This document shows positions 1 through 64,000 of a stretch of DNA of 64,000 nt, piece after piece. The position numbers were made by a program, and so were the translations under genes. Positions within the stretch are counted from its first letter, which is position 1. Every line of letters begins with the position of its first letter. The DNA is from a bacterium (GTDB lineage Bacteria; Auribacterota; UBA3054; JAPLST01): assembly GCA_026417575.1 (NCBI GenBank), contig JAOACZ010000128.1, positions 5,127-69,126 on the forward strand, given 5' to 3'. The notes below the pieces were generated by a model. That model had not been told where the DNA came from. It ran no database searches and worked only from the letters and a program-made list of their open reading frames with translations.

Positions 1-350
1 ATAAGAAAGTTGGTCCAGAAGGGCACGATGGTGAGGAGTAAGAGCGCATTGCGCAGGCCCGGCGTCGCCCGCGCAATGTAGTATGCCATGGGAATAGACA
101 GCACCAGTGAGATTAAGGTGGCTGCCGCACTCAGCCAGATCGTGCGCCAGATAATTGCCGGGTAGTTGGGATTGGCCAGGTGGCGCAATGTCTCGAGTGT
201 CCAGCCTGGGCCGAGTCCGCCATACATGTCTGCTGGCTTAAAGGTCATGGCAAAGACGATCAACGTGGGAACACAGAATAAGACCGAGAGCCAAACAAAC
301 GATGGTGTGGTGACCAGAATTTCATGGAGAGTGCGGCGAGAGGGAGCCAT
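1..350 (-). CDS. potB: Spermidine/putrescine-type ABC transporter permease, N-terminal part (continues past window start)
   Basis: My translation of the minus strand from ATG at 350-348: MAPSRRTLHEILVTTPSFVWLSVLFCVPTLIVFAMTFKP...IVPFWTNFL. This is a membrane-permease N-terminus, starting 1 nt after the potA stop. Confidence 0.65.
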   Translation of the reverse strand, partial: MAPSRRTLHEILVTTPSFVWLSVLFCVPTLIVFAMTFKPADMYGGLGPGWTLETLRHLANPNYPAIIWRTIWLSAAATLISLVLSIPMAYYIARATPGLRNALLLLTIVPFWTNFL

Positions 351-351
351 G

Positions 352-1536
352 TTATACCTCCGCTCGCGGCGGCGCTGGTACCGCGCCATTTTGGCCCACT
401 TCTTCGGGTGGAGTCTGGATCAGCAGTTCGTCAGCTTCGCTATAACGCTCGAGCATGTAGCCATCATCAGCGTGCCACCAAATCCAGACGTCATCTTTCC
501 AACGAATGGGTTGTTCGTCGAGGAGAAAGCGGCCATGTTGTTGCGAAATCGCCAGACGATATTCATCTACGCGCACCCAATACTTTGTGTGCGAGCCGAG
601 ATAGATAATGTCTTCCACATTCGCGGAGATGAGGTTATAGCGCCCGTCTAGCTGGGGGCGCTCGCGCGAGATACGGAACTTTTCTGGCCGCACACTGAGG
701 TAGACGAGGTCGTTGACCTTCATCTTTTTATCGTTGAAGCAGACCACAGAAGGGAATCCGTCAATCTGCATTAAAATGTAATCATCATTGATAATCTCGG
801 CTACGCGCCCCTCGAAGAAGTTGGTGTCGCCGATGAAGGCGGCTACAAAACTACTGCGCGGCGCTTCGTACACTTCTGCGGGGGTACCGAGCTGCTCAAT
901 GCGGCCCTGGTTCATCACGGCGATGCGATCACTCAAACTCATCGCTTCGCCTTGGTCGTGTGTGACGTAGAGGAAGGTGATACCGACCTGGTCGTGGATG
1001 AGATCGAGTTCGATCAGCATGCGCTGGCGCAGCTTGAGATCTAGCGCAGCCAGGGGCTCGTCGAGAAGAAGCACGCTGGGTTTGTTGATCAGGGCGCGGG
1101 CGATGGCAACACGTTGTTTCTGCCCGCCGCTAATCTGGTGGGGTTTTTTGTGGGCGTGTTCTTCCATTTGGATGAGCGCGAGCATGCGTTCTACTTCATT
1201 GAAAATTTCGCGGCGTGGCCGCTTGGCGACGCGCAGGCCAAAGGCAATGTTTTCCCAGACCGAGAGGTGGGGAAAGAGGGCGTAGTTTTGGAAGATGGTA
1301 TTGACCTGACGGCGATTGGGCGGGAGATCGGTGATATCTACGCCATCGAGATAGATTCGTCCCGTGTCGGGTATTTCGAAGCCGCCGAGCATGCGAAGCA
1401 GGGTGGTTTTGCCGCAACCACTCGGGCCGAGAAGTGAAAAGAATTCGCCACGGCGCACGCCCAGGGAGACATGATCCACGGCGCGTAAACGGCCAAAGGT
1501 TTTGGACACGTCAACAAATTCGAGGAACTCCGCCAT
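352..1536 (-). CDS. potA: ABC importer ATP-binding protein, spermidine/putrescine (PotA) type
   Basis: 394-aa ORF with Walker A GPSGCGKTT, ABC signature ISGGQKQR, Walker B LLLDEP and a C-terminal TOBE-like extension. Confidence 0.85.
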   Translation of the reverse strand: MAEFLEFVDVSKTFGRLRAVDHVSLGVRRGEFFSLLGPSGCGKTTLLRMLGGFEIPDTGRIYLDGVDITDLPPNRRQVNTIFQNYALFPHLSVWENIAFGLRVAKRPRREIFNEVERMLALIQMEEHAHKKPHQISGGQKQRVAIARALINKPSVLLLDEPLAALDLKLRQRMLIELDLIHDQVGITFLYVTHDQGEAMSLSDRIAVMNQGRIEQLGTPAEVYEAPRSSFVAAFIGDTNFFEGRVAEIINDDYILMQIDGFPSVVCFNDKKMKVNDLVYLSVRPEKFRISRERPQLDGRYNLISANVEDIIYLGSHTKYWVRVDEYRLAISQQHGRFLLDEQPIRWKDDVWIWWHADDGYMLERYSEADELLIQTPPEEVGQNGAVPAPPRAEV

Positions 1537-1564
1537 GTACGTGCTGCAGGTTCCGTACGGGTAC

Positions 1565-1656
<92 letters not shown>

Positions 1657-1706
1657 CGCCGTTCTGCGGGAGCGCCGCCGCGCCGGCGCCCACAGCCCAA
1701 AACACA

Positions 1707-1782
<76 letters not shown>

Positions 1783-1820
1783 ACGCGCGCTCGTCAAGCG
1801 TTGTCCACTACAAGAAATGC

Positions 1821-1849
1821 ATTGTAGCAAAAAGCGACGGTGCTGTCAA
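1821..1849 (-). promoter_or_regulatory. sigma70-type promoter for the tRNA-Lys/tRNA-Ser unit
   Basis: Minus strand reads TTGACA-17 nt-TACAAT, about 38 nt upstream of the tRNA-Lys 5' end. An A-tract (CAAAAAAAC) upstream resembles an UP element. Confidence 0.6.
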
Positions 1850-2388
1850 AGTCCAAAAGTGCGTAGCTGGTGTTTTTTTGCCGTGAACCGATGAGCACTA
1901 GCGATGTGCGTACTGATAAGTTCCGTGGCGCTTTCCTCGAGCAGGCTTGAAGTGAAGCGTTCTTTAGTACTCCCACGTGCATGCTACCCGTGTTGAATCC
2001 GCGCAGTCCATGTTCCTCAGGCGAGACGGCGCGAGGCGTGGAAGGCAGTACATTACCTGAAACGCGTTCATTCGTATGGCACGGATGGACCATCACCGGC
2101 ATCGCTTGCTCACCCAGCTGGGCGAAGAGTTCGTCCGCCCAAGCGACGTGCTGGTGAAGATTTCAATCGGCTGGTGAAATAAACATGCGTTCGTGTTTGA
2201 GATTCGCGGGGGTGTAAGGTTGCGCACGGAAAAAAAGTGCGCCAACGCGCGGGTCGTTCCCAGCACCATTCAAGTGCGGGCACTGAGGTTCTGGAGACGG
2301 CTGGTGTGACTGCCGCGTGCTCTCCGCAGAGCTCGCTTCGAGAGTCTTGCCGCAGAAGCGCGCGGGTTCCGCTACATCTTGGGGGGAC

Positions 2389-2417
2389 TTGATTTTTGAA
2401 CCACAATGTGCTACACT
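2389..2417 (+). promoter_or_regulatory. sigma70-type promoter of the candidate sRNA
   Basis: TTGATT (2389-2394), 17-nt spacer, TACACT (2412-2417). Predicted TSS is near 2424. Confidence 0.45.
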
Positions 2418-2423
2418 ATACGC

Positions 2424-2586
2424 ACGATGGCGAGCGAGATGCGGCATCCTTAGATGGATACACGACAAACAGCAAGTCCCTCCTCCACAAACCGATATCC
2501 ATGGCCGCATCTCAACGCTCAACATCATTCAGCCACCGCGGCTGGGAACGTCACCCCCAGGACAAGTACCAGCCGCTTTTTATTTC
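2424..2586 (+). ncRNA. Candidate structured small RNA (about 160 nt), family unknown
   Basis: Bounded by a promoter and a terminator. Long imperfect helix: GATG/CATC, GAGC/GCTC, GAGATGCGGC/GCCGCATCTC (2426-2445 with 2504-2526). Inner 7-bp helix ATGGATA/TATCCAT (2454-2460 with 2496-2502). The 35-nt apical loop contains CCCUCCUCC (2478-2486). No credible ORF. Confidence 0.45.
2538..2586 (+). terminator. Rho-independent terminator-like hairpin plus U-tract
   Basis: GCGGCTGG (2538-2545) pairs with CCAGCCGC (2569-2576). An inner CTGGG/CCCAG pairing is possible. Followed directly by TTTTTATTT. Confidence 0.5.
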
Positions 2587-2645
2587 TTCGTGACGCGCGC
2601 TACCGCGCTTCACGCTCATGACGTCTCGCAGGCGAGCGCTTTCGC

Positions 2646-3569
2646 ATGCCAACGCCCGCTCACGAAAATCCGCTCCACACCGCAGTTCGCCAGTTCGTCC
2701 TTCATCTTCAGCTCGAACGTGGGTTGGCGCGCAACACCTGCCTGGCTTACGAAAACGATGTGCGGCTCTTCGGCGCGTTTCTGGCCCGGCATGGTATCAA
2801 TGCCTGGCACGAGGTCACACCTGCACATATTACTGACTTTCTCACCGAGCGCCATGCTCTCCGGCGTAGCGTGAATACTGTTTTGCGCGAGTTAATTGCC
2901 TTGCGCGTGTTCTTCCGATATCTGGTGCAAGAGAGAACGGTTCAGGAGGACGTGACCGCACGCGTGGAAGCACCTAAAGTGTGGCGTCTATTGCCAGAGG
3001 TGCTGAGCGAAGGGGAGATGCAACAGCTTCTGACAGCGCCGGATGAGCGCACGTGGCGTGGAGCGCGAGACAAAGCCATGCTTGAGTTGTTGTACGCGAC
3101 GGGTCTGCGGGTGAGTGAACTTGTGACCCTACGACTAGGTGACGTGGATTTGGAGAGCGGATTCTTGCGGTGTCGCGGGAAAGGCGGAAAAGAGCGTGTG
3201 GTTCCGATTGGCGCGCCGGCACGTGCGGCGCTGCGAGCTTACCTGTCATGGCGCGGATCGGGAGCGGGAGCCGAACCCCTTTTTTGTACCTCACGGCATA
3301 CAGCCATGACGCGTGTGAACTTTTGGAAACGCATTACTCAGTATGCAAAAAGGGCTGGGATTCTCAAGGCCGCGCATCCACACATCGTGCGCCATTCCTT
3401 TGCCACGCACTTACTTATGCATGGCGCTGACTTACGCGTGGTACAGGAGCTTCTCGGGCACGCAAACATCACGACCACGCAACGATACACGCACGTGGAC
3501 CATCAACGTTTACGCGCTGTGCATCGCCAATTCCATCCCCGTGCGCGCTTGCCGCGCGGTGAGGTATGA
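2646..3569 (+). CDS. xerD: Tyrosine site-specific recombinase XerD
   Basis: 307 aa. Contains RDKAMLELLYATGLRVSELV, HIVRHSFATHLL, LLGHANITTTQRYTH and ends HPRA, close to the E. coli XerD motifs as I recall them. Confidence 0.8.
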   Translation: MPTPAHENPLHTAVRQFVLHLQLERGLARNTCLAYENDVRLFGAFLARHGINAWHEVTPAHITDFLTERHALRRSVNTVLRELIALRVFFRYLVQERTVQEDVTARVEAPKVWRLLPEVLSEGEMQQLLTAPDERTWRGARDKAMLELLYATGLRVSELVTLRLGDVDLESGFLRCRGKGGKERVVPIGAPARAALRAYLSWRGSGAGAEPLFCTSRHTAMTRVNFWKRITQYAKRAGILKAAHPHIVRHSFATHLLMHGADLRVVQELLGHANITTTQRYTHVDHQRLRAVHRQFHPRARLPRGEV

Positions 3570-3679
3570 GGGAAAGGCAAGCCCTCGTCAGCGAGTGTTT
3601 TGACACAGATGCGAACGTCGGGACAATGCCTCGTGGCGAAATGAACATTTGTCGTGAGGGTGGGAAAGGTGCCTTGGAT

Positions 3680-4759
3680 TCATTGATTTTTGACGACGTC
3701 ACTGAACGTTCTCTTTTTCAGGCCGTGATGGGCGACGGGGTCGGAAGCAAGAGGAACGCGTGTTGCAGCTACCATGGCCACCACGTTAGCAGGTTGCGTG
3801 TTTGGGAGCATGGCTTTGTGGCTGGGACCCACAATGATGCGTTCAGCACACGCACGCCGGAGCTCGCGCAGCGCTGCCGTGACCTCGGCAGATGTGGAAT
3901 GAACCAGCAGATCCTGCGTGTCCACCCCGCCCATAAAGACAAGCCGCGAGCCAAAGCGGGCGGCCTGGTCGGCGGGAACCATCCCCTTGGCACGTGTTAG
4001 CATGTGACGCTGGCAATCCACACCAGCTGCAGTCGGCTCGTCAATGTGTTCGCTGATAGCGCCGCATGAGTGCGGGGCTAAGACATACCCGTGCGCGTGT
4101 GCTTGTGCGGCAAATCGCGCATTCCAGGGGCGGAAGAAGGCGCGAAACACCGCGGGTGACATTAATAACCCAGTTTGCGTGCCGAAATCATTGCCCATGA
4201 AGCTGGCATCCATGCGCACCAGCTGCGCGATAGAACAGTTCGTTGACATCGCAGTAGAAACTGCACATTCGCTCGAGCGCCGCGTTCACCACGTCTGGCG
4301 CGAGGAGGAGCAAGGAGAGCAAATCTTCCGTGCCAAACAAATAGCACAGGTCATGAAAGAACGGTGTCCAGAGGCCACTCATGCGATAGTAGGGCCCGCA
4401 GGCGTCGAGGTGGGCAGGCGTCTCGTTAAAGTCGAGGTAACGAGCGTCAGGGAACGGCAGGTATCAACATCACCACGGTAGCGGGCAAAAGCCCTTTGCG
4501 CGCTAAGCCGTGGGAGGGTAGCTTCTCACCAGGGGCGCATGCTCATACCGGCGGGGTGGCTATACGTGGAAGCAAAGTGCTGCGGGCCGATCCAGCACAC
4601 GTTATCGCCCAGAAATTGCAGAAGTTCTTCGAGCGAGGTGCTGCCGAGCACGGTATGAAGCGTGGCTTGGATTTCTTGGGGAGGGCACCCGAGCCAGAAA
4701 GCGCAACGCTCCACCGGCACGCCAGCGATGAGGGCGTGCACGCGCGCACGGGGCGTCAC
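3680..4759 (-). pseudogene. Uroporphyrinogen decarboxylase (URO-D/MtaA-like) family gene, frameshifted
   Basis: Consecutive minus-strand pieces in different frames read as one protein of about 360 aa: 4759-4526 MTPRARVHALIAGVPVERCAFWLG...HPAGMSMRPW stop; then ...LPFPDARYLDFNETPAHLDACGPYYRMSGLWTPFFHDLCYLFGTEDLL... (to 4188); then 4249-3680 ...FMGGVDTQDLLVHSTSAEVTAALRELRRA.... At least 3 frame disruptions. Confidence 0.7.
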
Positions 4760-5691
4760 GCGAGTCCTCCTACCGAGCCCCGCTGCAGCGCGGAGATTTC
4801 CTCACGCCAGTGACAGGAGGGGATCGTGTCGGGCTTGGTGAGCGAGAGCGTAGCCGCCGCGTGCTCGAGGCGCAATGCCGCCGCCAACTCCATGCTTTCC
4901 GCAAGACCACCCCGATAGGCCGCCGGTAAACGCATCGCCAGCACCCACGGTATCTACCGCGATCAGGGGCCAGGTCGGCACGCTCACCGGCAACATGGAC
5001 ATGCTCTTGTAGCCACAACGGCCTGCCGCGTCTTGTGTGGTAACCACCGCCCGGCATCCAAGCGCCTGCAAGCGCCGCATCGCGGTCACCAAATCATCCC
5101 CCGACATACCCGCGCACACTACTGTTTCCGTTTCGTTCGGCGTGATGATATGAGCGCATGACAGATCACAAGTGGAGAGATCATGAGCAGGTGCAGGATT
5201 AAAGATCGTTTGCGCGCCGCACACCTCACCTAAACGCATTGCTGCCAGTGCGGCTCGAGATGAGTGTCAAGCTGCGTGATGATGACCACAGCATGCTCAA
5301 ACAGCTCACGCTGCGCCGCCAGATCATCCGGTGTCAGCGCACTATTTGCGCCCGATGACGGCAATGGGATTGTGCCGTTCGGTGTCCACGATGATGAAGC
5401 CCACACCAGTAGGTAAGTCTGCATGACGTTGCACGCCGCGAGTGGCTATACCTTCGTCGGCCATCAAGCGAAGCATGGCGTCCCCGTAGGCATCGTTGCC
5501 TACCGCGGCAATAATGCAGTGGATGCGCCCAGACGTGCTGCTTGTGAAGCCTGGTTAGATCACTTGCCGCCAAGCACGGCGCGAAATGAATTTCCAATAA
5601 CGGTTTTGCCGCTCACCGGCAGGCGTGGTATTTGGATGACTAGGTCCGTTGCATAGCTGCCCACGACGAGGATGCGTGCAGAAGAGGACAT
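4756..5691 (-). pseudogene. PfkB/ribokinase-family carbohydrate kinase gene, frameshifted with an internal stop
   Basis: From ATG at 5691: MSSSARILVVGSYATDLVIQIPRLPVSGKTVIGNSFRAVLGGK then TGA. Shifted frame: IIAAVGNDAYGDAMLRLMADEGIATRGVQRHADLPTGVGFIIVDTERHNPIAVIGRK stop. Pieces 5230-5424 and 4802-5239 carry DTVGAGDAF. The C-terminal piece 4756-4944 is in yet another frame. Confidence 0.7.
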
Positions 5692-5866
5692 AAAGCAGCT
5701 CATTTACAGCTTACTGCAGCGCACGGGAAAGCTCACTCCAGTTGCTTAGCATGCGCGTTACCCAGCGCATGTGAGCGGAGGACAGGGCGGGAGACAACGG
5801 CATCAAGATCGCCGAGCGGCTGCGCAGGCGCCATATACTCCCGCCGCTGCCGGTGCGTCGCACACA

Positions 5867-8800
5867 TCAGCGTAACTCCACGTCCACGCGGGCCACCTCA
5901 CCTGTGCGCAAGCGCAGAGCAAGCTCAGTTGGTAGCCAGGGGCCCGCCACCGTGCAGGTGCTACCGTCGCGCATGCGGACGTGATACGTTGCCGGCGTAA
6001 CGGCGCGGGGCCCGAAAGTCGCGCGTCGTTGCGGATTGTGATAGACGAGGAGCGTGCCACCCAGAATGACGAACGCGCAGGCGTGCGCAGGAATCGTCAC
6101 CGTTTGCCTGCCCTCTAACGATTCCCACGTGCGCGTGACGGCGCGCCGCGTAAACAATTCCGCAGGAAGAATCGGTTGGAAACGCGCACGCAGCGCCCCT
6201 TGTGCGTCCAGAGAAAATATCCGCGCCGCGCCGCTCAGCTCTAACCACATACTGATGAACTCTACCGTTGCCCCGCTCAAGCGCGCGTAGAAACCGGTAC
6301 CATGAATGCGCCGATCTTCGTGCGCACTGCTGGCGATGAACGACGCATGCTCAAGCGGACTACGCCCGTAGCGCTGCGGCGGCTGGTAGGGCACAAGCGC
6401 GTCACGCGCCACAGCAAAAAATTGCTCGTATAGACCAGCGCGGAGCAGTGCAAAGAAATACTTGTACTCCATGTGCATCCACACGGATTGATTTTCGAGC
6501 CAGCCGGGCGGAAAGATATTTGCGCGGCCGATCTCCTGTGTGATCCGCGCCAACGGCGCGTTGAGCACGAACATGCGCAAGGTGCGGTCGTAGAGCGGGC
6601 TGCGAAGCACAGCTCGATGCAGCGCACGTGCTGCCGCGGGTCCCTCCAGCACATACATTACGCGCACCTGCGGCTCAAGAAACGGCGGCAAGGTTACGCG
6701 CGTGAACGACTCAGGCCAGACACACGGATGCCCGTCATGCCGACGCGGCGCACCGTCTGGGCCAGGGAGGACGCGGTACTGCGTCACGTTATAGAAAAAA
6801 TATCCGTGGTACAAGCCAGTGCGCTCGTCTCGGGCGCGGCGAATGGCACTCTGCAGCACCGTTTCCCACATTGCAAGCGTTTCTTGCAATTCATCCATGG
6901 TAATCGTTGTCGTCGCGCCGTCAACGCCGAGCCGCGTGTCAGTCAAGTAACGCTCCAGAGCGTCGTTACGCGCATGCCAGCGCGCGAGCGCTGTAGCGGA
7001 CGCATCCCACGAGGCTCTGAGATCGCGCACCAACTCTGCCAGTTCCACGCAACAGCTAATTCCACCGTGCGCCGGCAGGTGCGCGTGCAAAAACCGCACC
7101 AAGCGGAGTAATTCAGCCGTCTCGTTAATTGAAGAGCCGATAAGCCCCGGGAGGCCATTGAGGGCGTCGTTCCACCCCGGCCTGTTGCCACGCATTTCCA
7201 GCCCAAGTTCTTCAGGATCAAGCAAAGCCATCTTCACCGCTACCACGGAGAGAATCTTCTCGGACAACGTGGTGCGGTAGACCACGCCCTTGCCGTGCTC
7301 GGTGCGGACGCATGTCGGATCGTCTCGCCGCGCTGCAATTAACGCAGCTTTCTCAGGGTCGCGGGTGAGGGCATTGTGTTGGCGCACCACGCCACGCGCT
7401 TCGTCCAGGGTAAACCGCGTGTCGCGCGGCAGCATTATTTCGGGATTATCGTGATACGTATAGCTGCAGTCTTTAAAGAGAGCTGCAGCGGCGTGATCAG
7501 GATACACGGCGAGGTAATTTTCGAGTAAATCGAGGCAGTAGACCCAATGGTCAGACCAGTAGCCGTCGCTCCCTCCGAAGCGATCCACGCGGCGTGCGTG
7601 CGCCAGTAGGGTTGCAAGGACCTGCGGCGGGGGAAGTTTCTCTTGTAGCGCTGCGCGGGCGAGCTCCCCTGGTGTCGTGAGTGCGCCGGCAAATTTTGTT
7701 GCAAGTGTGCGGAGCTGCGCAGGCAGCGCACGTGTAGGCAGATCTATTGGGAGCGCGAACGCGGTGCCAAGGTAGACCAACGGATTGTTGCCATCCAGCT
7801 GGAGCGCGTTAAAAAATGTGCGCACGTTGGTCAATTCCACCGGCGGATGAAAGAGCACATCAGCGCGGCGATTCTGATTGATGTCGCGATAATTCGCATT
7901 GCCCTGAGAGTAATAGGCTGGCTCGAGCGCGAACCAGTTGTAATCGCGTTCCATGTCGCCATGCTTGCGAAAATAGAGATGAAAAATTTGCCGCCCCAGT
8001 GACACAGGGAGGCCACCACGCAGGACATTATCCAAATATGTTTGGCGGCAGTAATAGTCGAAGGTTGGCTGGGATGTCACCGTCCACATGCGGTCTTCAA
8101 TTTGGGCGATCAGACGCGCATTTTCGTCGCGCTTTTTGGCAAGCCAGTCTGGTTTTGCGAGCAGGGTCCGCAACCGTGTTACGTCGCGCGGCGCAGCGAC
8201 ATTGCCAACACAACTGAACCAGGTGCAACTGCTTCCTGCAGGCAGGTTCCGCGCAAAGCAAGCAAACGCACATGGCATAAACCCACGCGAGCGGAGAGCT
8301 CCGCGCCGCACCCGCCCATCGCGTGCCACCCAGGCTTGCGGCATATGCAGATCTCCGCCCTCATCGAAAATCTCGCGCGGATCGCCAATCATCTGCACCT
8401 GCGGTTGCCCCGCGCCCGTCACCACCGTGGTCAAGTAGTTAAAGGTTGTGTTGAAATCCGGCGTGACGGTGTCATAGTGAATGACGCGTGCGCGACTCAC
8501 CAGTACTCCCGGCGCTGGCGTGAGCGTCTCAATCACCCCAGCCTCCGTGTTGCTCATGTGCACATAGTCAGCCACGCACACACTGCCGGGGACAAAGCGC
8601 GCCACACCGTCCGCAATACGTACCAGCCGTGCTCGCCGGCTCGTGTTGGTAAGTGTCACCCAGCGCACCAGGGCGCCCCACGGCATTTGCGGCAGGGTAA
8701 AGTAAAGCACATGCACCCGCCACCCTAGCGACGGGTTGTCATCTTCAATCTCCAGCTCATGTGCGCGCACCCACAGGGTCTGTCGCGCTCCTTTCGCTCC

Positions 8801-9130
8801 CACGCGGAAAGGCTCATACACCTCGCCCGCGCTCCAAATGAACGTGCGGAACCCTTCCACACTCACACGCTGGTACGCTGTGTTGGCCGGATGATATGCC
8901 AAAATCGCTCCGTCTTTGTCGCGTGTCCCACAACTAGTAATCGCCTGACCGCGATTGCAATAGAAGACCCACATGGGAATGCCGTGCTCGCCTGCAATGC
9001 CGGGAAGGAAACTGGCAAATGGCCGTGCCTGGTGGTAGTTGTGTTGGACAAATGTGCCGTCCTGAAGCAGCGCCGAGTGGAACGTCGTCGCACCGGGTTT
9101 CATGGAGAAGAGAATAATCGCTGTGAACAA
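5867..9130 (-). CDS. Large (alpha/alpha)6-barrel glycoside hydrolase/phosphorylase-like protein (GH94/cellobiose-phosphorylase-like)
   Basis: Intact 1087-aa ORF with no signal peptide. The RPGWNDALNGLPG motif resembles the GDWND catalytic region of GH94 enzymes, and GYWSDHWVYCLDLLENY is also present. Family assignment is from memory only. Confidence 0.4.
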   Translation of the reverse strand: MFTAIILFSMKPGATTFHSALLQDGTFVQHNYHQARPFASFLPGIAGEHGIPMWVFYCNRGQAITSCGTRDKDGAILAYHPANTAYQRVSVEGFRTFIWSAGEVYEPFRVGAKGARQTLWVRAHELEIEDDNPSLGWRVHVLYFTLPQMPWGALVRWVTLTNTSRRARLVRIADGVARFVPGSVCVADYVHMSNTEAGVIETLTPAPGVLVSRARVIHYDTVTPDFNTTFNYLTTVVTGAGQPQVQMIGDPREIFDEGGDLHMPQAWVARDGRVRRGALRSRGFMPCAFACFARNLPAGSSCTWFSCVGNVAAPRDVTRLRTLLAKPDWLAKKRDENARLIAQIEDRMWTVTSQPTFDYYCRQTYLDNVLRGGLPVSLGRQIFHLYFRKHGDMERDYNWFALEPAYYSQGNANYRDINQNRRADVLFHPPVELTNVRTFFNALQLDGNNPLVYLGTAFALPIDLPTRALPAQLRTLATKFAGALTTPGELARAALQEKLPPPQVLATLLAHARRVDRFGGSDGYWSDHWVYCLDLLENYLAVYPDHAAAALFKDCSYTYHDNPEIMLPRDTRFTLDEARGVVRQHNALTRDPEKAALIAARRDDPTCVRTEHGKGVVYRTTLSEKILSVVAVKMALLDPEELGLEMRGNRPGWNDALNGLPGLIGSSINETAELLRLVRFLHAHLPAHGGISCCVELAELVRDLRASWDASATALARWHARNDALERYLTDTRLGVDGATTTITMDELQETLAMWETVLQSAIRRARDERTGLYHGYFFYNVTQYRVLPGPDGAPRRHDGHPCVWPESFTRVTLPPFLEPQVRVMYVLEGPAAARALHRAVLRSPLYDRTLRMFVLNAPLARITQEIGRANIFPPGWLENQSVWMHMEYKYFFALLRAGLYEQFFAVARDALVPYQPPQRYGRSPLEHASFIASSAHEDRRIHGTGFYARLSGATVEFISMWLELSGAARIFSLDAQGALRARFQPILPAELFTRRAVTRTWESLEGRQTVTIPAHACAFVILGGTLLVYHNPQRRATFGPRAVTPATYHVRMRDGSTCTVAGPWLPTELALRLRTGEVARVDVELR

Positions 9131-9199
9131 CGCCTTTTGGTTACATGACGCTTGGGCTGCGCTGCCAACGTGCGTGTGGGTGACGCAGCGAAATAGCTA

Positions 9200-9228
9200 A
9201 GTATAGTCCTTCCTGTCGTACAAGTCAA
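9200..9228 (-). promoter_or_regulatory. sigma70-type promoter of the 1087-aa gene
   Basis: Minus strand reads TTGACT-17 nt-TATACT, 69 nt upstream of the start at 9130. Confidence 0.5.
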
Positions 9229-9373
9229 AAGGAGCGCGAACCACTAGGTCGGGCACGGTTGATTTCGCCACCGCAGCGACGGAAGTGATACAGCGCCACG
9301 AACATAAGCCCGCCGGGCCGGCATTCTCTCACAGGTGCAATACGTAAAAGCAGCCGTCACTGTGCGCAGTCAT

Positions 9374-9402
9374 TTGACGAAGTGCGATGAGTGTGATATA
9401 CT
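9374..9402 (+). promoter_or_regulatory. sigma70-type promoter of the MBL/photolyase pair
   Basis: TTGACG (9374-9379), 17-nt spacer, TATACT (9397-9402), 41 nt upstream of the ATG at 9444. Confidence 0.5.
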
Positions 9403-9443
9403 AGACTGGACAGTTACCATACTTACCCCACGAGTGTCCGACG

Positions 9444-10172
9444 ATGGATCGTTTCTTTTGGCTCGCTCCATGTGCTCTGCTTCCCTTTAGTGCCAACGCC
9501 GCAGCACCCTTCCCCAGCGATGACATCACCACATCAGTAGGTGTGGTGCGCATTTCGTTCCTGGGGCACGGCACCCTCATGCTCACGCATGGTCAAACGG
9601 TCATCCACGTGGATCCGTTTGGGCAGGTGGCTGATTACGCGTCGTTGCCCAAAGCCGATCTTATTCTCATTACACACGAACATTTCGACCATCTCGATCT
9701 GGCCGCAATCAAGAAAATTCGTACCGACAAAACGGCCATCATTGCTCCACCCATCTGTGCGAGCAGCCTGCCTGAAGCAATCCTGCTGCGCAACGGCGAG
9801 CACACCACCAAAGCCGGTATTGTCATCCACGCCGTGCCGGCGTACAACATCAAGCATGAACGTGCGCCTGGCAAACCGTTCCACCCACGCGGCGTGGGGA
9901 ACGGCTACATCCTCACCTTTGGTGACACTCGTCTTTACATCGCCGGTGATACGGAAAACACACCCGAAATGAAAGCTCTGACCAACATCACGGTCGCTTT
10001 TCTCCCAATGAACTTACCCTACACGATGACACCCGAAATGGTTGCCGACGCGGCGCGGGCATTCAAGCCAAAAATTCTCTATCCATATCATTACGGCGAT
10101 ACAGATCCAACACGGCTGACAAAGCTGCTGAAAGACACGGGCATTGAGGTGCGGATTCGCCCGATGCGATGA
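9444..10172 (+). CDS. MBL-fold metallo-hydrolase with signal peptide
   Basis: 242 aa. N-terminal signal-like MDRFFWLAPCALLPFSANAAAP and the HxHxDH motif HEHFDHLD. Confidence 0.8.
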   Translation: MDRFFWLAPCALLPFSANAAAPFPSDDITTSVGVVRISFLGHGTLMLTHGQTVIHVDPFGQVADYASLPKADLILITHEHFDHLDLAAIKKIRTDKTAIIAPPICASSLPEAILLRNGEHTTKAGIVIHAVPAYNIKHERAPGKPFHPRGVGNGYILTFGDTRLYIAGDTENTPEMKALTNITVAFLPMNLPYTMTPEMVADAARAFKPKILYPYHYGDTDPTRLTKLLKDTGIEVRIRPMR

Positions 10173-11650
10173 GCAGCGCCACGGTCATTTTTCCGCACCA
10201 GTTGTTCGCAGACCATCCCGGGTTAGATCGTGGGCGGCGCATCGTTCTGGTTGAAGATCAGCTCTTCTTTCGTGATTGGCGGTACCCCGCGCGGTTTCAC
10301 AAGCACAAGTTGATCCTCCATCGCGCGAGTATGCGCGCCTACGCCACCCTGCTGCGCCAGCGTGGCTACGATGTCAGCTACCTTGAGTATGCGCCGGACC
10401 GCGAAATGTCCTATTTGTTTGCGCCTTTGCGCCGCGCAGGTGTGACTGAGATAGTCGTCGCGGAGGTGTGTGACTTCATGTTGGAAAAACGCGTGCGCCG
10501 CTACGCTAGGCAACACGGCATACGCATTACCGAGCTGTCGTCCCCTGGGTTTCTCACCCCACGTGATTGGCTGCTCAACCGACTACAAGGCAAGCAGCGC
10601 CTCAGCCTGACATCTTTCTACATTGCTCAGCGCAAACGTATGGGCATCTTGTTGGATAACGGCAAGCCACGCGGCGGCCGCTGGACGTATGACACCGCGA
10701 ATCGCCAACCGCTGCCCAAGAACCTTCCTGTTCCCCCACTTCCAACTATCTCGCCCTGCCCAGAGGTACGCGCGGCGATAGCCTACGTCACTCAGCACTG
10801 GCCTGACCACCCGGGTGAACCGTCGGCATTTTGGCTTCCGATCACACACGCAGCTGCAGCACAATGGCTCCAGCACTTTCTAGAACACCGTGTGATGCTG
10901 TTCGGCCCTTACCAAGACGCCATGCGTCGGGAGGAGCCTTTCCTCTTTCACTCAGTTCTCTCACCTCTGCTCAACATCGGCTTACTCACGCCCACCCAAG
11001 TGCTCGAGGCCGTGATAGCCGCCGCGCGTGAAAAGGATGTACCCCTTCCATCATTGGAGGGCTTCATCCGTCAGTTGATAGGTTGGCGTGAATTCGTCCG
11101 CGGCGTTTATCTTTTGCACGGCGTACGCCAGCGCACCAGTAATCACTGTGCTTCCACGCGGCCTATGCCAAGCGCGTTCTATCACGGAACTACGGGCCTC
11201 CTGCCCTTTGACACTGTCGTCGCGCGCGTGCAACGCCTGGCCTATTCTCATCACATTGAACGACTTATGATATTGGGGAACCTCATGCTGCTCTGTGGCA
11301 TTCATCCTGACGCAGTTTATACCTGGTTTATGGAGCTGTTCCTGGATGCCTACGATTGGGTCATGGTCCCAAACGTGTACGGCATGAGCCAGTATGCCGA
11401 TGGTGGCTTAATGACCACAAAACCCTACGTGTGCAGTTCACGCTATATCCGCAGGATGAGTGATTATCCTCGCGGTGCCTGGTGTGAAGTGTGGGATGCG
11501 CTCTACTGGCAGTTTATTGATCGGCAGCGCGCCACCCTGGAGGGCAGCCCGCGCACCGCAGTGATGCCGCGCATGTACGATCGGTTTACACCTTCGCGCC
11601 GAGCCGAGCTTGCACGCAAAGCAGAACAATTTCTCGCGCAGCTTACGTAA
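10169..11650 (+). CDS. Cryptochrome/photolyase-family protein, FeS-BCP/(6-4) photolyase PhrB-like (COG3046 type)
   Basis: 493 aa. N-terminus MSSATVIFPHQLF...HKHKLILHRASMRAY is typical of photolyase-related COG3046. The C-terminal Cys pattern TKPYVCSSRYIRRMSDYPRGAWC matches the Fe-S cluster region as I recall it. ATGA overlap with the MBL gene. Confidence 0.7.
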   Translation: MSSATVIFPHQLFADHPGLDRGRRIVLVEDQLFFRDWRYPARFHKHKLILHRASMRAYATLLRQRGYDVSYLEYAPDREMSYLFAPLRRAGVTEIVVAEVCDFMLEKRVRRYARQHGIRITELSSPGFLTPRDWLLNRLQGKQRLSLTSFYIAQRKRMGILLDNGKPRGGRWTYDTANRQPLPKNLPVPPLPTISPCPEVRAAIAYVTQHWPDHPGEPSAFWLPITHAAAAQWLQHFLEHRVMLFGPYQDAMRREEPFLFHSVLSPLLNIGLLTPTQVLEAVIAAAREKDVPLPSLEGFIRQLIGWREFVRGVYLLHGVRQRTSNHCASTRPMPSAFYHGTTGLLPFDTVVARVQRLAYSHHIERLMILGNLMLLCGIHPDAVYTWFMELFLDAYDWVMVPNVYGMSQYADGGLMTTKPYVCSSRYIRRMSDYPRGAWCEVWDALYWQFIDRQRATLEGSPRTAVMPRMYDRFTPSRRAELARKAEQFLAQLT

Positions 11651-12107
11651 CTTTTCCAACACTTCAGTCGGTTTTCGGCCAGAAGCACGCACCGCATGAC
11701 CTCTGCGCGGTTCGCTACGGCACAAAGTGTGGTGTCCCGCACTTTGACAGAGCTGACGCCGTGCTGCTAGGAATAAGAGTGTGTGTCGCACATCACATTA
11801 GGATAAGAATGTTCCTCCGACACTCAGAGGTTTTGGCACCGCTGATCCGTGTTGATCACGAGCGTGGGGTACACATGCTGCGTATTTACCCTGACAGTCC
11901 CCGGTGCCTCTTTTCGGCAGGCACACATACCCTCACTTATTCTCGGACCGCGCATCAGACGCAGAACTGGAGTGTGTCTGTTTTGGCCCGCAGCAGACGC
12001 AGGGGGTTCCAGATACCGCTACCGGGTAGTGTAGGAACGCAGTCCGAGGGCTGTGAAGCCCTGGAGGCTGCAACCTGTTGATGATGCTCTAACGCCAAAG
12101 CACTGAT

Positions 12108-13028
12108 TCACGCGCGGGTCTGCGCGCGCATAGGCGCGACAGCAAAGCCATTCGGAAACTCCTCTGAGAGTTGGTATTCGGCGACCCGTTCACAGAATTT
12201 CAAGTACTCAATACCGTCCTTCGCTGCCGTGTCGGCATCGGGGATCATGGGCGCGCTTTCAATCGTGCAGTAGCCTGTGTAGTTGATTTTTTTTAAGGCG
12301 CGCATGACGGCCTTGAAATCCACTGTGCCATACCCCGGGGTCAGTGAGTTCGAGTCGCGGAAGTGTACATGCCAGAGCAGATCGCCCGCGTCCATCACAG
12401 CTTCGTAAGGATTGAGCTCTTCAAAGTTAGCGTGAAACCAGTCAAGTTGGATGCCGATATTGTCACATCCGGTGGCACGGATCATGCGGCGGTGGTTCAT
12501 GGCGGTGTTGACATATTTGCCCATCTCCAAATGGTTGGTGGCCTCAAAGACGAGGCGCACGCCGCAGGTGCGCGCGTACTCGGCCATGCGGCGCAAGGCA
12601 TCCACCGCGATGGCGGTACACGCGGCCACATTGTCCGCAGTGATGTCGGCATGAATGGCCGCGGCGACCGTGACCAGGGGCGCACCCACTTCGGCGGCAA
12701 AATCAATCGAGGTTTTTGTTTCCGCCACCGCCAACTCGGCCGTTCGTGGTTCCGTGAGCGTTTTGAAGGTTGGCGAATAGGGATCCCACATCGCGCCCCA
12801 GCATTCATTAATGCAAGAGATCTCCATGCCGAATTCCTGTTTGAGCGCGCGGTGGGTGCGGGCATAGGCCGCCATGCTGACGCCCATCCCATAGCGTCCT
12901 TTCGGCGGCGTGAGTTCGATGGCATCATAGCCGAATTTCTTCAGGCGCTGATACGTCCGTTCCGGATGCAGGTAGGTTTCTTCCTGCCCGAAAGTCAACT
13001 GAAAATAGGAGTATTTGAAGGGCGGCAT
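12108..13028 (-). CDS. Sugar phosphate isomerase/epimerase (xylose isomerase-like TIM barrel)
   Basis: Start revised to MPPFKYSYFQLTFG... (ATG at 13028), preceded by AAGGAG. The 375-aa version in the track would overlap the upstream gene. Contains ...FGYDAIELTPP..., ...WHVHFRDSN.... Confidence 0.8.
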   Translation of the reverse strand: MPPFKYSYFQLTFGQEETYLHPERTYQRLKKFGYDAIELTPPKGRYGMGVSMAAYARTHRALKQEFGMEISCINECWGAMWDPYSPTFKTLTEPRTAELAVAETKTSIDFAAEVGAPLVTVAAAIHADITADNVAACTAIAVDALRRMAEYARTCGVRLVFEATNHLEMGKYVNTAMNHRRMIRATGCDNIGIQLDWFHANFEELNPYEAVMDAGDLLWHVHFRDSNSLTPGYGTVDFKAVMRALKKINYTGYCTIESAPMIPDADTAAKDGIEYLKFCERVAEYQLSEEFPNGFAVAPMRAQTRA

Positions 13029-13050
13029 AGGTGGCTCCTTATGCGGGCGC

Positions 13051-14463
13051 TTAGTTGTGACGAAACACTTCCCATCCCAGATACTTCTCGGCCGCTTCCG
13101 CCAGGGCTTTTGCCACATGGCCACGCACCATGGCGACGTGATGCTCGAAGCCGTTTTGGCACAGCATGTCCAGCAGCTCCTGCAGGCGTTCCACATAGCA
13201 GACTGCCACGCCACCCACCGTGTCGGTGGGATCATTGGTGAATTCGCCTTCGCCGACGTACATTTTGATCACGCCGCGCGTGTCGTCGGTGGAGATTTTC
13301 AGGAAGGTCATTGGGCCGGGCGCTACATTGCCTTTGACGGCGCCAAAGCAGCGGTCCGCACCTAGGGCTGCGCCGAGAATGTCGAGCGTGCCGATCTCGC
13401 GGATGTGGCCGATGAAACTGCGCGGATAGTTTGAACAGTGGATGTTAATACACTTGTTTTCCTCATCATCGTAGTTGTTATTCCAGTCGAGGTAGCCCGG
13501 GGCATTACCTGTGGCCAGGCGCAGCATGTACATAGAGAGCGCGCCCATAACGTCCGTTTCGCAAGCACACGGCGTACCTTTTTCACCGAGCATGCTCATC
13601 GTGAGACAGGCCGCACAGCCGTAATTGTTCTGAATTGAAGCCCAGCATTGCATTGCGGCGGCGTCGCACTCATTGGCGGTGATCCATTGCTCGACAGCAA
13701 GGGAGAGTTTAGCCTGGCGCAGCAGGTGCTCGCTGGGCGTGCCCGGCGCGACCGGCCCGTAGGCCTGAATTTCGGCCACCCGCTGGCGCACAGCGTCGGT
13801 TTCGCCCATTGCCTGCGCCGCCGCAATAATCTCTGACAAATCCACAGCGCACACGTGCACGCCTGAAGCTTCGAGCAGCTTCTCGGAGAAACGCACGGTA
13901 TTAAATGGATCGGGCCGCTGGCCGATCATGCCAATGCGCGCCGTAGAAATACCCTTGACGATGCGGCAGACAGTGGCGAAGTAGTGCAAATCCGCGGTGA
14001 ACTCTTCGCTAGCAATATCGCACGTGTGGCGCGAGGTGTTGGTGATAGCGAAACCGCGCTGGTATAGATTGTTGCACACGGACAGTTTGCCGCAGAAGGC
14101 GTCGCGCCGGCGCGCCATGTCCATCTGAGCGACGCGGTCGGGGCTGGCCTGCACCATGATCGGCACATCCAAGCCGGCACGGGTGATCGTCTCAACCACG
14201 CCCAGTTCATCGCCGAAATTCGGCAAGAGGACAAGAATTCCGTCAATCTCCTCCGCGTGCTCGCGGAACAGCTTAGCGCAGATCTTGGCATCCGCTACTG
14301 TCTCGATGGCTCCGTGCGGTGTTGCATCTTCGGGTGGCAAAATAGCGCCGTAGCCAAGTTGGGCAAGTTTAGCTAGAATGTCCTTGCGCCCTTGCACGGC
14401 CAACGAGGCCGGGAAAAAGCCACGCGTGCCGACAATAACGCCAAATGTTACCCGTGTTTTCAT
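13051..14463 (-). CDS. L-fucose/L-arabinose isomerase family protein
   Basis: Start revised to MKTRVTFGVIVGTRGFF (ATG at 14463, SD AAGGAG). 470 aa. Contains PCACETDVMGALSMYML, typical of the FucI-like family. Confidence 0.75.
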   Translation of the reverse strand: MKTRVTFGVIVGTRGFFPASLAVQGRKDILAKLAQLGYGAILPPEDATPHGAIETVADAKICAKLFREHAEEIDGILVLLPNFGDELGVVETITRAGLDVPIMVQASPDRVAQMDMARRRDAFCGKLSVCNNLYQRGFAITNTSRHTCDIASEEFTADLHYFATVCRIVKGISTARIGMIGQRPDPFNTVRFSEKLLEASGVHVCAVDLSEIIAAAQAMGETDAVRQRVAEIQAYGPVAPGTPSEHLLRQAKLSLAVEQWITANECDAAAMQCWASIQNNYGCAACLTMSMLGEKGTPCACETDVMGALSMYMLRLATGNAPGYLDWNNNYDDEENKCINIHCSNYPRSFIGHIREIGTLDILGAALGADRCFGAVKGNVAPGPMTFLKISTDDTRGVIKMYVGEGEFTNDPTDTVGGVAVCYVERLQELLDMLCQNGFEHHVAMVRGHVAKALAEAAEKYLGWEVFRHN

Positions 14464-14588
14464 GGGAGACTCCTTGAGGGGTGAAAAGGATGGTGGTGGC
14501 CGCTGCACAAAAAAACGTAGGCAAGAAAAGGCGGTGCGCACGCTCGGTGCGGCGCACGGAGAGACGGCGAGAGAGCACTAGCAGCGCG

Positions 14589-14909
14589 TTATTTTGTCGT
14601 ATCCTCATAATCAAACACGAGCACGGATGCGAGCCCATCTTCTAGCGCTGGGATGACAACATCAGTGGCGAACGCGACGTGCGCCGGGTGCGCCAGGTAG
14701 CGTTCGCGCGCCTCAATGCTGTCAAATTCCACGCGGATACCTTCGCGAAAACCCTTGTCCAAGTTTTCCGTGCTGTTGTTGTACACCCAGCGGAAGCTGC
14801 GGATTTCGGGAATAACGGCTTGCAGTGCGGCAAACTCTTCGCGCAGGCGCTGGAGCGTGGCGGAGTCCAGCTCCCTCTTCCACTTGAAAAACGCGTAGTG
14901 GACAATCAT
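14589..14909 (-). CDS. Dabb (stress-responsive alpha/beta barrel) family protein
   Basis: 106 aa: MIVHYAFFKWKRE...YLAHPAHVAF. ATGA overlap with the upstream VOC gene. Confidence 0.75.
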   Translation of the reverse strand: MIVHYAFFKWKRELDSATLQRLREEFAALQAVIPEIRSFRWVYNNSTENLDKGFREGIRVEFDSIEARERYLAHPAHVAFATDVVIPALEDGLASVLVFDYEDTTK

Positions 14910-15430
14910 GATTCCTCCTTGAATGCCGCCTGTTCTGGCGGCGGGAAGATGCGTTCTGGCGGATTGCGGCGTTTCGGGCGCTCAATCAGTTCGAGTGTGG
15001 TGCCGATCAAGTTTTCCGTGTCCAAATAGGCATAGTGGCCGTCATCGTCGGGGCCGAAACCGGCGCCATCTTGCGTCATCACAAGCCCACACGCGCGCGC
15101 TTGTTCGAGCGCGCGCTGCATATCGTTGGTCAGCACGCCGATGTGATGCACGCCGTAGCCGTGTTTTTTAACGAACTCGGCGTACACGGTGTCGCCTTCC
15201 AACGGTTGAATCAACTCAATGCGCATCGCGCCCACGTTGGCCAGCGCCACGCGCATGCGATACTCGGTCGGCTTGCCGTTGCGGGTCATGCGCTTTACCA
15301 GCGGTTTACCGTAGGTGTAAATGTGCCATGGCCCGACGCCGAACCGTTCCCAGTAATTCCGCACGGCCGCATCTAAGTCCGGGACGATGATTGCAATTTG
15401 CGCAATGTTATCCAATGGAAATGTCCTCAT
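14906..15430 (-). CDS. VOC (glyoxalase/dioxygenase-fold) family protein
   Basis: 174 aa. IAIIVPDLDAAVRNYWERFGVGPW, IELIQPLEG and HHIGV are typical VOC/epimerase-like motifs. Confidence 0.7.
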   Translation of the reverse strand: MRTFPLDNIAQIAIIVPDLDAAVRNYWERFGVGPWHIYTYGKPLVKRMTRNGKPTEYRMRVALANVGAMRIELIQPLEGDTVYAEFVKKHGYGVHHIGVLTNDMQRALEQARACGLVMTQDGAGFGPDDDGHYAYLDTENLIGTTLELIERPKRRNPPERIFPPPEQAAFKEES

Positions 15431-15440
15431 TCCTGACTCC

Positions 15441-16505
15441 TCACGCGCGGCAAGAGCGCTCTACGTGATTGGTGAACACCACTTTCAGCGCGCGGCCTTC
15501 CGTGGCTTCCTTGACGCCGTCGGCAAAGGCGCTGAGTGGAAAACGGTGGGTGACGAGTTTGTCGCCGGGGATGCGGCCGCTGGCCAGCAACTGCAAGGCG
15601 CGCCCGTGATGGCGCGGAGCAAAGATCGTCGTGCCCATCACGTGCAGGGCGTTATAGTGGATCAGGTTGGTATTGAGGCCGGGGCGGCAGCGGTCGGCCG
15701 GCAAGCCGCCGAAGAGCAGTACCCGGCCGCCTTTGCGGGCGATTTCCAGCGCCTGCACTTGCGATTCAGGCGCGGGGTTGGCTGTGATCACGACGTCGGC
15801 GCCACGCCCGCCCGTGATCCGGCGCACCTCTTCAACAAGATCTACCTGCGCTATGTTTATCATGTGGTCAGGATGGAACTGTGTGCACAATTGCAGCCGC
15901 TCCGCAGACACGTCGGCGATAATCACAGTAGTTGCGCCGCGTGCGCGCGCCAACAACAGGTGAAGGCAGCCGACGGGCCCGGCGCCCAGCACCGCCACCG
16001 TGTCGCCCAACCCGACGCTGCCCGTCTCCTGCGCGTGAATGCACGACGATAGCGGCTCGGCCACAGTCGCCACCACCGGGTCGAGCCCGGCAGGAATGCG
16101 CCGAATCGTCCCGCGGTGCACGGCCTCGGCCGGTATGGCCACATATTCCGCAAAACCGCCTGGCCACACTTGCGCAATCTCACGGTAGCCGCTGCACAGC
16201 TCGAACCGTCCTTCCACGCAAAACTCACACACGCCACAATACACAAGCGGCGCAACGGAGAGCAGCTCGCCGCGCTGCCACGGCCCGCTGTACTGCGCGC
16301 CTGTTTCCACTACCACACCGCTAATCTCCTGCCCCACGACAAACGGCAGGGTAACTCGGTGATGGCCGTGACGCAACGTGCGCAAATCGCCGCCACACAG
16401 CCCGCACGCCAGGACCTGCAGCAACAGACCGCCAGCCGGGCAGGCGGGCGTTTCCAGTTCCACCAGCCCGTACTCACCAGGCGCGCGAATCAGAATTGCT
16501 TTCAT
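15441..16505 (-). CDS. Zinc-dependent alcohol/polyol dehydrogenase (MDR family)
   Basis: Start revised to [12 protein letters not shown] (ATG at 16505, ATGA overlap with the upstream stop). Contains [22 protein letters not shown] and GAGPVG. Confidence 0.85.
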
Positions 16506-17794
16506 GCGGGGTGCAACCATTTGTCCTGCTGACGGCGTAATTCAGCGATGAATGTATCTGTGCGTGCCATAAAATTCGCGGTGGTCATCGGCTGGCCTGC
16601 TGGAATATCAGCCGTGGCCCTGCCGCCCGGGGCAAGTCCGATGGGAATCATGCCGCCTAAACGTGCCTCAGCATACGTGTAAATGCGCCCGTAAATGTCG
16701 GCGCTGCCAATACCGCCCACTTGCTCACCTGCGCGAATCGGCCGCTTCGCCACGCACACCACTTCCGCGTGCATTGTCTGCGCCGCCACGGTCACTTCCT
16801 TCAACAGCACCGCCTCGGCGATGGATTGCGGCGTTTCAATGTCGCACAAGTGATACGGGCGGAAGAGCAGATAGTACGGCCCGCGCGCCTTCGTAATGAA
16901 CTCCATGTCCTTGCGCATGCGCGGGCTGTCGGTGTAGACGATGGCAAATACCCCGGGCGCGATGGCGCCAGTCGTGAAGTCCACGCAGCCGCGCCGCGAG
17001 AAGATGCCGCCGTCAGCTTTGGGGATGAATGTGGTCACCAGTTCATCTAATTCAGCCTTCGGGCCGTGCATGCCCGGCACGTCAGGCAACAGCCCGGTGG
17101 CGTTGGCAACTGCGGCCATCTCCACCATCGTCTTGGTGCCGTCTTTGAATGCTGCCAGCATTTTGGGATTCATGTCTTTGGCTGCGGCTTCTGCGGCACA
17201 ACGCTCAGGCGTAGCAGCGAAATCGATCGGATTGTTCTTGCCCTTGCCCAGACAAATCACTTCAAACCCCATCAGCACGGCTTGTTCGTACAGCATGGTA
17301 CACACACCCGGCTCGTCGCCCGAGGCGCCTGTGTACACCGCGCCGCGCGTGCGCGCCAAGTGGCTCAGGTACGCACCCACGGTGACATCCGTCTCAGCAT
17401 TGAGCATGATGATGGGTTTACCGTAATGAATAGATTCGTAGGCCACGCGCGCGCCGATGTCCGGCACGCCTGTGGCTTCCACATTGGCTTCAAGAGCTTC
17501 TAGGCGCGTCAGCAACAACGCGTCGGCCGTCACCAGCCGTTTACCCTGTCGCAGCGCGTCCTGCGCTTCGTTTTCGTTGTCAGTGACAACGATTTCGTCG
17601 CGCGGACACCCCAGCTCGCACAGCGTGTCTATGCCGCGCTGCGGCGCAATGTCGGCAATCGCGGCCACACGCATGCCTTCAACGCGCGCGACTACGTGCG
17701 CCAGCCCCGAACCCATCTGCCCGCAGCCTACAATGCCTACCCGTATCGGATCGTTCTGCCCAGCGCGTGCCCGCAACTTCCGTATCAACTCCAT
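16502..17794 (-). CDS. NAD(P)-binding oxidoreductase with C-terminal SAF domain (COG4091, homoserine-dehydrogenase-like)
   Basis: Start revised to [12 protein letters not shown]...[14 protein letters not shown] (ATG at 17794, SD GAGGAG). 430 aa. Confidence 0.7.
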
Positions 17795-17804
17795 GCTACG
17801 CTCC

Positions 17805-19361
17805 TCATATTGAACGTGCCCGCAACCGGGCCAGTTCACGGTAATCCTCTTTGACGTGCTCGTACAACCGCTTGTACAACGCAAAATATTCTTGATACCG
17901 GGCATGCGCCGCCGCATCCGGCTCAAGTGGTTCGACTAGCTCCACCCATTCTTTCGTCACTGAGAAATCCTTAAACACGCCCGTAGCAACACCGGCCAGG
18001 ATGGCATCGCCGTAGGGCGCGCCAACGCGGCTCTTTACCAGCACCGTGGGCACGTTAAACACATCAGTGATGATGCGGCGCCACAGCGCGCTCTTCGCCC
18101 CACCTTCATTCAACACAATCGGTCCACGAATTTGTTGCCCCGCCGCCGTGATGATGCGAAACGAATCGTACAGCGCGTACGCCACGGCCTCCATGGCAGC
18201 GCGCGCCACGTGCCCGCGGGTGTGGTTGAGCGACAGGCCGAAGATCACGGCGCGCGCGTGCACGTCCCAGATGGGTGTGCGCTCGCCCATCAAGAATGGT
18301 AGCATCACCAGCCCGCCGGCGCCGGCCGGCACGGCCGCCGCTTCACGGTTGATCAGCTCATACGTGTCCGTGCCGGTGGTGCGCTCTGCCGCCTTTTCGG
18401 CTAGGTAGAAATTGTCACGCAGGTAGCGCAGAAGCTGCCCGCCAGTCGTAGTCGTCGGTATGGTAACGAACACGGGCTGCTCCACCGTATCGGTCGTGTA
18501 ATTGCACGCAATCATACTGTCATGGAACGTCGGCGCGGTGTGAATAATGCCGAAATTGCCGCACGTGCCAAGATTCATTTGAATGTCACCATCCGCAATG
18601 GCGCCGGCGCCGCTCCAGCCAGCGTTGCAGTCCACCTGGCCGGCGGCCACTGGCGTTCCCGGCGCCAAACCAGTAGCTTCCGCGGCTGCGGCCGTTACTT
18701 CGCCCACCACGGCCGTACACGGATACAGGTCCGGAAACAATTCACGCGGGATGCCCACAGCGTCCAGCATAGGTTGGTTGAAGGTACGACCCAACAAATC
18801 ATACGCCACGCCGTAGAATGCCGCGCCGGAGTAATGCCCCGTGGCCACACCGGTTAGTTTCAGCGTAATGAAGCCGTCAATCGTCAACGCCTTCCACACA
18901 CGGCGAAACTGATCCGGGCGATTATCTCGCTCCCACATCAAGTTGATGATCGAGGGGTGGTCGTCGAGGCGGTTTTTGGTGACCGCGAATACGCGCGCTT
19001 CGCCCAGCAGATCTTTTACAGCCTGCACCTGGCGTGTGGCGCGGCGGTCCATCAGATTGTAGGCATTGCCAATCGGATTGTGCGCGCGGTCCACCATCAC
19101 CAGCGATGGCAGCGCGGACGACACAGCAACGCCACCAATTTCCCGGGCGGGGACACGCGCCTCGGCCAGCACCTGGCGGATCATGCGGCAGGCGGCGTCC
19201 CAGTAGCGTGCTGGCTCATGCTCCGACCAGCCTGGATGTGGTGTGAGAATAGGAAACTCTTCAAACGCGTAGGCACGCGTGCGGCCTTCACAGTCAATCA
19301 GCGCCGCTTTCGCGCCGCCGGTGCCATAGTCCAAGCCGAGTAGGTAGGGTCGCATTGTCAT
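17805..19361 (-). CDS. FGGY-family carbohydrate kinase (xylulokinase-like)
   Basis: 518 aa with N-terminal [16 protein letters not shown] and overall FGGY architecture. Confidence 0.85.
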
Positions 19362-19379
19362 TGTGTGTCACCGTGGTAT

Positions 19380-19409
19380 TTCCAGGTTCACGGGAGCCTC
19401 TCCCTGGAA
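19380..19409 (-). promoter_or_regulatory. Dyad symmetry in the 5' leader of the sugar operon (operator or RNA hairpin)
   Basis: TTCCAGG (19380-19386) and CCTGGAA (19403-19409) form a perfect 7-bp inverted repeat between the -10 box and the start codon. A competing inner GGGAG/CTCCC hairpin lies at 19392-19404. Confidence 0.4.
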
Positions 19410-19416
19410 GTAGCCC

Positions 19417-19445
19417 ATTTTACAAAATACATCGTAGAATTTCAA
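19417..19445 (-). promoter_or_regulatory. sigma70-type promoter of the seven-gene sugar operon
   Basis: Minus strand reads TTGAAA-17 nt-TAAAAT, about 55 nt upstream of the FGGY start. Confidence 0.55.
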
Positions 19446-19974
19446 GTAGATCTTGCATCCAAAAAAAACGCGCAACGTCCCTACGGCGTGTCACCCATTA
19501 TCGACAGCAGCGCATAGGTCGAATGAGAAAAAGCACAGCGATGGGTATAACCTGACTGGCCGAAACGATCCGTAACGCAGCTGTATGTGTCGTTACGCGG
19601 GACTGATAATGGAGTAAGGATAAGGACAGTAAAAATCCTGCTAACACGTCCCTCCTGTCAGGGGCCTGGTACCATAGGCACGCAAAAGACCGTGCGACTG
19701 CATCGGGGTGCGCAACGTAAAAAGTTTAGCATGTGCTGCTCATTGTGTTCAGCAAGGGCGTAAAGAAACTGCTGCTACCGACCTCACAGGCAGCGCTCTA
19801 CAGCTATCAGGGGCTTTTACCGCTCCTACGGTACGTCATCGCCACACCAATTAGGCGCGGCAAAACAGTCCCGGTGGTCACGCCCCGGATTACCGCACTC
19901 GGCGCAGTTGATGCAGAGCGCTGAGTGTTTTTTCGCACAGTGTTTGCAATGGCCGCAACGTTCTGGATGAGCGG

Positions 19975-21810
19975 CTAGTCTGCTTTTGCTGGCTCCAAGC
20001 GTGCGGGGCTCAACTTGTAGAGGGGAACATGCGCTTTAGCAGTCTGCATGCTCTTTCGGCATACTGCGTGTCTCCGTTGGAACGTGCGCATGAGCAGAAG
20101 GCAAACGCCACAGAGGAGCACGTGACCCGGCTCGGGGATATCGCCCACAAACACAGCGCTCATCGGCCCCCAGTTGCCCAGAGCGTCTTGACCGCGCACA
20201 TATACCAGCGCCTCCGGTCCGCCCAACATCGTGCTGTCCACATAGCCCACGACAGGTTCATAGACTGAGTCAAATGCTCCATCGGCGGCACTCATGGGAA
20301 TTGGCACCACCTGGGGATGAGTGAATGGAAGCAAAGCGCACTCTGCAGCGGCGACGAGATTGCTTCCCGTGCCGCGCTCGTCAATCACGGCCGAAACAAC
20401 AACCATGTTGCTCGGCGTCGGGACGAGTTCGAGCGCCAGCGCATCAGGCCCGGCAACTAACATGTATGGCGCGCGGGCGATCTTCGCAGCATAGATGAGA
20501 GCGCCGCGATTGGTCGGCCACTGGTCAGCATCAATGGCACTGTATGCCGGCATGAACGAAGTGCCCACTTCGAAGGTAAAGGCTGGAATACCGAGCTCGC
20601 CGTAGGCCCAATCCGTGCTATCACCGCTGGTCGAGTAAAGCGACGTACTGCTTTGACCAGCGCGGTAGCGATTGTAGCGTGCGAACTTTAATCCGATGGC
20701 GCGGAGCTCATTTGCATTCGGCGCTGGCGCGGCTGTGTCGCCCCACGGCCACAGGACGTAACGGCCGTAACTATGCAGCGAGATCAATAACCCGGTGGTG
20801 TTACTCGGGGCAGGGTCAGTGAGCAAAGGACCGCGCTGATCGGGAATCAGATTAGTTACCAACGCTTGCAGGGCGGCCACTTCCGGCTCTGACGCAGGGG
20901 CTGTTCCGCAGTAGACAAGACTACACGGAGCGGTGCTAATGCCGACGGTGCCCCAATGAAATGAGTGGTTGCGATTAAGGTCAATCCCATACTGGGCCCA
21001 GTCATCGGGTGGCCATGCGCTACAGCGATCCTGATGGGCATTTTTACGCTGCATGAAGGGCGGGCCATTAAAAGGCGGCAGCGTGCCGAGCGAGACGAGC
21101 CAATGTGCTTCGGGATTAACTAGTGGCACAATCCATGTTTCTTGTTCGTTGACAAGCCACGTGGCGTCTGGATCGTGTCCGTAGCCTTCAAGGAGCCAGT
21201 GCGCGAAGCGGATGGCCAATTCGGGCGTGGTAATTTCACGGGCATGAATTGCGGCCATCAGGAAGAAAACGGGCTTGGGGCCCGGCGTGTTGGTGGCGGT
21301 GATGCACAGGGCAAGCAGGTCATGCAACTCTTGTGTTTGCCCGCCTGGCGTTACGGTGCCACCTACTGACTTACAGTAGGCGTCGCCGTAATCAACGAGC
21401 CGAGCTAGGTGAGGGTAGGCAGCTGTCAGCGCGTTCAGGTGAGCGACAATCTCCTGCGCGGTTTTGTAGGCACCGTAAAACTCCTGCGGTGCGAAGCCCG
21501 CCGGCCGGCGCATAAAACGCGCCTGCGGGTGGGTTAGCTCGGCACTGCGTTCAGCGTCAATGCTCACACGCCATCCTTCGGCTTCCAGTTGAGCCAGCGT
21601 GCGGGGAGAGGCCGTGACGAGGACGTATCCCTCCTCGCGATCATTGAATTCATGCACATCGTAGCGTGCCACCAGGTCCTGCAACGCCGCCTCGGTCGGA
21701 TAATAGACGCGCGCCACGTAGAGCGGGGGCAGCTGTACGAGTTCTTGCTGCGCTGCAGCGACGAAGACGTTCAGGAGTAGGGCATAACCGAGGGCAAGGG
21801 AACACCTCAT
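19975..21810 (-). CDS. Secreted M14-family zinc carboxypeptidase with PEP-CTERM-like C-terminal anchor
   Basis: 611 aa. Signal peptide MRCSLALGYALLLNVFVAAAQQ, zinc motif AAIHAREITTPE, and near the C-terminus IPEPGHVLLCGVCLLLMRTFQRR followed by 31 further residues. Confidence 0.8.
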   Translation of the reverse strand: MRCSLALGYALLLNVFVAAAQQELVQLPPLYVARVYYPTEAALQDLVARYDVHEFNDREEGYVLVTASPRTLAQLEAEGWRVSIDAERSAELTHPQARFMRRPAGFAPQEFYGAYKTAQEIVAHLNALTAAYPHLARLVDYGDAYCKSVGGTVTPGGQTQELHDLLALCITATNTPGPKPVFFLMAAIHAREITTPELAIRFAHWLLEGYGHDPDATWLVNEQETWIVPLVNPEAHWLVSLGTLPPFNGPPFMQRKNAHQDRCSAWPPDDWAQYGIDLNRNHSFHWGTVGISTAPCSLVYCGTAPASEPEVAALQALVTNLIPDQRGPLLTDPAPSNTTGLLISLHSYGRYVLWPWGDTAAPAPNANELRAIGLKFARYNRYRAGQSSTSLYSTSGDSTDWAYGELGIPAFTFEVGTSFMPAYSAIDADQWPTNRGALIYAAKIARAPYMLVAGPDALALELVPTPSNMVVVSAVIDERGTGSNLVAAAECALLPFTHPQVVPIPMSAADGAFDSVYEPVVGYVDSTMLGGPEALVYVRGQDALGNWGPMSAVFVGDIPEPGHVLLCGVCLLLMRTFQRRHAVCRKSMQTAKAHVPLYKLSPARLEPAKAD

Positions 21811-21816
21811 ACTCCT

Positions 21817-21825
21817 AGTATACCA
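21817..21825 (-). promoter_or_regulatory. Extended -10 element (TGgTATACT) placed for a leaderless M14 transcript
   Basis: Minus strand reads TGGTATACT-AGGAGT-ATG. The A of the start codon lies 7 nt after the -10 hexamer. The -35 is weak. Confidence 0.35.
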
Positions 21826-22000
21826 CTATTACGTGGTGAATTGTTAGCGCGAGAGCAGGGTGTACCGTGAGGCGTGGTTAGGCTGTGCGTGTGTGGAGGC
21901 GCTGAGCGCTAGGCTGGCGACACTGTTTGCAGCGGCGCGTGCGGAGGAGCCAAAAGCGCGTTTAGCCCTGGCGTAATGTTTCCGTCGAGCGGAAACGCGG

Positions 22001-22029
22001 TTGCACTTTTGAGAGACTTTGAGTATAAT
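22001..22029 (+). promoter_or_regulatory. sigma70-type promoter of pcrA
   Basis: TTGCAC (22001-22006), 17-nt spacer, TATAAT (22024-22029). It lies inside the 5' extension of the track ORF, which supports the start at 22057. Confidence 0.55.
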
Positions 22030-22056
22030 TTGCTAGTTGAAGATAGGTATACTGCA

Positions 22057-24282
22057 ATGAGCGCTAGGCATACCCGACAAGGAGGGAGCATCTCCGTGGG
22101 CGGCACGTCACGTGTTGTCGGGGTGGATTTTCGCGCGGCGCTGAATGAGGTGCAATATGAGGCAGTAACGCACGGGGAGACGCCGTTATTAGTTGTCGCC
22201 GGAGCGGGCAGTGGCAAGACGCGGATACTGACGTATCGTGCGGCTTACTTGGCGGCGCAAGGGGTGCCGCCGGAGCAGATCTTGGCCGTCACTTTTACGA
22301 ATAAGGCGGCGGATGAGATGGCACGGCGGGTACACCAGCTTGTGAATGCGCGTGTTCCTGTGTCAACGTTTCACTCGTTGTGCCTACGGATGTTGCGCGA
22401 GCAGAGTGCGCGGATTCCGTATAGGCCCAACTTCGTGGTGTACGATAAGAGTGACCAGCTTGCGCTGATCAAGGAATGCATGCGACGTGTGCATGTTTCG
22501 GAGAAACACGCCAAGCCGCGTGCGTTTGCGAATGCCATCAGTCGTGCGAAGGATCGTTTGCTTGATGCAGCCCAATTTGGCGCGACGGTAAAGAGCTATT
22601 TAGAGGAAGCGGTTGCGCTGGTGTACCGGGAGTATGAGCAGGCGTTGCAGCGGGCGAACGCGATGGATTTTGACGATTTGATCATGCAATGCGTGCGGTT
22701 GTTGGAGCGGGTACCGGAGGTAGCGCAGTATTATCAGCAACGTTACGCGCACGTACTTGTGGACGAATTTCAAGACACGAACTACGCGCAGTACGTGCTG
22801 ATGAAGATTCTTGTGGCACCGCATCGGCGAGTAAGTGCGGTGGGAGACCCGGACCAGTCTATTTACCGCTTTCGCGGGGCAGAGATCCGGAACATTCTTG
22901 ATTTCGAGCGTGACTTTCCCGAGGCGCGGGTGATCACGCTGGAACAGAATTACCGGAGCACGGCGACGATTCTTGCCGCGGCCAACCGGGTCATCGCGCA
23001 CAATGTGGAGCGCAAGGAAAAAAGACTGTGGACACAGAATCCGGCAGGTGTGCCGGTGCAAGTATACCGCGCAGCGGACGAACATGATGAGGCGCGCGAG
23101 GTGGCGGCGCGTATACAGGCATTGGAACGAAATGGTGCGATTCGTTCGCTGCGCGATGTGGTGGTGTTTTATCGTGTGCATGCGCTTTCGCGCGTGTTTG
23201 AGGAGGCGTTTCGGCACGCACGTTTGCCGTACGTGATTGTGGGGGATGTAAGCTTTTATCAGCGGCGCGAAATAAAGGACATTGTGGCCTATTTGCGCGT
23301 GCTGGTGAATCCTGCAGACGACGTAAATGTGCGGCGGGTGTTGAACGTGCCGCCACGGGGGATTGGGGAAGCGACGGAGGAGATGATTGCGGAATGTGCG
23401 CAAGCGCGAGGGTGCTGCTTTTACGCGATGTTGGAGCAACCGGAGCAGTTGCCGCGGATGACGCCGACGTTGCGGCGGCGGTTACAAGAATTCACGGGGA
23501 TGATCGCACGCCTGCGCGCGGCGCGCGGGGAGGCGTTGCCGACGGAGCTGATTCGGCGGGTGCTGGACGAGACGAACTACATCGCGCAGATGTGCGGCTC
23601 CGATGATGTGCAGGATGTGGCGCGGCGAGAGAATATTCAGGAATTTCTCTCTGCGGCTGCAGACTATGAGAATAGCTGTCCGGAAACGGTGGCATCGCTC
23701 GAGGGCTTTTTGCATTCGATTGCCCTCACGGCGGAAATTGACACCTGGAACGACAGCGCTGACGCGGTGACGTTGATGACGATTCACAATGCCAAGGGGC
23801 TAGAGTTTCCGGTTGTCTTCATGGCGGGGCTGGAAGAGGATTTATTTCCGCACTACAACTCGCTGGAAGATCCTACGGACATTGAGGAAGAGCGGCGGTT
23901 ATGTTACGTTGGCATGACACGTGCGCAGGAACGGCTGATTTTGACCACGGCGGCACATCGGACTATTTTTGGGCTGCGCAAGGTGCGTGAACCTTCGCGT
24001 TTTTTGAGGGAATTGCCGGCGGAGGACGTTGAAACGACGTACAGTACGCAGCATGAGTTGATCAGCGCGCCAGAACCGCGGGCGCGGGTGTCACGTGCCA
24101 CGCCTGGCACAAATGGCGAGTACACGGCGGGAATGCGTGTGATGCATCATGTGTTTGGTCCGGGGCGGATCGTGTCTGTATGCGGCTCGGGCGACGCGGC
24201 GCGCTTAACGATCGAGTTTGAGCGCCTGCCGACGCCGAAGGTGCTTGTGGCGCAGTACGCGAAATTGCGGGTGGTAAAATGA
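22057..24282 (+). CDS. pcrA: ATP-dependent DNA helicase PcrA/UvrD (SF1)
   Basis: AGAGSGKTRILTYR (Walker A), VLVDEFQDTN, NYRST, and the C-terminal GMRVMHHVFGPGRIVSV domain. Start moved to the ATG at 22057, downstream of the promoter. Confidence 0.85.
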   Translation: MSARHTRQGGSISVGGTSRVVGVDFRAALNEVQYEAVTHGETPLLVVAGAGSGKTRILTYRAAYLAAQGVPPEQILAVTFTNKAADEMARRVHQLVNARVPVSTFHSLCLRMLREQSARIPYRPNFVVYDKSDQLALIKECMRRVHVSEKHAKPRAFANAISRAKDRLLDAAQFGATVKSYLEEAVALVYREYEQALQRANAMDFDDLIMQCVRLLERVPEVAQYYQQRYAHVLVDEFQDTNYAQYVLMKILVAPHRRVSAVGDPDQSIYRFRGAEIRNILDFERDFPEARVITLEQNYRSTATILAAANRVIAHNVERKEKRLWTQNPAGVPVQVYRAADEHDEAREVAARIQALERNGAIRSLRDVVVFYRVHALSRVFEEAFRHARLPYVIVGDVSFYQRREIKDIVAYLRVLVNPADDVNVRRVLNVPPRGIGEATEEMIAECAQARGCCFYAMLEQPEQLPRMTPTLRRRLQEFTGMIARLRAARGEALPTELIRRVLDETNYIAQMCGSDDVQDVARRENIQEFLSAAADYENSCPETVASLEGFLHSIALTAEIDTWNDSADAVTLMTIHNAKGLEFPVVFMAGLEEDLFPHYNSLEDPTDIEEERRLCYVGMTRAQERLILTTAAHRTIFGLRKVREPSRFLRELPAEDVETTYSTQHELISAPEPRARVSRATPGTNGEYTAGMRVMHHVFGPGRIVSVCGSGDAARLTIEFERLPTPKVLVAQYAKLRVVK

Positions 24283-24317
24283 GGTTGGAGGGTGCGCGGG
24301 GACGCACCTAGGCTGCC

Positions 24318-25562
24318 ATGTGCATGCTATCCGCGAGCGATCATCGGGTGAGCATCCAACCGTGTGCGACGTATGAGCGCGGACAAGTATTGGCGGCGCT
24401 GCGGGCGTGCTTAGGGCCATGGGGCGGGATGGGGGCGTTTGTGCGGGCGGGACAGCGAGTGCTGGTAAAGCCGAATTTGCTCATGGGAATAACACCGGCG
24501 GCGGCAGCGACGACGCATCCGGCAGTGGTTGATGCGGTACTGACGCTCGTGCGCGAAGTGGGTGGCGAGCCGATGGTGGGCGATAGTCCTGGGATCGGCG
24601 TGTTGGAACAGGTGATTGGGCCGACAGGAGTACGGGAGGTGATAGAAGAGCACGGGGCGGAGGTAGCCGATTTTACGCGCGAACAGGTGTTTGTCTGCGA
24701 GGACAATCTGATTGGCAAGCGCATTGCGTTGGCACGAGCACTCGCCCAGGCTGATGTGTACATCACGGTACCGAAGCTGAAAACACACGTGCAGTTGGTC
24801 CTGACGTGTGCGATCAAGAACCAGTATGGATTGATTCCGGGTGCGCGCAAAGGTGAATATCACATGCGCTTGCGGGATCGTGACACGCTGGCGGAGCTAC
24901 TGATTGATATTAATCGGATCGCGAAGCCGGCGCTGGGCATTGTGGATGCGATCGAGGCAATGGAGGGGGATGGGCCGAGTGGGGGGACACCACGGCACGT
25001 GGGATTGCTGCTTGCCGGCGCGGACATGACGGCGCTGGACGTGGTGGCAAGTGAACTGATCGGGTTAGACCCGGCGCACGTACCGACGATTCAGGCGGCG
25101 CGGCGGCGCGGGTATGGGGCGACATCACGGGCAGTTATTCAGGTGATTGGGCCGTGCTTAGAGGAGGTGCGTCCGGCAAGTTTTCGCCATGTAGGGCATT
25201 TGAAGGATATCCAATCGATTGTACCGGTACCGAAGTTTCTGCTGGGGTGGATACGGCGGCATTGGGCGCCGCGGCCGCGGATTGTGGCAGAGGCATGCAT
25301 TCGATGTTTTGCGTGTCGGAATGGGTGCCCGGTGCGGCCGCCGGCGATTGATCCGGCGCGGCCGGTGCGGCAACAAGTGGACGACCGGACGTGTATTCGT
25401 TGTTATTGCTGTCATGAGTTTTGCCCGGCGCATGCGATCGTATTGAAGCGGACGTGGTTAGCGCGGGTGATTTCTTTTACGCGGGTATTGGATTGGGTGG
25501 CGCGGCATTTGGGGCGCGTCGTGCAGTTGGTGGTGCGCCTGCGAGGGCCGGCGCATGTCTAG
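24318..25562 (+). CDS. DUF362 domain protein with C-terminal 2x[4Fe-4S] ferredoxin motifs
   Basis: 414 aa with a DUF362-like N-terminus (VLVKPNLL...PKLKTH), then CIRCFACRNGCPV and CIRCYCCHEFCPAHAI. Confidence 0.7.
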   Translation: MCMLSASDHRVSIQPCATYERGQVLAALRACLGPWGGMGAFVRAGQRVLVKPNLLMGITPAAAATTHPAVVDAVLTLVREVGGEPMVGDSPGIGVLEQVIGPTGVREVIEEHGAEVADFTREQVFVCEDNLIGKRIALARALAQADVYITVPKLKTHVQLVLTCAIKNQYGLIPGARKGEYHMRLRDRDTLAELLIDINRIAKPALGIVDAIEAMEGDGPSGGTPRHVGLLLAGADMTALDVVASELIGLDPAHVPTIQAARRRGYGATSRAVIQVIGPCLEEVRPASFRHVGHLKDIQSIVPVPKFLLGWIRRHWAPRPRIVAEACIRCFACRNGCPVRPPAIDPARPVRQQVDDRTCIRCYCCHEFCPAHAIVLKRTWLARVISFTRVLDWVARHLGRVVQLVVRLRGPAHV

Positions 25563-25613
25563 AGTCGGACGGGTCGGACGAGCTGGTCGGAGGAGTAAGG
25601 CGCACGTTGGGCT

Positions 25614-26618
25614 ATGAGGAGTGGGCGTGGCTGGGTGGTTGTGCGGTGTGGGGTGTACGTAGCTGTGGCGGGGTACGCGATGAGCTTGCTTGTGCGCATG
25701 CCTGGGGAGAGTTGGCGGCGGCCGCTTCCGCCGCTGACTGAGGTGCACGCTGCGCTGGCAGAAGCTCTGCATCGTGATGTGACTTATCTGGCTGGGGAAC
25801 TCGGGCCACGGCATGTGTGGCGACCGGAATATCTTGCAGCAGCACGTTCGTTTATCTCGGCGGCATTGAGCAACGCTGGGTTGATGGTGGCTCACTATGA
25901 CTATGTCGTGGTGTCAGTGACCTGCACGATTATTGAAGCCACGTTGCTTGGGCATAGGCGTCCAGAAGAGATCGTTGTAGTGGGGGCGCATTATGACACA
26001 ATCGAGGGAACACCTGGTGCGGATGATAATGCCTCAGGCGTAGCAGCATTGCTGGCGCTGGGTCGTTTGCTGGCATCACATCAGCCAGCGCGCACGATTC
26101 GGTTTGTGGCGTTTCCAAATGAAGAGCCGCCCTTTTTTCAAACCCGCGAGATGGGGAGCAGAGTGTACGCGGCACTGTGCCGGGGACGGGGCGACAGAAT
26201 ACAAGCCATGCTGGCACTTGAGATGCTGGGCTACTACAGCGAGAAGGAAGGTTCACAGGGATTTCCGCCGCTGTTGGGGCCATTCTTGCGTCCGTGGTAC
26301 CCATCGCGGGGAAATTTTGTCGGGTTTGTAAGCAATCTTCGCTCGCTGTGGCTGCTACGGCGCGTGGTGGGAACGTTTCGCCGTGCGGCAGAGATGCCTG
26401 CAGAAGGCGCGGTCTTACCAACGGTGCTAAGTGGCTTGTCCGACAACTGGTCGTTTTGGCAAGAAGGGTATCCCGCAGTGATGGTGACCGACACGGCTAT
26501 GTTTCGTAACCCTCACTATCACTTGGCGAGCGATCTTCCTGAGACGTTGGATTACGAACGTATGGCACGAGTGGTCGGCGGTTTAGAAGTGGTGGTCCGT
26601 GCGTTAGCCAACGAGTAG
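25614..26618 (+). CDS. M28-family metallopeptidase
   Basis: GAHYDTIEGTPGADDNASGVAALLALGRLLA and FVAFPNEEPPF. The exact start is uncertain; an alternative Met lies at residue 23. Confidence 0.75.
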   Translation: MRSGRGWVVVRCGVYVAVAGYAMSLLVRMPGESWRRPLPPLTEVHAALAEALHRDVTYLAGELGPRHVWRPEYLAAARSFISAALSNAGLMVAHYDYVVVSVTCTIIEATLLGHRRPEEIVVVGAHYDTIEGTPGADDNASGVAALLALGRLLASHQPARTIRFVAFPNEEPPFFQTREMGSRVYAALCRGRGDRIQAMLALEMLGYYSEKEGSQGFPPLLGPFLRPWYPSRGNFVGFVSNLRSLWLLRRVVGTFRRAAEMPAEGAVLPTVLSGLSDNWSFWQEGYPAVMVTDTAMFRNPHYHLASDLPETLDYERMARVVGGLEVVVRALANE

Positions 26619-26772
26619 GGTGGATGTGCCGCTATCGCATGGTGGGAGGGCGCGCGCAAACACTTGGGCGGGAGGGGACCGAACCGAGAAAATGTTATAC
26701 TAGGTGTGGGCGCAACATAAGCCCAAGGCACGCTCTTGTCCTACCGTTGTGTCACACACTCAAGGATCTGCC

Positions 26773-28779
26773 ATGAAAATGCAGCTTTTGCGGTGGTTGC
26801 GAGATGCTTCTCTCTGTGGCGTCGCGTTGGTCTTCTGCTTTATCCTCAACGATAATAGCCTTGCGGCGCCAGTGAGCACGCCGCAGGCGTATACAGCTGC
26901 GCTGAGCTTTGTGTGCCTGCGTTTTCCGGCACGGCCCGGGGCGGCGGTGCGCAGTATCACGGCACGAGGGCGTTCGGCCCTGGGGATTGCACGAGTGGGG
27001 CGCATGCGGGGTTCTGGGGGGCGCACGATCGCGTTTCTCGCGCAGTTGACACCGCGAGGTTTTGTCCTTTTGCGTGCGGATGACGAGCTCCCTCCGCTCA
27101 AGCTGTACAGCGACACGACGATGTTTGAGAATCTGCCTGGATGGGCGCGGAGGGTGGTGGCCGAGGAGTTAGAGGAGGAGCTCCTGGAACTTTTGCGACG
27201 ACGGACCGGGGGCGTGGTGCGGGTGCGCTCATTTACTGGCGCGTGGCAGGCGTTAGCTGGGAACGCGGGGGAGAACGGGGCTCATGGTACTGAGGAGTGG
27301 GTGGGGGCAGCGGCGGTGGGGCCGTTGTTATCGACGGCGTGGGATCAAGGTGACCCGTACAACCTGCACATGCCAACGGTAAGTGGGGCACCGAGTGGCT
27401 ATGGTGGTCGTGCGCCGGCGGGGTGCGGAGCGATCGCGTTAGCACAAATTTTGCGTTATCATACGAAACCCGCCCAGATTGCGAGTGACGAGACGTACAC
27501 AGACAATAATGGCTCGTGTCGCGGCACGCATTCGGCGAGCAAGGCTGGCCTGACACCGTATGATTGGGCGAATATGCCTGCAAGCGTGACATCGGGAAGT
27601 TCTGCGGTGCAGAAGAACGCGGTGGCGCAGCTGATTTGGCATTGTGCCGTTGCCCTGCATATGGACTTTGAAGCGAACGGGAGCGGGTCGTCGACCAGCG
27701 CGGCGGTGAGTGCCTTACGTACACTTTTTGGTTACACGTGCGACAACTACGTGACCCGTAGTGGGTTCAGTGATAGCGCATGGTTTGCCAAACTGAGCAA
27801 CGATATCAACGCGGCCAAACCGGTAGAGTATGTAATTACCTCGAGTGAGGGTGGTCACATGGTAGTGTGTGATGGGGTGACAGGGACGAGTCAGATTCAC
27901 CTCAATTTTGGGTGGGGAACGTTTTTGCCTGGCGCGACCGCGTGGTACGATTTGAACAGTATCGTCGCGGGCGGCTCGACGTGGACGACGCATGGTGCGA
28001 TTTTCAACATTACGCCGCCGACGAGCGGCACAGCGCCGACGGTTACGGCTTTTAGCATCAACAATGGGGCGGCATCTACGTCCACGCGTACGGTAAGCTT
28101 GAACAATACGTGTAGCGGATCGCCGACAGAGTATATGGCAAGTGAGAGCAGCAGTTTTTCTGGGGCGAGCTGGCTGCCGTACAGTCCAGCGCCCAGTTTC
28201 ACGCTGAGCAGCGGCAATGGGACGAAAACGGTGTACTTTAAGGTACGAAATTCATTTGGCACGTCGAGTGCGGCGGCGGACACGATTACGCTCAATGAGA
28301 GCAGCTATCCGCCTCTGGTGGTTTTGCGGATGCGGGAGAAGATCAATTGGGCCAAAGGGGGTGTGGGGTCGGGGGTGGTAAGCGTGGCGGTGCCGACAGC
28401 TTTGACGAGTTTGGCGTCCTTTCTCCCGTCGTACAGTGAGGTCATGCGCATTTCTGCGGATGGCACGCAGTGGTTGCTCTGCCCGAGCGGTGAGTTTATC
28501 AAGGCTGATAAAAACTACACCAAGTTAGTGTACTTTTCAAAGAGTGGCGCGTCGTTCCGTAAGACGGTAATGCGCCTCGCTGGGGGGTATTTGTTCATTA
28601 CGCGGACGCATGCGAATGCACTGAACCGCGAGTTTGGGTATCAGGTTACTTCAGCGGGGACGGCGGGGTGGCAACAAAAGACCGTGTATGTACGCGTGAA
28701 TTTCAGTGGTGTACAGGGGGAAGGTACGCACACGATTACGTATAAGACCGTAGACGGCCTGGTTACCACAATTAAGTGA
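26773..28779 (+). CDS. Secreted C10-family (streptopain-like) cysteine peptidase with N-terminal pro/inhibitor-like region and C-terminal extension
   Basis: Start revised to MKMQLLRWLRDASLCGVALVF. Contains WDQGDPYN...APAGCGAIALAQILRYH (catalytic Cys context) and later HMVVCDG. About 230 aa of extra C-terminal sequence. Confidence 0.7.
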   Translation: MKMQLLRWLRDASLCGVALVFCFILNDNSLAAPVSTPQAYTAALSFVCLRFPARPGAAVRSITARGRSALGIARVGRMRGSGGRTIAFLAQLTPRGFVLLRADDELPPLKLYSDTTMFENLPGWARRVVAEELEEELLELLRRRTGGVVRVRSFTGAWQALAGNAGENGAHGTEEWVGAAAVGPLLSTAWDQGDPYNLHMPTVSGAPSGYGGRAPAGCGAIALAQILRYHTKPAQIASDETYTDNNGSCRGTHSASKAGLTPYDWANMPASVTSGSSAVQKNAVAQLIWHCAVALHMDFEANGSGSSTSAAVSALRTLFGYTCDNYVTRSGFSDSAWFAKLSNDINAAKPVEYVITSSEGGHMVVCDGVTGTSQIHLNFGWGTFLPGATAWYDLNSIVAGGSTWTTHGAIFNITPPTSGTAPTVTAFSINNGAASTSTRTVSLNNTCSGSPTEYMASESSSFSGASWLPYSPAPSFTLSSGNGTKTVYFKVRNSFGTSSAAADTITLNESSYPPLVVLRMREKINWAKGGVGSGVVSVAVPTALTSLASFLPSYSEVMRISADGTQWLLCPSGEFIKADKNYTKLVYFSKSGASFRKTVMRLAGGYLFITRTHANALNREFGYQVTSAGTAGWQQKTVYVRVNFSGVQGEGTHTITYKTVDGLVTTIK

Positions 28780-30157
28780 TCTCACTGCCACGCAGGGTGG
28801 TTGCGCGCCGCTGCAAGCAGAGCAGGAGCAGCGCGGCGAGCACCGTTGGCAGGAACCCCTCAGGGACCGTTTCATAGCAGCCCATATCGACATGCTGGCC
28901 TTGAATGCGAGGCTGGTGGTCTAAGTCCCAGGGGAGGGCGGCGGCGGTGTCATCGCCTGCTTCAAGGCAGGGCGAATGTGCCTGAAGATGAAAGTTACCG
29001 GCGAGGCTGTTGACGAAGAGGGGCGGATTAGTGATGTTGCCTAGGCCGGTGAGGGCGATTGGTGTGCAGGAGTAATGGGCTTTGAGACCGCTGGTATTTA
29101 CTTCGGGGGAGGAGTTTTCATAGACGATGCTGTTGGTCAGCCCGCCGCCACCGATCCCGCCAGGATTGCCGTGATTGCGGGCAATGGTACAGTTGACGAG
29201 GGAACAGGCGGAGGCGCCGCCGAAGCCTTGGGCGGCCTCGTTATAGGCGAGGAGGCAGTTGTACAGGCGGGCGGCCGCGGCGCCGCCGGCGAAGTTGCTG
29301 TTACTGCTGATATTAGCGATAAAGCGGCAACGCTGGTAGGTACCGCCGCTGGCGCCGCCATGACCAAGTAGGCTGACGTTGCTCGCGATGAGGGAATCGA
29401 AGGCGAACGTATTCAACGTGCCCGCGGCGGTGCTAGCGCGGTTCGCGGTGACGATGCAGTTACTTATGAAGCTGGCATCGGCGCCGCCCCCTGCCAGGGA
29501 TTCATTTTCGCTGATGAGGCAGTTTTGCGCGGTAACAGAGTAGCATCCGCCACCGCCACTGGCGGGGCTGTTTTGGCCGCGGGCGAAATTGCCGGTGAGG
29601 ATGCAGTCTGCGAGGTCACTGAAGGCCGCGCCGCCACCAAAACCGACTGAGCCGGTGTTGGCAGTATTTTTGATAATGCGGCAGTTGCGGACGGTGCCGT
29701 AGTAGACGCCTCCGCCGCGTGCGGCGCCGCGGTTGTGTGCAAGTACGCAGTGACGAATCAGCGGGTTGGTGCTGGCACATTCTATGCCCGCGCCGAACCC
29801 GCTGTAGAAGAAATTGCTGACCGTGAAGGCAACGAAGGTACCGTTGTTGCTGCCGAGGTACACGCCGCCGATATAGGTGAAGGGCCTGGGGGTGATGACC
29901 GTCCATGCAGCACCGAAAGCGCCGCTGACAGTGAGCTGGTTGGTAATAATGAGCCTGGCGGCAAGGCGATAGATGCCGCTGTAGACCAGGACGAGATCGT
30001 TTGGCATAGCGAGGTCTACCGCTGATTGAATGTTCGTGGCGGCGCCGGCCCAGCCATTCGTAAATGGTGGGATGTGGGCACCGTGTAAGGCGACGTAGCG
30101 AGTTGTTGCGGAGAGTGGCAGCACTGCGAGCAGGCAGAAGAAGACGTAGCGTTTCAT
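28772..30157 (-). CDS. Secreted right-handed beta-helix repeat protein with PEP-CTERM-like tail
   Basis: Signal peptide MKRYVFFCLLAVLPLSA. Repeats of the type GGGVYYGTVRNCRIIKNTA / GGGCYSVTAQNCLISENES / GGGADASFISNCIVTANRA. C-terminus VPEGFLPTVLAALLLLCLQRR plus 12 aa. Confidence 0.7.
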   Translation of the reverse strand: MKRYVFFCLLAVLPLSATTRYVALHGAHIPPFTNGWAGAATNIQSAVDLAMPNDLVLVYSGIYRLAARLIITNQLTVSGAFGAAWTVITPRPFTYIGGVYLGSNNGTFVAFTVSNFFYSGFGAGIECASTNPLIRHCVLAHNRGAARGGGVYYGTVRNCRIIKNTANTGSVGFGGGAAFSDLADCILTGNFARGQNSPASGGGGCYSVTAQNCLISENESLAGGGADASFISNCIVTANRASTAAGTLNTFAFDSLIASNVSLLGHGGASGGTYQRCRFIANISSNSNFAGGAAAARLYNCLLAYNEAAQGFGGASACSLVNCTIARNHGNPGGIGGGGLTNSIVYENSSPEVNTSGLKAHYSCTPIALTGLGNITNPPLFVNSLAGNFHLQAHSPCLEAGDDTAAALPWDLDHQPRIQGQHVDMGCYETVPEGFLPTVLAALLLLCLQRRATTLRGSEIT

Positions 30158-30412
30158 GAGCGCCCTCGATCTGAGGGAGAAGTAGACCGCGCTCTCGAAG
30201 CAGAGAGCGTGGAGAGATCACCTTGTTTATGAACAGGATAGCATGTTTCAGGCAGTGAGAACAACTATCGAGGCGCGTGTCTGCCTGTGGACTGAATTAC
30301 GAGAAGGGCCGAGCATGGCACCCGACAGGCTTCCCGCGGTAGGACGAGAACGCGCGCAGCACTGCGGTACTCAATTTTAAGGAGGCGCGTGACAGTGCGT
30401 GGAAGCTGAATA

Positions 30413-30421
30413 TGGTATAAT
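30413..30421 (+). promoter_or_regulatory. Extended -10 element (TGgTATAAT) upstream of the M20 peptidase gene
   Basis: tggtataat at 30413-30421, with no good -35. The first ATG (30434) lies 12 nt downstream. Confidence 0.4.
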
Positions 30422-30433
30422 CACAGTCCATGC

Positions 30434-31714
30434 ATGAAGCTTAGGATGACGTACAACGGCACTGATATGAAGTGGCAAGAAGCCTTAGCCGCGTGGTTTA
30501 CGCAGCATACGGAAGAGGGTGTCGCTCTCTTACGTGACTTAGTGCGCCAGGACACGGTGAATCCGCCTGGCAACGAATACCGCGCCGCGGAAGTGGTGAC
30601 GGGGTATCTGCAGCGCTACGGGATTCCCTCCACGTGCTACGAAGGTGCTCCGGGGCGAACCAACGTGCTCGCGCGCATTGGAGATGGTGCTCCTGTGGTG
30701 TTCGTGCCGGCGCACACGGATGTCGTGCCAGTGGGTGACGGTTGGACACACGATCCGTTCGATCCTGTCGTACGTGATGGTTTTATCTACGGGCGCGGGG
30801 TAGCAGACGACAAGGGGCCGCTGACCTCGCTGCTGATGCTGGCGGCATTTTTGAAGCAGTACGAGGGGGCGTTTCGCGGTACGTTGCTTGCAGGGGCAGT
30901 AGCAGATGAGGAGTGCGGGTCGACTTATGGACTTGGGTACCTTCTGGAGCAGAAGTTAGTCTCGGCCGATTATGCCATTGTGCCTGATACGGGCGCTTCG
31001 ATATATCGCGTTTCATGTGGCGAGAAGGGGTTGTTGCACGTAGAAGTGACGTTCACCGGCGCGCAGGCGCACGGCTCGACGCCGGAACAGGGATGCAATG
31101 CCGCCTGGGCGGCGTGGGAGTTTCTGGCGGCGCTGCGGGCAGAGTTCGGCGACCAGATCGGGTACTGCCCTGCGAGTGCGCATGCGTGGTTCACTCCAAC
31201 CAGCATCAATCTTGCCCAGGTGCAAGGCGGGGAGGTGTACAACATTGTTCCTGGTCAGTGTCGCGTGCGCTTGGATATTCGCTATGTTCCGGGCGAAACG
31301 CAGGAGGCTTGGTTGGCACGCCTGCGTGGCTACGCCCAGCAGGTGCGCGACCGCCAGCAGTGCCGTGGGTTCGACGTGCGTGTGGCGGCGCACATGCCTC
31401 CTTATGTTGTCGAAGCTGACAGCCCGCTCATCACCGCAGTGGACAAAGCCGTGCGGGCTTTCACTGGGCGCCGGATTGAGTGCGTAGGGATGAGTGGTAC
31501 GACCGTATGCAAGCAACTTATCCAGCACGGGATTCCTGCAATCGGGTGGTCGCAGGACTCCCAGCACCAGGCGCACATGGCCAATGAACGACTGGCTTTG
31601 TCAGAGTTGCGTACATTTGGCGTCGTCCTTGGCTTAGCATTTCTCGCTCTGGGTAACAATCTCGAGGCCATTCGCGATGGCTGCACGTCCGAATATTCTG
31701 GTGATTCTCACTGA
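30434..31714 (+). CDS. M20-family metallopeptidase (ArgE/DapE/ACY1 type)
   Basis: PAHTDVVPVGDGWTHDPF and GRGVADDKG motifs. The start is ambiguous (30434, 30446 or 30467). Confidence 0.8.
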   Translation: MKLRMTYNGTDMKWQEALAAWFTQHTEEGVALLRDLVRQDTVNPPGNEYRAAEVVTGYLQRYGIPSTCYEGAPGRTNVLARIGDGAPVVFVPAHTDVVPVGDGWTHDPFDPVVRDGFIYGRGVADDKGPLTSLLMLAAFLKQYEGAFRGTLLAGAVADEECGSTYGLGYLLEQKLVSADYAIVPDTGASIYRVSCGEKGLLHVEVTFTGAQAHGSTPEQGCNAAWAAWEFLAALRAEFGDQIGYCPASAHAWFTPTSINLAQVQGGEVYNIVPGQCRVRLDIRYVPGETQEAWLARLRGYAQQVRDRQQCRGFDVRVAAHMPPYVVEADSPLITAVDKAVRAFTGRRIECVGMSGTTVCKQLIQHGIPAIGWSQDSQHQAHMANERLALSELRTFGVVLGLAFLALGNNLEAIRDGCTSEYSGDSH

Positions 31715-33194
31715 CCAGCAGCGCTACGACTCGATCAGCGCGCTCGGCAATTCGATTATTCGTACACCGCACTATGACCGCGTTGTTCGCGAGGGTACGA
31801 CGTTCACTGAAGCGTACACGCCCTCTCCTGAATGTGTGCCTGCGCGGTGTTCCTTTACGATGGGGCAGTACCCCGCCCGCACCGGCTGTTACGCGAACGG
31901 GTATGACTGGCCTTTTGAGCAGAAAGAAACTCTGATGGCCGCTCTGGCGCGCACCGGTTATTACACGCATGGCGTCGGCAAGATGCATTTTGAGCCGGCA
32001 GCAACTGCGCATGAACTTCACGGCTTTCACGCGCGTGAACGCCAAGAGGAAATTGTCAAGCGCCCGGAGCATGATGACTATCTCCAGTATCTGTGGGCTC
32101 ACGGGTACACCCATATTACTGACCCGCATGGTGTGCGTGGGGAGATGTACTACATACCGCAGCCCGCGCAAATGCCGGCCGCGCTGCACCCAACGCAATG
32201 GGTGGGTGATCGTGCTGAGGCGTTTCTGCGTGCGCGTAAGCGCGGTGACGGTCCGTGGTTTCTGTTCGTCTCGTTCGTCCATCCGCATCCGCCGTTCTGC
32301 CCACCTGCGCCGTGGCACAAGCTCTATCGCGATTTGGACGTGCCGCTGCCGTTCATTCCACCGGACGCGCAACGCCTCTGGCTTTTCGTCAACCATGCGC
32401 AGAATCGCACCAAGCGGCGCGATCGTGGCATGGACTTGAATCTGCTGCGCGTGCAGCGCGCCTATTACTACGCTTGCGTTTCTTTTATTGATTACCAAAT
32501 TGGGCGGATGCTGGCAGCGCTGGAAGAAACAGGCGCTTTGGATGACACGATGATTGTGTGCACGACGGATCATGGTGAGCTGCTCGGGGACTACGGTTGT
32601 TATGGAAAGCGGAGTTATCATGATCCGGTGACACGGATTCCGTTGGTTATTCGTTATCCGCGCCTATTCGAGCCCGGCGCGCGCTGTCGCACGCCTGCTT
32701 CGTTGCTTGATGTGACTGCAACCATTCTCGAGCTAGCTGGCGCATCTTTCGCCACGCATAGTTGCGACGGCGTCTCGCTTTGCGCGCTTGCGGGTGGCGC
32801 GTATGCGGATCGCACGGTCTTCGCGCAGCTCAACCAAGCTGGTGATGGGATCTATATGGCTGTGAATCGTGAGTGGAAATATGTGTACAGCGCACCTGAC
32901 CAGCGCGAACTTCTTTTTGACCGCGTGCGCGACCCCTACGACACGATTGACTGCGCGGGGCAATGGCAACGCAGCCTGCCATGGAAAAAGGCGCAGGAAG
33001 AGCTACGTGCGTCGCTGCTTGCCTTTCTTCGTGAGGCAGGTGAAACGGATGCACTCGATGGTGACCACTGGCGTGTGTACCCGAAGAAAACAATGCCCGA
33101 CAACCCTGACGCAGGTCTACTTTACCAGGATCATCCCTGGGCGGAGCAGTTCATCCCCGGCTATTCGCGTCACGAACGTCCATTTGCGTCATAA
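31677..33194 (+). CDS. Sulfatase (formylglycine-dependent, arylsulfatase A family)
   Basis: NILVILTDQQR and SPECVPARCSFTMGQ (the C-x-P-x-R motif). No obvious signal peptide. 38-nt overlap with the upstream gene. Confidence 0.85.
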   Translation: MAARPNILVILTDQQRYDSISALGNSIIRTPHYDRVVREGTTFTEAYTPSPECVPARCSFTMGQYPARTGCYANGYDWPFEQKETLMAALARTGYYTHGVGKMHFEPAATAHELHGFHARERQEEIVKRPEHDDYLQYLWAHGYTHITDPHGVRGEMYYIPQPAQMPAALHPTQWVGDRAEAFLRARKRGDGPWFLFVSFVHPHPPFCPPAPWHKLYRDLDVPLPFIPPDAQRLWLFVNHAQNRTKRRDRGMDLNLLRVQRAYYYACVSFIDYQIGRMLAALEETGALDDTMIVCTTDHGELLGDYGCYGKRSYHDPVTRIPLVIRYPRLFEPGARCRTPASLLDVTATILELAGASFATHSCDGVSLCALAGGAYADRTVFAQLNQAGDGIYMAVNREWKYVYSAPDQRELLFDRVRDPYDTIDCAGQWQRSLPWKKAQEELRASLLAFLREAGETDALDGDHWRVYPKKTMPDNPDAGLLYQDHPWAEQFIPGYSRHERPFAS

Positions 33195-33217
33195 CACGCC
33201 TACCACACTTACGCATT

Positions 33218-34051
33218 ATGCCACGCATTCATCCATTAGCCGTCGTTGATCCGCACGCGGAAGTGGCCGATGATGTGGAGATCGGGCCGTTCTGTATCAT
33301 TGGGCCGCATGTGAAAATTGGCCCGCAAACGCGCCTGATTGGCCAGTGCTACATTACAGGGCATACCACCATCGGAGCGCGCAACGTAATTTACCCGAAC
33401 GTGTGCATTGGGGCTGAGCCGCAAGATTTCGCTTTTGATCCTGCAACAATTTCGTATGTGCACATTGGAGACGAGAACGTCTTCCGTGAGGGGGTGACGA
33501 TTCATGCTGGCACGAAGCCTGAATCTGCGACAATTATCGGCAATCGTAATTTTCTGATGGTGAATTCGCACATTGGACATAACTGCCGGATCGGGAATGA
33601 GGTGATCATGGCCAATTGCGCGCTGATGGCGGGGTACGTGGAGGTGCAAGACGGATGCTTCATCTCAGGCCTGACAGCAGCGCGGCAGTTTTGTCGAATT
33701 GGGCGTTTAGCGATGATGTGGGGCCTCTCAGCTATTTCTAAGGATCTGCCGCCGTTTATGATAGTGAACGGGCGGAACGGGGATGTAGCAGGTGTAAACG
33801 TCGTGGCGTTACGGCGGCGCAAGTATCCGCCAGCGACCATCAACGCGCTGCGGAAGGTGCATACGATTTTTTTCCGCAGGGGGCGGAGCGTGAGCACAGC
33901 TTTGGAAATGATTCGCAAGGAAGTGCCACAGTTACCCGAAGTAGAGGAATTTATTCGGTTTGTCGAGAGCAGTGAGCGCGGGGTGTTGTTGGGGCGCGAT
34001 GCGCGGGCCAAACGCCTGGCGGGGGAGCGCGATACGACAGACGAGGGGTAA
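33218..34051 (+). CDS. lpxA: Acyl-ACP--UDP-N-acetylglucosamine O-acyltransferase
   Basis: IHPLAVVDPHAEVADDVEIGPFCIIGPHVKIG hexapeptide repeats, HIGHNCRIGN, and a C-terminal helical domain. Confidence 0.85.
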   Translation: MPRIHPLAVVDPHAEVADDVEIGPFCIIGPHVKIGPQTRLIGQCYITGHTTIGARNVIYPNVCIGAEPQDFAFDPATISYVHIGDENVFREGVTIHAGTKPESATIIGNRNFLMVNSHIGHNCRIGNEVIMANCALMAGYVEVQDGCFISGLTAARQFCRIGRLAMMWGLSAISKDLPPFMIVNGRNGDVAGVNVVALRRRKYPPATINALRKVHTIFFRRGRSVSTALEMIRKEVPQLPEVEEFIRFVESSERGVLLGRDARAKRLAGERDTTDEG

Positions 34052-34374
34052 AAGCGTGGGGCGGTGTTTTTGTTGCCAGCGCGACGTGGCTTAGCGGCGG
34101 GGGCAAGGCAGTCAGAGAGCAGACACGCTAGTCTGCGTGGGGGAGGAGTGTATGAGCTTGGCCATTTACCTCGTTACCTGGGTGGGTGGAAGCGTGAGGA
34201 GAACATGATCGTGCGTGCTATCCTCCAGGGATTGCGCGTGTGGCGAGGCTGAGACAAGCTGCGTGCTAGGCGAGGGTGAGAATGCGTATTGTTACGCGGT
34301 TCGGCGAGGGCGGGCGTATCACAGGCAGAAGGAAGCGTTGCTTTCCGTGCTGTGGGATGCGCGTGGGTGGGAGA

Positions 34375-34403
34375 TTGAAATTTGGCCGAAAATGCGGTAA
34401 AAT
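34375..34403 (+). promoter_or_regulatory. sigma70-type promoter of gltBD
   Basis: TTGAAA (34375-34380), 17-nt spacer, TAAAAT (34398-34403). Confidence 0.55.
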
Positions 34404-34497
34404 TTTTTTAAGCAGGAAAGGTAGGTGATGACGACAACAAGAAGGACACGTGTTGAACGATGGAACGAGTGAGCCGTACCAGCGAGAGGCGGCGGCC

Positions 34498-37400
34498 ATG
34501 CCGGCGCCGTATGGGCTGTACGATACGGCATACGATCATGATAGTTGCGGAGTTGGGTTTGTTGCCGATCTGAGCGGGGAGCCGCAGCACGAGCTAATTG
34601 AAGCGGCACTGCAAGTATTGGTGAATTTGGAGCATCGCGGAGCGATCGGGGGCGATGCTGCGACGGGTGACGGGGCGGGGATTTTATTGCAGATGCCGGA
34701 CGCGTTTTTGCGCGGGGAGTGTGCGGGGATAGGGATACGGCTGCCGGAGCGTGGGCGTTACGGGGCGGGGTTAGTGTTTTTGCCGCGGGAGGCGGGGCGG
34801 GCGGAGGTATGTCGCAAGATTTTCGAGCAGGTAGTTGAGGAAGAGGGGTGTGAGGTGTTAGGGTGGCGGGTGGTGCCGATGGAGGCGGGCGGGCTGGGGG
34901 TGTTGTCGCGGGCGACGCAGCCGACGATGGAGCAGTTGTTTGTGGGGTGTGGGAGGCGGACGGTGGAGGAATTTGCGCGTCGGCTGTACATCATTCGGCG
35001 GCGGGTAGAGAACGCGGTGGCGGCGCGGCGGGATGGCGATTACAGTCAGTTTTATGTACCGAGCTTATCGCCGCACACAATTGTGTACAAGGGGATGCTC
35101 ACGGGGACGCAGTTGCAGCAATTTTTCCCTGAATTTCATGATGCGCGGTTTGCGGCGGCGTTTGCGGTGGTACATCAGCGCTTTAGCACGAACACGTTGC
35201 CGACGTGGAGTTTGGCCCAGCCATTCCGCTATGTAGCCCACAACGGTGAGATCAACACGCTGCGCGGAAATGTGAACCGGATGCACGCGCTGGAGGCACA
35301 GTTTGCTTCACCATTGTTTGGGGAAGACATAGAAAAGATCAAGCCGGTGATTGTAGAAGGGGGGAGCGATTCGGCGATGTTTGACAATGCGCTGGAATTA
35401 CTGATCATGGCGGGGCGCTCGCTGCCTCATGCGGCGATGATGATGGTACCGGAGGCGTGGGGCCCGAAGTACACGATGAGTGAGGACAAGCGCGCGTTTT
35501 ACGAGTACCACGCGGCGATTATGGAGCCATGGGACGGGCCGGCGGCGATGGTGATTACTGATGGACGCTACATTGGCGCGTTGTTGGACCGGAATGGGTT
35601 GCGGCCAGCGCGGTACACGATAACGCGGGACGGGCTGATTGTGATGGCCTCGGAGACTGGGGTAATCGAGATGGAGGGGGCGCGGATTCAGAAGCGCGGG
35701 CGGTTGCAGCCGGGGAAGATGTTCTTGGTGGACATGGTGCAGCGGCGGGTAGTTTCGGACAGCGAGATTAAGGGACAGATATCGCGGCAGAAGCCGTACC
35801 GGCGCTGGGTACGCGATAATGTGATCCACTTGCGGGGATTGTTTGCGCCGTCGGAGTTACCGGTGCCGTCACCGGCGGAGCTGTTGCAGTGGCAGCATGC
35901 GTTTGGATATACGGAAGAAGAGCTGAAAATGATTTTAGCGCCGATGGCGTCGCAGGGGCAAGAGCCAGTGGGATCGATGGGCAATGATGCAGCGTTGGCG
36001 GTGTTGTCGAATAAGCCACGGCTGCTTTTTGACTACTTCAAGCAATTGTTTGCGCAGGTAACGAACCCGCCGATTGATCCTTTGCGGGAGGAGTTGGTGA
36101 TGTCGTTGATGAGCTTTATCGGGCGGGTGGGGAACATTTTGGAGGAGAAGCCGGAGCATTGTCGGCAGCTAAAGTTGCCCCATCCGATTTTGATGCCGGC
36201 GGATGTGGATCGGTTGCGGGGAAGCAAGCATCCGGGGTTGGTGGTGCGGGAGTTGGAGATGCTTTTTCCGGCGGGGGGTGGGGGCGAGGAGCTGGCGGCG
36301 GCACTGAATGCGCTGTTTAAGGAGGCGGAAGAATGTGTGCGCGCGGGGGCGACGATTTTGATTTTGAGTGACCGTAACGTGTCTGCGAAGCGCGCGCCAA
36401 TACCAGCGTTGCTGGCGGTATCGGGATTGCATCACTATTTGATCCGCAAGGGGCTGCGGACGTTGTGTGGGCTGGTAGTGGAGACAGGAGAGGCGCGGGA
36501 AGTAAATCATTTTTGTTTGCTGATTAGCTACGGGGCGAGTGCGATCTGCCCCTATGTGGCGTTAGCGACGGTGCGGTCGTTGGCGGAGCAGGGGTTGTTG
36601 GAGCACCCGATGACAGCGGACGAGGCAGTGGATGCATATGTGACGGCGGTGAAAAAGGGGATTTTGAAGACGCTAAGCCGGATGGGTATTTCGACGGTGC
36701 GCAGCTATCGCGGGGCGCAGATTTTCGAAGCGATTGGGCTTGCGAAGGAAGTGACGGAGATGTATTTTGCGCGGACGGCGTCGCGGATTGGGGGTGTTGG
36801 GTTAGATGTGATTGCGCGGGAAGCAAACATGCGCCATGCGGGCGCCTTTCCGAAGGTGGGGGCGCCGTCGGTGTTGCTGCCGGTGGGGGGTGAGTATCAC
36901 GAGCGGGTGGAGGGCGAGCGGCACTTGTTTACGCCGGAGGCGATTTACTTATTACAACTGGCGACACGGACGAACGACTACAGCGTCTATCAGCGGTATG
37001 CGCGGTGTATTGATGATCAGTCGGAGGCCCGTGTGACGCTGCGGAGTTTGCTACGGTTCAGGCCGGGGACGCCCGTGCCGGTGGAGGAAGTGGAGCCGGT
37101 GGAGGCGATTACGCGGCGGTTCGTGACTGCGGCGATGTCCTACGGTTCGATTAGCAAGGAGGCGCATGAAGCGATTGCGATTGCGTTGAATCGGATTGGG
37201 GGGCGAAGCAACTCGGGCGAAGGGGGCGAAGATCCGGAGCGGTATATTCCGCTACCAAATGGGGATTTGCGCGTATCGCGGATCAAGCAGGTGGCGTCGG
37301 CGCGGTTTGGTGTGACGATTGAGTACTTGATTAACGCGGATGAGTTGCAGATAAAGATTGCGCAAGGAGCGAAGCCAGGGGAGGGGGGACAATTGCCGGG

Positions 37401-39039
37401 TCACAAGGTGAGTGAAGACATAGCGCGGGTGCGGCACACGACGCCGGGGGTGACCTTGATTTCTCCGCCGCCGCATCATGACATTTATTCAATTGAGGAC
37501 CTTGCGCAGCTTATTTACGATTTAAAGATGGCCAATCCGCGGGCGAAGGTGTCGGTGAAGCTAGTGTCCGAAGTAGGTGTCGGCACGATTGCTGCGGGTG
37601 TGGCGAAAGCGAAAGCGGATTTGGTGTTGATTGCTGGCTACGATGGAGGGACGGGAGCATCGCCGCTGACGTCGATTAAGCATTGCGGGCTACCGTGGGA
37701 GCTCGGGTTAGTGGAGACGCAGCATGCATTGATTGCGAATCATTTGCGCGATCGGATAGTGGTGCAAGCAGATGGGCAGATGCGGACGGGGCGGGACGTT
37801 GTGATTGCGGCATTGCTGGGCGCGGAGGAATACGGTTTTGGGACGGTGATTTTGGTGACGCTGGGGTGTATATTGATGCGGAAATGCCATTTGAACACGT
37901 GTCCGGTGGGGGTGGCGACGCAGGATCCAGTGTTACGGTCGCGTTTTACGGGGAGTCCGGACTATGTGGAGCGCTACCTGCGCTTTGTGGCGCGGGACGT
38001 GCGCGAGCACATGGCGCGGTTAGGGTTCCGCACAATGGATGAGATGATTGGGCGGGTAGAGATGCTTGATTTCGAGCCGGCGGTGGAGCACTGGAAAGCG
38101 AGGGGGGTGGATTTGCGGCCATTACTGGCGCCGCCGCCAGGGAATGGCATGGTACGGCGGTGTGTGCGCGGGCAGGAACACGAGGTCAACAAGTCGCTGG
38201 ATGTAGAGTTAATTCAGCTGGCCGCGCCGGCGTTTGAGGATCCGCCACGGGCGGTAGCGCAGAGTTTACGGATTCGGAATGTGCATCGGACGGTGGGGGC
38301 GATGTTAAGTGGTGAAGTAACGCGGCGTTGGGGGGCGCGTGGGTTGCCACGCGATACGATACGGTTTACGTTTACTGGGTCGGCGGGGCAAAGTTTTGGT
38401 GCGTTTCTTGCGCCGGGGATCACGTTGCGATTGGAAGGGGACGCGAATGACTATGTGGGCAAGGGTCTTTCTGGCGGGACGATCATCGTGGTACCGCCGC
38501 GAGATGCGCACTTTGTGGCGCATGAGAACATCATAGTGGGTAACGTGGTGTTGTACGGGGCGACATCGGGAGAGTTGTACGTGTGTGGGATGGCAGGGGA
38601 GCGTTTTGCGGTACGGAACAGTGGGGCCATTGCGGTAGTTGAGGGTGTGGGTGATCACGGTTGTGAATACATGACGGGAGGGCGGGTGGTGGTATTGGGG
38701 CAGACCGGTGTTAATTTTGCGGCGGGGATGAGTGGAGGAATAGCGTACGTGTATGATGAAAACGAGCTGTTTGGCACGCGCTGCAATTTAGATATGGTTG
38801 ATTTAGAAACTGTGTGGACGGAAGCGGACCAGCGCGAATTGCATGCGCTGATTACGCAGCATTTAATGTACACGGGGAGTGCACGTGCGCAGTACATACT
38901 GGACAATTGGGAGACGTGTTACCCCTTATTTGTGAAGGTGATGCCGATGGACTACAAGCGCGTGCTGGAACGAATGCGGGTGCAGGAGCATACAGATAAC
39001 GAAGCGGTGCCGGCGACGGAGGAGGTTTTCCGTGGGTAA
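34498..39039 (+). CDS. gltB: Glutamate synthase large subunit
   Basis: About 1510 aa. [22 protein letters not shown] gives the amidotransferase Cys after a short propeptide, followed by FMN and GXGXG domains. An alternative GTG start lies at 34450. Confidence 0.9.
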
Positions 39040-40462
39040 GCCAACAGGGTTCATGGAATATACGCGTGTTGATCCGCCGAAGGAGCCGGTAGCGGAGCGC
39101 CTGCAGCATTATCACGAGTTTGAGAAGCTGCTTCCAGAGGCGGAACTGCGGCGGCAGGCGGCACGTTGCATGGATTGCGGGATACCGTTCTGTCACATGT
39201 ATGGCTGTCCGGTGATCAATTTGATTCCGGATTGGAACGACATGGTGTATCGGGGGCAGTGGCGGAAGGCGTTAGAGTTGTTGCATGCGACGAATAATTT
39301 GCCGGAGATCACGGGGCGGGTGTGTCCGGCGCCATGCGAGCCGGCGTGCACGCTGTCAATTAATCAGCCGGCGGTGACAATCAAGCATATTGAGTTAGAG
39401 ATAATTGAGCGAGGGTTTCGGGAGGGGTGGGTGGTGCCGCAGAAGGCGCCGGTGCGCACACACAAGCGAGTAGCGGTGATAGGATCGGGGCCGGCGGGGC
39501 TGGCAGCGGCGCAGCAATTGGCGCGGCGGGGGCACACAGTAGTGTTGTTTGAGCGTGACGACCGTGTGGGCGGCCTGTTGCGCTACGGGATTCCGGATTT
39601 TAAGTTAGAGAAATGGGTGTTGGACCGGCGGATGGAGCAACTGGCGGCGGAGGGGGTGGTGTTTGAGCCGAATGTGAACGCGGGCGTAGATATTACGCCA
39701 GCGGAGTTACGGCGGCGATTTGATGCGGTGTTGTTAGCAACGGGGGCGGGGGTGCCGCGCGATTTGCGGGTACCGGGGCGGGAGTTGGCTGGGGTGCATT
39801 TTGCGATGGAGTTTTTGACGCAGAACAACCGACGGATTGCGGGCGACACGATTGATCCTGTGCGGATGATTACAGCGAAAGGGAAGCACGTGGTAGTGAT
39901 TGGTGGGGGAGACACTGGGTCAGATTGCATAGGTACGTCGTTGCGGCAGGGGGCGGTCAAGGTGACGCAGTTGGAGCTCTTGCCGAAGCCGCCGGAGCAG
40001 CGAAGTGAGCGGAATCCGTGGCCGGAGTGGCCTTGGGTGCTGCGGACGTCGACGTCGCACGAGGAGGGCTGCGAGCGGATGTGGAGCGTGGATACGAAGG
40101 AGTTGCTGGGGGATGGGACGCGCGTGACGGGGCTACGCGCAGTGCGGTTGGAATGGAGCGATCCAGATGCGCAGGGGCGGCGTACGTACAGAGAAATAGC
40201 AGGATCAGAGTTTGTGTTGAAGGCGGATTTAGTATTGTTGGCGATGGGGTTTGTGCATGTGGAGCACGGACCTCTGGTACGGGAGTGGGAGCTGGCTTTA
40301 GATTCGCGTGGGAATATAGCGGTCGATCGGTCGTACATGACGTCGTTGGCGGGGGTCTTTGCTGCGGGCGACAGCATGATGGGGGCATCGCTGGTGGTAC
40401 GCGCAATCAATCACGGGCGCCGCGCGGCTGCGGCGATTGACGCGTACTTGCAGCAAATCTAG
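39032..40462 (+). CDS. gltD: Glutamate synthase small subunit (NADPH)
   Basis: 476 aa with a GTG start overlapping the gltB stop by 8 nt, SD GGAGGAGG upstream. Contains [15 protein letters not shown] and [14 protein letters not shown]. Confidence 0.9.
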
Positions 40463-40524
40463 CCTGGGCACTTCAGCGTAGTTGGCCTAGTCGTGGAAAG
40501 CAGTAGCAGCGCGGAACGGGGGAA

Positions 40525-41751
40525 TTATTCCCTGGCGAAGGCAGCGACACGGGCGTCTGTGTCGTTCGTCAGGCGCGCGAGAAGAGCACGGGCTGCCTGA
40601 TTTGTTTCCATGCGCAGGCGGAATGCAAGGAAGCGCCGTGTATCTCTATCCTGCTCGCGCACAACTGGCGCGAGGAGGTGAGTGGTACGGGGAAGAGAAG
40701 CGAGGCAATCAATGGCTGCCGCGCGCGCCGTGAACGAGGTGCTGCGCAGAGAGGGCTGAACGTCGGCTAGTTTGGCCGAGAGTTGACCTGGTAAGCGCCA
40801 GAGGGTGAGGACGAGCATTGCTTCTGAGGAGATCGTGTTAATGGTAAACAGAATGGAAGAGGGTTGCTCCCAATTCCAACGGCAGGTATCGCGATCGCGG
40901 TTGCGGTTGGCGCGTAGGGCACGCCGCAACGTGGCGGCGCGCTGATCGGCGGACATTCGGAGGTTATAGACGGCGCGATACACAGGTTTATCCCAGAGGA
41001 ACGCGTAGGGATGCTGGCAGAGTAATTCAAGTGGTTGCAACGCCTGCGGCGCGCGAGAATGATCGAGGAGCACAGCGGCCGTGGTGAGGGCTTCCAGGGT
41101 CGTCCGCACGTCGAAGATCGTGTTGTTTCCAGCGGAGCGGTGTGGGAAGTCTAGGTCGGGAGCAGCTCCTGAGGGAGAAGGTGTGGCGCCCTGTAGATCT
41201 GGAAAAAGCTCTGGCCGAGCACGTACGGCAAACGCCCAAGCTGGTGTGAGGGGTTCGAGGCTACGCACATAGATAACGGGGGGAAGTGTGTGGAGTAAGC
41301 GCGTGATTTCTGCTGCGATCAACTCGTACACAGCAGGGTAGCGTGCGCGGTAGAGAGCCACGCAGGCAGCGGGCGTTAGGCGAAAGTGGTCGCGAATTAC
41401 GCTGTCAGCAGTAGGGTCATGAGTGCGCAGAGTAGCGAGCGCATGCAAGGCGTAGCCACGTGCAATATCAAGACTTTTTGGGTTGACCGTAGCGATTGTA
41501 CCAGCTTCGAACTCGTCACATCGTTGCAAGATGGCAGCGAGGGCGCGTACGCTGCGCTGATCGGGCAATTGAGCGAGGCGTATGGCATACTGCCGGAGTT
41601 CACTTGGAGAGAGAGCCAGGCGAGCGGCGTGCTCATACCGCTCGATTTCAGCCAGCTGGTCAGGGGAGAGAGCTGGCGCTGGGATGGCGCAGAGTACGGC
41701 GAGGAGTGCGCCAAGGAGTGATCGCCAGCGGGGGAATGGGCGGGAGGTCAT
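40525..41751 (-). CDS. Secreted hypothetical protein, helical-repeat-like
   Basis: Start revised to MTSRPFPRWRSLLGALLAVLCAIPAPA (ATGA overlap with the upstream stop at 41748-41751). No recognisable catalytic motif. Confidence 0.55.
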   Translation of the reverse strand: MTSRPFPRWRSLLGALLAVLCAIPAPALSPDQLAEIERYEHAARLALSPSELRQYAIRLAQLPDQRSVRALAAILQRCDEFEAGTIATVNPKSLDIARGYALHALATLRTHDPTADSVIRDHFRLTPAACVALYRARYPAVYELIAAEITRLLHTLPPVIYVRSLEPLTPAWAFAVRARPELFPDLQGATPSPSGAAPDLDFPHRSAGNNTIFDVRTTLEALTTAAVLLDHSRAPQALQPLELLCQHPYAFLWDKPVYRAVYNLRMSADQRAATLRRALRANRNRDRDTCRWNWEQPSSILFTINTISSEAMLVLTLWRLPGQLSAKLADVQPSLRSTSFTARAAAIDCLASLPRTTHLLAPVVREQDRDTRRFLAFRLRMETNQAARALLARLTNDTDARVAAFARE

Positions 41752-44700
41752 GGGGCGCTGGGCGAAGAGGAAAGCAGGATGGTGCGCATGGAGGCGTGGG
41801 TGAGGCGGTGGTTGGCATCGAGCAAGGCGGGGTACGTGTCTGGGGGAAAGACAGCAGGGCGTAGGCGGAGGTCCTGGGTCATGGGGAGGAGGTTGGTAGC
41901 ACTGCAATGCCACTTGGCACTGCAGCGGACGAAGCCAGTTTGTTGGGGGGCGTACCATGTGTACGTGGGCGGAAGTAACTCAGCGTGAGCGAAGGAAGTG
42001 GGCAGGTGTACGTGGGTGGTGATGGTTATTTCGTTGTCGCTGTCCCAGTAATACGGAGTTGAGCGTGTATCAGCCCGCAGGCCGGGCAAGCTGATTAAGC
42101 CGGCAGGCAAGGTGCCGTACAAACTTGTGCCGTCACGTACCAAGTAGCGTGGCACGTGGACAGTAAATTCCTCGACGCCCGGGTAGCGCTCGTGCTGGGT
42201 GTGGAGCGGGCCGATGGCGCGGGCGGCTTGAGAGATGTTAGCGACGAGTTCCAGGTAATGGCGACGGCGCTGTTCGGGCGTCATCTCAGTGTACTGTTTG
42301 CGAAACGCGCCGAACGAGGTGCCGTAGTAGACGCGCCGATACGTGAGGCGCGCGTCGCCTTGCTCGTCGACGGAGAGGTCGTAGAACAGTTCGGTGTGAG
42401 AGCGGCAGCGGCGGGGTGCGCGCACGCGAGTAAGCGTACCGGCCGGCAAGAGCAGCGCGGGCCGGCCATCATGACGTGTGACACCTAATTCGGCGTATTG
42501 GTCGGTGTCATTTAAGTACCACGTTTCGGCGCCACACAGGACGCGGACGAGGACGGTGGGGAACACGTGACGTTGCGGGCAGAGGAGGCGTGGGTTGTTT
42601 GGCCGGGTGAGGCGTGGCTCACTTGAGGCCAGGACGAATTCAGCTGTAACGCCGATGGCGCGAAGCATAGAGAGGTAAAGGATCGCGCGGTCTGCGCTAT
42701 GACCATAGCCATCATGGAGGGTGCGATCGGCGGGGGAGAGGGAGGTGAGTGGCATGGCAGGGAAGGGAGGCCCGGCGGCACGGATGTGTGTGGCGATGAA
42801 ATCACGCACCGCGCGGATTTTGGCGCGGCGACACGCGAGCCCCGCGGTGAGGGCTTGTGCGCGGGCGATCGCAGCGGTTTGCCCCTCGGTAGCACGGAGC
42901 AACGCGGCGTGCACTTCCGCTGCGTAGCGCTTCCAGGTACCGCAGGAGGCCACGACACCTGGGGCGAACATCCAGAGCGGGGGCTGATTTGGTTCTGGAG
43001 TGATTGGCGGTTGATTGGTCATTTCCCAGGTGTACTCGATGACAGCGTGGTTGCTGGCGATGGTTTCCATGACCTGGCCGCCGGGGGTGAAACAACGTGT
43101 GAAAGGCAACTCGAGCGGGACGCGGCAGCGCACACGCTTACGCTGGATCGGATCGAACGTGCGGAAGAGTGCGTAAAGGTCGCATGAGGGCCGGTGGCGC
43201 TGTGTGCGCTCCACGCAATACTCGATCGTACTGCCGATTTCCACGCCGGGCAAATTTACGACGAGGATTTTCTCGCCTGGGTAGCGCGGGGCCCTCCCTA
43301 CCCATGGGGCGTCCATGTAGTTGATTTCATTGGTGCTGGCAGTGAAGAGGCGGCCATCGGGCGTTGTCACGCGGGCGTAGTGGAGGGTGACCGTGTCCCA
43401 CACAGGATTGAAGGGAACTTTCAATTCGGCATGTTGTTTCTTACCGGCGTAGGTGAGGATCTGCTTTTTGACGCGTGTGAGGACACGTTGGGTGTGCGCA
43501 TCATGGACTTCATACAGTTCATCGGCGTCGTGAATAACGACGTCTCCGCGAGATGGGTCGGCCTCGCGCGCGAAAATAGCGCGTTTGCGGCGGTCGAACT
43601 CGATTGAGCGTAGAGCGTCTTTCAAGGCACGGTAGTCCTGAGGCGAGAACTCGACCAGGCGGAGTTGCTGGAGGGCGTGCGCATGGAGAACGCCGTCACG
43701 TACGGTCATCTGAGCCTGCCACACGAGGGAGGACGAGATGATGGCTTCGATGTGGGGGAGCGTGTGGACCGGCCCGGCCGCGCCATCCATGGTCAAACGG
43801 ATATTCTCGGAGACGCCGCAGGCGTACTTTGTTTCGAGGGGATACTTGCGCTCGTCCAGACCGGTTGCGCCAATGACGAAGTTGATCAGGCCGACGGAGG
43901 TGCCGAACCACAGAGGCGGCAACATGACGACTTGGGGGCCGACGATGGGGAATTCACGGGCTTCGTAGGTTAGGTGGACATGGAGGGGCTTGCTCATGTC
44001 GCGCAGTTCTCGTGGCGTGATTTCGCACGCGAGGATGCGTGCGCCAGGCACGACACGTTTGACGAGACCTTCAAACATGTGGCGGCGTTCTATTGGTTTC
44101 ATGCGCACCAGGGCGCTGCGGTACGCGTTGTCGTTAATACCGTCAAAGGAAAGCCGGGTTTGGGCGCGCAGCGTACCGTCGCGAGAAAGCTCCCCGGTCG
44201 TTTTGATGCGCATCATATTGGCCTCGGCTGGTATGATTGGGGAGACGCGTAAACAGTCGCCCGCGGGCTTCGCAACTAAATAACTCCGATCACATAAGTA
44301 CGCAGGGAGAAGTTCTTTGGTGGTTTCGTCGGTAGGATCCATGAGTGTGTACGAGCCGTCGGCTTCTTCCACAGCGACGACGGCGTGATTAAAGAAGGGC
44401 TGAGGCACCTCAGGATCTTTCTTGGGACCGATGTACATGAGGACAGGGTAGGCTTTGAAGCCAGCGAGGCGGAGCAAGGCAACTAGTAATGCGCCTTTGT
44501 CGCGACAGACACCGTATTTATTTTCGAAGGTGACGCAGACATCGTGGGGTTCGTAGCCGGGAGCTTCAGTTTCGGTGGTGATACCCATGTAGCGAATGTT
44601 TTGAGAGACGTAGTAGAAGAGGGCTTCGAGGCGGGCGCGGTCGTTTGTCAGGCCGGCGGTGAGTTCGGCGACGAAGTTGCTCATTGCGGGGGTGGTGGCG

Positions 44701-45539
44701 GCGAGGCGTGGAGCACAGAGGGCGTGATACCAGCGGGAGACCGTGGCCCAATCAGGAATGGTACTTACGAGCAAACGTTGTACGACGGTGTGGAGCGCGG
44801 GCATGTTTGGTTCTGGAAACATTCGGGGCACATTGCGTACTTTCCAGAGGTAGAAGTTAGTGCCGCCAGCCGAGTGCATGCTTGCGACGACGGTATTGGA
44901 CACAGGGGCCTTAATCACGAGGTGAACGAGGGGACGGCTGGTGGGCCCCCAAATTTCGTAGGTGCTATGGAGGATTGGTGAAGTGAGTTCGAAGAGGGTG
45001 TAATCACTGAAGGTGTCGGGCATGCGGGCTTTGGTGGTAATACGACGCACGACGTAGCGGCACAAGTCACCTGGTTCGAGCCCGGGGATGCTGACATGGA
45101 GGACTTTGCTCTGGGGGTCGAAAATATTTTTGTTCATCTGTGCATCATCTATGGTGATGCGACTTTGGGCGCTGAGATTGACAGGGATGATGCGGCCGTC
45201 TGGTTTGAGGAGTTCCACGAGCTCCACCATGGCGGTGCCGTAGCTGACATTAAAATGAATGGAGAGTGTGCGATTATCGCGCGCGCCTTTATCGGTGAGG
45301 ACTTTCACACAAGTGTCGGCGAGGCTTTCCCAGGTTCCGTTCGCGGCGTAGATGATGCGGGTGTGGTCGTCGACAAGGACGTCATCGGCGTCAGGGAAGG
45401 CAGCGCGGGTAATGTGAGCGCTCGTACGTTGCAAGGATGCGCGGTCGAGCAGGCCGATGGAGGGGGTGCTAAGGGCAAGGTGGGCTCCCAAGAGCACCGC
45501 GACGAGCACGCTCACGGCGTGCTTAGATGCAGTCTTCAT
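41748..45539 (-). CDS. Secreted DUF3857 / transglutaminase-like / DUF3858 protein
   Basis: 1263 aa with a signal peptide. The transglutaminase-core triad context is YGVCRDKGALLVALLRLAG ... FNHAVVAV ... LMDPTDE. Confidence 0.7.
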   Translation of the reverse strand: MKTASKHAVSVLVAVLLGAHLALSTPSIGLLDRASLQRTSAHITRAAFPDADDVLVDDHTRIIYAANGTWESLADTCVKVLTDKGARDNRTLSIHFNVSYGTAMVELVELLKPDGRIIPVNLSAQSRITIDDAQMNKNIFDPQSKVLHVSIPGLEPGDLCRYVVRRITTKARMPDTFSDYTLFELTSPILHSTYEIWGPTSRPLVHLVIKAPVSNTVVASMHSAGGTNFYLWKVRNVPRMFPEPNMPALHTVVQRLLVSTIPDWATVSRWYHALCAPRLAATTPAMSNFVAELTAGLTNDRARLEALFYYVSQNIRYMGITTETEAPGYEPHDVCVTFENKYGVCRDKGALLVALLRLAGFKAYPVLMYIGPKKDPEVPQPFFNHAVVAVEEADGSYTLMDPTDETTKELLPAYLCDRSYLVAKPAGDCLRVSPIIPAEANMMRIKTTGELSRDGTLRAQTRLSFDGINDNAYRSALVRMKPIERRHMFEGLVKRVVPGARILACEITPRELRDMSKPLHVHLTYEAREFPIVGPQVVMLPPLWFGTSVGLINFVIGATGLDERKYPLETKYACGVSENIRLTMDGAAGPVHTLPHIEAIISSSLVWQAQMTVRDGVLHAHALQQLRLVEFSPQDYRALKDALRSIEFDRRKRAIFAREADPSRGDVVIHDADELYEVHDAHTQRVLTRVKKQILTYAGKKQHAELKVPFNPVWDTVTLHYARVTTPDGRLFTASTNEINYMDAPWVGRAPRYPGEKILVVNLPGVEIGSTIEYCVERTQRHRPSCDLYALFRTFDPIQRKRVRCRVPLELPFTRCFTPGGQVMETIASNHAVIEYTWEMTNQPPITPEPNQPPLWMFAPGVVASCGTWKRYAAEVHAALLRATEGQTAAIARAQALTAGLACRRAKIRAVRDFIATHIRAAGPPFPAMPLTSLSPADRTLHDGYGHSADRAILYLSMLRAIGVTAEFVLASSEPRLTRPNNPRLLCPQRHVFPTVLVRVLCGAETWYLNDTDQYAELGVTRHDGRPALLLPAGTLTRVRAPRRCRSHTELFYDLSVDEQGDARLTYRRVYYGTSFGAFRKQYTEMTPEQRRRHYLELVANISQAARAIGPLHTQHERYPGVEEFTVHVPRYLVRDGTSLYGTLPAGLISLPGLRADTRSTPYYWDSDNEITITTHVHLPTSFAHAELLPPTYTWYAPQQTGFVRCSAKWHCSATNLLPMTQDLRLRPAVFPPDTYPALLDANHRLTHASMRTILLSSSPSAP

Positions 45540-45564
45540 AGCGAAGCCTCGTGGTTACGCGTTC

Positions 45565-45593
45565 ATTATACTGATTCTGCCTTGCACAGGTAA
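45565..45593 (-). promoter_or_regulatory. sigma70-type promoter of the DUF3857 gene
   Basis: Minus strand reads TTACCT-17 nt-TATAAT, 25 nt upstream of the ATG at 45539, with ACGAGG as SD. Confidence 0.45.
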
Positions 45594-45815
45594 AGGAGAG
45601 GCGGCCGGCAGGCGAGAGATGTAGCGATGCAGCGGGAGGGAGAGGAACGCGTGCTGATTGTGTGACGGAGCGGCGATTTTTGCGCAAAACTTGCTCGGGA
45701 AAGTGTTGCATGGAGAGCTTTCAACAATTGATGGTTTTGACGTGAGTGATGCGGAGATGGGGGGACGAACATTGCGGCGGAAGCGATCAAGCGACAAAAA
45801 GAGGAGATTGCAGAT

Positions 45816-46053
45816 GACAAAAAATGTCGTTTGAGACGGCGAGGTGTTGAGGTAGGTAGTGCGAAAGCGACGCGGGCAACGGGCTGGTTCCTGCAAAGGC
45901 TTCAGTCAACGAAAAATGTCGTTTGCAATCGGCAAAAAGTGTCGATTGAAGAGCGGGTAGTGGCGGCGTATGGAGTTCAGATGAACCTGGCTGGGGAGTG
46001 GAACAAATGTTCTTTGGCCAGCAAATTGGAACGACGAAAAATGTCGTTTGCAG
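45816..46053. repeat. Cluster of 4-5 copies of a 14-17 nt dyad-symmetric motif (core AAAAATGTCGTTTG)
   Basis: Copies: 45816-45836 gacaaaaaatgtcgtttgaga; 45907-45928 caacgaaaaatgtcgtttgcaa; 45931-45950 ggcaaaaagtgtcgattgaa; 46033-46053 gacgaaaaatgtcgtttgcag. A degenerate palindrome gaacaaatgttc lies at 46001-46012. Confidence 0.7.
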
Positions 46054-46132
46054 AGGAGCTGAAAGGCCGATTAAGAGGATACGAGAGGTGGTTGACAGCG
46101 ATTTGATCGCGCGGGAGGGCAGGGCCGGCGCG

Positions 46133-49100
46133 TTACTGTTTTTTCTCCGGGGGGGGTAAGGGGATGTTGTCGAGCAAACCGCGGATCATCTTCACACCCG
46201 TGCCGAGTTCCTTGCGAATAGCTTCCGTAGGGAGTTTGTCGATGACATTTTGGAACAGGGCGCGCGGGTCGAGGCCGAGGAGGGGCATGAATTGGTCAAG
46301 TAAGGAGTTGTAGGGCAAGCCAATTTGTGGCTCTTTGAAAGTCCCGGTGATGGGGATGGGGAGGGGCAAATCGTAGTAGCGGCCGAGCTCGCCCGAGAAA
46401 GGCAGTTTATTATCGAGGAGATCGGTGATGCCTTTGGCGGTGAGGGCGAGATGCATCATCAGGTCGAGTTGCTGAGCGAAGGTGACGTTGCCACGGAGAC
46501 TGATGCGCGCGAGTGGGCCCTGCAAGGCGACAGAGGTAAGATGGACGATGCCGGTGTGAATGGAGATGCGAGCGAGGGCATCGCCGACAGTATAATTCTC
46601 GAGGGCTTCGAGATGCAGGGCGCGACCGACGGCGGAGAGGACGGGGACGTTGACGAGGCGGCCATTTGTCATATCGGCGTTGAGTGAGCCGCGGAGGTTG
46701 CGGGAGAGACTTGGGAGACGGATGCCGCGACCGGCGAGTGTGAGCTCTGTGGCGAGCAGGCCGTCAATGGTATCGCGGCGGTCTGGGGTGAATGTATTGA
46801 AGATAGGTTGGAGGGGGAGGTTGGTGAGGGAGAGGGCGAGGCGATAAGCGTAGCCAGTGAGAGTGAGATCAGCGTCTGCGGAGAGGTCAATCCGGCCGCC
46901 ATTGAGGCGGAGTTCTGGTGTACGGAGGGTGAGTTGGCCATTGTTGAGAGAGAGGTCGAGGTAGAGGGGGAGGAAGAGGAGCTCGCGGGCGCGGAGTTCT
47001 TCAATGCGTACGCGGACAGAGGCGTCACGGCCGTAGAGGGGGAGGGGTGGAGGTTCAGGTGCTGGGGTGGTGGTAGGCGGAGTGTGGGGGGGTGAAGATT
47101 CGCGGGGAGTGGGAGTGGGCTGAGGGGGTTTTGGGGGCATAAAGGTATCGAGCAACACGGTTGCATCGAATTGAGGGGAGGAGAGGGTAAGTGAGGTGGG
47201 AGCGTTGGTGGGCACGAGCATGACTTCGCCGTGGAGGCTGAGTTTGTTGTCGCTGAAGCGGGCGGGCTGGAGGTCGAGGGTACAGCGGGGGAGGCGAAGG
47301 AGGTCGGGGCGGAGTGCGGCGTGAAGATTGAGGCGCAGCTTATCCCAGTCTGAGGATGTGCGGCGGGCGGTGTTTTCGATGGCGAGGTCGAGGCCGATTT
47401 GTTGGGCTTTGCGGCTGGGGTCAGCTTTTTCGGTGAGAAGCTGGAGGGTAATATCGAGGCCTGCGAGGCGAGGGTTCTGTCTTTTTGGGTCGAGAAGTGG
47501 TTGGAGGACGGTGCTGGAGAGTTTAGCGATGGCGAGAGCAAGGCGATTTGTGCCGGTGGGCAAGTCATAGAAACCACCGAGAGCGATTTGGCCAGCGGGA
47601 ATGTTGTCGTTAGCGATTTGGGCACTGGCGCGGTCTATGACGATGTGCTTGAACTGAGACAGGTTGGCGGCCCAATTGAGGGCGAGATCGAGGTCATTCC
47701 AGTGCGCCTGGTGGAGCTGGAGATTGAGGTCGCCGATAGAGAGGGAGCCACGCGCGGCGAGTGAGGAACCGAAATCGACAACATCGCAGGTGGCGCGGGC
47801 GGAGCAGACACCGGCATTGAAGCGAGAGGGGGTTGAGCGGAGGAAGGCGTTAAGTTGGGATAGATCAAAACGGTCGAGGACGAGCTCGAGGGAGGCTTTT
47901 TCGGAGGTAGCGCGGCGGGCAGCGGTTTTCCAGCAGAAGGTGACGGGTTGGAGGGTACGGGCGGTAAGCAACGTACGTTGGTGTTGGGCTGCGGTGATGA
48001 GGAGATCGGGGAGGGCGAGTTGGCCGAGACGGAGATCGAGAGTGGTGGAGGTGCGAGCGGTGAGGTCGAGCGGGGGCAAGAAAGAGCCATCGGGGGCACG
48101 CAGGCGGAGTTGTGTGAGGCGAGCGGAGAGCTGGGCGGTGAGGGTCTGGGCGTCGGCGCGAGCGAGGGTAGCGAGGGTCACATCGGCGCGAGTGTCACTG
48201 ATGTCGAGCGGTGCGGAAGGCCCGAGCAGGGCCTGCCAGAACGGGCTGGCGTTAAGTTTTAACATGAGTTGATTGTTAATGAGCTGCTGGGCGACGTCAA
48301 GCGAGCCTGTGAGGGAGAGGAAGGCGAGGAGGTCGTTCTGCCAGCGCAGGGTGGCGTCACAGCGGCTCAATTCGAAGCGATCCACACCGCGCTGATGGAG
48401 GTCGATGGAGCAGAGCAGGGTGAGTGGCGTGACATCAAATTGATCGAGGCGACCGAGCAAATTAGAGGCAGTGCAAGAGAAAGTGAGGGAAGACGGGATG
48501 ATGGTGTCTTCAAAGCGCGTATCGAGGCGCAAAGAGAGGGGGACGCGGGAGAGGAGGATGCGGTGGCCATCGGTGAAGGCGAGGGAAGCATCGAGGACAA
48601 GTGAGCCGCGGCGATGGGGGCCGATGCGCTGGGCGGTGAGAGAAAGGCCGGTGATATCGGCATGGGTTCCGGAGAGATCGAAGTAGGTGATGCGGGCATT
48701 GCGGACACGGAGTTCACCGATTGCGACGGGGACGGGGATATTGGGCAAGCGCGGGGGCGGGATGGGTTGTTCGGCACGTGGTGGGCGGGGTGGTGGGGTG
48801 GGGGGCTCGGCGGGTGCTTCTGGGGGGCGCGCGGCGAGACCGATGACGGGGCGGTCAATGATTATGCGATCAATGTGGAGGGGGGAGTCGAGGAGGGCGG
48901 GCAATGTATAACGGACATCGAGTGAGTGAACTTCGATTAGCACGTTGGTCGCGGCGTCGTCGGGCGAGATTTGCTGGATCCGCAGGCCTTCGAGCGCCAG
49001 CGATGACCAGAGGCGTAGGCGCCAGCCTGCGAGACTAACATGATAGGGCGTGAAGCGATTCACTATCGGGACAACGATCCTGCGGACAACAAAGGAGGAG

Positions 49101-49192
49101 TGAATCGCGAGAACAATCAGTACAAGCAGCACCACAACCGCGCCGCCGCCGCCGCCGACGATCCGTAGAACACGCCTGAGCCAACGTTTCAT
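46133..49192 (-). CDS. AsmA-like / DUF748-type large envelope protein
   Basis: 1019 aa. N-terminal TM anchor (RIVGGGGGAVVVLLVLIVLAI), a long beta-rich body, two Pro-rich linkers, and an AsmA-like C-terminal region. Family assignment is by architecture. Confidence 0.55.
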   Translation of the reverse strand: MKRWLRRVLRIVGGGGGAVVVLLVLIVLAIHSSFVVRRIVVPIVNRFTPYHVSLAGWRLRLWSSLALEGLRIQQISPDDAATNVLIEVHSLDVRYTLPALLDSPLHIDRIIIDRPVIGLAARPPEAPAEPPTPPPRPPRAEQPIPPPRLPNIPVPVAIGELRVRNARITYFDLSGTHADITGLSLTAQRIGPHRRGSLVLDASLAFTDGHRILLSRVPLSLRLDTRFEDTIIPSSLTFSCTASNLLGRLDQFDVTPLTLLCSIDLHQRGVDRFELSRCDATLRWQNDLLAFLSLTGSLDVAQQLINNQLMLKLNASPFWQALLGPSAPLDISDTRADVTLATLARADAQTLTAQLSARLTQLRLRAPDGSFLPPLDLTARTSTTLDLRLGQLALPDLLITAAQHQRTLLTARTLQPVTFCWKTAARRATSEKASLELVLDRFDLSQLNAFLRSTPSRFNAGVCSARATCDVVDFGSSLAARGSLSIGDLNLQLHQAHWNDLDLALNWAANLSQFKHIVIDRASAQIANDNIPAGQIALGGFYDLPTGTNRLALAIAKLSSTVLQPLLDPKRQNPRLAGLDITLQLLTEKADPSRKAQQIGLDLAIENTARRTSSDWDKLRLNLHAALRPDLLRLPRCTLDLQPARFSDNKLSLHGEVMLVPTNAPTSLTLSSPQFDATVLLDTFMPPKPPQPTPTPRESSPPHTPPTTTPAPEPPPLPLYGRDASVRVRIEELRARELLFLPLYLDLSLNNGQLTLRTPELRLNGGRIDLSADADLTLTGYAYRLALSLTNLPLQPIFNTFTPDRRDTIDGLLATELTLAGRGIRLPSLSRNLRGSLNADMTNGRLVNVPVLSAVGRALHLEALENYTVGDALARISIHTGIVHLTSVALQGPLARISLRGNVTFAQQLDLMMHLALTAKGITDLLDNKLPFSGELGRYYDLPLPIPITGTFKEPQIGLPYNSLLDQFMPLLGLDPRALFQNVIDKLPTEAIRKELGTGVKMIRGLLDNIPLPPPEKKQ

Positions 49193-50781
49193 GGCGATGT
49201 GCTCTCTGGCTGAAGGATTAAGAATGTTGGCAGTCCTTTCACGCCGAAGTAGGCCAGGATCTCTTTTGTCGGGGACTGGGTAGGAACTTCAGCTATGTAC
49301 TTAATTTTAATATAGCGCACTAAGCGCTCGTTCACCCGTGCATTTCGGAAGGTGGTTGCGTCCATGGCGAGACAGTTTTTACACCAGGATGCCCAGAAGT
49401 CGAGGAACACCGGCTGGCGTGTGCGTTGAGCGATAGTAAGGCCTTCGACGAGAGAAGTTACCCAGCCGGGATGAGCCGACGGCGTTGGGGAAACGACGCG
49501 CGAGCGTGCGCGCAAGAGACGAACGCCCTCATACCCATACCAAAGCGCAATAATGAAGATAAGCGCGCCGAATGCGTATTTGACCTTGTTCATCCACGCA
49601 CCAGGCTTCGGCAAAAGGGTCAAGCCAGCCCCGGCGAGCGGCCAGGGTAAAGCCATGCCAAGCCCCAAGATGAATGGAAGGAGCATACCCGCCCATAGAC
49701 CGCGCGCGTACATGTCCATCGCCAGCACGAGAACTTGAATGACGACAGGGGCGACACATGCGCCAGCTAAAAGGGCAGCGATGGCGCCTAGCACAAAGGC
49801 CACGATCAACGATCCTTGCTTTGGTGCGACGGCGATCTGCCCCCGATACCGTGTGAAGTCGATGGTGATTACATCACACATAGCGAGTGCCAGGACGCCA
49901 AACAAGAGAGCGACGGCAAGATTGAACCATGGTGAGGCGTTAAGCGTGCCAAACTGAGCCCCAGTCAGTGCTACGACCACGCCCAGGGTACCGTAAGCGA
50001 GGGCCATACCGGCGCCGTACATGGCGCCGAGGAAGAAACCGCGCATGCGTGAACCCGCACGCGCGCCCGCACCAAGTACGGCGAGATTGACGGGAATCAT
50101 GGGCAACACGCAGGGCGTTAAATTTAGTGCGACACCACCGAGCAGGATGAGCAGTAAAGAAAGCCAGATACGTTGGCGCTGGAAGCGACTGAGGACAGAT
50201 TCTTCAGGTGGGGCGGAGCCTTCTGCACGATCCAGGAAAGCGAGAAAGTCACGGGCTGCGAGGTAACCGGAGGCTGTGCCGACGACGCGGAATCCACGCG
50301 CGAGAGTCTGCCAGTCTGCATCGAGAGGGGCCCCCAGTGTTGCAGGACGAACGACCGCGGATATCATGCCGTTGGGGCTGACGTTAAAGTGCCGTGTTAC
50401 GGGCGGGAAGCAAATCAGCTCGGCAGCGCTGCAGCCTTGGTACTGAACCGTCACAACCGTGGTGGTGGGTGGGCCTGTCAGGAAGTAGCGCGCTGTGAAA
50501 GATTCGTGATAGAGCGAGGTTTCTTCTTGTGTAAGGGGATCGAGTTTCCTGACGGGTGCAGGGATGTCGAGCGGTGCGAGCACGTGCGGCGGATTCGCGG
50601 CTACGCGGAGTGTATGCGCATAGAGATAATGCTGGGGTGGAACGACGTAGGTAACCGTGAGGACCGTACCGGAGGGTGTCTGTGCTTCGGAGGCAATGTG
50701 CACATCGAAAGGTGCATCGGCGCGGACAGCAAGTGCAGGAATCGCGACAAGCAAGACGAGTGAGCACCACATGAAGCGCAT
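49189..50781 (-). CDS. dsbD: Thiol:disulfide interchange protein DsbD (three-domain)
   Basis: Alpha domain YQGCSAAELICFPP, TM domain LNLTPCVLPMIPV and AGACVAPV, C-terminal thioredoxin FLDFWASWCKNCLAMD. Confidence 0.8.
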   Translation of the reverse strand: MRFMWCSLVLLVAIPALAVRADAPFDVHIASEAQTPSGTVLTVTYVVPPQHYLYAHTLRVAANPPHVLAPLDIPAPVRKLDPLTQEETSLYHESFTARYFLTGPPTTTVVTVQYQGCSAAELICFPPVTRHFNVSPNGMISAVVRPATLGAPLDADWQTLARGFRVVGTASGYLAARDFLAFLDRAEGSAPPEESVLSRFQRQRIWLSLLLILLGGVALNLTPCVLPMIPVNLAVLGAGARAGSRMRGFFLGAMYGAGMALAYGTLGVVVALTGAQFGTLNASPWFNLAVALLFGVLALAMCDVITIDFTRYRGQIAVAPKQGSLIVAFVLGAIAALLAGACVAPVVIQVLVLAMDMYARGLWAGMLLPFILGLGMALPWPLAGAGLTLLPKPGAWMNKVKYAFGALIFIIALWYGYEGVRLLRARSRVVSPTPSAHPGWVTSLVEGLTIAQRTRQPVFLDFWASWCKNCLAMDATTFRNARVNERLVRYIKIKYIAEVPTQSPTKEILAYFGVKGLPTFLILQPESTSP

Positions 50782-50799
50782 GTCGAGGAGTCCCGCCGG

Positions 50800-51030
50800 C
50801 TATCCGCTCATTTTACAACTTCCGCAGCCGGCAGAGGGGCATGTAGGCAATTGCTCCCGCATACCACACGCAGTCGGGGCATTAGTTGTGACGGCGAAGG
50901 TAGTCAACTGAAGTGTAACCTCGCGGCTGTTGCAGTGCGGGCAACGCTGTTTATTGCGCTCCTTATAACTTGGCACGAGGATTTCTGACTGATTTCCACA
51001 AGCGCGACAATGATAGACGTAGAGAGGCAT
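50800..51030 (-). CDS. FmdB-family zinc-ribbon protein
   Basis: MPLYVYHCRACGNQSEILV...CPHCNS (CxxC...CxxC) with a Cys-rich tail CPSAGCGSCK. Confidence 0.75.
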   Translation of the reverse strand: MPLYVYHCRACGNQSEILVPSYKERNKQRCPHCNSREVTLQLTTFAVTTNAPTACGMREQLPTCPSAGCGSCKMSG

Positions 51031-51048
51031 AGGGTAATTGAGAAAGGG

Positions 51049-51597
51049 TTACTTACGATGTGGTGGAATGGTGCCTGGAGCGAGCAGTTTGGTTTCAATC
51101 ATGAAGGCAAGGCGATCAGGCTTCGTAGTACCAACGAGGCGATACTGTTCACGGCCGGCGCGGAAGAAGACAAAGGTCGGAACAGAGAGGATAGTGTATT
51201 GAGGTTCGAGCTTGCGCAGGGCGGGCTTACTGATGTCCACTTCGGCCACGCACACTTGGTCAGCAAAGTCACGTGCCATGCGATGCAGAGTGGGGAGCAT
51301 CATGACGCAGGGTGCGGACTTGCGCTGATGAAACATGACCAGGACAGGGAAGGAGTTACTAAGGACTTCGCGGACAAACTCAGCGGGTAGTTCGACGGAG
51401 AACACCGCGCCGGTGGTACTGGTGCGGAGAGGTTGGCCAGTGGCCGGCGTGACGAAATTAGCGAGTGTGGTGGTTCCTTGTGCTGTGGGAGGGGCCGCGG
51501 GCGGCGTGGTGGTCGGGTTCTCGCGTGAACAGCCGGCCATCACGCCGATCATCGTCATCGCGCTCAGCCACGCTGTGCCAACCTTCCGCGCCCGCAT
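51049..51597 (-). CDS. Thioredoxin-fold lipoprotein, monothiol (SxxC) active site
   Basis: Lipobox VMAGC. The Trx-like core VLVMFHQRKSAPCVMMLPTL has Ser in place of the first active-site Cys, and VPTFVFF is present. Confidence 0.6.
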   Translation of the reverse strand: MRARKVGTAWLSAMTMIGVMAGCSRENPTTTPPAAPPTAQGTTTLANFVTPATGQPLRTSTTGAVFSVELPAEFVREVLSNSFPVLVMFHQRKSAPCVMMLPTLHRMARDFADQVCVAEVDISKPALRKLEPQYTILSVPTFVFFRAGREQYRLVGTTKPDRLAFMIETKLLAPGTIPPHRK

Positions 51598-51621
51598 CAG
51601 ACCCCTGACGGTGCGATTAGT

Positions 51622-52137
51622 TTATTTGCATTCGCCGCACGGGGGTGGACAGGCTGGAGGACAGCTCGGCGGGCACGGCTTCTTCCAGGACTTTTTGCCC
51701 TTGCACGGGTAGGGGCAGGGGCGGCCCTTGGGTGCGAGCGGGATGCAGCCTTGCCGTGGATTTACGTACGTTTGCTTTGTGGGTGGGATCCAGCGCGCAT
51801 CCCACACAAAATCTGGCACGAGGTCATGGTAGTACAGGCCTTTGCCCGTCAGCCCGAACGTGACGACATCTGTTACGCCTGCGAGCTCACGCCAGGTTGT
51901 TAAAAAAGCACCTTTGATCGGCCCGCTGAGGAAGCCTACGATCGGGATGCGGGAGTTTTCATAAATCAGGCCACGCGGAATTTCGAGCCAGCCCGTCATG
52001 ATGTTCGCGAAACCGCGCGCCACCCCGTAAGCCGGGTTGATCGGTTTGGCGCCAGACGGCCTCGCCTGGTGCGACTTGCCAGCCATCAATGTCGTTGCTG
52101 CCATCAGAACGGCAAGTGCACATGCGAGTGCTTTCAT
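51622..52137 (-). CDS. Small secreted protein, paralog 1 of the W-x-E-[IL]-PR family (TIGR04073-like), Cys/Pro/Lys-rich tail
   Basis: Signal peptide. Core ARGFANIMTGWLEIPRGLIYEN...AGVTDVVTFGLTG...VPDFVWDARW. Tail CIPLAPKGRPCPYPCKGKKSWKKPCPPSCPPACPPPCGECK. SD GAGGAG. Confidence 0.7.
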   Translation of the reverse strand: MKALACALAVLMAATTLMAGKSHQARPSGAKPINPAYGVARGFANIMTGWLEIPRGLIYENSRIPIVGFLSGPIKGAFLTTWRELAGVTDVVTFGLTGKGLYYHDLVPDFVWDARWIPPTKQTYVNPRQGCIPLAPKGRPCPYPCKGKKSWKKPCPPSCPPACPPPCGECK

Positions 52138-52207
52138 ATCTGCTCCTCAGGTTAGGGTTATGCGCGCCGCACACGGCGGCTGCGCCGGAGAGCTGCGATT
52201 CTGGTGT

Positions 52208-52237
52208 ATTGTACCACACCTCCAGGGCTGTTTGCAA
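52208..52237 (-). promoter_or_regulatory. sigma70-type promoter of paralog 1
   Basis: Minus strand reads TTGCAA-18 nt-TGgTACAAT. It sits back to back with the aminopeptidase promoter. Confidence 0.4.
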
Positions 52238-52241
52238 TGCT

Positions 52242-52270
52242 TTGACTCTCTCACGGCCTTCTGCTATAAT
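52242..52270 (+). promoter_or_regulatory. Consensus sigma70 promoter of the M29 aminopeptidase gene
   Basis: TTGACT (52242-52247), 17-nt spacer, TATAAT (52265-52270). The in-frame GTG at 52278 is 7 nt after the -10. Confidence 0.6.
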
Positions 52271-52277
52271 TTCGCTA

Positions 52278-53366
52278 GTGAGAACAGAATGGATAGAGCG
52301 TTGGGCGCGCTTGTTGGTGCGCCATGCGATACGTGTGACCCGCGGCAGCGTGATTAAAGTTCGCGGTACGGTGGAGGCGCGCGCGTTGATGACCGCCGTA
52401 TACGCGGAACTGCTGCGTGCGGGCGCGCATCCGCGCATGACAGCTGTGCTCCCTGAGTTGACGCATCTTTTCTACACCTTGGCGAGTCGTGAGCAGCTCG
52501 GCTACCTCTCGCCGCTCGACGTGCATGAAGCGCGGCATTGTGATGGCTTTATCACGATCAAAAGCGATACCAACACCCGCGAGCTCTCGACCATTCCAGC
52601 GGAAAAACAGGTTATCACGATGAAAGCGGCGAAGCCACTTTCTGACATTATTATCAAGAACGACAACTGGACACTAACACTCTACCCGACCGCGGCCTAT
52701 GCGCAGGACGCCGACATGGCCATGAGCGAATTTGAAACGTTTGTGGCCAAGGCGTTATTTCTGGACAAATCCGATCCAGTGGCAGCCTGGCAGGAGCAAG
52801 AGCGCTGGCAGGCCAAGCTGGTGCGGCGGCTGGCAGCGGCAAAAACGGTGCGAATTGTCGGTCACGATACGGACCTTTCGCTGAGCGTAGCGGGGCGCAC
52901 GGTCCTCAATGACGGTGGGCATCACAACATCCCCGGGGGTGAGATTTTCACAGCGCCGCTCGAGACAAGTGCAGAGGGACGCATTCGCTACACGTATCCG
53001 GTCGTGGCGTACGGGCGTGAAATCAGCGACATTTATCTTGAATTTGCGCGTGGAAGAGTCGTCAAAGCTAGTGCGGCCAAACATGAGGAATTTTTACACA
53101 AGATGTTAGACATGGATGCGGGTGCACGTTATCTTGGTGAGTTTGGGATTGGTACGAATTATGGCATTCAGCGGTTTGTGCGCAACATTCTGTTCGATGA
53201 AAAGATTGGGGGGAGTGTGCATCTTGCTGTCGGCCGCAGCTATCCGAAGTGCGGTGGCCGCAACAAATCCGCGCTGCATTGGGACATGATTAAGGATCTG
53301 CGTCAAGGTGGCATGTTGTATTTTGATGGAACGCTTGTGCAGCGTGACGGGAAGTTTCTCATTTGA
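52278..53366 (+). CDS. M29-family aminopeptidase (AmpS/PepS-like)
   Basis: NIPGGEIFTAPLE, LGEFGIGTN, LFDEKIGGSVHLAVG. Start moved to the GTG at 52278 (362 aa) because the consensus promoter lies inside the longer track ORF. Confidence 0.75.
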   Translation: MRTEWIERWARLLVRHAIRVTRGSVIKVRGTVEARALMTAVYAELLRAGAHPRMTAVLPELTHLFYTLASREQLGYLSPLDVHEARHCDGFITIKSDTNTRELSTIPAEKQVITMKAAKPLSDIIIKNDNWTLTLYPTAAYAQDADMAMSEFETFVAKALFLDKSDPVAAWQEQERWQAKLVRRLAAAKTVRIVGHDTDLSLSVAGRTVLNDGGHHNIPGGEIFTAPLETSAEGRIRYTYPVVAYGREISDIYLEFARGRVVKASAAKHEEFLHKMLDMDAGARYLGEFGIGTNYGIQRFVRNILFDEKIGGSVHLAVGRSYPKCGGRNKSALHWDMIKDLRQGGMLYFDGTLVQRDGKFLI

Positions 53367-53382
53367 TGCGCAGGAGGCTGGT

Positions 53383-54081
53383 ATGAAAGCGTTCATTACG
53401 TGTGTGATCCTCCTTGTGATGGCAAGCTCGCTTTACGCGGCGCAGGATGTGCTTATTCTCAAAACGAAGAAACGCCTGGTCGGAACGGTGACAAATGTCA
53501 CGGAGCGCGGGTTGAGCATTCGCACGGCTCAGGGACTGTTTACGTATCCGTGGGAGGCGTTGCACGAGCAGTCCTTAAAGATCTACAATCCGCCGATGTA
53601 CGAGAAGCTGATGGAGCAGCGACGCAAAGCGTTTGAAGAACTCAAGCGCAAGCAAGGCCTAGTACAGTACAAAGGGCGGTGGATGACGCCGAAACAGAAA
53701 GAGGCGGCAGAGATGCGCGATAAGGGCATGGATTTGTTTGAGGGCAAATGGCTACCCACTAACGAGATCGCGGCGATTAAATTCCGTCGCCAGATGGAAG
53801 CTGAAGGCAAGATTGAATACAAAGGGCAGTGGTATACGGAAGCTGAACTTGCGGAAGTGAAGGAAATGGAGCGCAACCGTGGTCTGAAGGTGGGCATGAA
53901 AGAAGATGAAGTCATTGCCAAGTGGGGCAAGCCCACGCGGCGAAAGGAGTCTGAGTCATTTAAGGCCCAGCAGATGGAAATGTGGTTTTACGCGCGAGAA
54001 GACGAGGGTGTCGAAGATCGGTTGTTGTTCAAGATGGGTACGCTGAGCGAAATTCAGCTTGACCAACCGTTGTCAGAATAA
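53383..54081 (+). CDS. Secreted hypothetical protein with YKG-x-W repeats and BamE/SmpA-like C-terminus
   Basis: ATG at 53383 with SD AGGAGG. Signal MKAFITCVILLVMASSLYAA. Repeats YKGRWMTPKQKE, FEGKWLPTNE, YKGQWYTEAE. C-terminus GMKEDEVIAKWGKP...MWFY. Confidence 0.6.
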   Translation: MKAFITCVILLVMASSLYAAQDVLILKTKKRLVGTVTNVTERGLSIRTAQGLFTYPWEALHEQSLKIYNPPMYEKLMEQRRKAFEELKRKQGLVQYKGRWMTPKQKEAAEMRDKGMDLFEGKWLPTNEIAAIKFRRQMEAEGKIEYKGQWYTEAELAEVKEMERNRGLKVGMKEDEVIAKWGKPTRRKESESFKAQQMEMWFYAREDEGVEDRLLFKMGTLSEIQLDQPLSE

Positions 54082-54110
54082 CCGTGTAACGTAACCAGAG
54101 GAGCGATCGA

Positions 54111-54263
54111 ATGTCACGTCATCCCAGCTTCGGCAAAACTGGCATTGTCAAGAAACGTAACGTGTTAAAACGCTTTCAACGGATTGATCTTCTAAGAAAG
54201 CAGGGGCGCTTTAAGGAAGGCGACTCTGTCTACGGCTTGCCCAAGACCAAACCGCAGGCGTGA
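54111..54263 (+). CDS. Small basic protein (50 aa), not in the ORF track
   Basis: My translation: MSRHPSFGKTGIVKKRNVLKRFQRIDLLRKQGRFKEGDSVYGLPKTKPQA. GAGGAG lies 6 nt upstream. 14 K/R against 3 D/E. It resembles the PVC 'small basic protein' family from memory. Confidence 0.6.
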   Translation: MSRHPSFGKTGIVKKRNVLKRFQRIDLLRKQGRFKEGDSVYGLPKTKPQA

Positions 54264-54271
54264 GGCCGGGC

Positions 54272-55036
54272 ATGAGGATTCCCGTCATTGCGGGCAATTG
54301 GAAGATGCATAAGACCGTGGCCGAGGCTGTGGCCACGGTGACTGAGTTGAAAAGGCGGCTGGCGGGTGTGACTGGCGTGAAGGTGGTGGTGTGCCCGCCG
54401 TTTCTCGCCATAAAGGCGGTGGCAGATGCTCTCGGTGGTACGGCGATCGGCGTGGGTGCGCAGGATTGTTTTTGGGAAAGCTTTGGCGCGTTTACGGGCG
54501 AGGTGAGCCCGGAGATGATCAAAGAAGCGGGTGCGACGTATGTCATCATTGGCCATAGCGAGCGCCGCCAGTATTTTCACGAAACGAACGAGACCGTGAA
54601 CAAGAAAGTTAAAAAGGCGCTGGCAGCGGGTTTGACGCCGATCGTGTGCGTAGGCGAGACGTTAGCCGAGCGGGAAGCCGGGCAAACGGAACGGGTGGTG
54701 AATGATCACGTGACGAAAGGGCTGGCGGGGTTGAACGCGCATGAGGTAAGGCGGTGTATCATCGCGTACGAGCCTGTGTGGGCGATTGGGACGGGCAAGA
54801 CGGCTACACCCCAGCAAGCGCAGGAAGTGCACGCGTTTATCCGGCAACGCCTTGCGCAGTTGTGGGATTCTGCGACCGCCGCCACGGTGATCATCCAATA
54901 TGGGGGCAGTGTCAAGCCAGAGAACATTAAGGAGCTCATGGCCGAGCCGGACATTGACGGCGCGCTGGTGGGCGGCGCGAGCCTGGAAGCCGCCTCGTTT
55001 GAAAAAATCGTGAAGTACAACGGACCGATGACGTAA
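54272..55036 (+). CDS. tpiA: Triosephosphate isomerase
   Basis: MRIPVIAGNWKMHKT, IIGHSERR, AYEPVWAIGTG. The track start (GTG at 54260) overlaps the small-protein stop; the ATG at 54272 fits TpiA N-termini better. Confidence 0.9.
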   Translation: MRIPVIAGNWKMHKTVAEAVATVTELKRRLAGVTGVKVVVCPPFLAIKAVADALGGTAIGVGAQDCFWESFGAFTGEVSPEMIKEAGATYVIIGHSERRQYFHETNETVNKKVKKALAAGLTPIVCVGETLAEREAGQTERVVNDHVTKGLAGLNAHEVRRCIIAYEPVWAIGTGKTATPQQAQEVHAFIRQRLAQLWDSATAATVIIQYGGSVKPENIKELMAEPDIDGALVGGASLEAASFEKIVKYNGPMT

Positions 55037-55290
55037 GCAGGCGCGTTAAATTACGGAGGAGCCAGAAAAGCCTTGTCGTGAGCACCACGGCGAAACAGAT
55101 GCTTCATGGACGCAGTGGCTGTCGCGAAAGGAGATTGTATCGAAGCCCGCGGCAGCCAGTTGGTGTGAGATTCGTGACGGTCAGGACCCGATTGCCCGTC
55201 TTTGAGTGTGCTTGTGCGGGAATTTTATGTTTACGTTTCTTTCACATCAATTTGCGGTGATCTTTATTTCGGCGACGTAGCATCTGTACG

Positions 55291-56256
55291 ATGCGGTGGT
55301 TTTGGTTAATTTGCGCACTGATGTCGGCCTTGGCAACAAGGGCGTACGCCGCAGGTGAGGGGCCAGGAAGCTTGATAGTGATTACGAATGCGCGCTACGT
55401 TGCGCGCGGCGGGAACGACGGGGATAGTTTTCACGTAGCGCTCGATGGTCAGGTGCGCGCGGTGCGTTTGTACTTCGTCGACACGCCAGAAACGACGGCG
55501 TCAGAACTAACCGTGCGTCGGGTGCGTGAGCAGATGCGCTATTTTGGACACACGAATCCGGCGCACACTGTGGCGTATGGGCATCGTGCGGCGGCGTTCA
55601 CGCGCCGGCTGCTGCGTCAGCCGTTCACTGTCTATACGGCGTTTGCCAATGCGCTCGGCAGCACGGAGGGCGGGCGTATCTATGTGTTCGTGGTGACTGC
55701 GGACGGCAAAGATCTTGGCGAGGAGTTGGTGAGGCGTGGACTGGCACGCGCCTATGGCATGGGCCGCACCACGCCTAGTGGCCTTTCGCGTGAAGAGTAC
55801 GCAGCCCGGCTGTGCGACTTGGAACTGGTAGCGGCGATGACGCGCGCGGGGGCATGGGAGGCGAGCGTACCTGAACGTTTGGTGAAGCTACGCGCGCAGG
55901 AGCGGGAGGAAGCGCAGGGAGTGCGTGCAATCACGAGCTCCCTCGCTGCGCAACATTCGCGCATTAACCTGAACACCGCGACACGCGAGGAACTGATGCA
56001 GCTTAAGGGTGTCGGTGCCAAGCGCGCGGAAGCAATTATGCGTGCGCGGCCCTTTACGTCAGCTGCGGACGTGTTTTCGCGTGCCAGGCTTGCCACGGCG
56101 CGTAACGCACGCGATACTCTCCCAGGTGGAATGGTAAAACTGGGGGCACGGTTGCACTCAGCGCGGGTGAGGCTGCGTAGTGCCCTCTTAGGCCATGCGC
56201 TCGATAACGTGGCGCCCAAACTCCGAACACTTGACTTCGCGGGCTCCTTCCATTAG
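55291..56256 (+). CDS. Secreted staphylococcal-nuclease-like (SNase) / ComEA helix-hairpin-helix fusion protein
   Basis: Signal [20 protein letters not shown]. SNase motifs GNDGDSFHV...[10 protein letters not shown]...GLARAYG. ComEA-like [31 protein letters not shown]. The last 69 nt overlap the 3' end of icd. Confidence 0.7.
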
Positions 56257-57459
56257 TCGCGCAAAATCATATGTGACAATCTTGTCCGCGATAGTGCGCT
56301 CAAGTCCCCGCACGATCAAATCGGCTGCTTCCTGCCACCCCAAGTATTCGAACATCATCACACCGGAAAGGATTACCGAGCCAGGGTTCACGACGTCTTT
56401 ATCTGCGTATTTCGGAGCAGTGCCGTGGGTCGCTTCGAAGATGGCATGGCCGGTCATGTAGTTGATATTCGCGCCGGGGGCAATTCCAATTCCGCCCACT
56501 TGCGCTGCGAGCGCGTCGGAGAGATAATCACCATTCAGGTTCATGGTTGCCAACACGTCAAACTCTCTGGCGCGGGTAAGGGTCTGTTGGAAGCAAATAT
56601 CGGCGATGACATCCTTGATCAAAAGCTTGCCAGCAGCAAGTGCGGCCTGCTGTTCTGCGTTTGCCGCGGCCTCGCCGCGTTCTTTCTTTGTGTGTTCCCA
56701 TTGCTGCCAAGTATAGACCTTGTCAGCGAATTCACGCTCGGCCACCTCATAGCCCCAGGTGCGGAAGGCTCCTTCGGTGTACTTCATAATATTGCCTTTG
56801 TGAACCAAGGTGACACTGCGGCGCTTGTGCTTAAGGGCGTAGGTGATGGCGGCGCGGACGAGGCGCTCTGTTCCTTCGCGTGAGACGGGCTTGATACTGA
56901 TGCCCGCGGTGGCGGGGAAGCGTATCTTGGCAAACTCGGCGGGGAAGTGTTCCTTGAGAAGGCCAAGGAAGCGATCGCGCTCTGGCGTGCCGTCTTGAAA
57001 TTCGATCCCAGTGTAGATGTCCTCCGTGTTCTCGCGGAAGATGACCATGTTGACATCTTGAGGGCATTTGACCGGGGAGGGGACGCCTTCAAACCAGCGT
57101 ACCGGGCGCAGGCAGACGTACAAATCAAGCAACTTGCGCAGAGCGACATTTAAGCTGCGAATCCCGCCACCCACAGGTGTTGTGAGCGGGCCTTTGATGG
57201 CCACGCGGTAGGTGCTGATCGCGTCAAGTGTGGCTTGGGGCAGCCAGTCGCCCGTCTGTGCAAACGCCTTTTCTCCGGCGAGAACTTCCAGCCACTCAAT
57301 ACGGCGCGTGCCACGATACGCCAGGCGCACAGCGGCGTCAAACACCGGTTGTGCCGCACGCCAGATATCGCGCCCGGTACCGTCGCCTTCAATGAACGGA
57401 ATGGTGGGCGTGTCAGGTACACACAGCGCACCGCTGGGGTCAAGTACAATTGTTGCCAT
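56188..57459 (-). CDS. icd: NADP-dependent isocitrate dehydrogenase
   Basis: 423 aa with [48 protein letters not shown]. Confidence 0.9.
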
Positions 57460-57468
57460 GAGACTTGT

Positions 57469-58887
57469 TTAGTACCGGTAATGAGGCGGCTTGTACGGTC
57501 CGTCAATGTCAACGCCGATGTACGCGGCCTGCTCGGGGGTGAGCCGCGTCAATTTGGCGCCAAGCTTTTCTAAATGTAGGCGAGCCACTTCCTCGTCAAG
57601 CTTTTTCGACAAGGTGGTCACGCCAATTGGTTTGCGTTCGCGCGCCAAATCAATTTGGGCCATGACTTGGTTGGTGAATGAGTTTGACATGACGAAGGAA
57701 GGGTGGCCTGTGGCGCAGCCTAGATTCACAAGTCGGCCCTCAGCGAGCAAGTAAATCGAGTGACCGTCGGGAAATGTGTACATATCCACTTGCGGTTTGA
57801 TGTTGGTGCGTTTGACGCCGGGTGCTCTCTTCAATGCGTCCACTTGGATTTCGTTGTCGAAGTGTCCGATGTTGCAGACGATGGACTGGTCGAGCATCTT
57901 TTCCATGTGTTCCAAGCGGATGACGTTGATGTTGCCGGTAGCCGTCACAAAGATAGTGGCTTCAGCCAATGCGTCCTCGACGGTGGTGACTTTGTAGCCC
58001 TCCATGGCAGCCTGCAGGGCACAGATAGGATCGATCTCAGTAACTAGTACACGCGCGCCAAACCCGCGCATGGATTGACAGCATCCTTTGCCCACATCGC
58101 CGTAGCCGCACACGCATACCGTCTTGCCCGCGACCATTACACCCAGTGCGCGCTTCAGCCCGTCGGCGAGTGATTCGCGACAACCGTACAAATTGTCGAA
58201 TTTCGACTTGGTAACCGAATCGTTTACGTTGATGGCAGGGAAAAGAAGGGTGCCGTTTTGCAGCATCTGGTACAAGCGGTTGACGCCGGTCGTGGTCTCT
58301 TCCGAGACGCCACGAATCTCCTTGACAATGCGGTGCCAGTACGTGCGGTCGCGCTTCAGCTGCCGTTTGAGAATCGCGTTGACCACAGCAAGTTCTTTGT
58401 TGCCGTTATCATCCTCGAGGATGGCTGGGTTTTCCTCGGCGGCGTAGCCACGGTGAATCAGTAAGGTGGCATCACCTCCGTCATCCACGATTTGATGTGG
58501 GCCTTTACCGCCCGGGAAGCTTAAAGCGCGCCGTGTACACTCCCAGTACTCTTCCAGCGTTTCTCCTTTCCACGCGAAGACAGGAATGCCAGCCTTCGCA
58601 ATTGCGGCTGCTGCGTCGTCCTGGGTGGAGAAAATGTTGCATGAGGCCCACTGCACCTGTGCACCGAGAGCCCGCAAAGTCTCGATCAACACAGCCGTCT
58701 CGGTCGTCATGTGCAACGAGCCAGTGATACGCAGCCCTTTCAGTGGCTGCTCCTTGGCATATTTTTCTCGCGTAGCCATGAGGCCGGGCATCTCATGTTC
58801 TGCAATCGTGATTTCCTTTCGGCCAGCCTCGGCAAGGCGAATATCCGCGACTTTATACTTGAGTTTGCTGTAATCCGGTAATCTCAT
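57469..58887 (-). CDS. ahcY: Adenosylhomocysteinase
   Basis: 472 aa with [34 protein letters not shown]. Confidence 0.9.
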
Positions 58888-58933
58888 AGCATCTCATGGG
58901 TGATAAGTGAGAGAAACAACCAGGGACAAACTT

Positions 58934-59560
58934 TCAGTACGGTGTTTCCATATTTTCTTCGACGGCTTCTTCCTCCTCGAACTCGACTTGGAGGCTTTCT
59001 TCGCCTGGGGCGGGTGGCGCGTAGGGGGACCACTGTGCTGCGAACACAAATTCCGGAAAGAGGTCAGGTGAGAATGCACTTGGTCCGGTCATACCGAACA
59101 TCATGACATCCACAACTCCGAGGACGGCGCGGGAAGTCATGAAGAAGAGACCTTTTAGCAAGCCGCTTCCTATGCCAAGGACCGGAAAATTGACATTTTC
59201 AATAACCAGGTTGCGGGGCAATTCCAGCCAGCAGGTAGAAAGGTTTACGCATCCACGAAAGAAGGCCCAGGGAGGGTTGAGCTCGCGCGGGTAGGTGGGG
59301 CGGGGCGGGGGTGCGGGCGTTGGTACTGGCGTAGGAGTTGGCAACGCCGCAGCCTCTGTCGCAGGCTTGGCAGCCGCTGTTGGCGCTACTGGCGGAGGGC
59401 TCACAGGGGTGGGAGCGGAGGGGGGCGTTGCGAGCGTTGGTGCATTAGTTGCGATTGCATTAGCGCTCACATGTGCCACCGTGCTGATGTTTGTCGCGTG
59501 CGTAAGCCACGCACTGCCCAGGGCAATTGTTAGGCTCGCGATCAAGCGCTGTGTCTTCAT
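58934..59560 (-). CDS. Small secreted protein, paralog 2 of the W-x-E-[IL]-PR family, A/P/T-rich linker and acidic tail
   Basis: Signal peptide, SD AAGGAG. Core FFRGCVNLSTCWLELPRNLVIEN...LGVVDVMMFGMTG...FPEFVFAAQW. Tail EESLQVEFEEEEAVEENMETPY. Confidence 0.7.
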   Translation of the reverse strand: MKTQRLIASLTIALGSAWLTHATNISTVAHVSANAIATNAPTLATPPSAPTPVSPPPVAPTAAAKPATEAAALPTPTPVPTPAPPPRPTYPRELNPPWAFFRGCVNLSTCWLELPRNLVIENVNFPVLGIGSGLLKGLFFMTSRAVLGVVDVMMFGMTGPSAFSPDLFPEFVFAAQWSPYAPPAPGEESLQVEFEEEEAVEENMETPY

Positions 59561-59634
59561 CTGGAACTCCTTGTGACGTCTGGTGTGGCGAATAGCTCAT
59601 CTATGCAAGATGGGTAGACTCCTCCTCATGCAGC

Positions 59635-60042
59635 TTAGTAGAGCTCAGCTTTGTCCGAGAGCCAGGGGTCTTCCCACGGATAATCAGGCACGGCCGTAGC
59701 ATAGCCATAATGGCCCGTGTAACCAACGGAAAGCAGGTCCACCACGCCGAACAGCGTGCGCATCGCAGTCATAGTTGTGCCCATGAGAGGGCCGGTGAGC
59801 ACTGCCGAGAGAGGCCTTCGAGTGAATTCGTAACTTAAATTGCGGGGCAGCTCGAGCCAGCCCAACAGCACATTGGCTGCGCCGCGTTGCATCCCGAAAC
59901 GCATGGCCTCGCCTGTGGTGTCAAACTCGTATTCTGGCATGAGGGCGAAGGCAGCGTCGTCTCCCTCATTTTGGGCGCGCACGAGCGTGGGATTGGACAC
60001 TATGAGAAGAATCGTGACGAGTATTGCTGCAAAAGGTTTCAT
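59635..60042 (-). CDS. Small secreted protein, paralog 3 of the W-x-E-[IL]-PR family (minimal form)
   Basis: Start revised to MKPFAAILVTILLIV. Core MQRGAANVLLGWLELPRNLSYEF...FGVVDLLSVGYTG...VPDYPWEDPW. Confidence 0.7.
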   Translation of the reverse strand: MKPFAAILVTILLIVSNPTLVRAQNEGDDAAFALMPEYEFDTTGEAMRFGMQRGAANVLLGWLELPRNLSYEFTRRPLSAVLTGPLMGTTMTAMRTLFGVVDLLSVGYTGHYGYATAVPDYPWEDPWLSDKAELY

Positions 60043-60069
60043 GAAAGAACGTCTCCGTGACATAAGGGA

Positions 60070-60843
60070 TTACCGTGGGGGGCGGGGTGTGCCGCCGGGG
60101 AGTGTTGGGTCAGCCACGCTAGCTGCTGGTGGCGGAGGGGCAAGGGATGGAGCGCTGCGTACACGTGCATCTGTAGTGCCCACCGTGACGGGGGCTGTGC
60201 CCGGCTGAACAATTTTGCGTGGGGTAGCTGGGCCAACGGGTTCGTCGCTGGTGTGAAGTGTAGGCGGCTGGAGCGTTTCGTGATAGAACCAATCGCCTTG
60301 CCACACGAAGTCAGGGTAACCGCGCGCCAACCGTATGTCGCCGAAGTAACCCAGAGTCACTATGTCGGCCACACCCGCCGACATTCGGCTCATACCGCCG
60401 CCGAGGCCAGCTAGCCATGACGTGCCCAGTGCTTCATACCATGGGCGCTGGCTAGAGAATTCATACGTGAAGCCGCGCACAAGCTCGCCGGGCCAGAGGG
60501 TGAGGTTGGCAAACCCTCGCCAGAGACCGAAACCCATGACACGCCAGAGAGCAGTTGTGCGCATGGGAGGGGCGGTAAGTTCCTGGTAAGCGGATTCGCT
60601 GAGCAGATCGAGGTCCGGCACAGCCGCAGGTTGTGCGCCCGTAGGGCGAGCTTGCCCCAGCTCGGCGCGCGGAACCACAGGCGCGGCGAGCGGCAATCGC
60701 TCGGGAGCCGACGTTGGCGCACTCGCGCCAGCGCGCCCCACTACGCTTGTCGCCGGCTCCAATACCTGTGGTAACAGGACGTCGCCGTGTGCCAGCCATG
60801 CGGTGGCCACTACTGCTGCCCCAAGCCAACGGAGCGTCTTCAT
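60070..60843 (-). CDS. Secreted protein, paralog 4 of the W-x-E-[IL]-PR family (divergent), Pro-rich N- and C-extensions
   Basis: Start revised to MKTLRWLGAAVVATAWLAHG. Core LWRGFANLTLWPGELVRGFTYEF...AGVADIVTLGYFG...YPDFVWQGDW. Confidence 0.6.
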   Translation of the reverse strand: MKTLRWLGAAVVATAWLAHGDVLLPQVLEPATSVVGRAGASAPTSAPERLPLAAPVVPRAELGQARPTGAQPAAVPDLDLLSESAYQELTAPPMRTTALWRVMGFGLWRGFANLTLWPGELVRGFTYEFSSQRPWYEALGTSWLAGLGGGMSRMSAGVADIVTLGYFGDIRLARGYPDFVWQGDWFYHETLQPPTLHTSDEPVGPATPRKIVQPGTAPVTVGTTDARVRSAPSLAPPPPAASVADPTLPGGTPRPPR

Positions 60844-60890
60844 TGTTGTCTTCCCATCATGTCGTGAGTTCAGGGTGAGTCGCCACGCGC

Positions 60891-61469
60891 TTACTCGCGA
60901 AACGACCACCAGTATGCTTCCACGCGGCGCGCAAACACGGGTAAACTTTCGCGCACCGTCTGCTTACACTCCCAACGGGGTTTGGTTAACGACCACATTG
61001 AGTACTGACCATTTCCCTGCGGTGTCGTCACGAATTCCACGTACTCAGGGACGTCCACCTCAATCGCCAGTGCGCGCCATACGCCGTCATCCTCAACCAG
61101 GTGTACATACAGAGCGCCTTTGGTGATGTTGGGGGGCGGTGTCTCACGCACGCACACAAATGGTACCACTGCAAGCATGCCATTCGTGGCTGCGTAGAGA
61201 TTCTGCACTTCCCAGCGCAAGCTCAACACGCTGTAGCGTAAGAGCTGAGTACAACCCGGGAAGTTTGTCAACGCCGCTCGCAAGCTGGGCATACAGTACA
61301 TGCCTGCACGGCGCATATCCCCGCGAGCCACCGCTCGCAACAACCCATTCACAGCCTCTTCCGGCGCTACCTCGCATCCTGCCACGAGCCCAGCTGTAGC
61401 TGCCACTAACGCCAGCACGCATGTGTGCCGTGCGAGCGCCCGACCGCCAGGCTTCGTGTGGCATTTCAT
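60891..61469 (-). CDS. Hypothetical lipoprotein
   Basis: Start revised to MKCHTKPGGRALARHTCVLALVAATAGLVAGC (lipobox). No recognised catalytic motif. Confidence 0.55.
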   Translation of the reverse strand: MKCHTKPGGRALARHTCVLALVAATAGLVAGCEVAPEEAVNGLLRAVARGDMRRAGMYCMPSLRAALTNFPGCTQLLRYSVLSLRWEVQNLYAATNGMLAVVPFVCVRETPPPNITKGALYVHLVEDDGVWRALAIEVDVPEYVEFVTTPQGNGQYSMWSLTKPRWECKQTVRESLPVFARRVEAYWWSFRE

Positions 61470-61479
61470 ACTGCCAGTG

Positions 61480-61508
61480 ATTATAACAAATGCCACGTGA
61501 ATCGGCAA
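61480..61508 (-). promoter_or_regulatory. sigma70-type promoter placed for a near-leaderless lipoprotein transcript
   Basis: Minus strand reads TTGCCG-17 nt-TATAAT-cactggcagt-ATG, only 10 nt between the -10 and the start codon. Confidence 0.5.
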
Positions 61509-61695
61509 GGGCTCGTGATAGCTTGTTAGTAATCTCACTAAAAGAGGCGCAAGCGGATCCCAACAGTCTAGCGAAAAAGAGCCCCGATGAGACAGAACTC
61601 ACAAATTAATTAGAGATGCAACACACTTGGACGAAGCGACGCGCGACAAGGCTCTACATCGGACCAGAGACCGGTATCACCGCTGCAGTTAAGAG

Positions 61696-62352
61696 TTATC
61701 TCTGATGTCGCACAATTCGTCCTTCGATCATGTAAATCAAGTCTTCCGCAATATTGGTCGCGTGGTCGGCAATGCGCTCGAGATGACGCGGAATCATAAC
61801 CAGTTCAATTAAGCCATCGAGCTGCTCTGGTTCGCGCTGAATCATAGCCTTCACGTGATCGTACATTTCACGGCACTGTTTGTCCACCATCGCATCTTCT
61901 TCGCACACACCGCGCGCCGTCGTCGCATCAAAGTTAACCAGCGCATCGAGGCACGCACGCACCATGCGCCGCACACGCTCGGCAATTGTCGAGAACTCGC
62001 GGGGGATCGCACGCGCCGGCAACAGCTCCGTCACGCGCGCCCCGCGCTTGGCAATATGCACGGCAATATCGCCCAGCCGCTCTAAGTCCCCATCCATCTT
62101 CAACACGGCTACGATAAAGCGGAGATCAATTGCCACCGGCTGGTGCAAGGCTAAAATTTTTAAACATTCCTCCTCTACTTCGACTTCCATTTCGTCAATT
62201 ACATTGTCTTGCTCAATCACTTGATTAGCCAACTTGACATCGCGCGTAAGGATCGAGGTCATGGCTCGTTCGAGTTGTTCTTCGACCAGCGCTCCCAAGC
62301 GCAAGATGCGCTTTTTCAAAATATTGATTTCACGTTCCAAATGTAATGACAT
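61696..62352 (-). CDS. phoU: Phosphate transport system regulator PhoU
   Basis: Start revised to MSLHLEREINILKKRILRLG. Two PhoU repeats (DNVIDEMEVEVEEECLKILA; ERIADHATNIAEDLIYM). Confidence 0.85.
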   Translation of the reverse strand: MSLHLEREINILKKRILRLGALVEEQLERAMTSILTRDVKLANQVIEQDNVIDEMEVEVEEECLKILALHQPVAIDLRFIVAVLKMDGDLERLGDIAVHIAKRGARVTELLPARAIPREFSTIAERVRRMVRACLDALVNFDATTARGVCEEDAMVDKQCREMYDHVKAMIQREPEQLDGLIELVMIPRHLERIADHATNIAEDLIYMIEGRIVRHQR

Positions 62353-62380
62353 AGCAAGGCTCCGAGGTGTGACACATAGC

Positions 62381-63160
62381 TTAGCCGAAGCGGCCGGTGA
62401 TGTAGTCTTCCGTCTGCTTTGAGCGCGGACGCGAGAACAGTTCCGTCGTCGCCCCATACTCAATCAAATCGCCTTCATAAAAAAACGCCGTGTAATCAGA
62501 CACGCGCGCGGCCTGCTGCATATTATGGGTGACAATGATAATTGTGTAGCTCCCACGCAACTCGCCGATCAGATCTTCAATGCGCGTAGTCGCGCGGGGA
62601 TCGAGAGCAGACGTGGGCTCGTCCATCAGCAGAATTTCCGGGTCCACGGCCAACGCGCGCGCTATGCACAGCCGTTGCTGCTGACCACCGGAGAGACGTA
62701 AGGCATTTTCGTGCAGGCGATCTTTAACCTCGTCCCAAAGAGCAGCGCGCACCAAGCTGCGTTCAACGATTTCCGCAAGCTCATTCCGCCGCGTGCAGCC
62801 ACGCAGGCGAGGGCCATATGCCACATTGTCGAAAATGCTCTTCGGAAACGGGTTGGGCTTTTGGAAGACCATACCAATGCGCTGGCGCAAGGCGACGACA
62901 TCCACTTGCGGATCATAAATGTGCCACCCATCAAACAGTAACCGCCCGGCGGTGCGGCACGCGGGGATAAGGTCGTTCATCCGATTGATCGCGCGTAGAA
63001 ACGTGCTTTTCCCACACCCGCTCGGCCCGATAATCGCTGTGACATTCCCACGCGAAATATCTAACGTTACTTTGCGCACGGCCTCCATCGCCCCGTAAAA
63101 CACCGAGAAATTCTCGGCACGTACGTGCGGAGTATCAGAAGCAGTCAACACGTCACTCAT
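62381..63160 (-). CDS. pstB: Phosphate ABC transporter ATP-binding protein
   Basis: [30 protein letters not shown], and the PstB-typical C-terminus [10 protein letters not shown]. Confidence 0.9.
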
Positions 63161-63163
63161 ACC

Positions 63164-64000
63164 TTATCCCTTAAGTTTTCGTGCGATGCGTGCCCGCAAC
63201 ATGATTGCTGTCAAATTTAATAATAATACCAGTCCCACCAGTACACATACCATGCCGAATTGCACATGCCGAATTTCATCTACAGCTTCATGTTCCGTGG
63301 ACACATTATAAATGTTCCACGACAGCGCCGGAGTAGGGTGATTGAACACTTCCCACAACTTGAGAGGTACGCCAACACTCACTGCCGCAGTGAAGATAAT
63401 CGGTGCAGTCTCACCAGCGGCACGCCCCATACTGATCACAATTCCGGTAAGAATACCCGGCAGGGCGGCAGGAAGAACGACCGTACACACCGTGCGCCAC
63501 GTACTCGCCCCCAGCGACAAGGCCGCCTCGCGGTAGGTGTGGGGTACCGCGCGAATGGCTTCCTCAGACGCCCGAATTACGGTCGGTAGCACCAACAACG
63601 CGAGTGTAAGCGAGCCCGCCAACACGCTTTTCGAGTGTGATACGTGGAGGGTGTTAATAAAAAACGCCAGCCCAAACAACCCAAATACGATACTTGGCAC
63701 GCCGGCCAGCGTGCTCATACATGAGCGCAGGAAGCGCACCGCCATGTTGTCTCCCGCGTACTCAGCTAGGTAAATGGCTGTCAGCACACCAAGAGGAATA
63801 GCAATCAGCATGGCTCCCACAGTCAGGTAAAACGTCCCCAACAGTTCCGGCATGATGCCGCCGAAGAAGTGGGCATCGCGCGAATCATCTGTAAGAAAGC
63901 CCCAGTACAGTGTGAGGCGCGGACGGAGCATCGCCGACAGATGTGTTTCCACGTACGGGAAAAGCGCAGTGACGCCTAGTCCAGTAAATGCCTCTGCGCG
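63164..64000 (-). CDS. pstA: Phosphate ABC transporter permease PstA (5' end beyond window)
   Basis: The frame stays open upstream of the track start, which is a GTG. Codons 63953-64000 read RAEAFTGLGVTALFPY with no stop. EAA-loop region EAALSLGASTWRTV. Confidence 0.8.
   Translation of the reverse strand, partial: RAEAFTGLGVTALFPYVETHLSAMLRPRLTLYWGFLTDDSRDAHFFGGIMPELLGTFYLTVGAMLIAIPLGVLTAIYLAEYAGDNMAVRFLRSCMSTLAGVPSIVFGLFGLAFFINTLHVSHSKSVLAGSLTLALLVLPTVIRASEEAIRAVPHTYREAALSLGASTWRTVCTVVLPAALPGILTGIVISMGRAAGETAPIIFTAAVSVGVPLKLWEVFNHPTPALSWNIYNVSTEHEAVDEIRHVQFGMVCVLVGLVLLLNLTAIMLRARIARKLKG

What the first reader, a model, noticed from the sequence alone, without database searches (positions are those of the whole stretch)
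45816..46053. Array of 4-5 copies of a dyad-symmetric AAAAATGTCGTTTG motif in a 590-bp intergenic region
Four clear copies are 45816-45836, 45907-45928, 45931-45950 (variant AAAAAGTGTCGATTG) and 46033-46053. A related palindrome GAACAAATGTTC lies at 46001-46012. Each has internal symmetry, for example AACGAC-N7-GTCGTT. The copies fall in different reading frames of the only local ORF (45831-46106), so the repeat acts at DNA or RNA level. Spacing is irregular (93, 23, 67, 35 nt), which rules out CRISPR. The copies lie 220-460 bp upstream of the DUF3857 gene promoter and just downstream of the AsmA-like gene. I did not notice the motif elsewhere in the window. Possible roles are a multi-site regulator landing pad, an REP-like mRNA-end element, or a small-RNA locus.
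Basis: seen in the sequence. Interest (0 to 1): 0.55.

Follow-up and report, generated by a model that had tools for sequence, protein, structure and literature searches.

The report
Dispersed palindromic repeat cluster, REP-like
The repeated motif is real and belongs to a previously undescribed family of about 50-base palindromic repeats scattered through the intergenic DNA of an unnamed, uncultured bacterial lineage, most like the REP/BIME "junk-or-regulatory" repeats of E. coli and Pseudomonas rather than a control region specific to this gene.

Summary
Window 45788-46050 carries five co-oriented 23-nt units, and nothing similar occurs elsewhere in the 64 kb. Each unit is a 9-bp inverted repeat (CAAWCGACA / TGTCGWWTG) around an A-rich 5-nt spacer. 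The units form two head-to-tail doublets plus one single unit. The locus itself is not conserved: relatives have other genes upstream of DUF3857. The element is conserved. Near-identical ~50-nt doublets (TTCAATCGACAAAAAATGTCGTTTGCAAWCGACAAAAAATGTYGWTTGAA) occur at unrelated intergenic sites in relatives with 58-63% GC, in a sister group with 35-40% GC, and in a phage-like contig. They lie between convergent genes, at operon junctions, downstream of housekeeping genes and in a 3 x 61-nt tandem array, in either orientation. They are present or absent at orthologous sites. Pairing potential is high (83-85%) but shows no covariation, so the sequence itself is conserved, not just a fold. No Rfam family or paper matches. 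No RAYT transposase was found in the 344 kb available. Best reading (about 0.55): a REP/BIME-like dispersed palindromic repeat recognised by an unknown protein, which would form mRNA hairpins when transcribed. It is a new member of a known kind and of moderate interest.

The parts
45788..45833 (+). Doublet 1. It has two 23-nt units, 45788-45810 (degenerate: CAAGCGACA-AAAAG-AGGAGATTG) and 45811-45833 (CAGATGACA-AAAAA-TGTCGTTTG). The outer arms 45788-45796 and 45825-45833 are still complementary.
   Evidence: Weight matrix from relatives: 13.1 and 32.7 bits. Repeat family D1/D2. The DNA fold pairs the outer arms (5th sequence).
45903..45948 (+). Doublet 2, the best-preserved copy. Units are 45903-45925 (CAGTCAACG-AAAAA-TGTCGTTTG) and 45926-45948 (CAATCGGCA-AAAAG-TGTCGATTG). 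The profile match covers 45901-45951.
   Evidence: nhmmer 55.8 bits, E 1.3e-15 against a profile of doublets that includes this copy. Weight matrix from relatives only: 32.1 and 32.4 bits. Folds as two hairpins (4th sequence).
46028..46050 (+). Single unit 3 (GGAACGACG-AAAAA-TGTCGTTTG), about 80 nt downstream of the AsmA-like stop codon.
   Evidence: 25.0 bits. 7-bp hairpin (6th sequence).
46001..46012 (.). It is not a scoring member of the family and may be a decayed unit.
   Evidence: Matches the 14-mer only at 3 mismatches. Below 8 bits with the weight matrix.
45540..46132 (.). 593-bp intergenic region holding the cluster. ORF 45831-46106 (+) inside it is most likely spurious.
   Evidence: ORF list. 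No Pfam match for the 91-aa ORF. The repeats fall in different frames of it.
45565..45594 (-). Sigma-70-like promoter match (TTTACC-18-TATAAT) upstream of the DUF3857 gene. It lies outside the repeat cluster.
   Evidence: 10 of 12 positions; a consensus match only.
46133..49192 (-). AsmA-like / DUF748 gene. The cluster lies downstream of its 3' end, on the opposite strand.
   Evidence: Pfam PF05170, PF05359.
41748..45539 (-). DUF3857 + transglutaminase-core gene. The cluster lies 250-510 bp upstream of its start.
   Evidence: Pfam PF12969, PF01841. 100% identical to an NCBI MAG protein.

Best explanation
The cluster is a local array of a lineage-wide, dispersed, extragenic palindromic repeat, of the same kind as REP/BIME/REPIN elements.

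Anatomy (shown):
- The unit is 23 nt: two 9-bp arms (half-site TGTCGWWTG) in inverted orientation around an A-rich 5-nt spacer.
- Units normally come as a head-to-tail doublet of about 50 nt.
- A doublet can fold either as two hairpins or as one long hairpin with an A/A internal loop.
- Doublets occur singly, in loose clusters as here, or as exact tandem arrays.

Distribution (shown): the repeat is dispersed, intergenic, independent of orientation, polymorphic at orthologous sites, and conserved in sequence across genomes of very different GC content.

Mechanism (inferred):
- The family is multiplied or maintained by a sequence-specific trans-acting protein that reads the half-sites. A RAYT-like or other transposase/nuclease is the model. 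This would explain why the consensus stays fixed while individual copies decay.
- In this window the array has no dedicated role for the DUF3857 gene.
- When the AsmA-like gene is read through, the array would give U-looped hairpins in its 3' UTR. These could stabilise the message or attenuate read-through into the DUF3857 gene, as REPs do in E. coli operons.
For: 1. Real and clustered.

2. The same element sits elsewhere in relatives, not at this locus:
- L004 (DUF3857 71% identical; tetranucleotide correlation 0.98 with the window) has exact copies between the convergent HU and radical-SAM genes, and another between a second convergent pair.
- L005, L001, L167, L180, L189, L182 and L171 carry doublets.
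- All these contigs share the window's tetranucleotide signature, r = 0.91-0.99, against 0.65-0.90 (next highest 0.89) for unrelated contigs of 55-65% GC.

3. Fourteen doublets align without gaps, with 16 invariant columns.

4. Five copies in one low-GC organism share an identical 48-nt core. Their flanks are unrelated or built from other repeat modules, as in a mosaic BIME.

5. Flanking genes are unrelated housekeeping genes: lepA, pgi, apbE, thioredoxin, endonuclease III, gltB and Fe-S proteins. Orientation relative to genes is about 5 sense, 6 antisense and 2 convergent.

6. Tandem amplification: 2.9 copies of a 61-nt unit at 95% identity in L167.

7. Presence/absence polymorphism:
- The copy downstream of lepA in L165 is missing in L196 and L199, whose LepA is 87-88% identical.
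- L005 has a 1.9-kb repeat-rich insertion with two doublets that L001 lacks.
- In L180/L189 synteny breaks about 25 nt after the doublet.

8. Degenerate copies exist, as expected for decaying repeats: window 45788-45810, and L001 7034-7082 with a weak orthologous trace in L005 near 1797-1827.

9. Enrichment: 5 hits of at least 30 bits in about 214 kb of lineage DNA fetched through proteins. The control was 1 partial hit in 1.16 Mb of loci that had been pre-seeded with the 16-mer.

10. Both foldings are 83-85% paired but do not exceed column shuffles. The sequence is constrained, not only a structure.

11. Doublets, tandem arrays, extragenic location and palindromic cores are the stated hallmarks of REPs/REPINs (PMC3337134).
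Against: - No whole genome could be scanned, so copy number is only extrapolated: roughly one cluster per 30-40 kb, or perhaps about 100 per genome. The window itself has a single cluster in 64 kb, and about 60 kb of related DNA (L196, L198, L199) has none.
- No RAYT/Y1 transposase was seen. Pfam on about 35 window ORFs and phmmer with E. coli RayT against all ORFs of 344 kb of lineage DNA found nothing. This is a weak test, because RAYTs are single-copy.
- The two units of a doublet are direct repeats (both spacers are A-rich on the same strand). A classical REPIN has inverted units.
- No target-site duplication or GTAG-like guide motif is evident.
- REPs are usually species-specific. Here the consensus is nearly unchanged between 35-40% GC and 58-63% GC genomes whose LepA proteins are only about 78% identical. 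That fits a conserved host protein-binding site at least as well as a selfish element.
Confidence: 0.55

Rival explanations
1. The doublets are binding-site arrays for a conserved host DNA-binding protein, such as a global regulator, a nucleoid-associated protein or a ParB/Noc-like protein. Each doublet offers four half-sites (TGTCGWWTG) for a dimer of dimers. The sites persist because the host uses them, not because they move.
For: - Sequence-level conservation without covariation.
- A near-identical consensus across 35-63% GC genomes.
- The 23-bp period is about two helical turns.
- The central 18-bp TGTCGTTTGCAAACGACA is a perfect palindrome in L004, L167, L180 and L182.
- The orthologous copy upstream of gltB is retained in L180 and L189.
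Against: - Copies lie between convergent gene ends and inside operon junctions. Neighbouring genes have no functional coherence.
- Exact tandem amplification occurs.
- Many copies are decayed.
- Copies are gained or lost at orthologous sites.
- Flanks are a mosaic with other repeat families.
- This rival is not cleanly separable from the best explanation, because REPs are themselves protein-binding sites.
Confidence: 0.2
2. The element acts mainly as RNA, either as hairpins in mRNA untranslated regions (3'-end protection, processing or attenuation sites) or as a multi-hairpin small RNA transcribed from the + strand of this spacer.
For: - Each unit is a stable hairpin. The whole region folds somewhat better than shuffles on both strands (z = -2.46 on +, -1.81 on -).
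- G-T wobbles outnumber A-C mismatches about 2:1 on the A-rich strand, although these counts are not independent.
- Copies sit at operon junctions and gene 3' ends.
Against: - No compensatory changes beyond the column make-up.
- Orientation relative to genes is mixed, so loops are A-rich in some transcripts and U-rich in others.
- No promoter-like site on the + strand and no terminator-like site in the window spacer.
- No Rfam match.
- The stems lack a following U-tract.
Confidence: 0.12
3. The units are recombinase, transposase or replication-initiator sites belonging to a larger mobile element. Examples are multi-site transposon ends, tyrosine-recombinase core sites (inverted arms around an asymmetric 5-7-nt spacer) or iterons. 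On this reading the window cluster marks one end, or a relic, of such an element.
For: - Several co-oriented sites lie at uneven spacing within about 260 bp.
- The arm-spacer-arm geometry resembles recombinase core sites.
- Synteny breaks next to the doublet in L180/L189.
- A phage-like contig with an integrase and a DnaB helicase carries three copies next to its replication genes.
Against: - There is no second, inverted cluster anywhere in the 64-kb window.
- The two clusters in L004 are co-oriented, not inverted.
- Genes around the window cluster are ordinary chromosomal genes.
- Two of the three phage copies arose by tandem duplication of a gene together with its downstream repeat.
- Dozens of dispersed recombination sites would destabilise a chromosome.
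Confidence: 0.08

Closest known systems
REP / BIME elements of Escherichia coli and other Enterobacteria
   Same: Short imperfect palindromes confined to extragenic DNA. They lie at 3' ends of genes, between convergent genes and at junctions inside operons. They cluster and combine in mosaics with other short motifs. They form hairpins in either transcript orientation.
   Different: - The sequence is unrelated.
- The stems are AT-rich with an A5 loop, not GC-rich.
- The apparent density is lower, about 1 cluster per 30-40 kb against about 1 REP per 8 kb in E. coli (the E. coli figure is from my own knowledge).
- The consensus is kept across genomes that differ by 25 GC points, whereas REPs are usually species-specific.
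- No gyrase, IHF or Pol I data exist here.
REPIN-RAYT systems (Pseudomonas fluorescens SBW25; Bertels and Rainey, PMC3337134, PMC3116915)
   Same: The replicating unit is a doublet of two palindromic REPs that can form one long hairpin. Tandemly repeated doublets occur: up to five in SBW25 and three in L167. Inheritance looks vertical with long persistence. Copies of different ages and states of decay coexist.
   Different: - The two units here abut with no spacer and are direct repeats, about 50 nt in all. The SBW25 REPIN shown in PMC3337134 is 89 bp with inverted REPs.
- No associated RAYT gene was found in the 344 kb available.
- No conserved flanking tetranucleotide is present.
CIRCE (HrcA operator, TTAGCACTC-N9-GAGTGCTAA)
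   Same: A 9-bp inverted repeat around a short spacer, with a sequence held almost constant across distant bacteria. It acts both as a DNA operator and as an mRNA hairpin.
   Different: CIRCE is found only upstream of chaperone operons, one or two copies per genome, and its sequence is different. The element here is dispersed next to unrelated genes, including sites with no promoter.
ERIC/IRU, Correia and RUP-type miniature elements, and Rickettsia palindromic elements
   Same: Small non-coding palindromic repeats shared by several genera. They are polymorphic in presence and absence. Occasionally they are read through as part of an ORF. Here the L182 doublet lies in-frame at a junction between Fe-S protein genes, and in L203 the last 21 codons of two phage ORFs are encoded by the repeat.
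   Different: Those elements are 100-150 bp, with terminal inverted repeats and usually a target-site duplication. No such repeats or duplication are evident here, and the element is only about 50 nt.

Membership tests
REP / BIME | Short (about 20-40 nt) imperfect palindrome able to form a stem-loop | tested here: met
   23-nt unit with 9-bp arms and a 5-nt spacer. DNA folds range from -5.4 to -15.5 kcal/mol. 83-85% of cells are paired across 14 doublets.
REP / BIME | Located predominantly in extragenic space | tested here: met
   All clear copies lie between ORFs or at gene junctions. The exceptions are motif-like stretches inside glycosyltransferase ORFs in L044 and L007, which may be chance.
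REP / BIME | High copy number, dispersed over the whole genome | tested here: inconclusive
   Dispersal is shown: at least 15 independent loci on contigs of the lineage. Counts per genome could not be obtained. The extrapolated density is about 1 cluster per 30-40 kb.
REP / BIME | Clusters and mosaics with other short repeat motifs | tested here: met
   The window has two doublets plus one unit. L004 has two doublets 93 nt apart. L167 has a 3 x 61-nt array. Low-GC copies are flanked by recurring modules AATTCGTGTTCATTCGTG and TTATTTTGCCATTTAATCA.
REPIN-RAYT | Doublet of two REPs in inverted orientation forming one long hairpin | tested here: inconclusive
   Doublets are the rule. The long hairpin is the minimum-energy fold for L180 (-15.5 kcal/mol), but two separate hairpins are favoured for L165-type, L182 and window copies. 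The A-rich spacers are co-oriented, so the units are direct, not inverted.
REPIN-RAYT | A single-copy RAYT (Y1/HUH transposase) gene flanked by the repeats | tested here: inconclusive
   No hit with E. coli RayT (phmmer, E up to 10) among 2,516 ORF segments from 344 kb of lineage DNA. No PF01797 among the window ORFs scanned. Less than a tenth of any one genome was available, so absence is not shown.
MITE | Terminal inverted repeats bounding an internal segment, plus a target-site duplication | tested here: not met
   The five sharply bounded copies from one organism show no duplicated flank. The two halves differ from true terminal inverted repeats because both spacers are A-rich on the same strand.
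CRISPR array | Regularly spaced identical repeats separated by unique spacers of similar length | tested here: not met
   The spacings are 23, 92, 23 and 102 nt. No tandem array is detected in the window. The L167 array repeats the unit and its linker together.
Dedicated transcription-factor operator (CIRCE-like regulon site) | Sites sit at fixed positions upstream of a functionally coherent gene set | tested here: not met
   Two loci lie between convergent gene ends. Neighbouring genes are unrelated. The window's gene junction is not conserved.
Any described RNA family (Rfam 15) | Covariance-model match at or near the gathering score | tested here: not met
   The only Rfam matches in the window are two tRNAs elsewhere. 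The best match in the spacer is a eukaryotic lncRNA model at 17 bits against a threshold of 60. The L167 array gives nothing above 18 bits.

The most novel reading that the evidence does not exclude
The doublets are the cis-sites of an undiscovered, vertically inherited protein-repeat partnership, held under selection throughout an unnamed deep-branching bacterial lineage. The partner could be a domesticated transposase or a chromosome-organising protein. The recognition sequence would have stayed essentially fixed while genome GC content drifted from about 33-40% to about 60%. That would make it one of the most deeply conserved REPIN-like systems known, and the first outside the well-studied Proteobacteria.
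Probability: 0.25. Interest if true: 0.6.

Novelty: new member of a known kind. Interest (0 to 1): 0.35.

Why it matters
- For annotating this genome: the 590-bp spacer should be labelled as a repeat cluster. It is not a hidden gene, an sRNA or a dedicated DUF3857 control region.
- More broadly: REP-like families have been characterised almost only in Proteobacteria. Here is a compact, sharply defined family in an uncultured lineage with no named relatives. Its consensus survives a 25-point shift in GC content, which argues for a conserved protein partner.
- Practical uses: finding that partner would be a tractable way into the biology of this lineage. The 20-mer ACAAAAAATGTCGTTTGCAA is also a usable marker for pulling its contigs out of metagenomes.

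Tried and rejected
- Orthologous-locus conservation: the DUF3857 orthologues at 52-71% identity (L001-L005, L042-L045) all have different upstream genes, so the spacer has no orthologue to align.
The same 16-mer in viral contigs gave 36 single matches, 35 with no further resemblance to the element; the L007 match extends to 29 nt (31 bits) and is unexplained.
- Exact look-up of the window's own DUF3857 protein: not on record.
- Literature search for the sequence itself: nothing.
- Rfam: nothing.
- Covariation test of two alternative secondary structures: neither beats the shuffles. The wobble asymmetry of 18-20 G-T against 8-9 A-C is too dependent on shared ancestry to use.
- RAYT search: negative but underpowered.
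- Empty-site comparison upstream of gltB, window against L180: the intergenic DNA is not alignable at 77% gene identity.
- Motif-like stretches inside glycosyltransferase ORFs (L044/L045, L007): the L044 stretch reads as ordinary coding sequence. I set these aside as unexplained or chance.
- The Methylobacillus palindrome AAATTGCAAACGACAAAAATGTCGTTTGCAATTT (L058/L132): it sits in an AT-rich spacer with a different TTGCAA...CTCGAGA repeat. I judged it unrelated.
- 'Endonuclease' PHROG matches of the two L203 ORFs that end in the repeat: the proteins are low-complexity K/R/E-rich paralogues, so there is no convincing enzyme link.

Full report
**1. What is in the window**

The spacer 45540-46132 lies between two genes on the minus strand. 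One is an AsmA-like/DUF748 gene (46133-49192). The other is a 1263-aa DUF3857/transglutaminase gene (41748-45539).

AAAAATGTCGTTTG occurs three times exactly and once with two mismatches. All four copies are on the + strand between 45820 and 46050, and there are none elsewhere in the 64 kb. The expected number is 0.4, and 0 of 100 shuffles reached four.

Read with its left flank, each copy is the right two-thirds of a 23-nt palindromic unit. The unit has a 9-bp arm CAAWCGACA, an A-rich 5-nt spacer and a 9-bp arm TGTCGWWTG. Units sit head to tail at a 23-nt period. This gives:
- doublet 1 at 45788-45833, with a decayed inner half;
- doublet 2 at 45903-45948;
- a single unit at 46028-50.

A weight matrix built only from relatives' copies finds exactly these five units. 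It finds nothing else above 8 bits in the window apart from reverse-strand echoes, and the best shuffle score was 15.6. The GAAC-N4-GTTC palindrome at 46001-46012 exists but does not score as a member.

The spacer has a promoter-like site for the DUF3857 gene at 45594-45565. It has no terminator-like site, no promoter-like site on the + strand and no Rfam match. ORF 45831-46106 has no Pfam match.

**2. The locus is not conserved, but the element is**

The DUF3857 protein is 100% identical to a protein from an NCBI MAG labelled only 'bacterium'. Its nearest relatives are 67-71% and then about 52% identical.

None of the contigs carrying those relatives has an AsmA-like gene upstream. The spacer therefore has no orthologue.

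The closest relative is L004, with a tetranucleotide correlation of 0.98 to the window. It carries two exact copies of the 14-mer, each within a doublet, 93 nt apart, between the convergent HU and radical-SAM genes. A third unit lies between another convergent pair. L005 and L001 carry more diverged doublets.

**3. Wider sampling**

A scan of the genome collection with a 16-mer was wasted. A viral scan gave 36 single matches. These loci then served as a 1.16-Mb negative control. No full doublet occurs in them.

A metagenome scan with RCRAAAAATGTCGTTTGCAR returned 29 loci. Ten of them carry the full architecture:
- L167 and L180 (one metagenome);
- L182 and L189 (the same metagenome as L001);
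- L171;
- five contigs from one sample with only 35-40% GC (L165, L172, L176, L181, L188).

The consensus is TTCAATCGACAAAAAATGTCGTTTGCAAWCGACAAAAAATGTYGWTTGAA. Fourteen doublets align without gaps, with 16 invariant columns.

A phage-like contig of 33% GC, with a DnaB helicase and an integrase, carries three copies at gene junctions. Two of them arose by tandem duplication of a gene together with its downstream repeat.

**4. Who carries it**

All the high-GC contigs share the window's tetranucleotide signature. The correlation is 0.91-0.99, against 0.65-0.90 (next highest 0.89) for unrelated contigs of 55-65% GC.

L165 encodes LepA. Its LepA clade (72-89% identity) has no named members. The clade includes a closed 4.04-Mb genome of 33% GC, which also holds a DUF3857 homologue. 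It also includes a 59% GC contig, L198, from the same metagenome as L001, L182 and L189. The next-best hits, at 61-63% identity, are spread over Victivallaceae, Sumerlaeia, Verrucomicrobiae and Firmicutes.

The element is therefore shared by high-GC and low-GC branches of one unnamed deep lineage. LepA is about 78% identical between the branches.

**5. Context**

Neighbouring genes are unrelated: lepA, pgi, apbE, thioredoxin, endonuclease III, a PHP-domain gene, a sugar-binding protein, gltB, Fe-S proteins and a helicase.

Positions of the copies:
- between convergent gene ends (two loci in L004);
- between co-directional genes (window, L167, L172, L181, L188);
- downstream of genes (L165, L176);
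- about 220 bp upstream of gltB (L180/L189);
- 150 nt upstream of tRNA-Met (L001);
- exactly at the junction of two Fe-S protein genes, where the reading frame stays open (L182).

Orientation relative to genes is roughly even: about 5 sense, 6 antisense and 2 convergent.

L167 has 2.9 tandem copies of a 61-nt unit (a doublet plus 9 nt) at 95% identity.

In the low-GC organism, five copies share an identical 48-nt core with sharp edges. Their flanks are unrelated or built from other recurring modules, which makes the structure a mosaic.

**6. Turnover**

- The copy downstream of lepA in L165 is absent from L196 and L199, whose LepA is 87-88% identical.
- L005 has a 1.9-kb repeat-rich insertion with two doublets where L001 has 123 nt.
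- In L180/L189 (91.5% identical) the alignment ends about 25 nt after the shared doublet.
- Decayed copies are common.
- In about 214 kb of lineage DNA fetched through proteins, and so not selected for the motif, there are five hits of at least 30 bits. One of them lies inside an ORF. The control was one partial hit in 1.16 Mb of loci that had been pre-seeded with the 16-mer.

**7. DNA or RNA**

A doublet can fold as two hairpins or as one long hairpin. The preferred fold differs between copies.

Both models are 83-85% paired across the alignment. Neither exceeds column shuffles on any measure, and compensatory changes are few and split between the two models. Pairing potential is therefore a by-product of conserved palindromic half-sites, not of selection for a fold.

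The whole spacer folds slightly better than shuffles on both strands. G-T wobbles outnumber A-C mismatches about 2:1 on the A-rich strand, but the counts are not independent.

With the mixed orientation, this points to recognition of the sequence by a protein. That recognition could be of duplex DNA or of single-stranded hairpins. It does not point to a structured RNA gene.

**8. Interpretation**

The anatomy and distribution match the stated hallmarks of REP/BIME/REPIN elements (PMC3337134):
- a short palindromic unit;
- doublets;
- loose clusters and exact tandem arrays;
- extragenic location, including convergent gene ends and operon junctions;
- mosaic flanks;
- decaying copies;
- gain and loss at orthologous sites.

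Differences from those elements:
- the two units are direct and abutting;
- the stems are AT-rich;
- the apparent density is modest;
- no RAYT was found in the limited DNA available;
- the consensus is unusually stable across very different genomes.

I therefore file it as working like a REP/BIME element, with membership of the REPIN-RAYT class untested.

For the window itself, the inferred consequence is a set of U-looped hairpins in the 3' region of the AsmA-like transcript. These could stabilise it or dampen read-through towards the DUF3857 promoter. Nothing shows a role specific to the DUF3857 gene.

**9. Verdict**

The locus-specific landing pad and the sRNA are not.
- Novelty: a new member of a known kind. 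It is unreported as far as Rfam and the paper library show.
- Interest is moderate (0.35). It is raised by the cross-GC conservation and the unknown partner protein. It is lowered because dispersed palindromic repeats are a familiar class.

Noticed in passing
window 22000-56000: Very strong positive GC skew on the + strand (+0.13 to +0.41 per 2 kb), regardless of gene orientation. It falls to about zero or negative before about 20 kb and after about 58 kb. This is far above ordinary replication skew. The cause is unknown: extreme strand asymmetry, an inverted segment or a chimeric assembly are possibilities.
   Followed up: no
window 1565-3569: tRNA-Ser(GCT) and tRNA-Lys(CTT) on the - strand are followed by a XerC/D-type tyrosine recombinase gene (2646-3569, PF00589 + PF02899). 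This is either an integration hot spot or simply the chromosomal xerC/D gene.
   Followed up: no
L182 7814-7866 (ORF 6900-8543): A doublet sits exactly between a NapH-like Fe-S gene and a downstream Fe-S gene and keeps the frame open, so the two are predicted as one 547-aa ORF. The downstream part begins MSFANDEKCRLNPPATRPDLSRRSLLGALAAG, which uses the motif's own ATG in front of a Tat signal.
   Followed up: partly
L203 2005-2054, 2867-2913, 4486-4521: A phage-like contig (33% GC, with DnaB helicase and integrase) carries three copies at gene junctions. Two tandem paralogous K/R/E-rich zinc-finger ORFs both end in ...MLLFVNILN(Q/R)HKLSVVNDKKC*, and this tail is encoded by the repeat itself.
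   Followed up: partly
L044/L045 6184-6227 and L007 2556-2584: Motif-like stretches lie antisense inside glycosyltransferase ORFs (a GT4-like ORF and a GT2 ORF). One has two TGTCGTTTG at the 23-nt period. The other is a 29-nt match to the doublet centre. Both are too good for chance by simple arithmetic, yet the L044 stretch reads as ordinary coding sequence. Unexplained.
   Followed up: partly
L005 4983-6884: A 1.9-kb non-coding insertion, absent from the 85-90% identical L001, is packed with other repeat families. One example is three copies of about 90 nt starting GATGCACACACATGCAGCGCCGTCCCGCGCATCCGCC. Two doublets in inverted orientation also lie about 730 bp apart within it.
   Followed up: partly
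L165, L176, L181, L188 (flanks of the doublets): Two further short repeat modules recur next to the doublets in the low-GC organism: AATTCGTGTTCATTCGTG and TTATTTTGCCATTTAATCA. A GC hairpin CGCGCGTRGCTCCTGCTGCGCG follows two of the copies.
   Followed up: partly
L180 4855-4975; L189 5185-5215: Other local repeats lie just beyond the doublet. L180 has a 60-nt tandem pair containing the hairpin GGCCGCCGGCCCCGGCGGCC. L189 has a (CGTAAAT)n heptamer run.
   Followed up: no
L058 5582-5609 and L132 (Methylobacillus flagellatus): AAATTGCAAACGACAAAAATGTCGTTTGCAATTT is a perfect 14-bp-arm palindrome identical to one unit of the element. It sits in an AT-rich spacer with several TTGCAA...CTCGAGA repeats. 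It is probably unrelated, but the coincidence is striking.
   Followed up: partly
window 26704-28779 and 41748-45539: The window has a Peptidase_C10 gene 13 kb from the DUF3857 gene. In relatives L001 and L005 the two genes are adjacent, and the 414-430-aa gene downstream of DUF3857 is conserved (window 40525-41958). This suggests a rearranged functional cluster.
   Followed up: no

Follow-up and report, generated by a model that had tools for sequence, protein, structure and literature searches.

The NCBIfam family TIGR04073 comprises uncharacterised proteins in which a short conserved core comes after a signal peptide. Gly-zipper outer-membrane lipoproteins of the SlyB/Pcp type are small proteins that form a helical hairpin, pack through a G-x3-G-x3-G pattern and are thought to oligomerise at the membrane. 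Two further systems resemble parts of the locus described here: the cysteine-rich YTV-domain proteins of the planctomycetal cell wall, reported only in Planctomycetales (PMC8567305), and E. coli YdbH, which has as partners a small outer-membrane lipoprotein, YnbE, and a small periplasmic protein, YdbL (PMC11126948, PMC13464000).

We analysed a 64-kb stretch of bacterial DNA (hereafter, the window) in which a sequence-only reading had placed four genes for small secreted proteins, three of them in tandem. All four open reading frames are present, on the minus strand, and their start codons are identical in the GenBank annotation of this metagenome-assembled genome (N2595_06160, N2595_06200, N2595_06205 and N2595_06210). 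The first, p1 (51622..52137, 171 aa), has a core encoded by positions 51784-52041 and a 53-aa tail rich in Cys, Pro and Lys. In p2 (58934..59560, 208 aa), the core (59024-59281) lies between an Ala/Pro/Thr linker of ~70 aa and an acidic tail. The minimal architecture is that of p3 (59635..60042, 135 aa), in which a short acidic linker leads into the core (59656-59910). The longest, p4 (60070..60843, 257 aa), has a Pro/Ala-rich N-terminal arm of ~100 aa, a divergent core (60283-60543) and a Pro-rich C-terminal arm of 70 aa. A core family HMM finds exactly these four matches within the window.

The expectation that all four proteins are exported was borne out on inspection of the N-termini, each of which is signal peptide-like, with a basic n-region, a hydrophobic h-region of 12-17 residues and a c-region of small residues; the putative cleavage regions are LMA↓G, THA↓T, VRA↓Q and AHG↓D, one per paralog. 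The same inspection found no lipobox cysteine in any of the four. In the family as a whole, the most hydrophobic 12-residue stretch of the first 35 aa has a median hydropathy of 2.67. The host is uncultured, and the LpxA and AsmA-like genes of the window indicate that it is a diderm; the only named relative with a homologue belongs to Ca. Auribacterota.

The four proteins are clearly homologous. In an all-vs-all comparison, BLASTP E values range from 2e-5 (p2-p4) to 7e-27 (p1-p2), every match spans the core of ~85 aa, and 16 of the 88 columns of the core alignment are invariant. The three motif blocks proposed from the sequence are correct except in one position, where p3 has N-V and the motif had given N-[IL]; p4 does diverge in the first block, as had been noted, reading W-P-G-E-L-V-R against W-L-E-L-P-R. 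The earlier assignment to TIGR04073 also held in an HMM search: this is the only NCBIfam family matched by any of the four, with scores of 50.0 bits for p1, 47.2 for p3 (E = 1.7e-12), 37.5 for p2 (E = 1.9e-9) and 19.7 for p4 (E = 6.5e-4). TIGR04073 is a 75-position subfamily model with a curated cutoff of 50 bits, so that p1, which lies exactly at the cutoff, is the only member by the curators' criterion, and p2, p3 and p4, which score below it, are homologues of TIGR04073. The model matches all 102 of the diverse relatives that we collected, and a core HMM built from these relatives scores p1, p2, p3 and p4 at 127, 110, 104 and 69 bits, respectively (E = 3.5e-20 for p4). These comparisons confirm, at the level of sequence, that the four genes encode predicted exported proteins of a catalogued, functionally uncharacterised family, TIGR04073.

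An exhaustive profile search with the four window proteins recovered 531 clusters at 50% identity. Most family members are 110-170 aa long and comprise a signal peptide, a linker and the core, an architecture of which p3, with its short linker, is typical; p2 and p4 are far longer because of their Pro-rich arms. Members occur as adjacent pairs (locus L014) or as two members within 4 kb (L007). No functional lead emerged from Pfam, PDB, fold or literature searches, in agreement with the statement of the sequence-only reading that it knew of no function. Specifically, Pfam has no model for the family and no match to p1-p4 at E <= 1, the PDB sequence search found no relative (matches to ribosomal protein S5 were at chance level, E = 0.16), the fold search gave no significant match, the library searched held no paper on the family, and tblastn against plasmids had no match. 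Distant members of the family have unrelated housekeeping genes around them, and their neighbourhood is therefore uninformative on the partner of the core. Two ideas from within the sequences were set aside. An aromatic C-terminal residue acting as a PDZ- or BAM-type signal is ruled out by C-terminal residues that are mostly K, E or R, and the case for a Cys61/Cys68 pair as a disulfide-linked dimer interface is too weak: only 19 of the 102 members have both cysteines, and the odds ratio of 3.1 (p = 0.01) carries no phylogenetic correction.

The extensions around the core had been described as hypervariable. They do differ between the paralogs, but the closest orthologues keep them, at 49-69% identity as against 84-90% in the core. 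The p1 tail, which has eight cysteines and ends in CPPPCGECK, is kept in orthologues P0002-P0006; the p2 tail is the same in orthologue P0019; and P0024, an orthologue of p4, shows an identity of 85% over the core and 63% over the C-terminal arm. The motifs CPPPCGxC[KRQ], SLQVEFEE...MET[PA]Y and PTLPGG[TA]PR[PA]PR, which terminate the tails, are likewise kept among orthologues. Judged by these identities, each paralog has a tail of its own that its orthologues conserve, and the extensions define orthologous subfamilies and are not random low-complexity sequence. Further Cys-tailed members, P0021 and P0035, are both on short contigs.

Three of the paralogs lie together in the order p4-p3-p2, in an arrangement that matches its earlier description as a trio that follows a lipoprotein gene and runs into ahcY and icd with gaps of at most 75 nt: the gaps are 47 nt from the lipoprotein gene to p4, 27 nt from p4 to p3, 74 nt from p3 to p2, 46 nt from p2 to ahcY and 9 nt from ahcY to icd. 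The lipoprotein (61469 to 60891 on the minus strand, that is 60891..61469; 192 aa) has the lipobox LVAG↓C. A consensus scan, by pattern match only, places a promoter-like site, TTGCCG-17-(TG)TATAAT (61480..61508, minus strand), that ends 10 nt before the ATG of this gene, which would imply a leader of ~3-4 nt. Directly downstream of p2 and on the same strand are ahcY (57469-58887), named adenosylhomocysteinase in the source annotation, and icd (56188-57459), both read from their translations; AdoHcyase and Iso_dh also occur in the syntenic locus L008. L008 and L009 both keep the whole order, lipoprotein-p4-p3-p2-ahcY-icd. The lipoprotein matches nothing in Pfam or NCBIfam, is restricted to this lineage and is always upstream of the trio; since its homologues are only close and syntenic, it gives no functional lead.

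Given an alignment of 102 sequences, AlphaFold2 modelled p3 with a pLDDT of 87.8 and with helices at residues 43-75 and 77-104; the C-terminal segment that follows the hairpin is also confident, and is non-helical and Trp-rich (P-D/E-F/Y-V-W-x3-W). The high-confidence prediction for the core is thus a hairpin of two antiparallel helices, with the Trp-rich segment on its C-terminal side. Near-invariant residues follow the pattern R-G-x2-N...E-x-P-R...Y in helix 1 and G-x3-G-x3-G-x3-T-x2-R-x3-G-x2-D-x4-G in helix 2. Column statistics and helical wheels place them on a single stripe of each helix, formed by R53, N57, E64, R67 and Y71 in helix 1 and by G80, G84, G88, T92, R95, G99, D102 and G107 in helix 2. 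About two-thirds of the surface of both helices is hydrophobic and variable (L/V/I/F, entropy 2-3 bits). The family member P0020, a natural fusion of two cores, was modelled as a proxy for dimer packing; the alignment covered only its first core, and the second core had a pLDDT of 45-57. The hairpin is reminiscent of the SlyB/Pcp-type lipoproteins, although the likeness is one of working principle only and is unproven: p1-p4 have no lipobox, their hairpin bears conserved Arg, Glu and Asp, and Pfam Gly-zipper models match neither p1-p4 (E <= 1) nor the 102 relatives (E <= 0.01).

We reasoned that a monomer of this kind would expose too much hydrophobic surface, and hence that the core would be a docking or assembly module that becomes buried. 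Our preferred explanation, which we hold tentatively as plausible rather than probable, is that p1-p4 are Sec-exported cell-envelope proteins of the TIGR04073 type in which such a core carries paralog-specific tails. The same surface pattern could also be read as that of an integral membrane hairpin that, after Sec targeting, spans the inner membrane or re-enters it, with the polar and glycine zipper buried and the linkers and tails in the periplasm. Conserved polar residues together with a variable hydrophobic exterior would fit this 'inside-out' arrangement, as would the aromatic-rich motif after helix 2, and single family members match Pfam HIG_1_N and TrbC/VirB2 pilin. The pilin identity itself (PF04956) was rejected, since only one of 102 members (E = 1e-4), and no window protein, matches that model. 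However, the family medians of the best 19-residue Kyte-Doolittle window, 0.66 (helix 1) and 1.24 (helix 2), fall short of 1.6, a value that only 1-3% of members exceed; by this measure, neither helix is hydrophobic enough for a conventional transmembrane segment. Five near-invariant charged residues (R53, E64, R67, R95 and D102) and an inter-helix loop, Y-E-N-x-R-x-P, that has no net positive charge also argue against membrane insertion, which we regard as unlikely.

The name under which NCBIfam lists the family, 'exosortase system-associated', raises the alternative that p1-p4 are true accessories of a PEP-CTERM/exosortase system, for example periplasmic adaptors or scaffolds for its substrates or for an associated exopolysaccharide. 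Two tails lend this some colour. In the window, an ORF at 28772-30157 encodes a protein in which VPEG, a hydrophobic stretch and an RR tail come after a choice-of-anchor Q domain (31.2 bits against a cutoff of 25); and in L008, an M28 peptidase encoded ~6 kb from the trio ends in AVPEP, a hydrophobic stretch and RR. The PEP-CTERM HMM, however, gives 13.5 bits on the L008 tail, below its cutoff of 16, and no match to the window tail. Moreover, no exosortase or PEP-CTERM Pfam family was found among the large ORFs of the window, and neither was found within 7-10 kb of the members in seven other loci (L001, L008, L010, L016, L017, L018 and L019), so that no exosortase context was seen for these members, a difference from the family's description, as is the greater than usual length of p2 and p4. 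Exosortase goes unmentioned in the genome paper on Auribacterota. A profile search of genome contigs with the p1-group alignment returned only four loci, a number too small for correlating the family with taxonomy or exosortase, and any phylogenetic-profile association could merely mirror a shared taxonomic range. We infer that the name 'exosortase' stands at most for co-occurrence in genomes and does not denote a local gene partnership, and consider a true accessory role distinctly unlikely.

The fourth paralog, p1, has a different setting, with four genes following it on the minus strand. A thioredoxin-fold lipoprotein (51049..51597, Pfam Thioredoxin) begins 24 nt downstream of p1; after gaps of 18 nt each come a small FmdB-type zinc-ribbon protein (50800..51030, Pfam Zn_ribbon_8) and DsbD (49189..50781), for which Pfam identifies the N-terminal, transmembrane and thioredoxin domains and in which the cysteine motifs are present; and a 1019-aa AsmA-like/DUF748 protein (46133..49192, by Pfam) overlaps the DsbD stop codon by 4 nt. 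A promoter-like site, TTGCAA-18-(TG)TACAAT (52208..52237, minus strand), identified as a pattern match only, lies ~70 nt upstream of p1. Three other lineages (L001, L003 and L016) keep the five-gene cassette at 63-71% identity, with different flanking genes, and in every case, as in the window, the Cys/Pro-tailed paralog heads it. Although DsbD is in the cassette, a simple electron relay from DsbD through the thioredoxin-fold protein to the p1 tail is not supported, because an alignment of orthologues has SAPC (SAPS in L016) in place of CxxC in the thioredoxin-fold protein. Like the YTV-domain proteins, p1 and its orthologues have a Cys-rich (here Cys/Pro-rich) extracytoplasmic part, and their closest named relative is in the PVC group; the two kinds of protein are not homologous, however, and the Cys-rich part of p1 is a tail of ~50 aa on a TIGR04073 core.

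For p1 only, the cassette suggests, by analogy, that the protein could serve an intermembrane lipid bridge, formed by the AsmA-like protein, as its accessory subunit or chaperone; the thioredoxin-fold lipoprotein would then be the outer-membrane anchor. The conserved, tightly spaced gene order in four lineages, window included, is consistent with this, a hairpin with a hydrophobic exterior would make a suitable partner for a lipid groove, and E. coli ydbH provides a precedent in its small lipoprotein and small periplasmic partners (PMC11126948, PMC13464000): there, as here, a small exported protein and a lipoprotein belong to one cassette with an AsmA-like protein. However, no sequence similarity of p1 to YnbE or YdbL was detected, TIGR04073 being its only Pfam or NCBIfam match; its cassette adds DsbD and the zinc ribbon; the arrangement is confined to the p1 orthologue group, no other family member examined adjoining an AsmA-like gene; and the Cys-rich tail would be left unexplained. 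Such a role for p1 is in our view distinctly unlikely as well. It is very improbable that p1-p4 are periplasmic chaperones or stress proteins of the Spy/CpxP/ZraP kind, which are also small exported helical hairpins, since Pfam gives no match to LTXXQ/CpxP-like families even at E <= 1, the conserved motifs differ, the variable surface is hydrophobic and not charged, and that group is not marked by long low-complexity arms or by several paralogs in tandem.

If, as we prefer, the core is a docking or assembly module, it could be buried by self- or hetero-association, for which the tandem p4, p3 and p2 would be the obvious candidates, or alternatively in a membrane leaflet or in the groove of a partner. 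The extensions may carry a paralog-specific role, given that they are conserved among orthologues: the Pro-rich arms would be periplasmic spacers, and the DsbD encoded in the same cassette would probably control whether the Cys/Pro/Lys tail of p1 stays reduced or is cross-linked. A bolder version, to which we give little credence, is that the 'inside-out' hairpins assemble, on the periplasmic side of a membrane, into oligomers that are embedded in lipid or bind it, that the paralog arms build an envelope scaffold, and that p1 either acts as a DsbD-controlled Cys/Pro-rich cross-linker or works with an AsmA-like lipid bridge.

The findings reveal no new mechanism, and are modest and unsurprising to a specialist. 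Nevertheless, a family that has long been catalogued but had no fold, partner or function to its name now has a confidently predicted hairpin with a glycine/polar zipper and a hydrophobic exterior, an estimated size of about 530 clusters of relatives at 50% identity, and one reproducible genomic association, that of the Cys/Pro-tailed subfamily with the DsbD/AsmA-like cassette. Should the scaffold of inside-out hairpins prove true, it would be a new envelope-architecture system. Fold, size, tails and cassette together provide testable handles on the envelope biology of poorly studied, mostly uncultured bacteria.

All four homologous ORFs proposed by the sequence-only reading are present, on the minus strand: p1 (51622-52137, 171 aa, locus tag N2595_06160), p2 (58934-59560, 208 aa, N2595_06200), p3 (59635-60042, 135 aa, N2595_06205) and p4 (60070-60843, 257 aa, N2595_06210). 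The published annotation of the source MAG has identical gene models, on a contig of 97.6 kb, and calls each product a "hypothetical protein". In an all-vs-all BLASTP comparison, pairs matched with E-values of 2e-5 to 7e-27 over a core of ~85 residues. Alignment of the cores, with 16 of 88 columns invariant, reproduced the three motif blocks described from the sequence and the divergence of p4 in the first block. By inspection, every N-terminus runs from a basic n-region through a hydrophobic h-region to a c-region of small residues, in keeping with the signal peptides claimed for all four, and none has a lipobox. A family HMM found exactly four members within the 64-kb window. We conclude that p1-p4 are a real, correctly recognised paralog set, belonging to a known but uncharacterised family.

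The sequence-only reading had assigned that family to TIGR04073, and a profile scan returned it as the sole NCBIfam match, with scores of 50.0 (p1), 47.2 (p3), 37.5 (p2) and 19.7 bits (p4) against a curated cutoff of 50 bits; Pfam gave no match to any of the four. An exhaustive search of 1.84 billion representative proteins with a profile of the four cores yielded 531 clusters at E ≤1e-3 and 145 at E ≤1e-10. TIGR04073 was matched by 102 of 102 aligned diverse relatives, among which there was no consistent Pfam family, and an HMM built from these relatives scored p1, p2, p3 and p4 at 127, 110, 104 and 69 bits. By profile score, p1 is a TIGR04073 member by the curators' criterion, and p2, p3 and p4 are clear homologues to which the old 75-position model gives too low a score. 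p4 falls in a distinct long-armed subfamily (representatives P0024, P0039, P0041, P0045 and P0047). A full-text literature search found no paper dealing with TIGR04073.

An AF2 model of p3 from the 102-sequence alignment (mean pLDDT 87.8, pTM 0.71) predicts a hairpin of two long helices (residues 43-75 and 77-104); the C-terminal segment after it, non-helical and placed with confidence, carries the P-D-[FY]-V-W-x3-W motif. Column statistics and helical-wheel analysis place the near-invariant residues (R53, G54, N57, E64, P66, R67 and Y71 in helix 1; G80, G84, G88, T92, R95, G99, D102 and G107 in helix 2) on one ~120-degree stripe per helix, the other faces being L/V/I/F with high entropy. From this periodicity, we infer that the two stripes face each other. 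Soluble globular proteins conserve their hydrophobic core and vary on their polar surface; here, by contrast, the polar/glycine stripe is conserved and the hydrophobic faces vary, so that a monomer would expose much hydrophobic surface regardless of how the stripes are oriented. An integral membrane hairpin would also present a hydrophobic exterior. However, the best 19-residue Kyte-Doolittle windows have medians of only 0.66 (helix 1) and 1.24 (helix 2), and the helices carry five conserved charges; by these measures they are not classical membrane spans, and we consider a membrane hairpin rather unlikely. We regard as shown, or as confidently predicted, that the proteins are exported and share a hairpin core with a conserved polar/glycine stripe and a variable hydrophobic exterior. 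Separately, in 19 of 102 members the core (T-C-W-L-E-x-P-R-C) has Cys at both position 61 and position 68, which lie on one helix face at a spacing of seven residues (odds ratio 3.1, p = 0.01, uncorrected for phylogeny); p2 has Cys at position 61 only.

A typical member is 110-170 aa long, with a signal peptide, a variable-length linker and the core. Median lengths are 48 aa before the core and 22.5 aa after it, tails exceed 40 aa in 48 of 128 members, and Pro, Ala, Thr and Glu abound in linkers and tails. The tails had been called hypervariable, a description that does not hold, since each window paralog's extension is kept in orthologues elsewhere. Tails of p1 orthologues are 49-58% identical and all finish CPPPCGxC[KRQ]; the acidic tail of p2 is 69% identical in P0019; and the p4 C-arm shares 63% identity with that of P0024, including the closing motif PTLPGG.PR.PR. 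Core identity in these pairs is 84-90%. The four paralogs are therefore old subfamilies maintained as orthologues. The same MAG encodes a fifth paralog, P0011 (N2595_06955), on another contig; it and P0007-P0010 share a C-terminal module, RRKVRVTIPFDLGPAD..RIKA.DARI.EIE.RAGIWR, that is strongly conserved and follows a Cys-containing linker. P0020 (212 aa, metagenome library) fuses two cores, the only tandem fusion among the 150 best-scoring matches listed; structure prediction for its second core was uninformative.

The trio lies within a tight same-strand run of lipoprotein gene, p4, p3, p2, ahcY and icd, with the close spacing noted earlier (9-74 nt). Ahead of it are a terminator-like site after phoU and then a promoter-like site on the minus strand (61480-61508, TTGCCG-17-TGtTATAAT, extended -10), which, as a pattern match only, stops 10 nt short of the lipoprotein ATG (61467-61469, minus strand). 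The implied leader is ~3-4 nt, without a Shine-Dalgarno sequence, which agrees with the suggestion of a near-leaderless gene. A relative whose p3 orthologue is 66% identical (loci L008 and L009) has the run in the same order, with the SNase/HHH gene that follows icd included. Homologues of the lipoprotein are close and syntenic only. Paralogs cluster elsewhere (two adjacent at L014, two within 4 kb at L007), and distant family members have unrelated housekeeping genes as neighbours.

We considered whether the family's exosortase label reflects function. A Pfam search of the window's large ORFs, and of the other contexts examined out to 7-10 kb from each member, found no exosortase or PEP-CTERM family. 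A 461-aa choice-of-anchor Q protein (28772-30157, minus strand; NF041518, 31.2 bits against a cutoff of 25) ends, after that domain, in ...VPEG-FLPTVLAALLLLCL-QRR, possibly a variant of the PEP-CTERM sorting signal; the PEP-CTERM HMM did not match this tail. A peptidase of a relative ends AVPEP-hydrophobic-RR and scored a sub-threshold 13.5 bits against a cutoff of 16. Co-occurrence of TIGR04073 with an exosortase system is possible, local linkage is absent in the contexts examined, and it is improbable that these proteins are true exosortase accessories.

By its gene content, which includes LpxA and an AsmA-like gene, the window points to a diderm host; the only named genome with a relative is Ca. 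Tritonobacter lacicola (Ca. Auribacterota, PVC group). Between 22000 and 56000, plus-strand GC skew is unusually strong (+0.13 to +0.41) regardless of gene strand (plus-strand gltB +0.33; minus-strand AsmA-like gene +0.38), and is near zero or negative in the flanks (1-21 kb and beyond 60 kb). The window also encodes a 1263-aa transglutaminase-like/DUF3857 protein (41748-45539, minus strand), a peptidase C10 (streptopain-family) protein (26704-28779, plus strand) and many further peptidases (M14, M20, M28, M29).

p1 heads a second tight run, followed by genes for a thioredoxin-fold lipoprotein (51049-51597, minus strand), a Zn-ribbon protein, DsbD and an AsmA-like/DUF748 protein, with gaps of 24, 18 and 18 nt and then a 4-nt overlap. 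The p1 orthologues P0004 (71% identity) and P0006 (63%) sit in the same five-gene order; the samples they derive from differ, as do the genes on either side. The cassette is absent at the locus examined for P0010. We count the orthologue-conserved extensions and the two conserved gene arrangements, like the hairpin core, among the features shown or confidently predicted. DsbD is a periplasmic reductant importer. The sequence-only reading did not mention this association. It offers the most concrete lead on function, since the paralog whose tail carries eight cysteines is the very one associated with DsbD. In alignment with L001 (8508-9056) and L016 (891-1451), the thioredoxin-fold lipoprotein shows SAPC where CxxC is expected, with SAPS instead in a single orthologue; it is therefore probably no redox relay, and likely redox-inactive, though beside DsbD. 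The Cys/Pro tail of p1 brings to mind the Cys-rich envelope proteins found in other PVC bacteria (PMC8567305), with which it shares no homology. By analogy with YnbE/YdbL (PMC11126948, PMC13464000), p1 alone might partner an AsmA-like bridge, whose candidate gene closes the run; we give this only a slim chance. Spy-like chaperones are a highly improbable identity for the family.

We favour a reading in which the core would serve as a module for docking or assembly and be buried, either by oligomerising or by packing against a membrane or a partner, and in which the extensions would give each paralog its role, as spacer arms, an acidic tail or a redox-managed Cys/Pro tail. New to the family are a predicted fold, a subfamily structure and, for one subfamily, a conserved linkage to DsbD and an AsmA-like protein.
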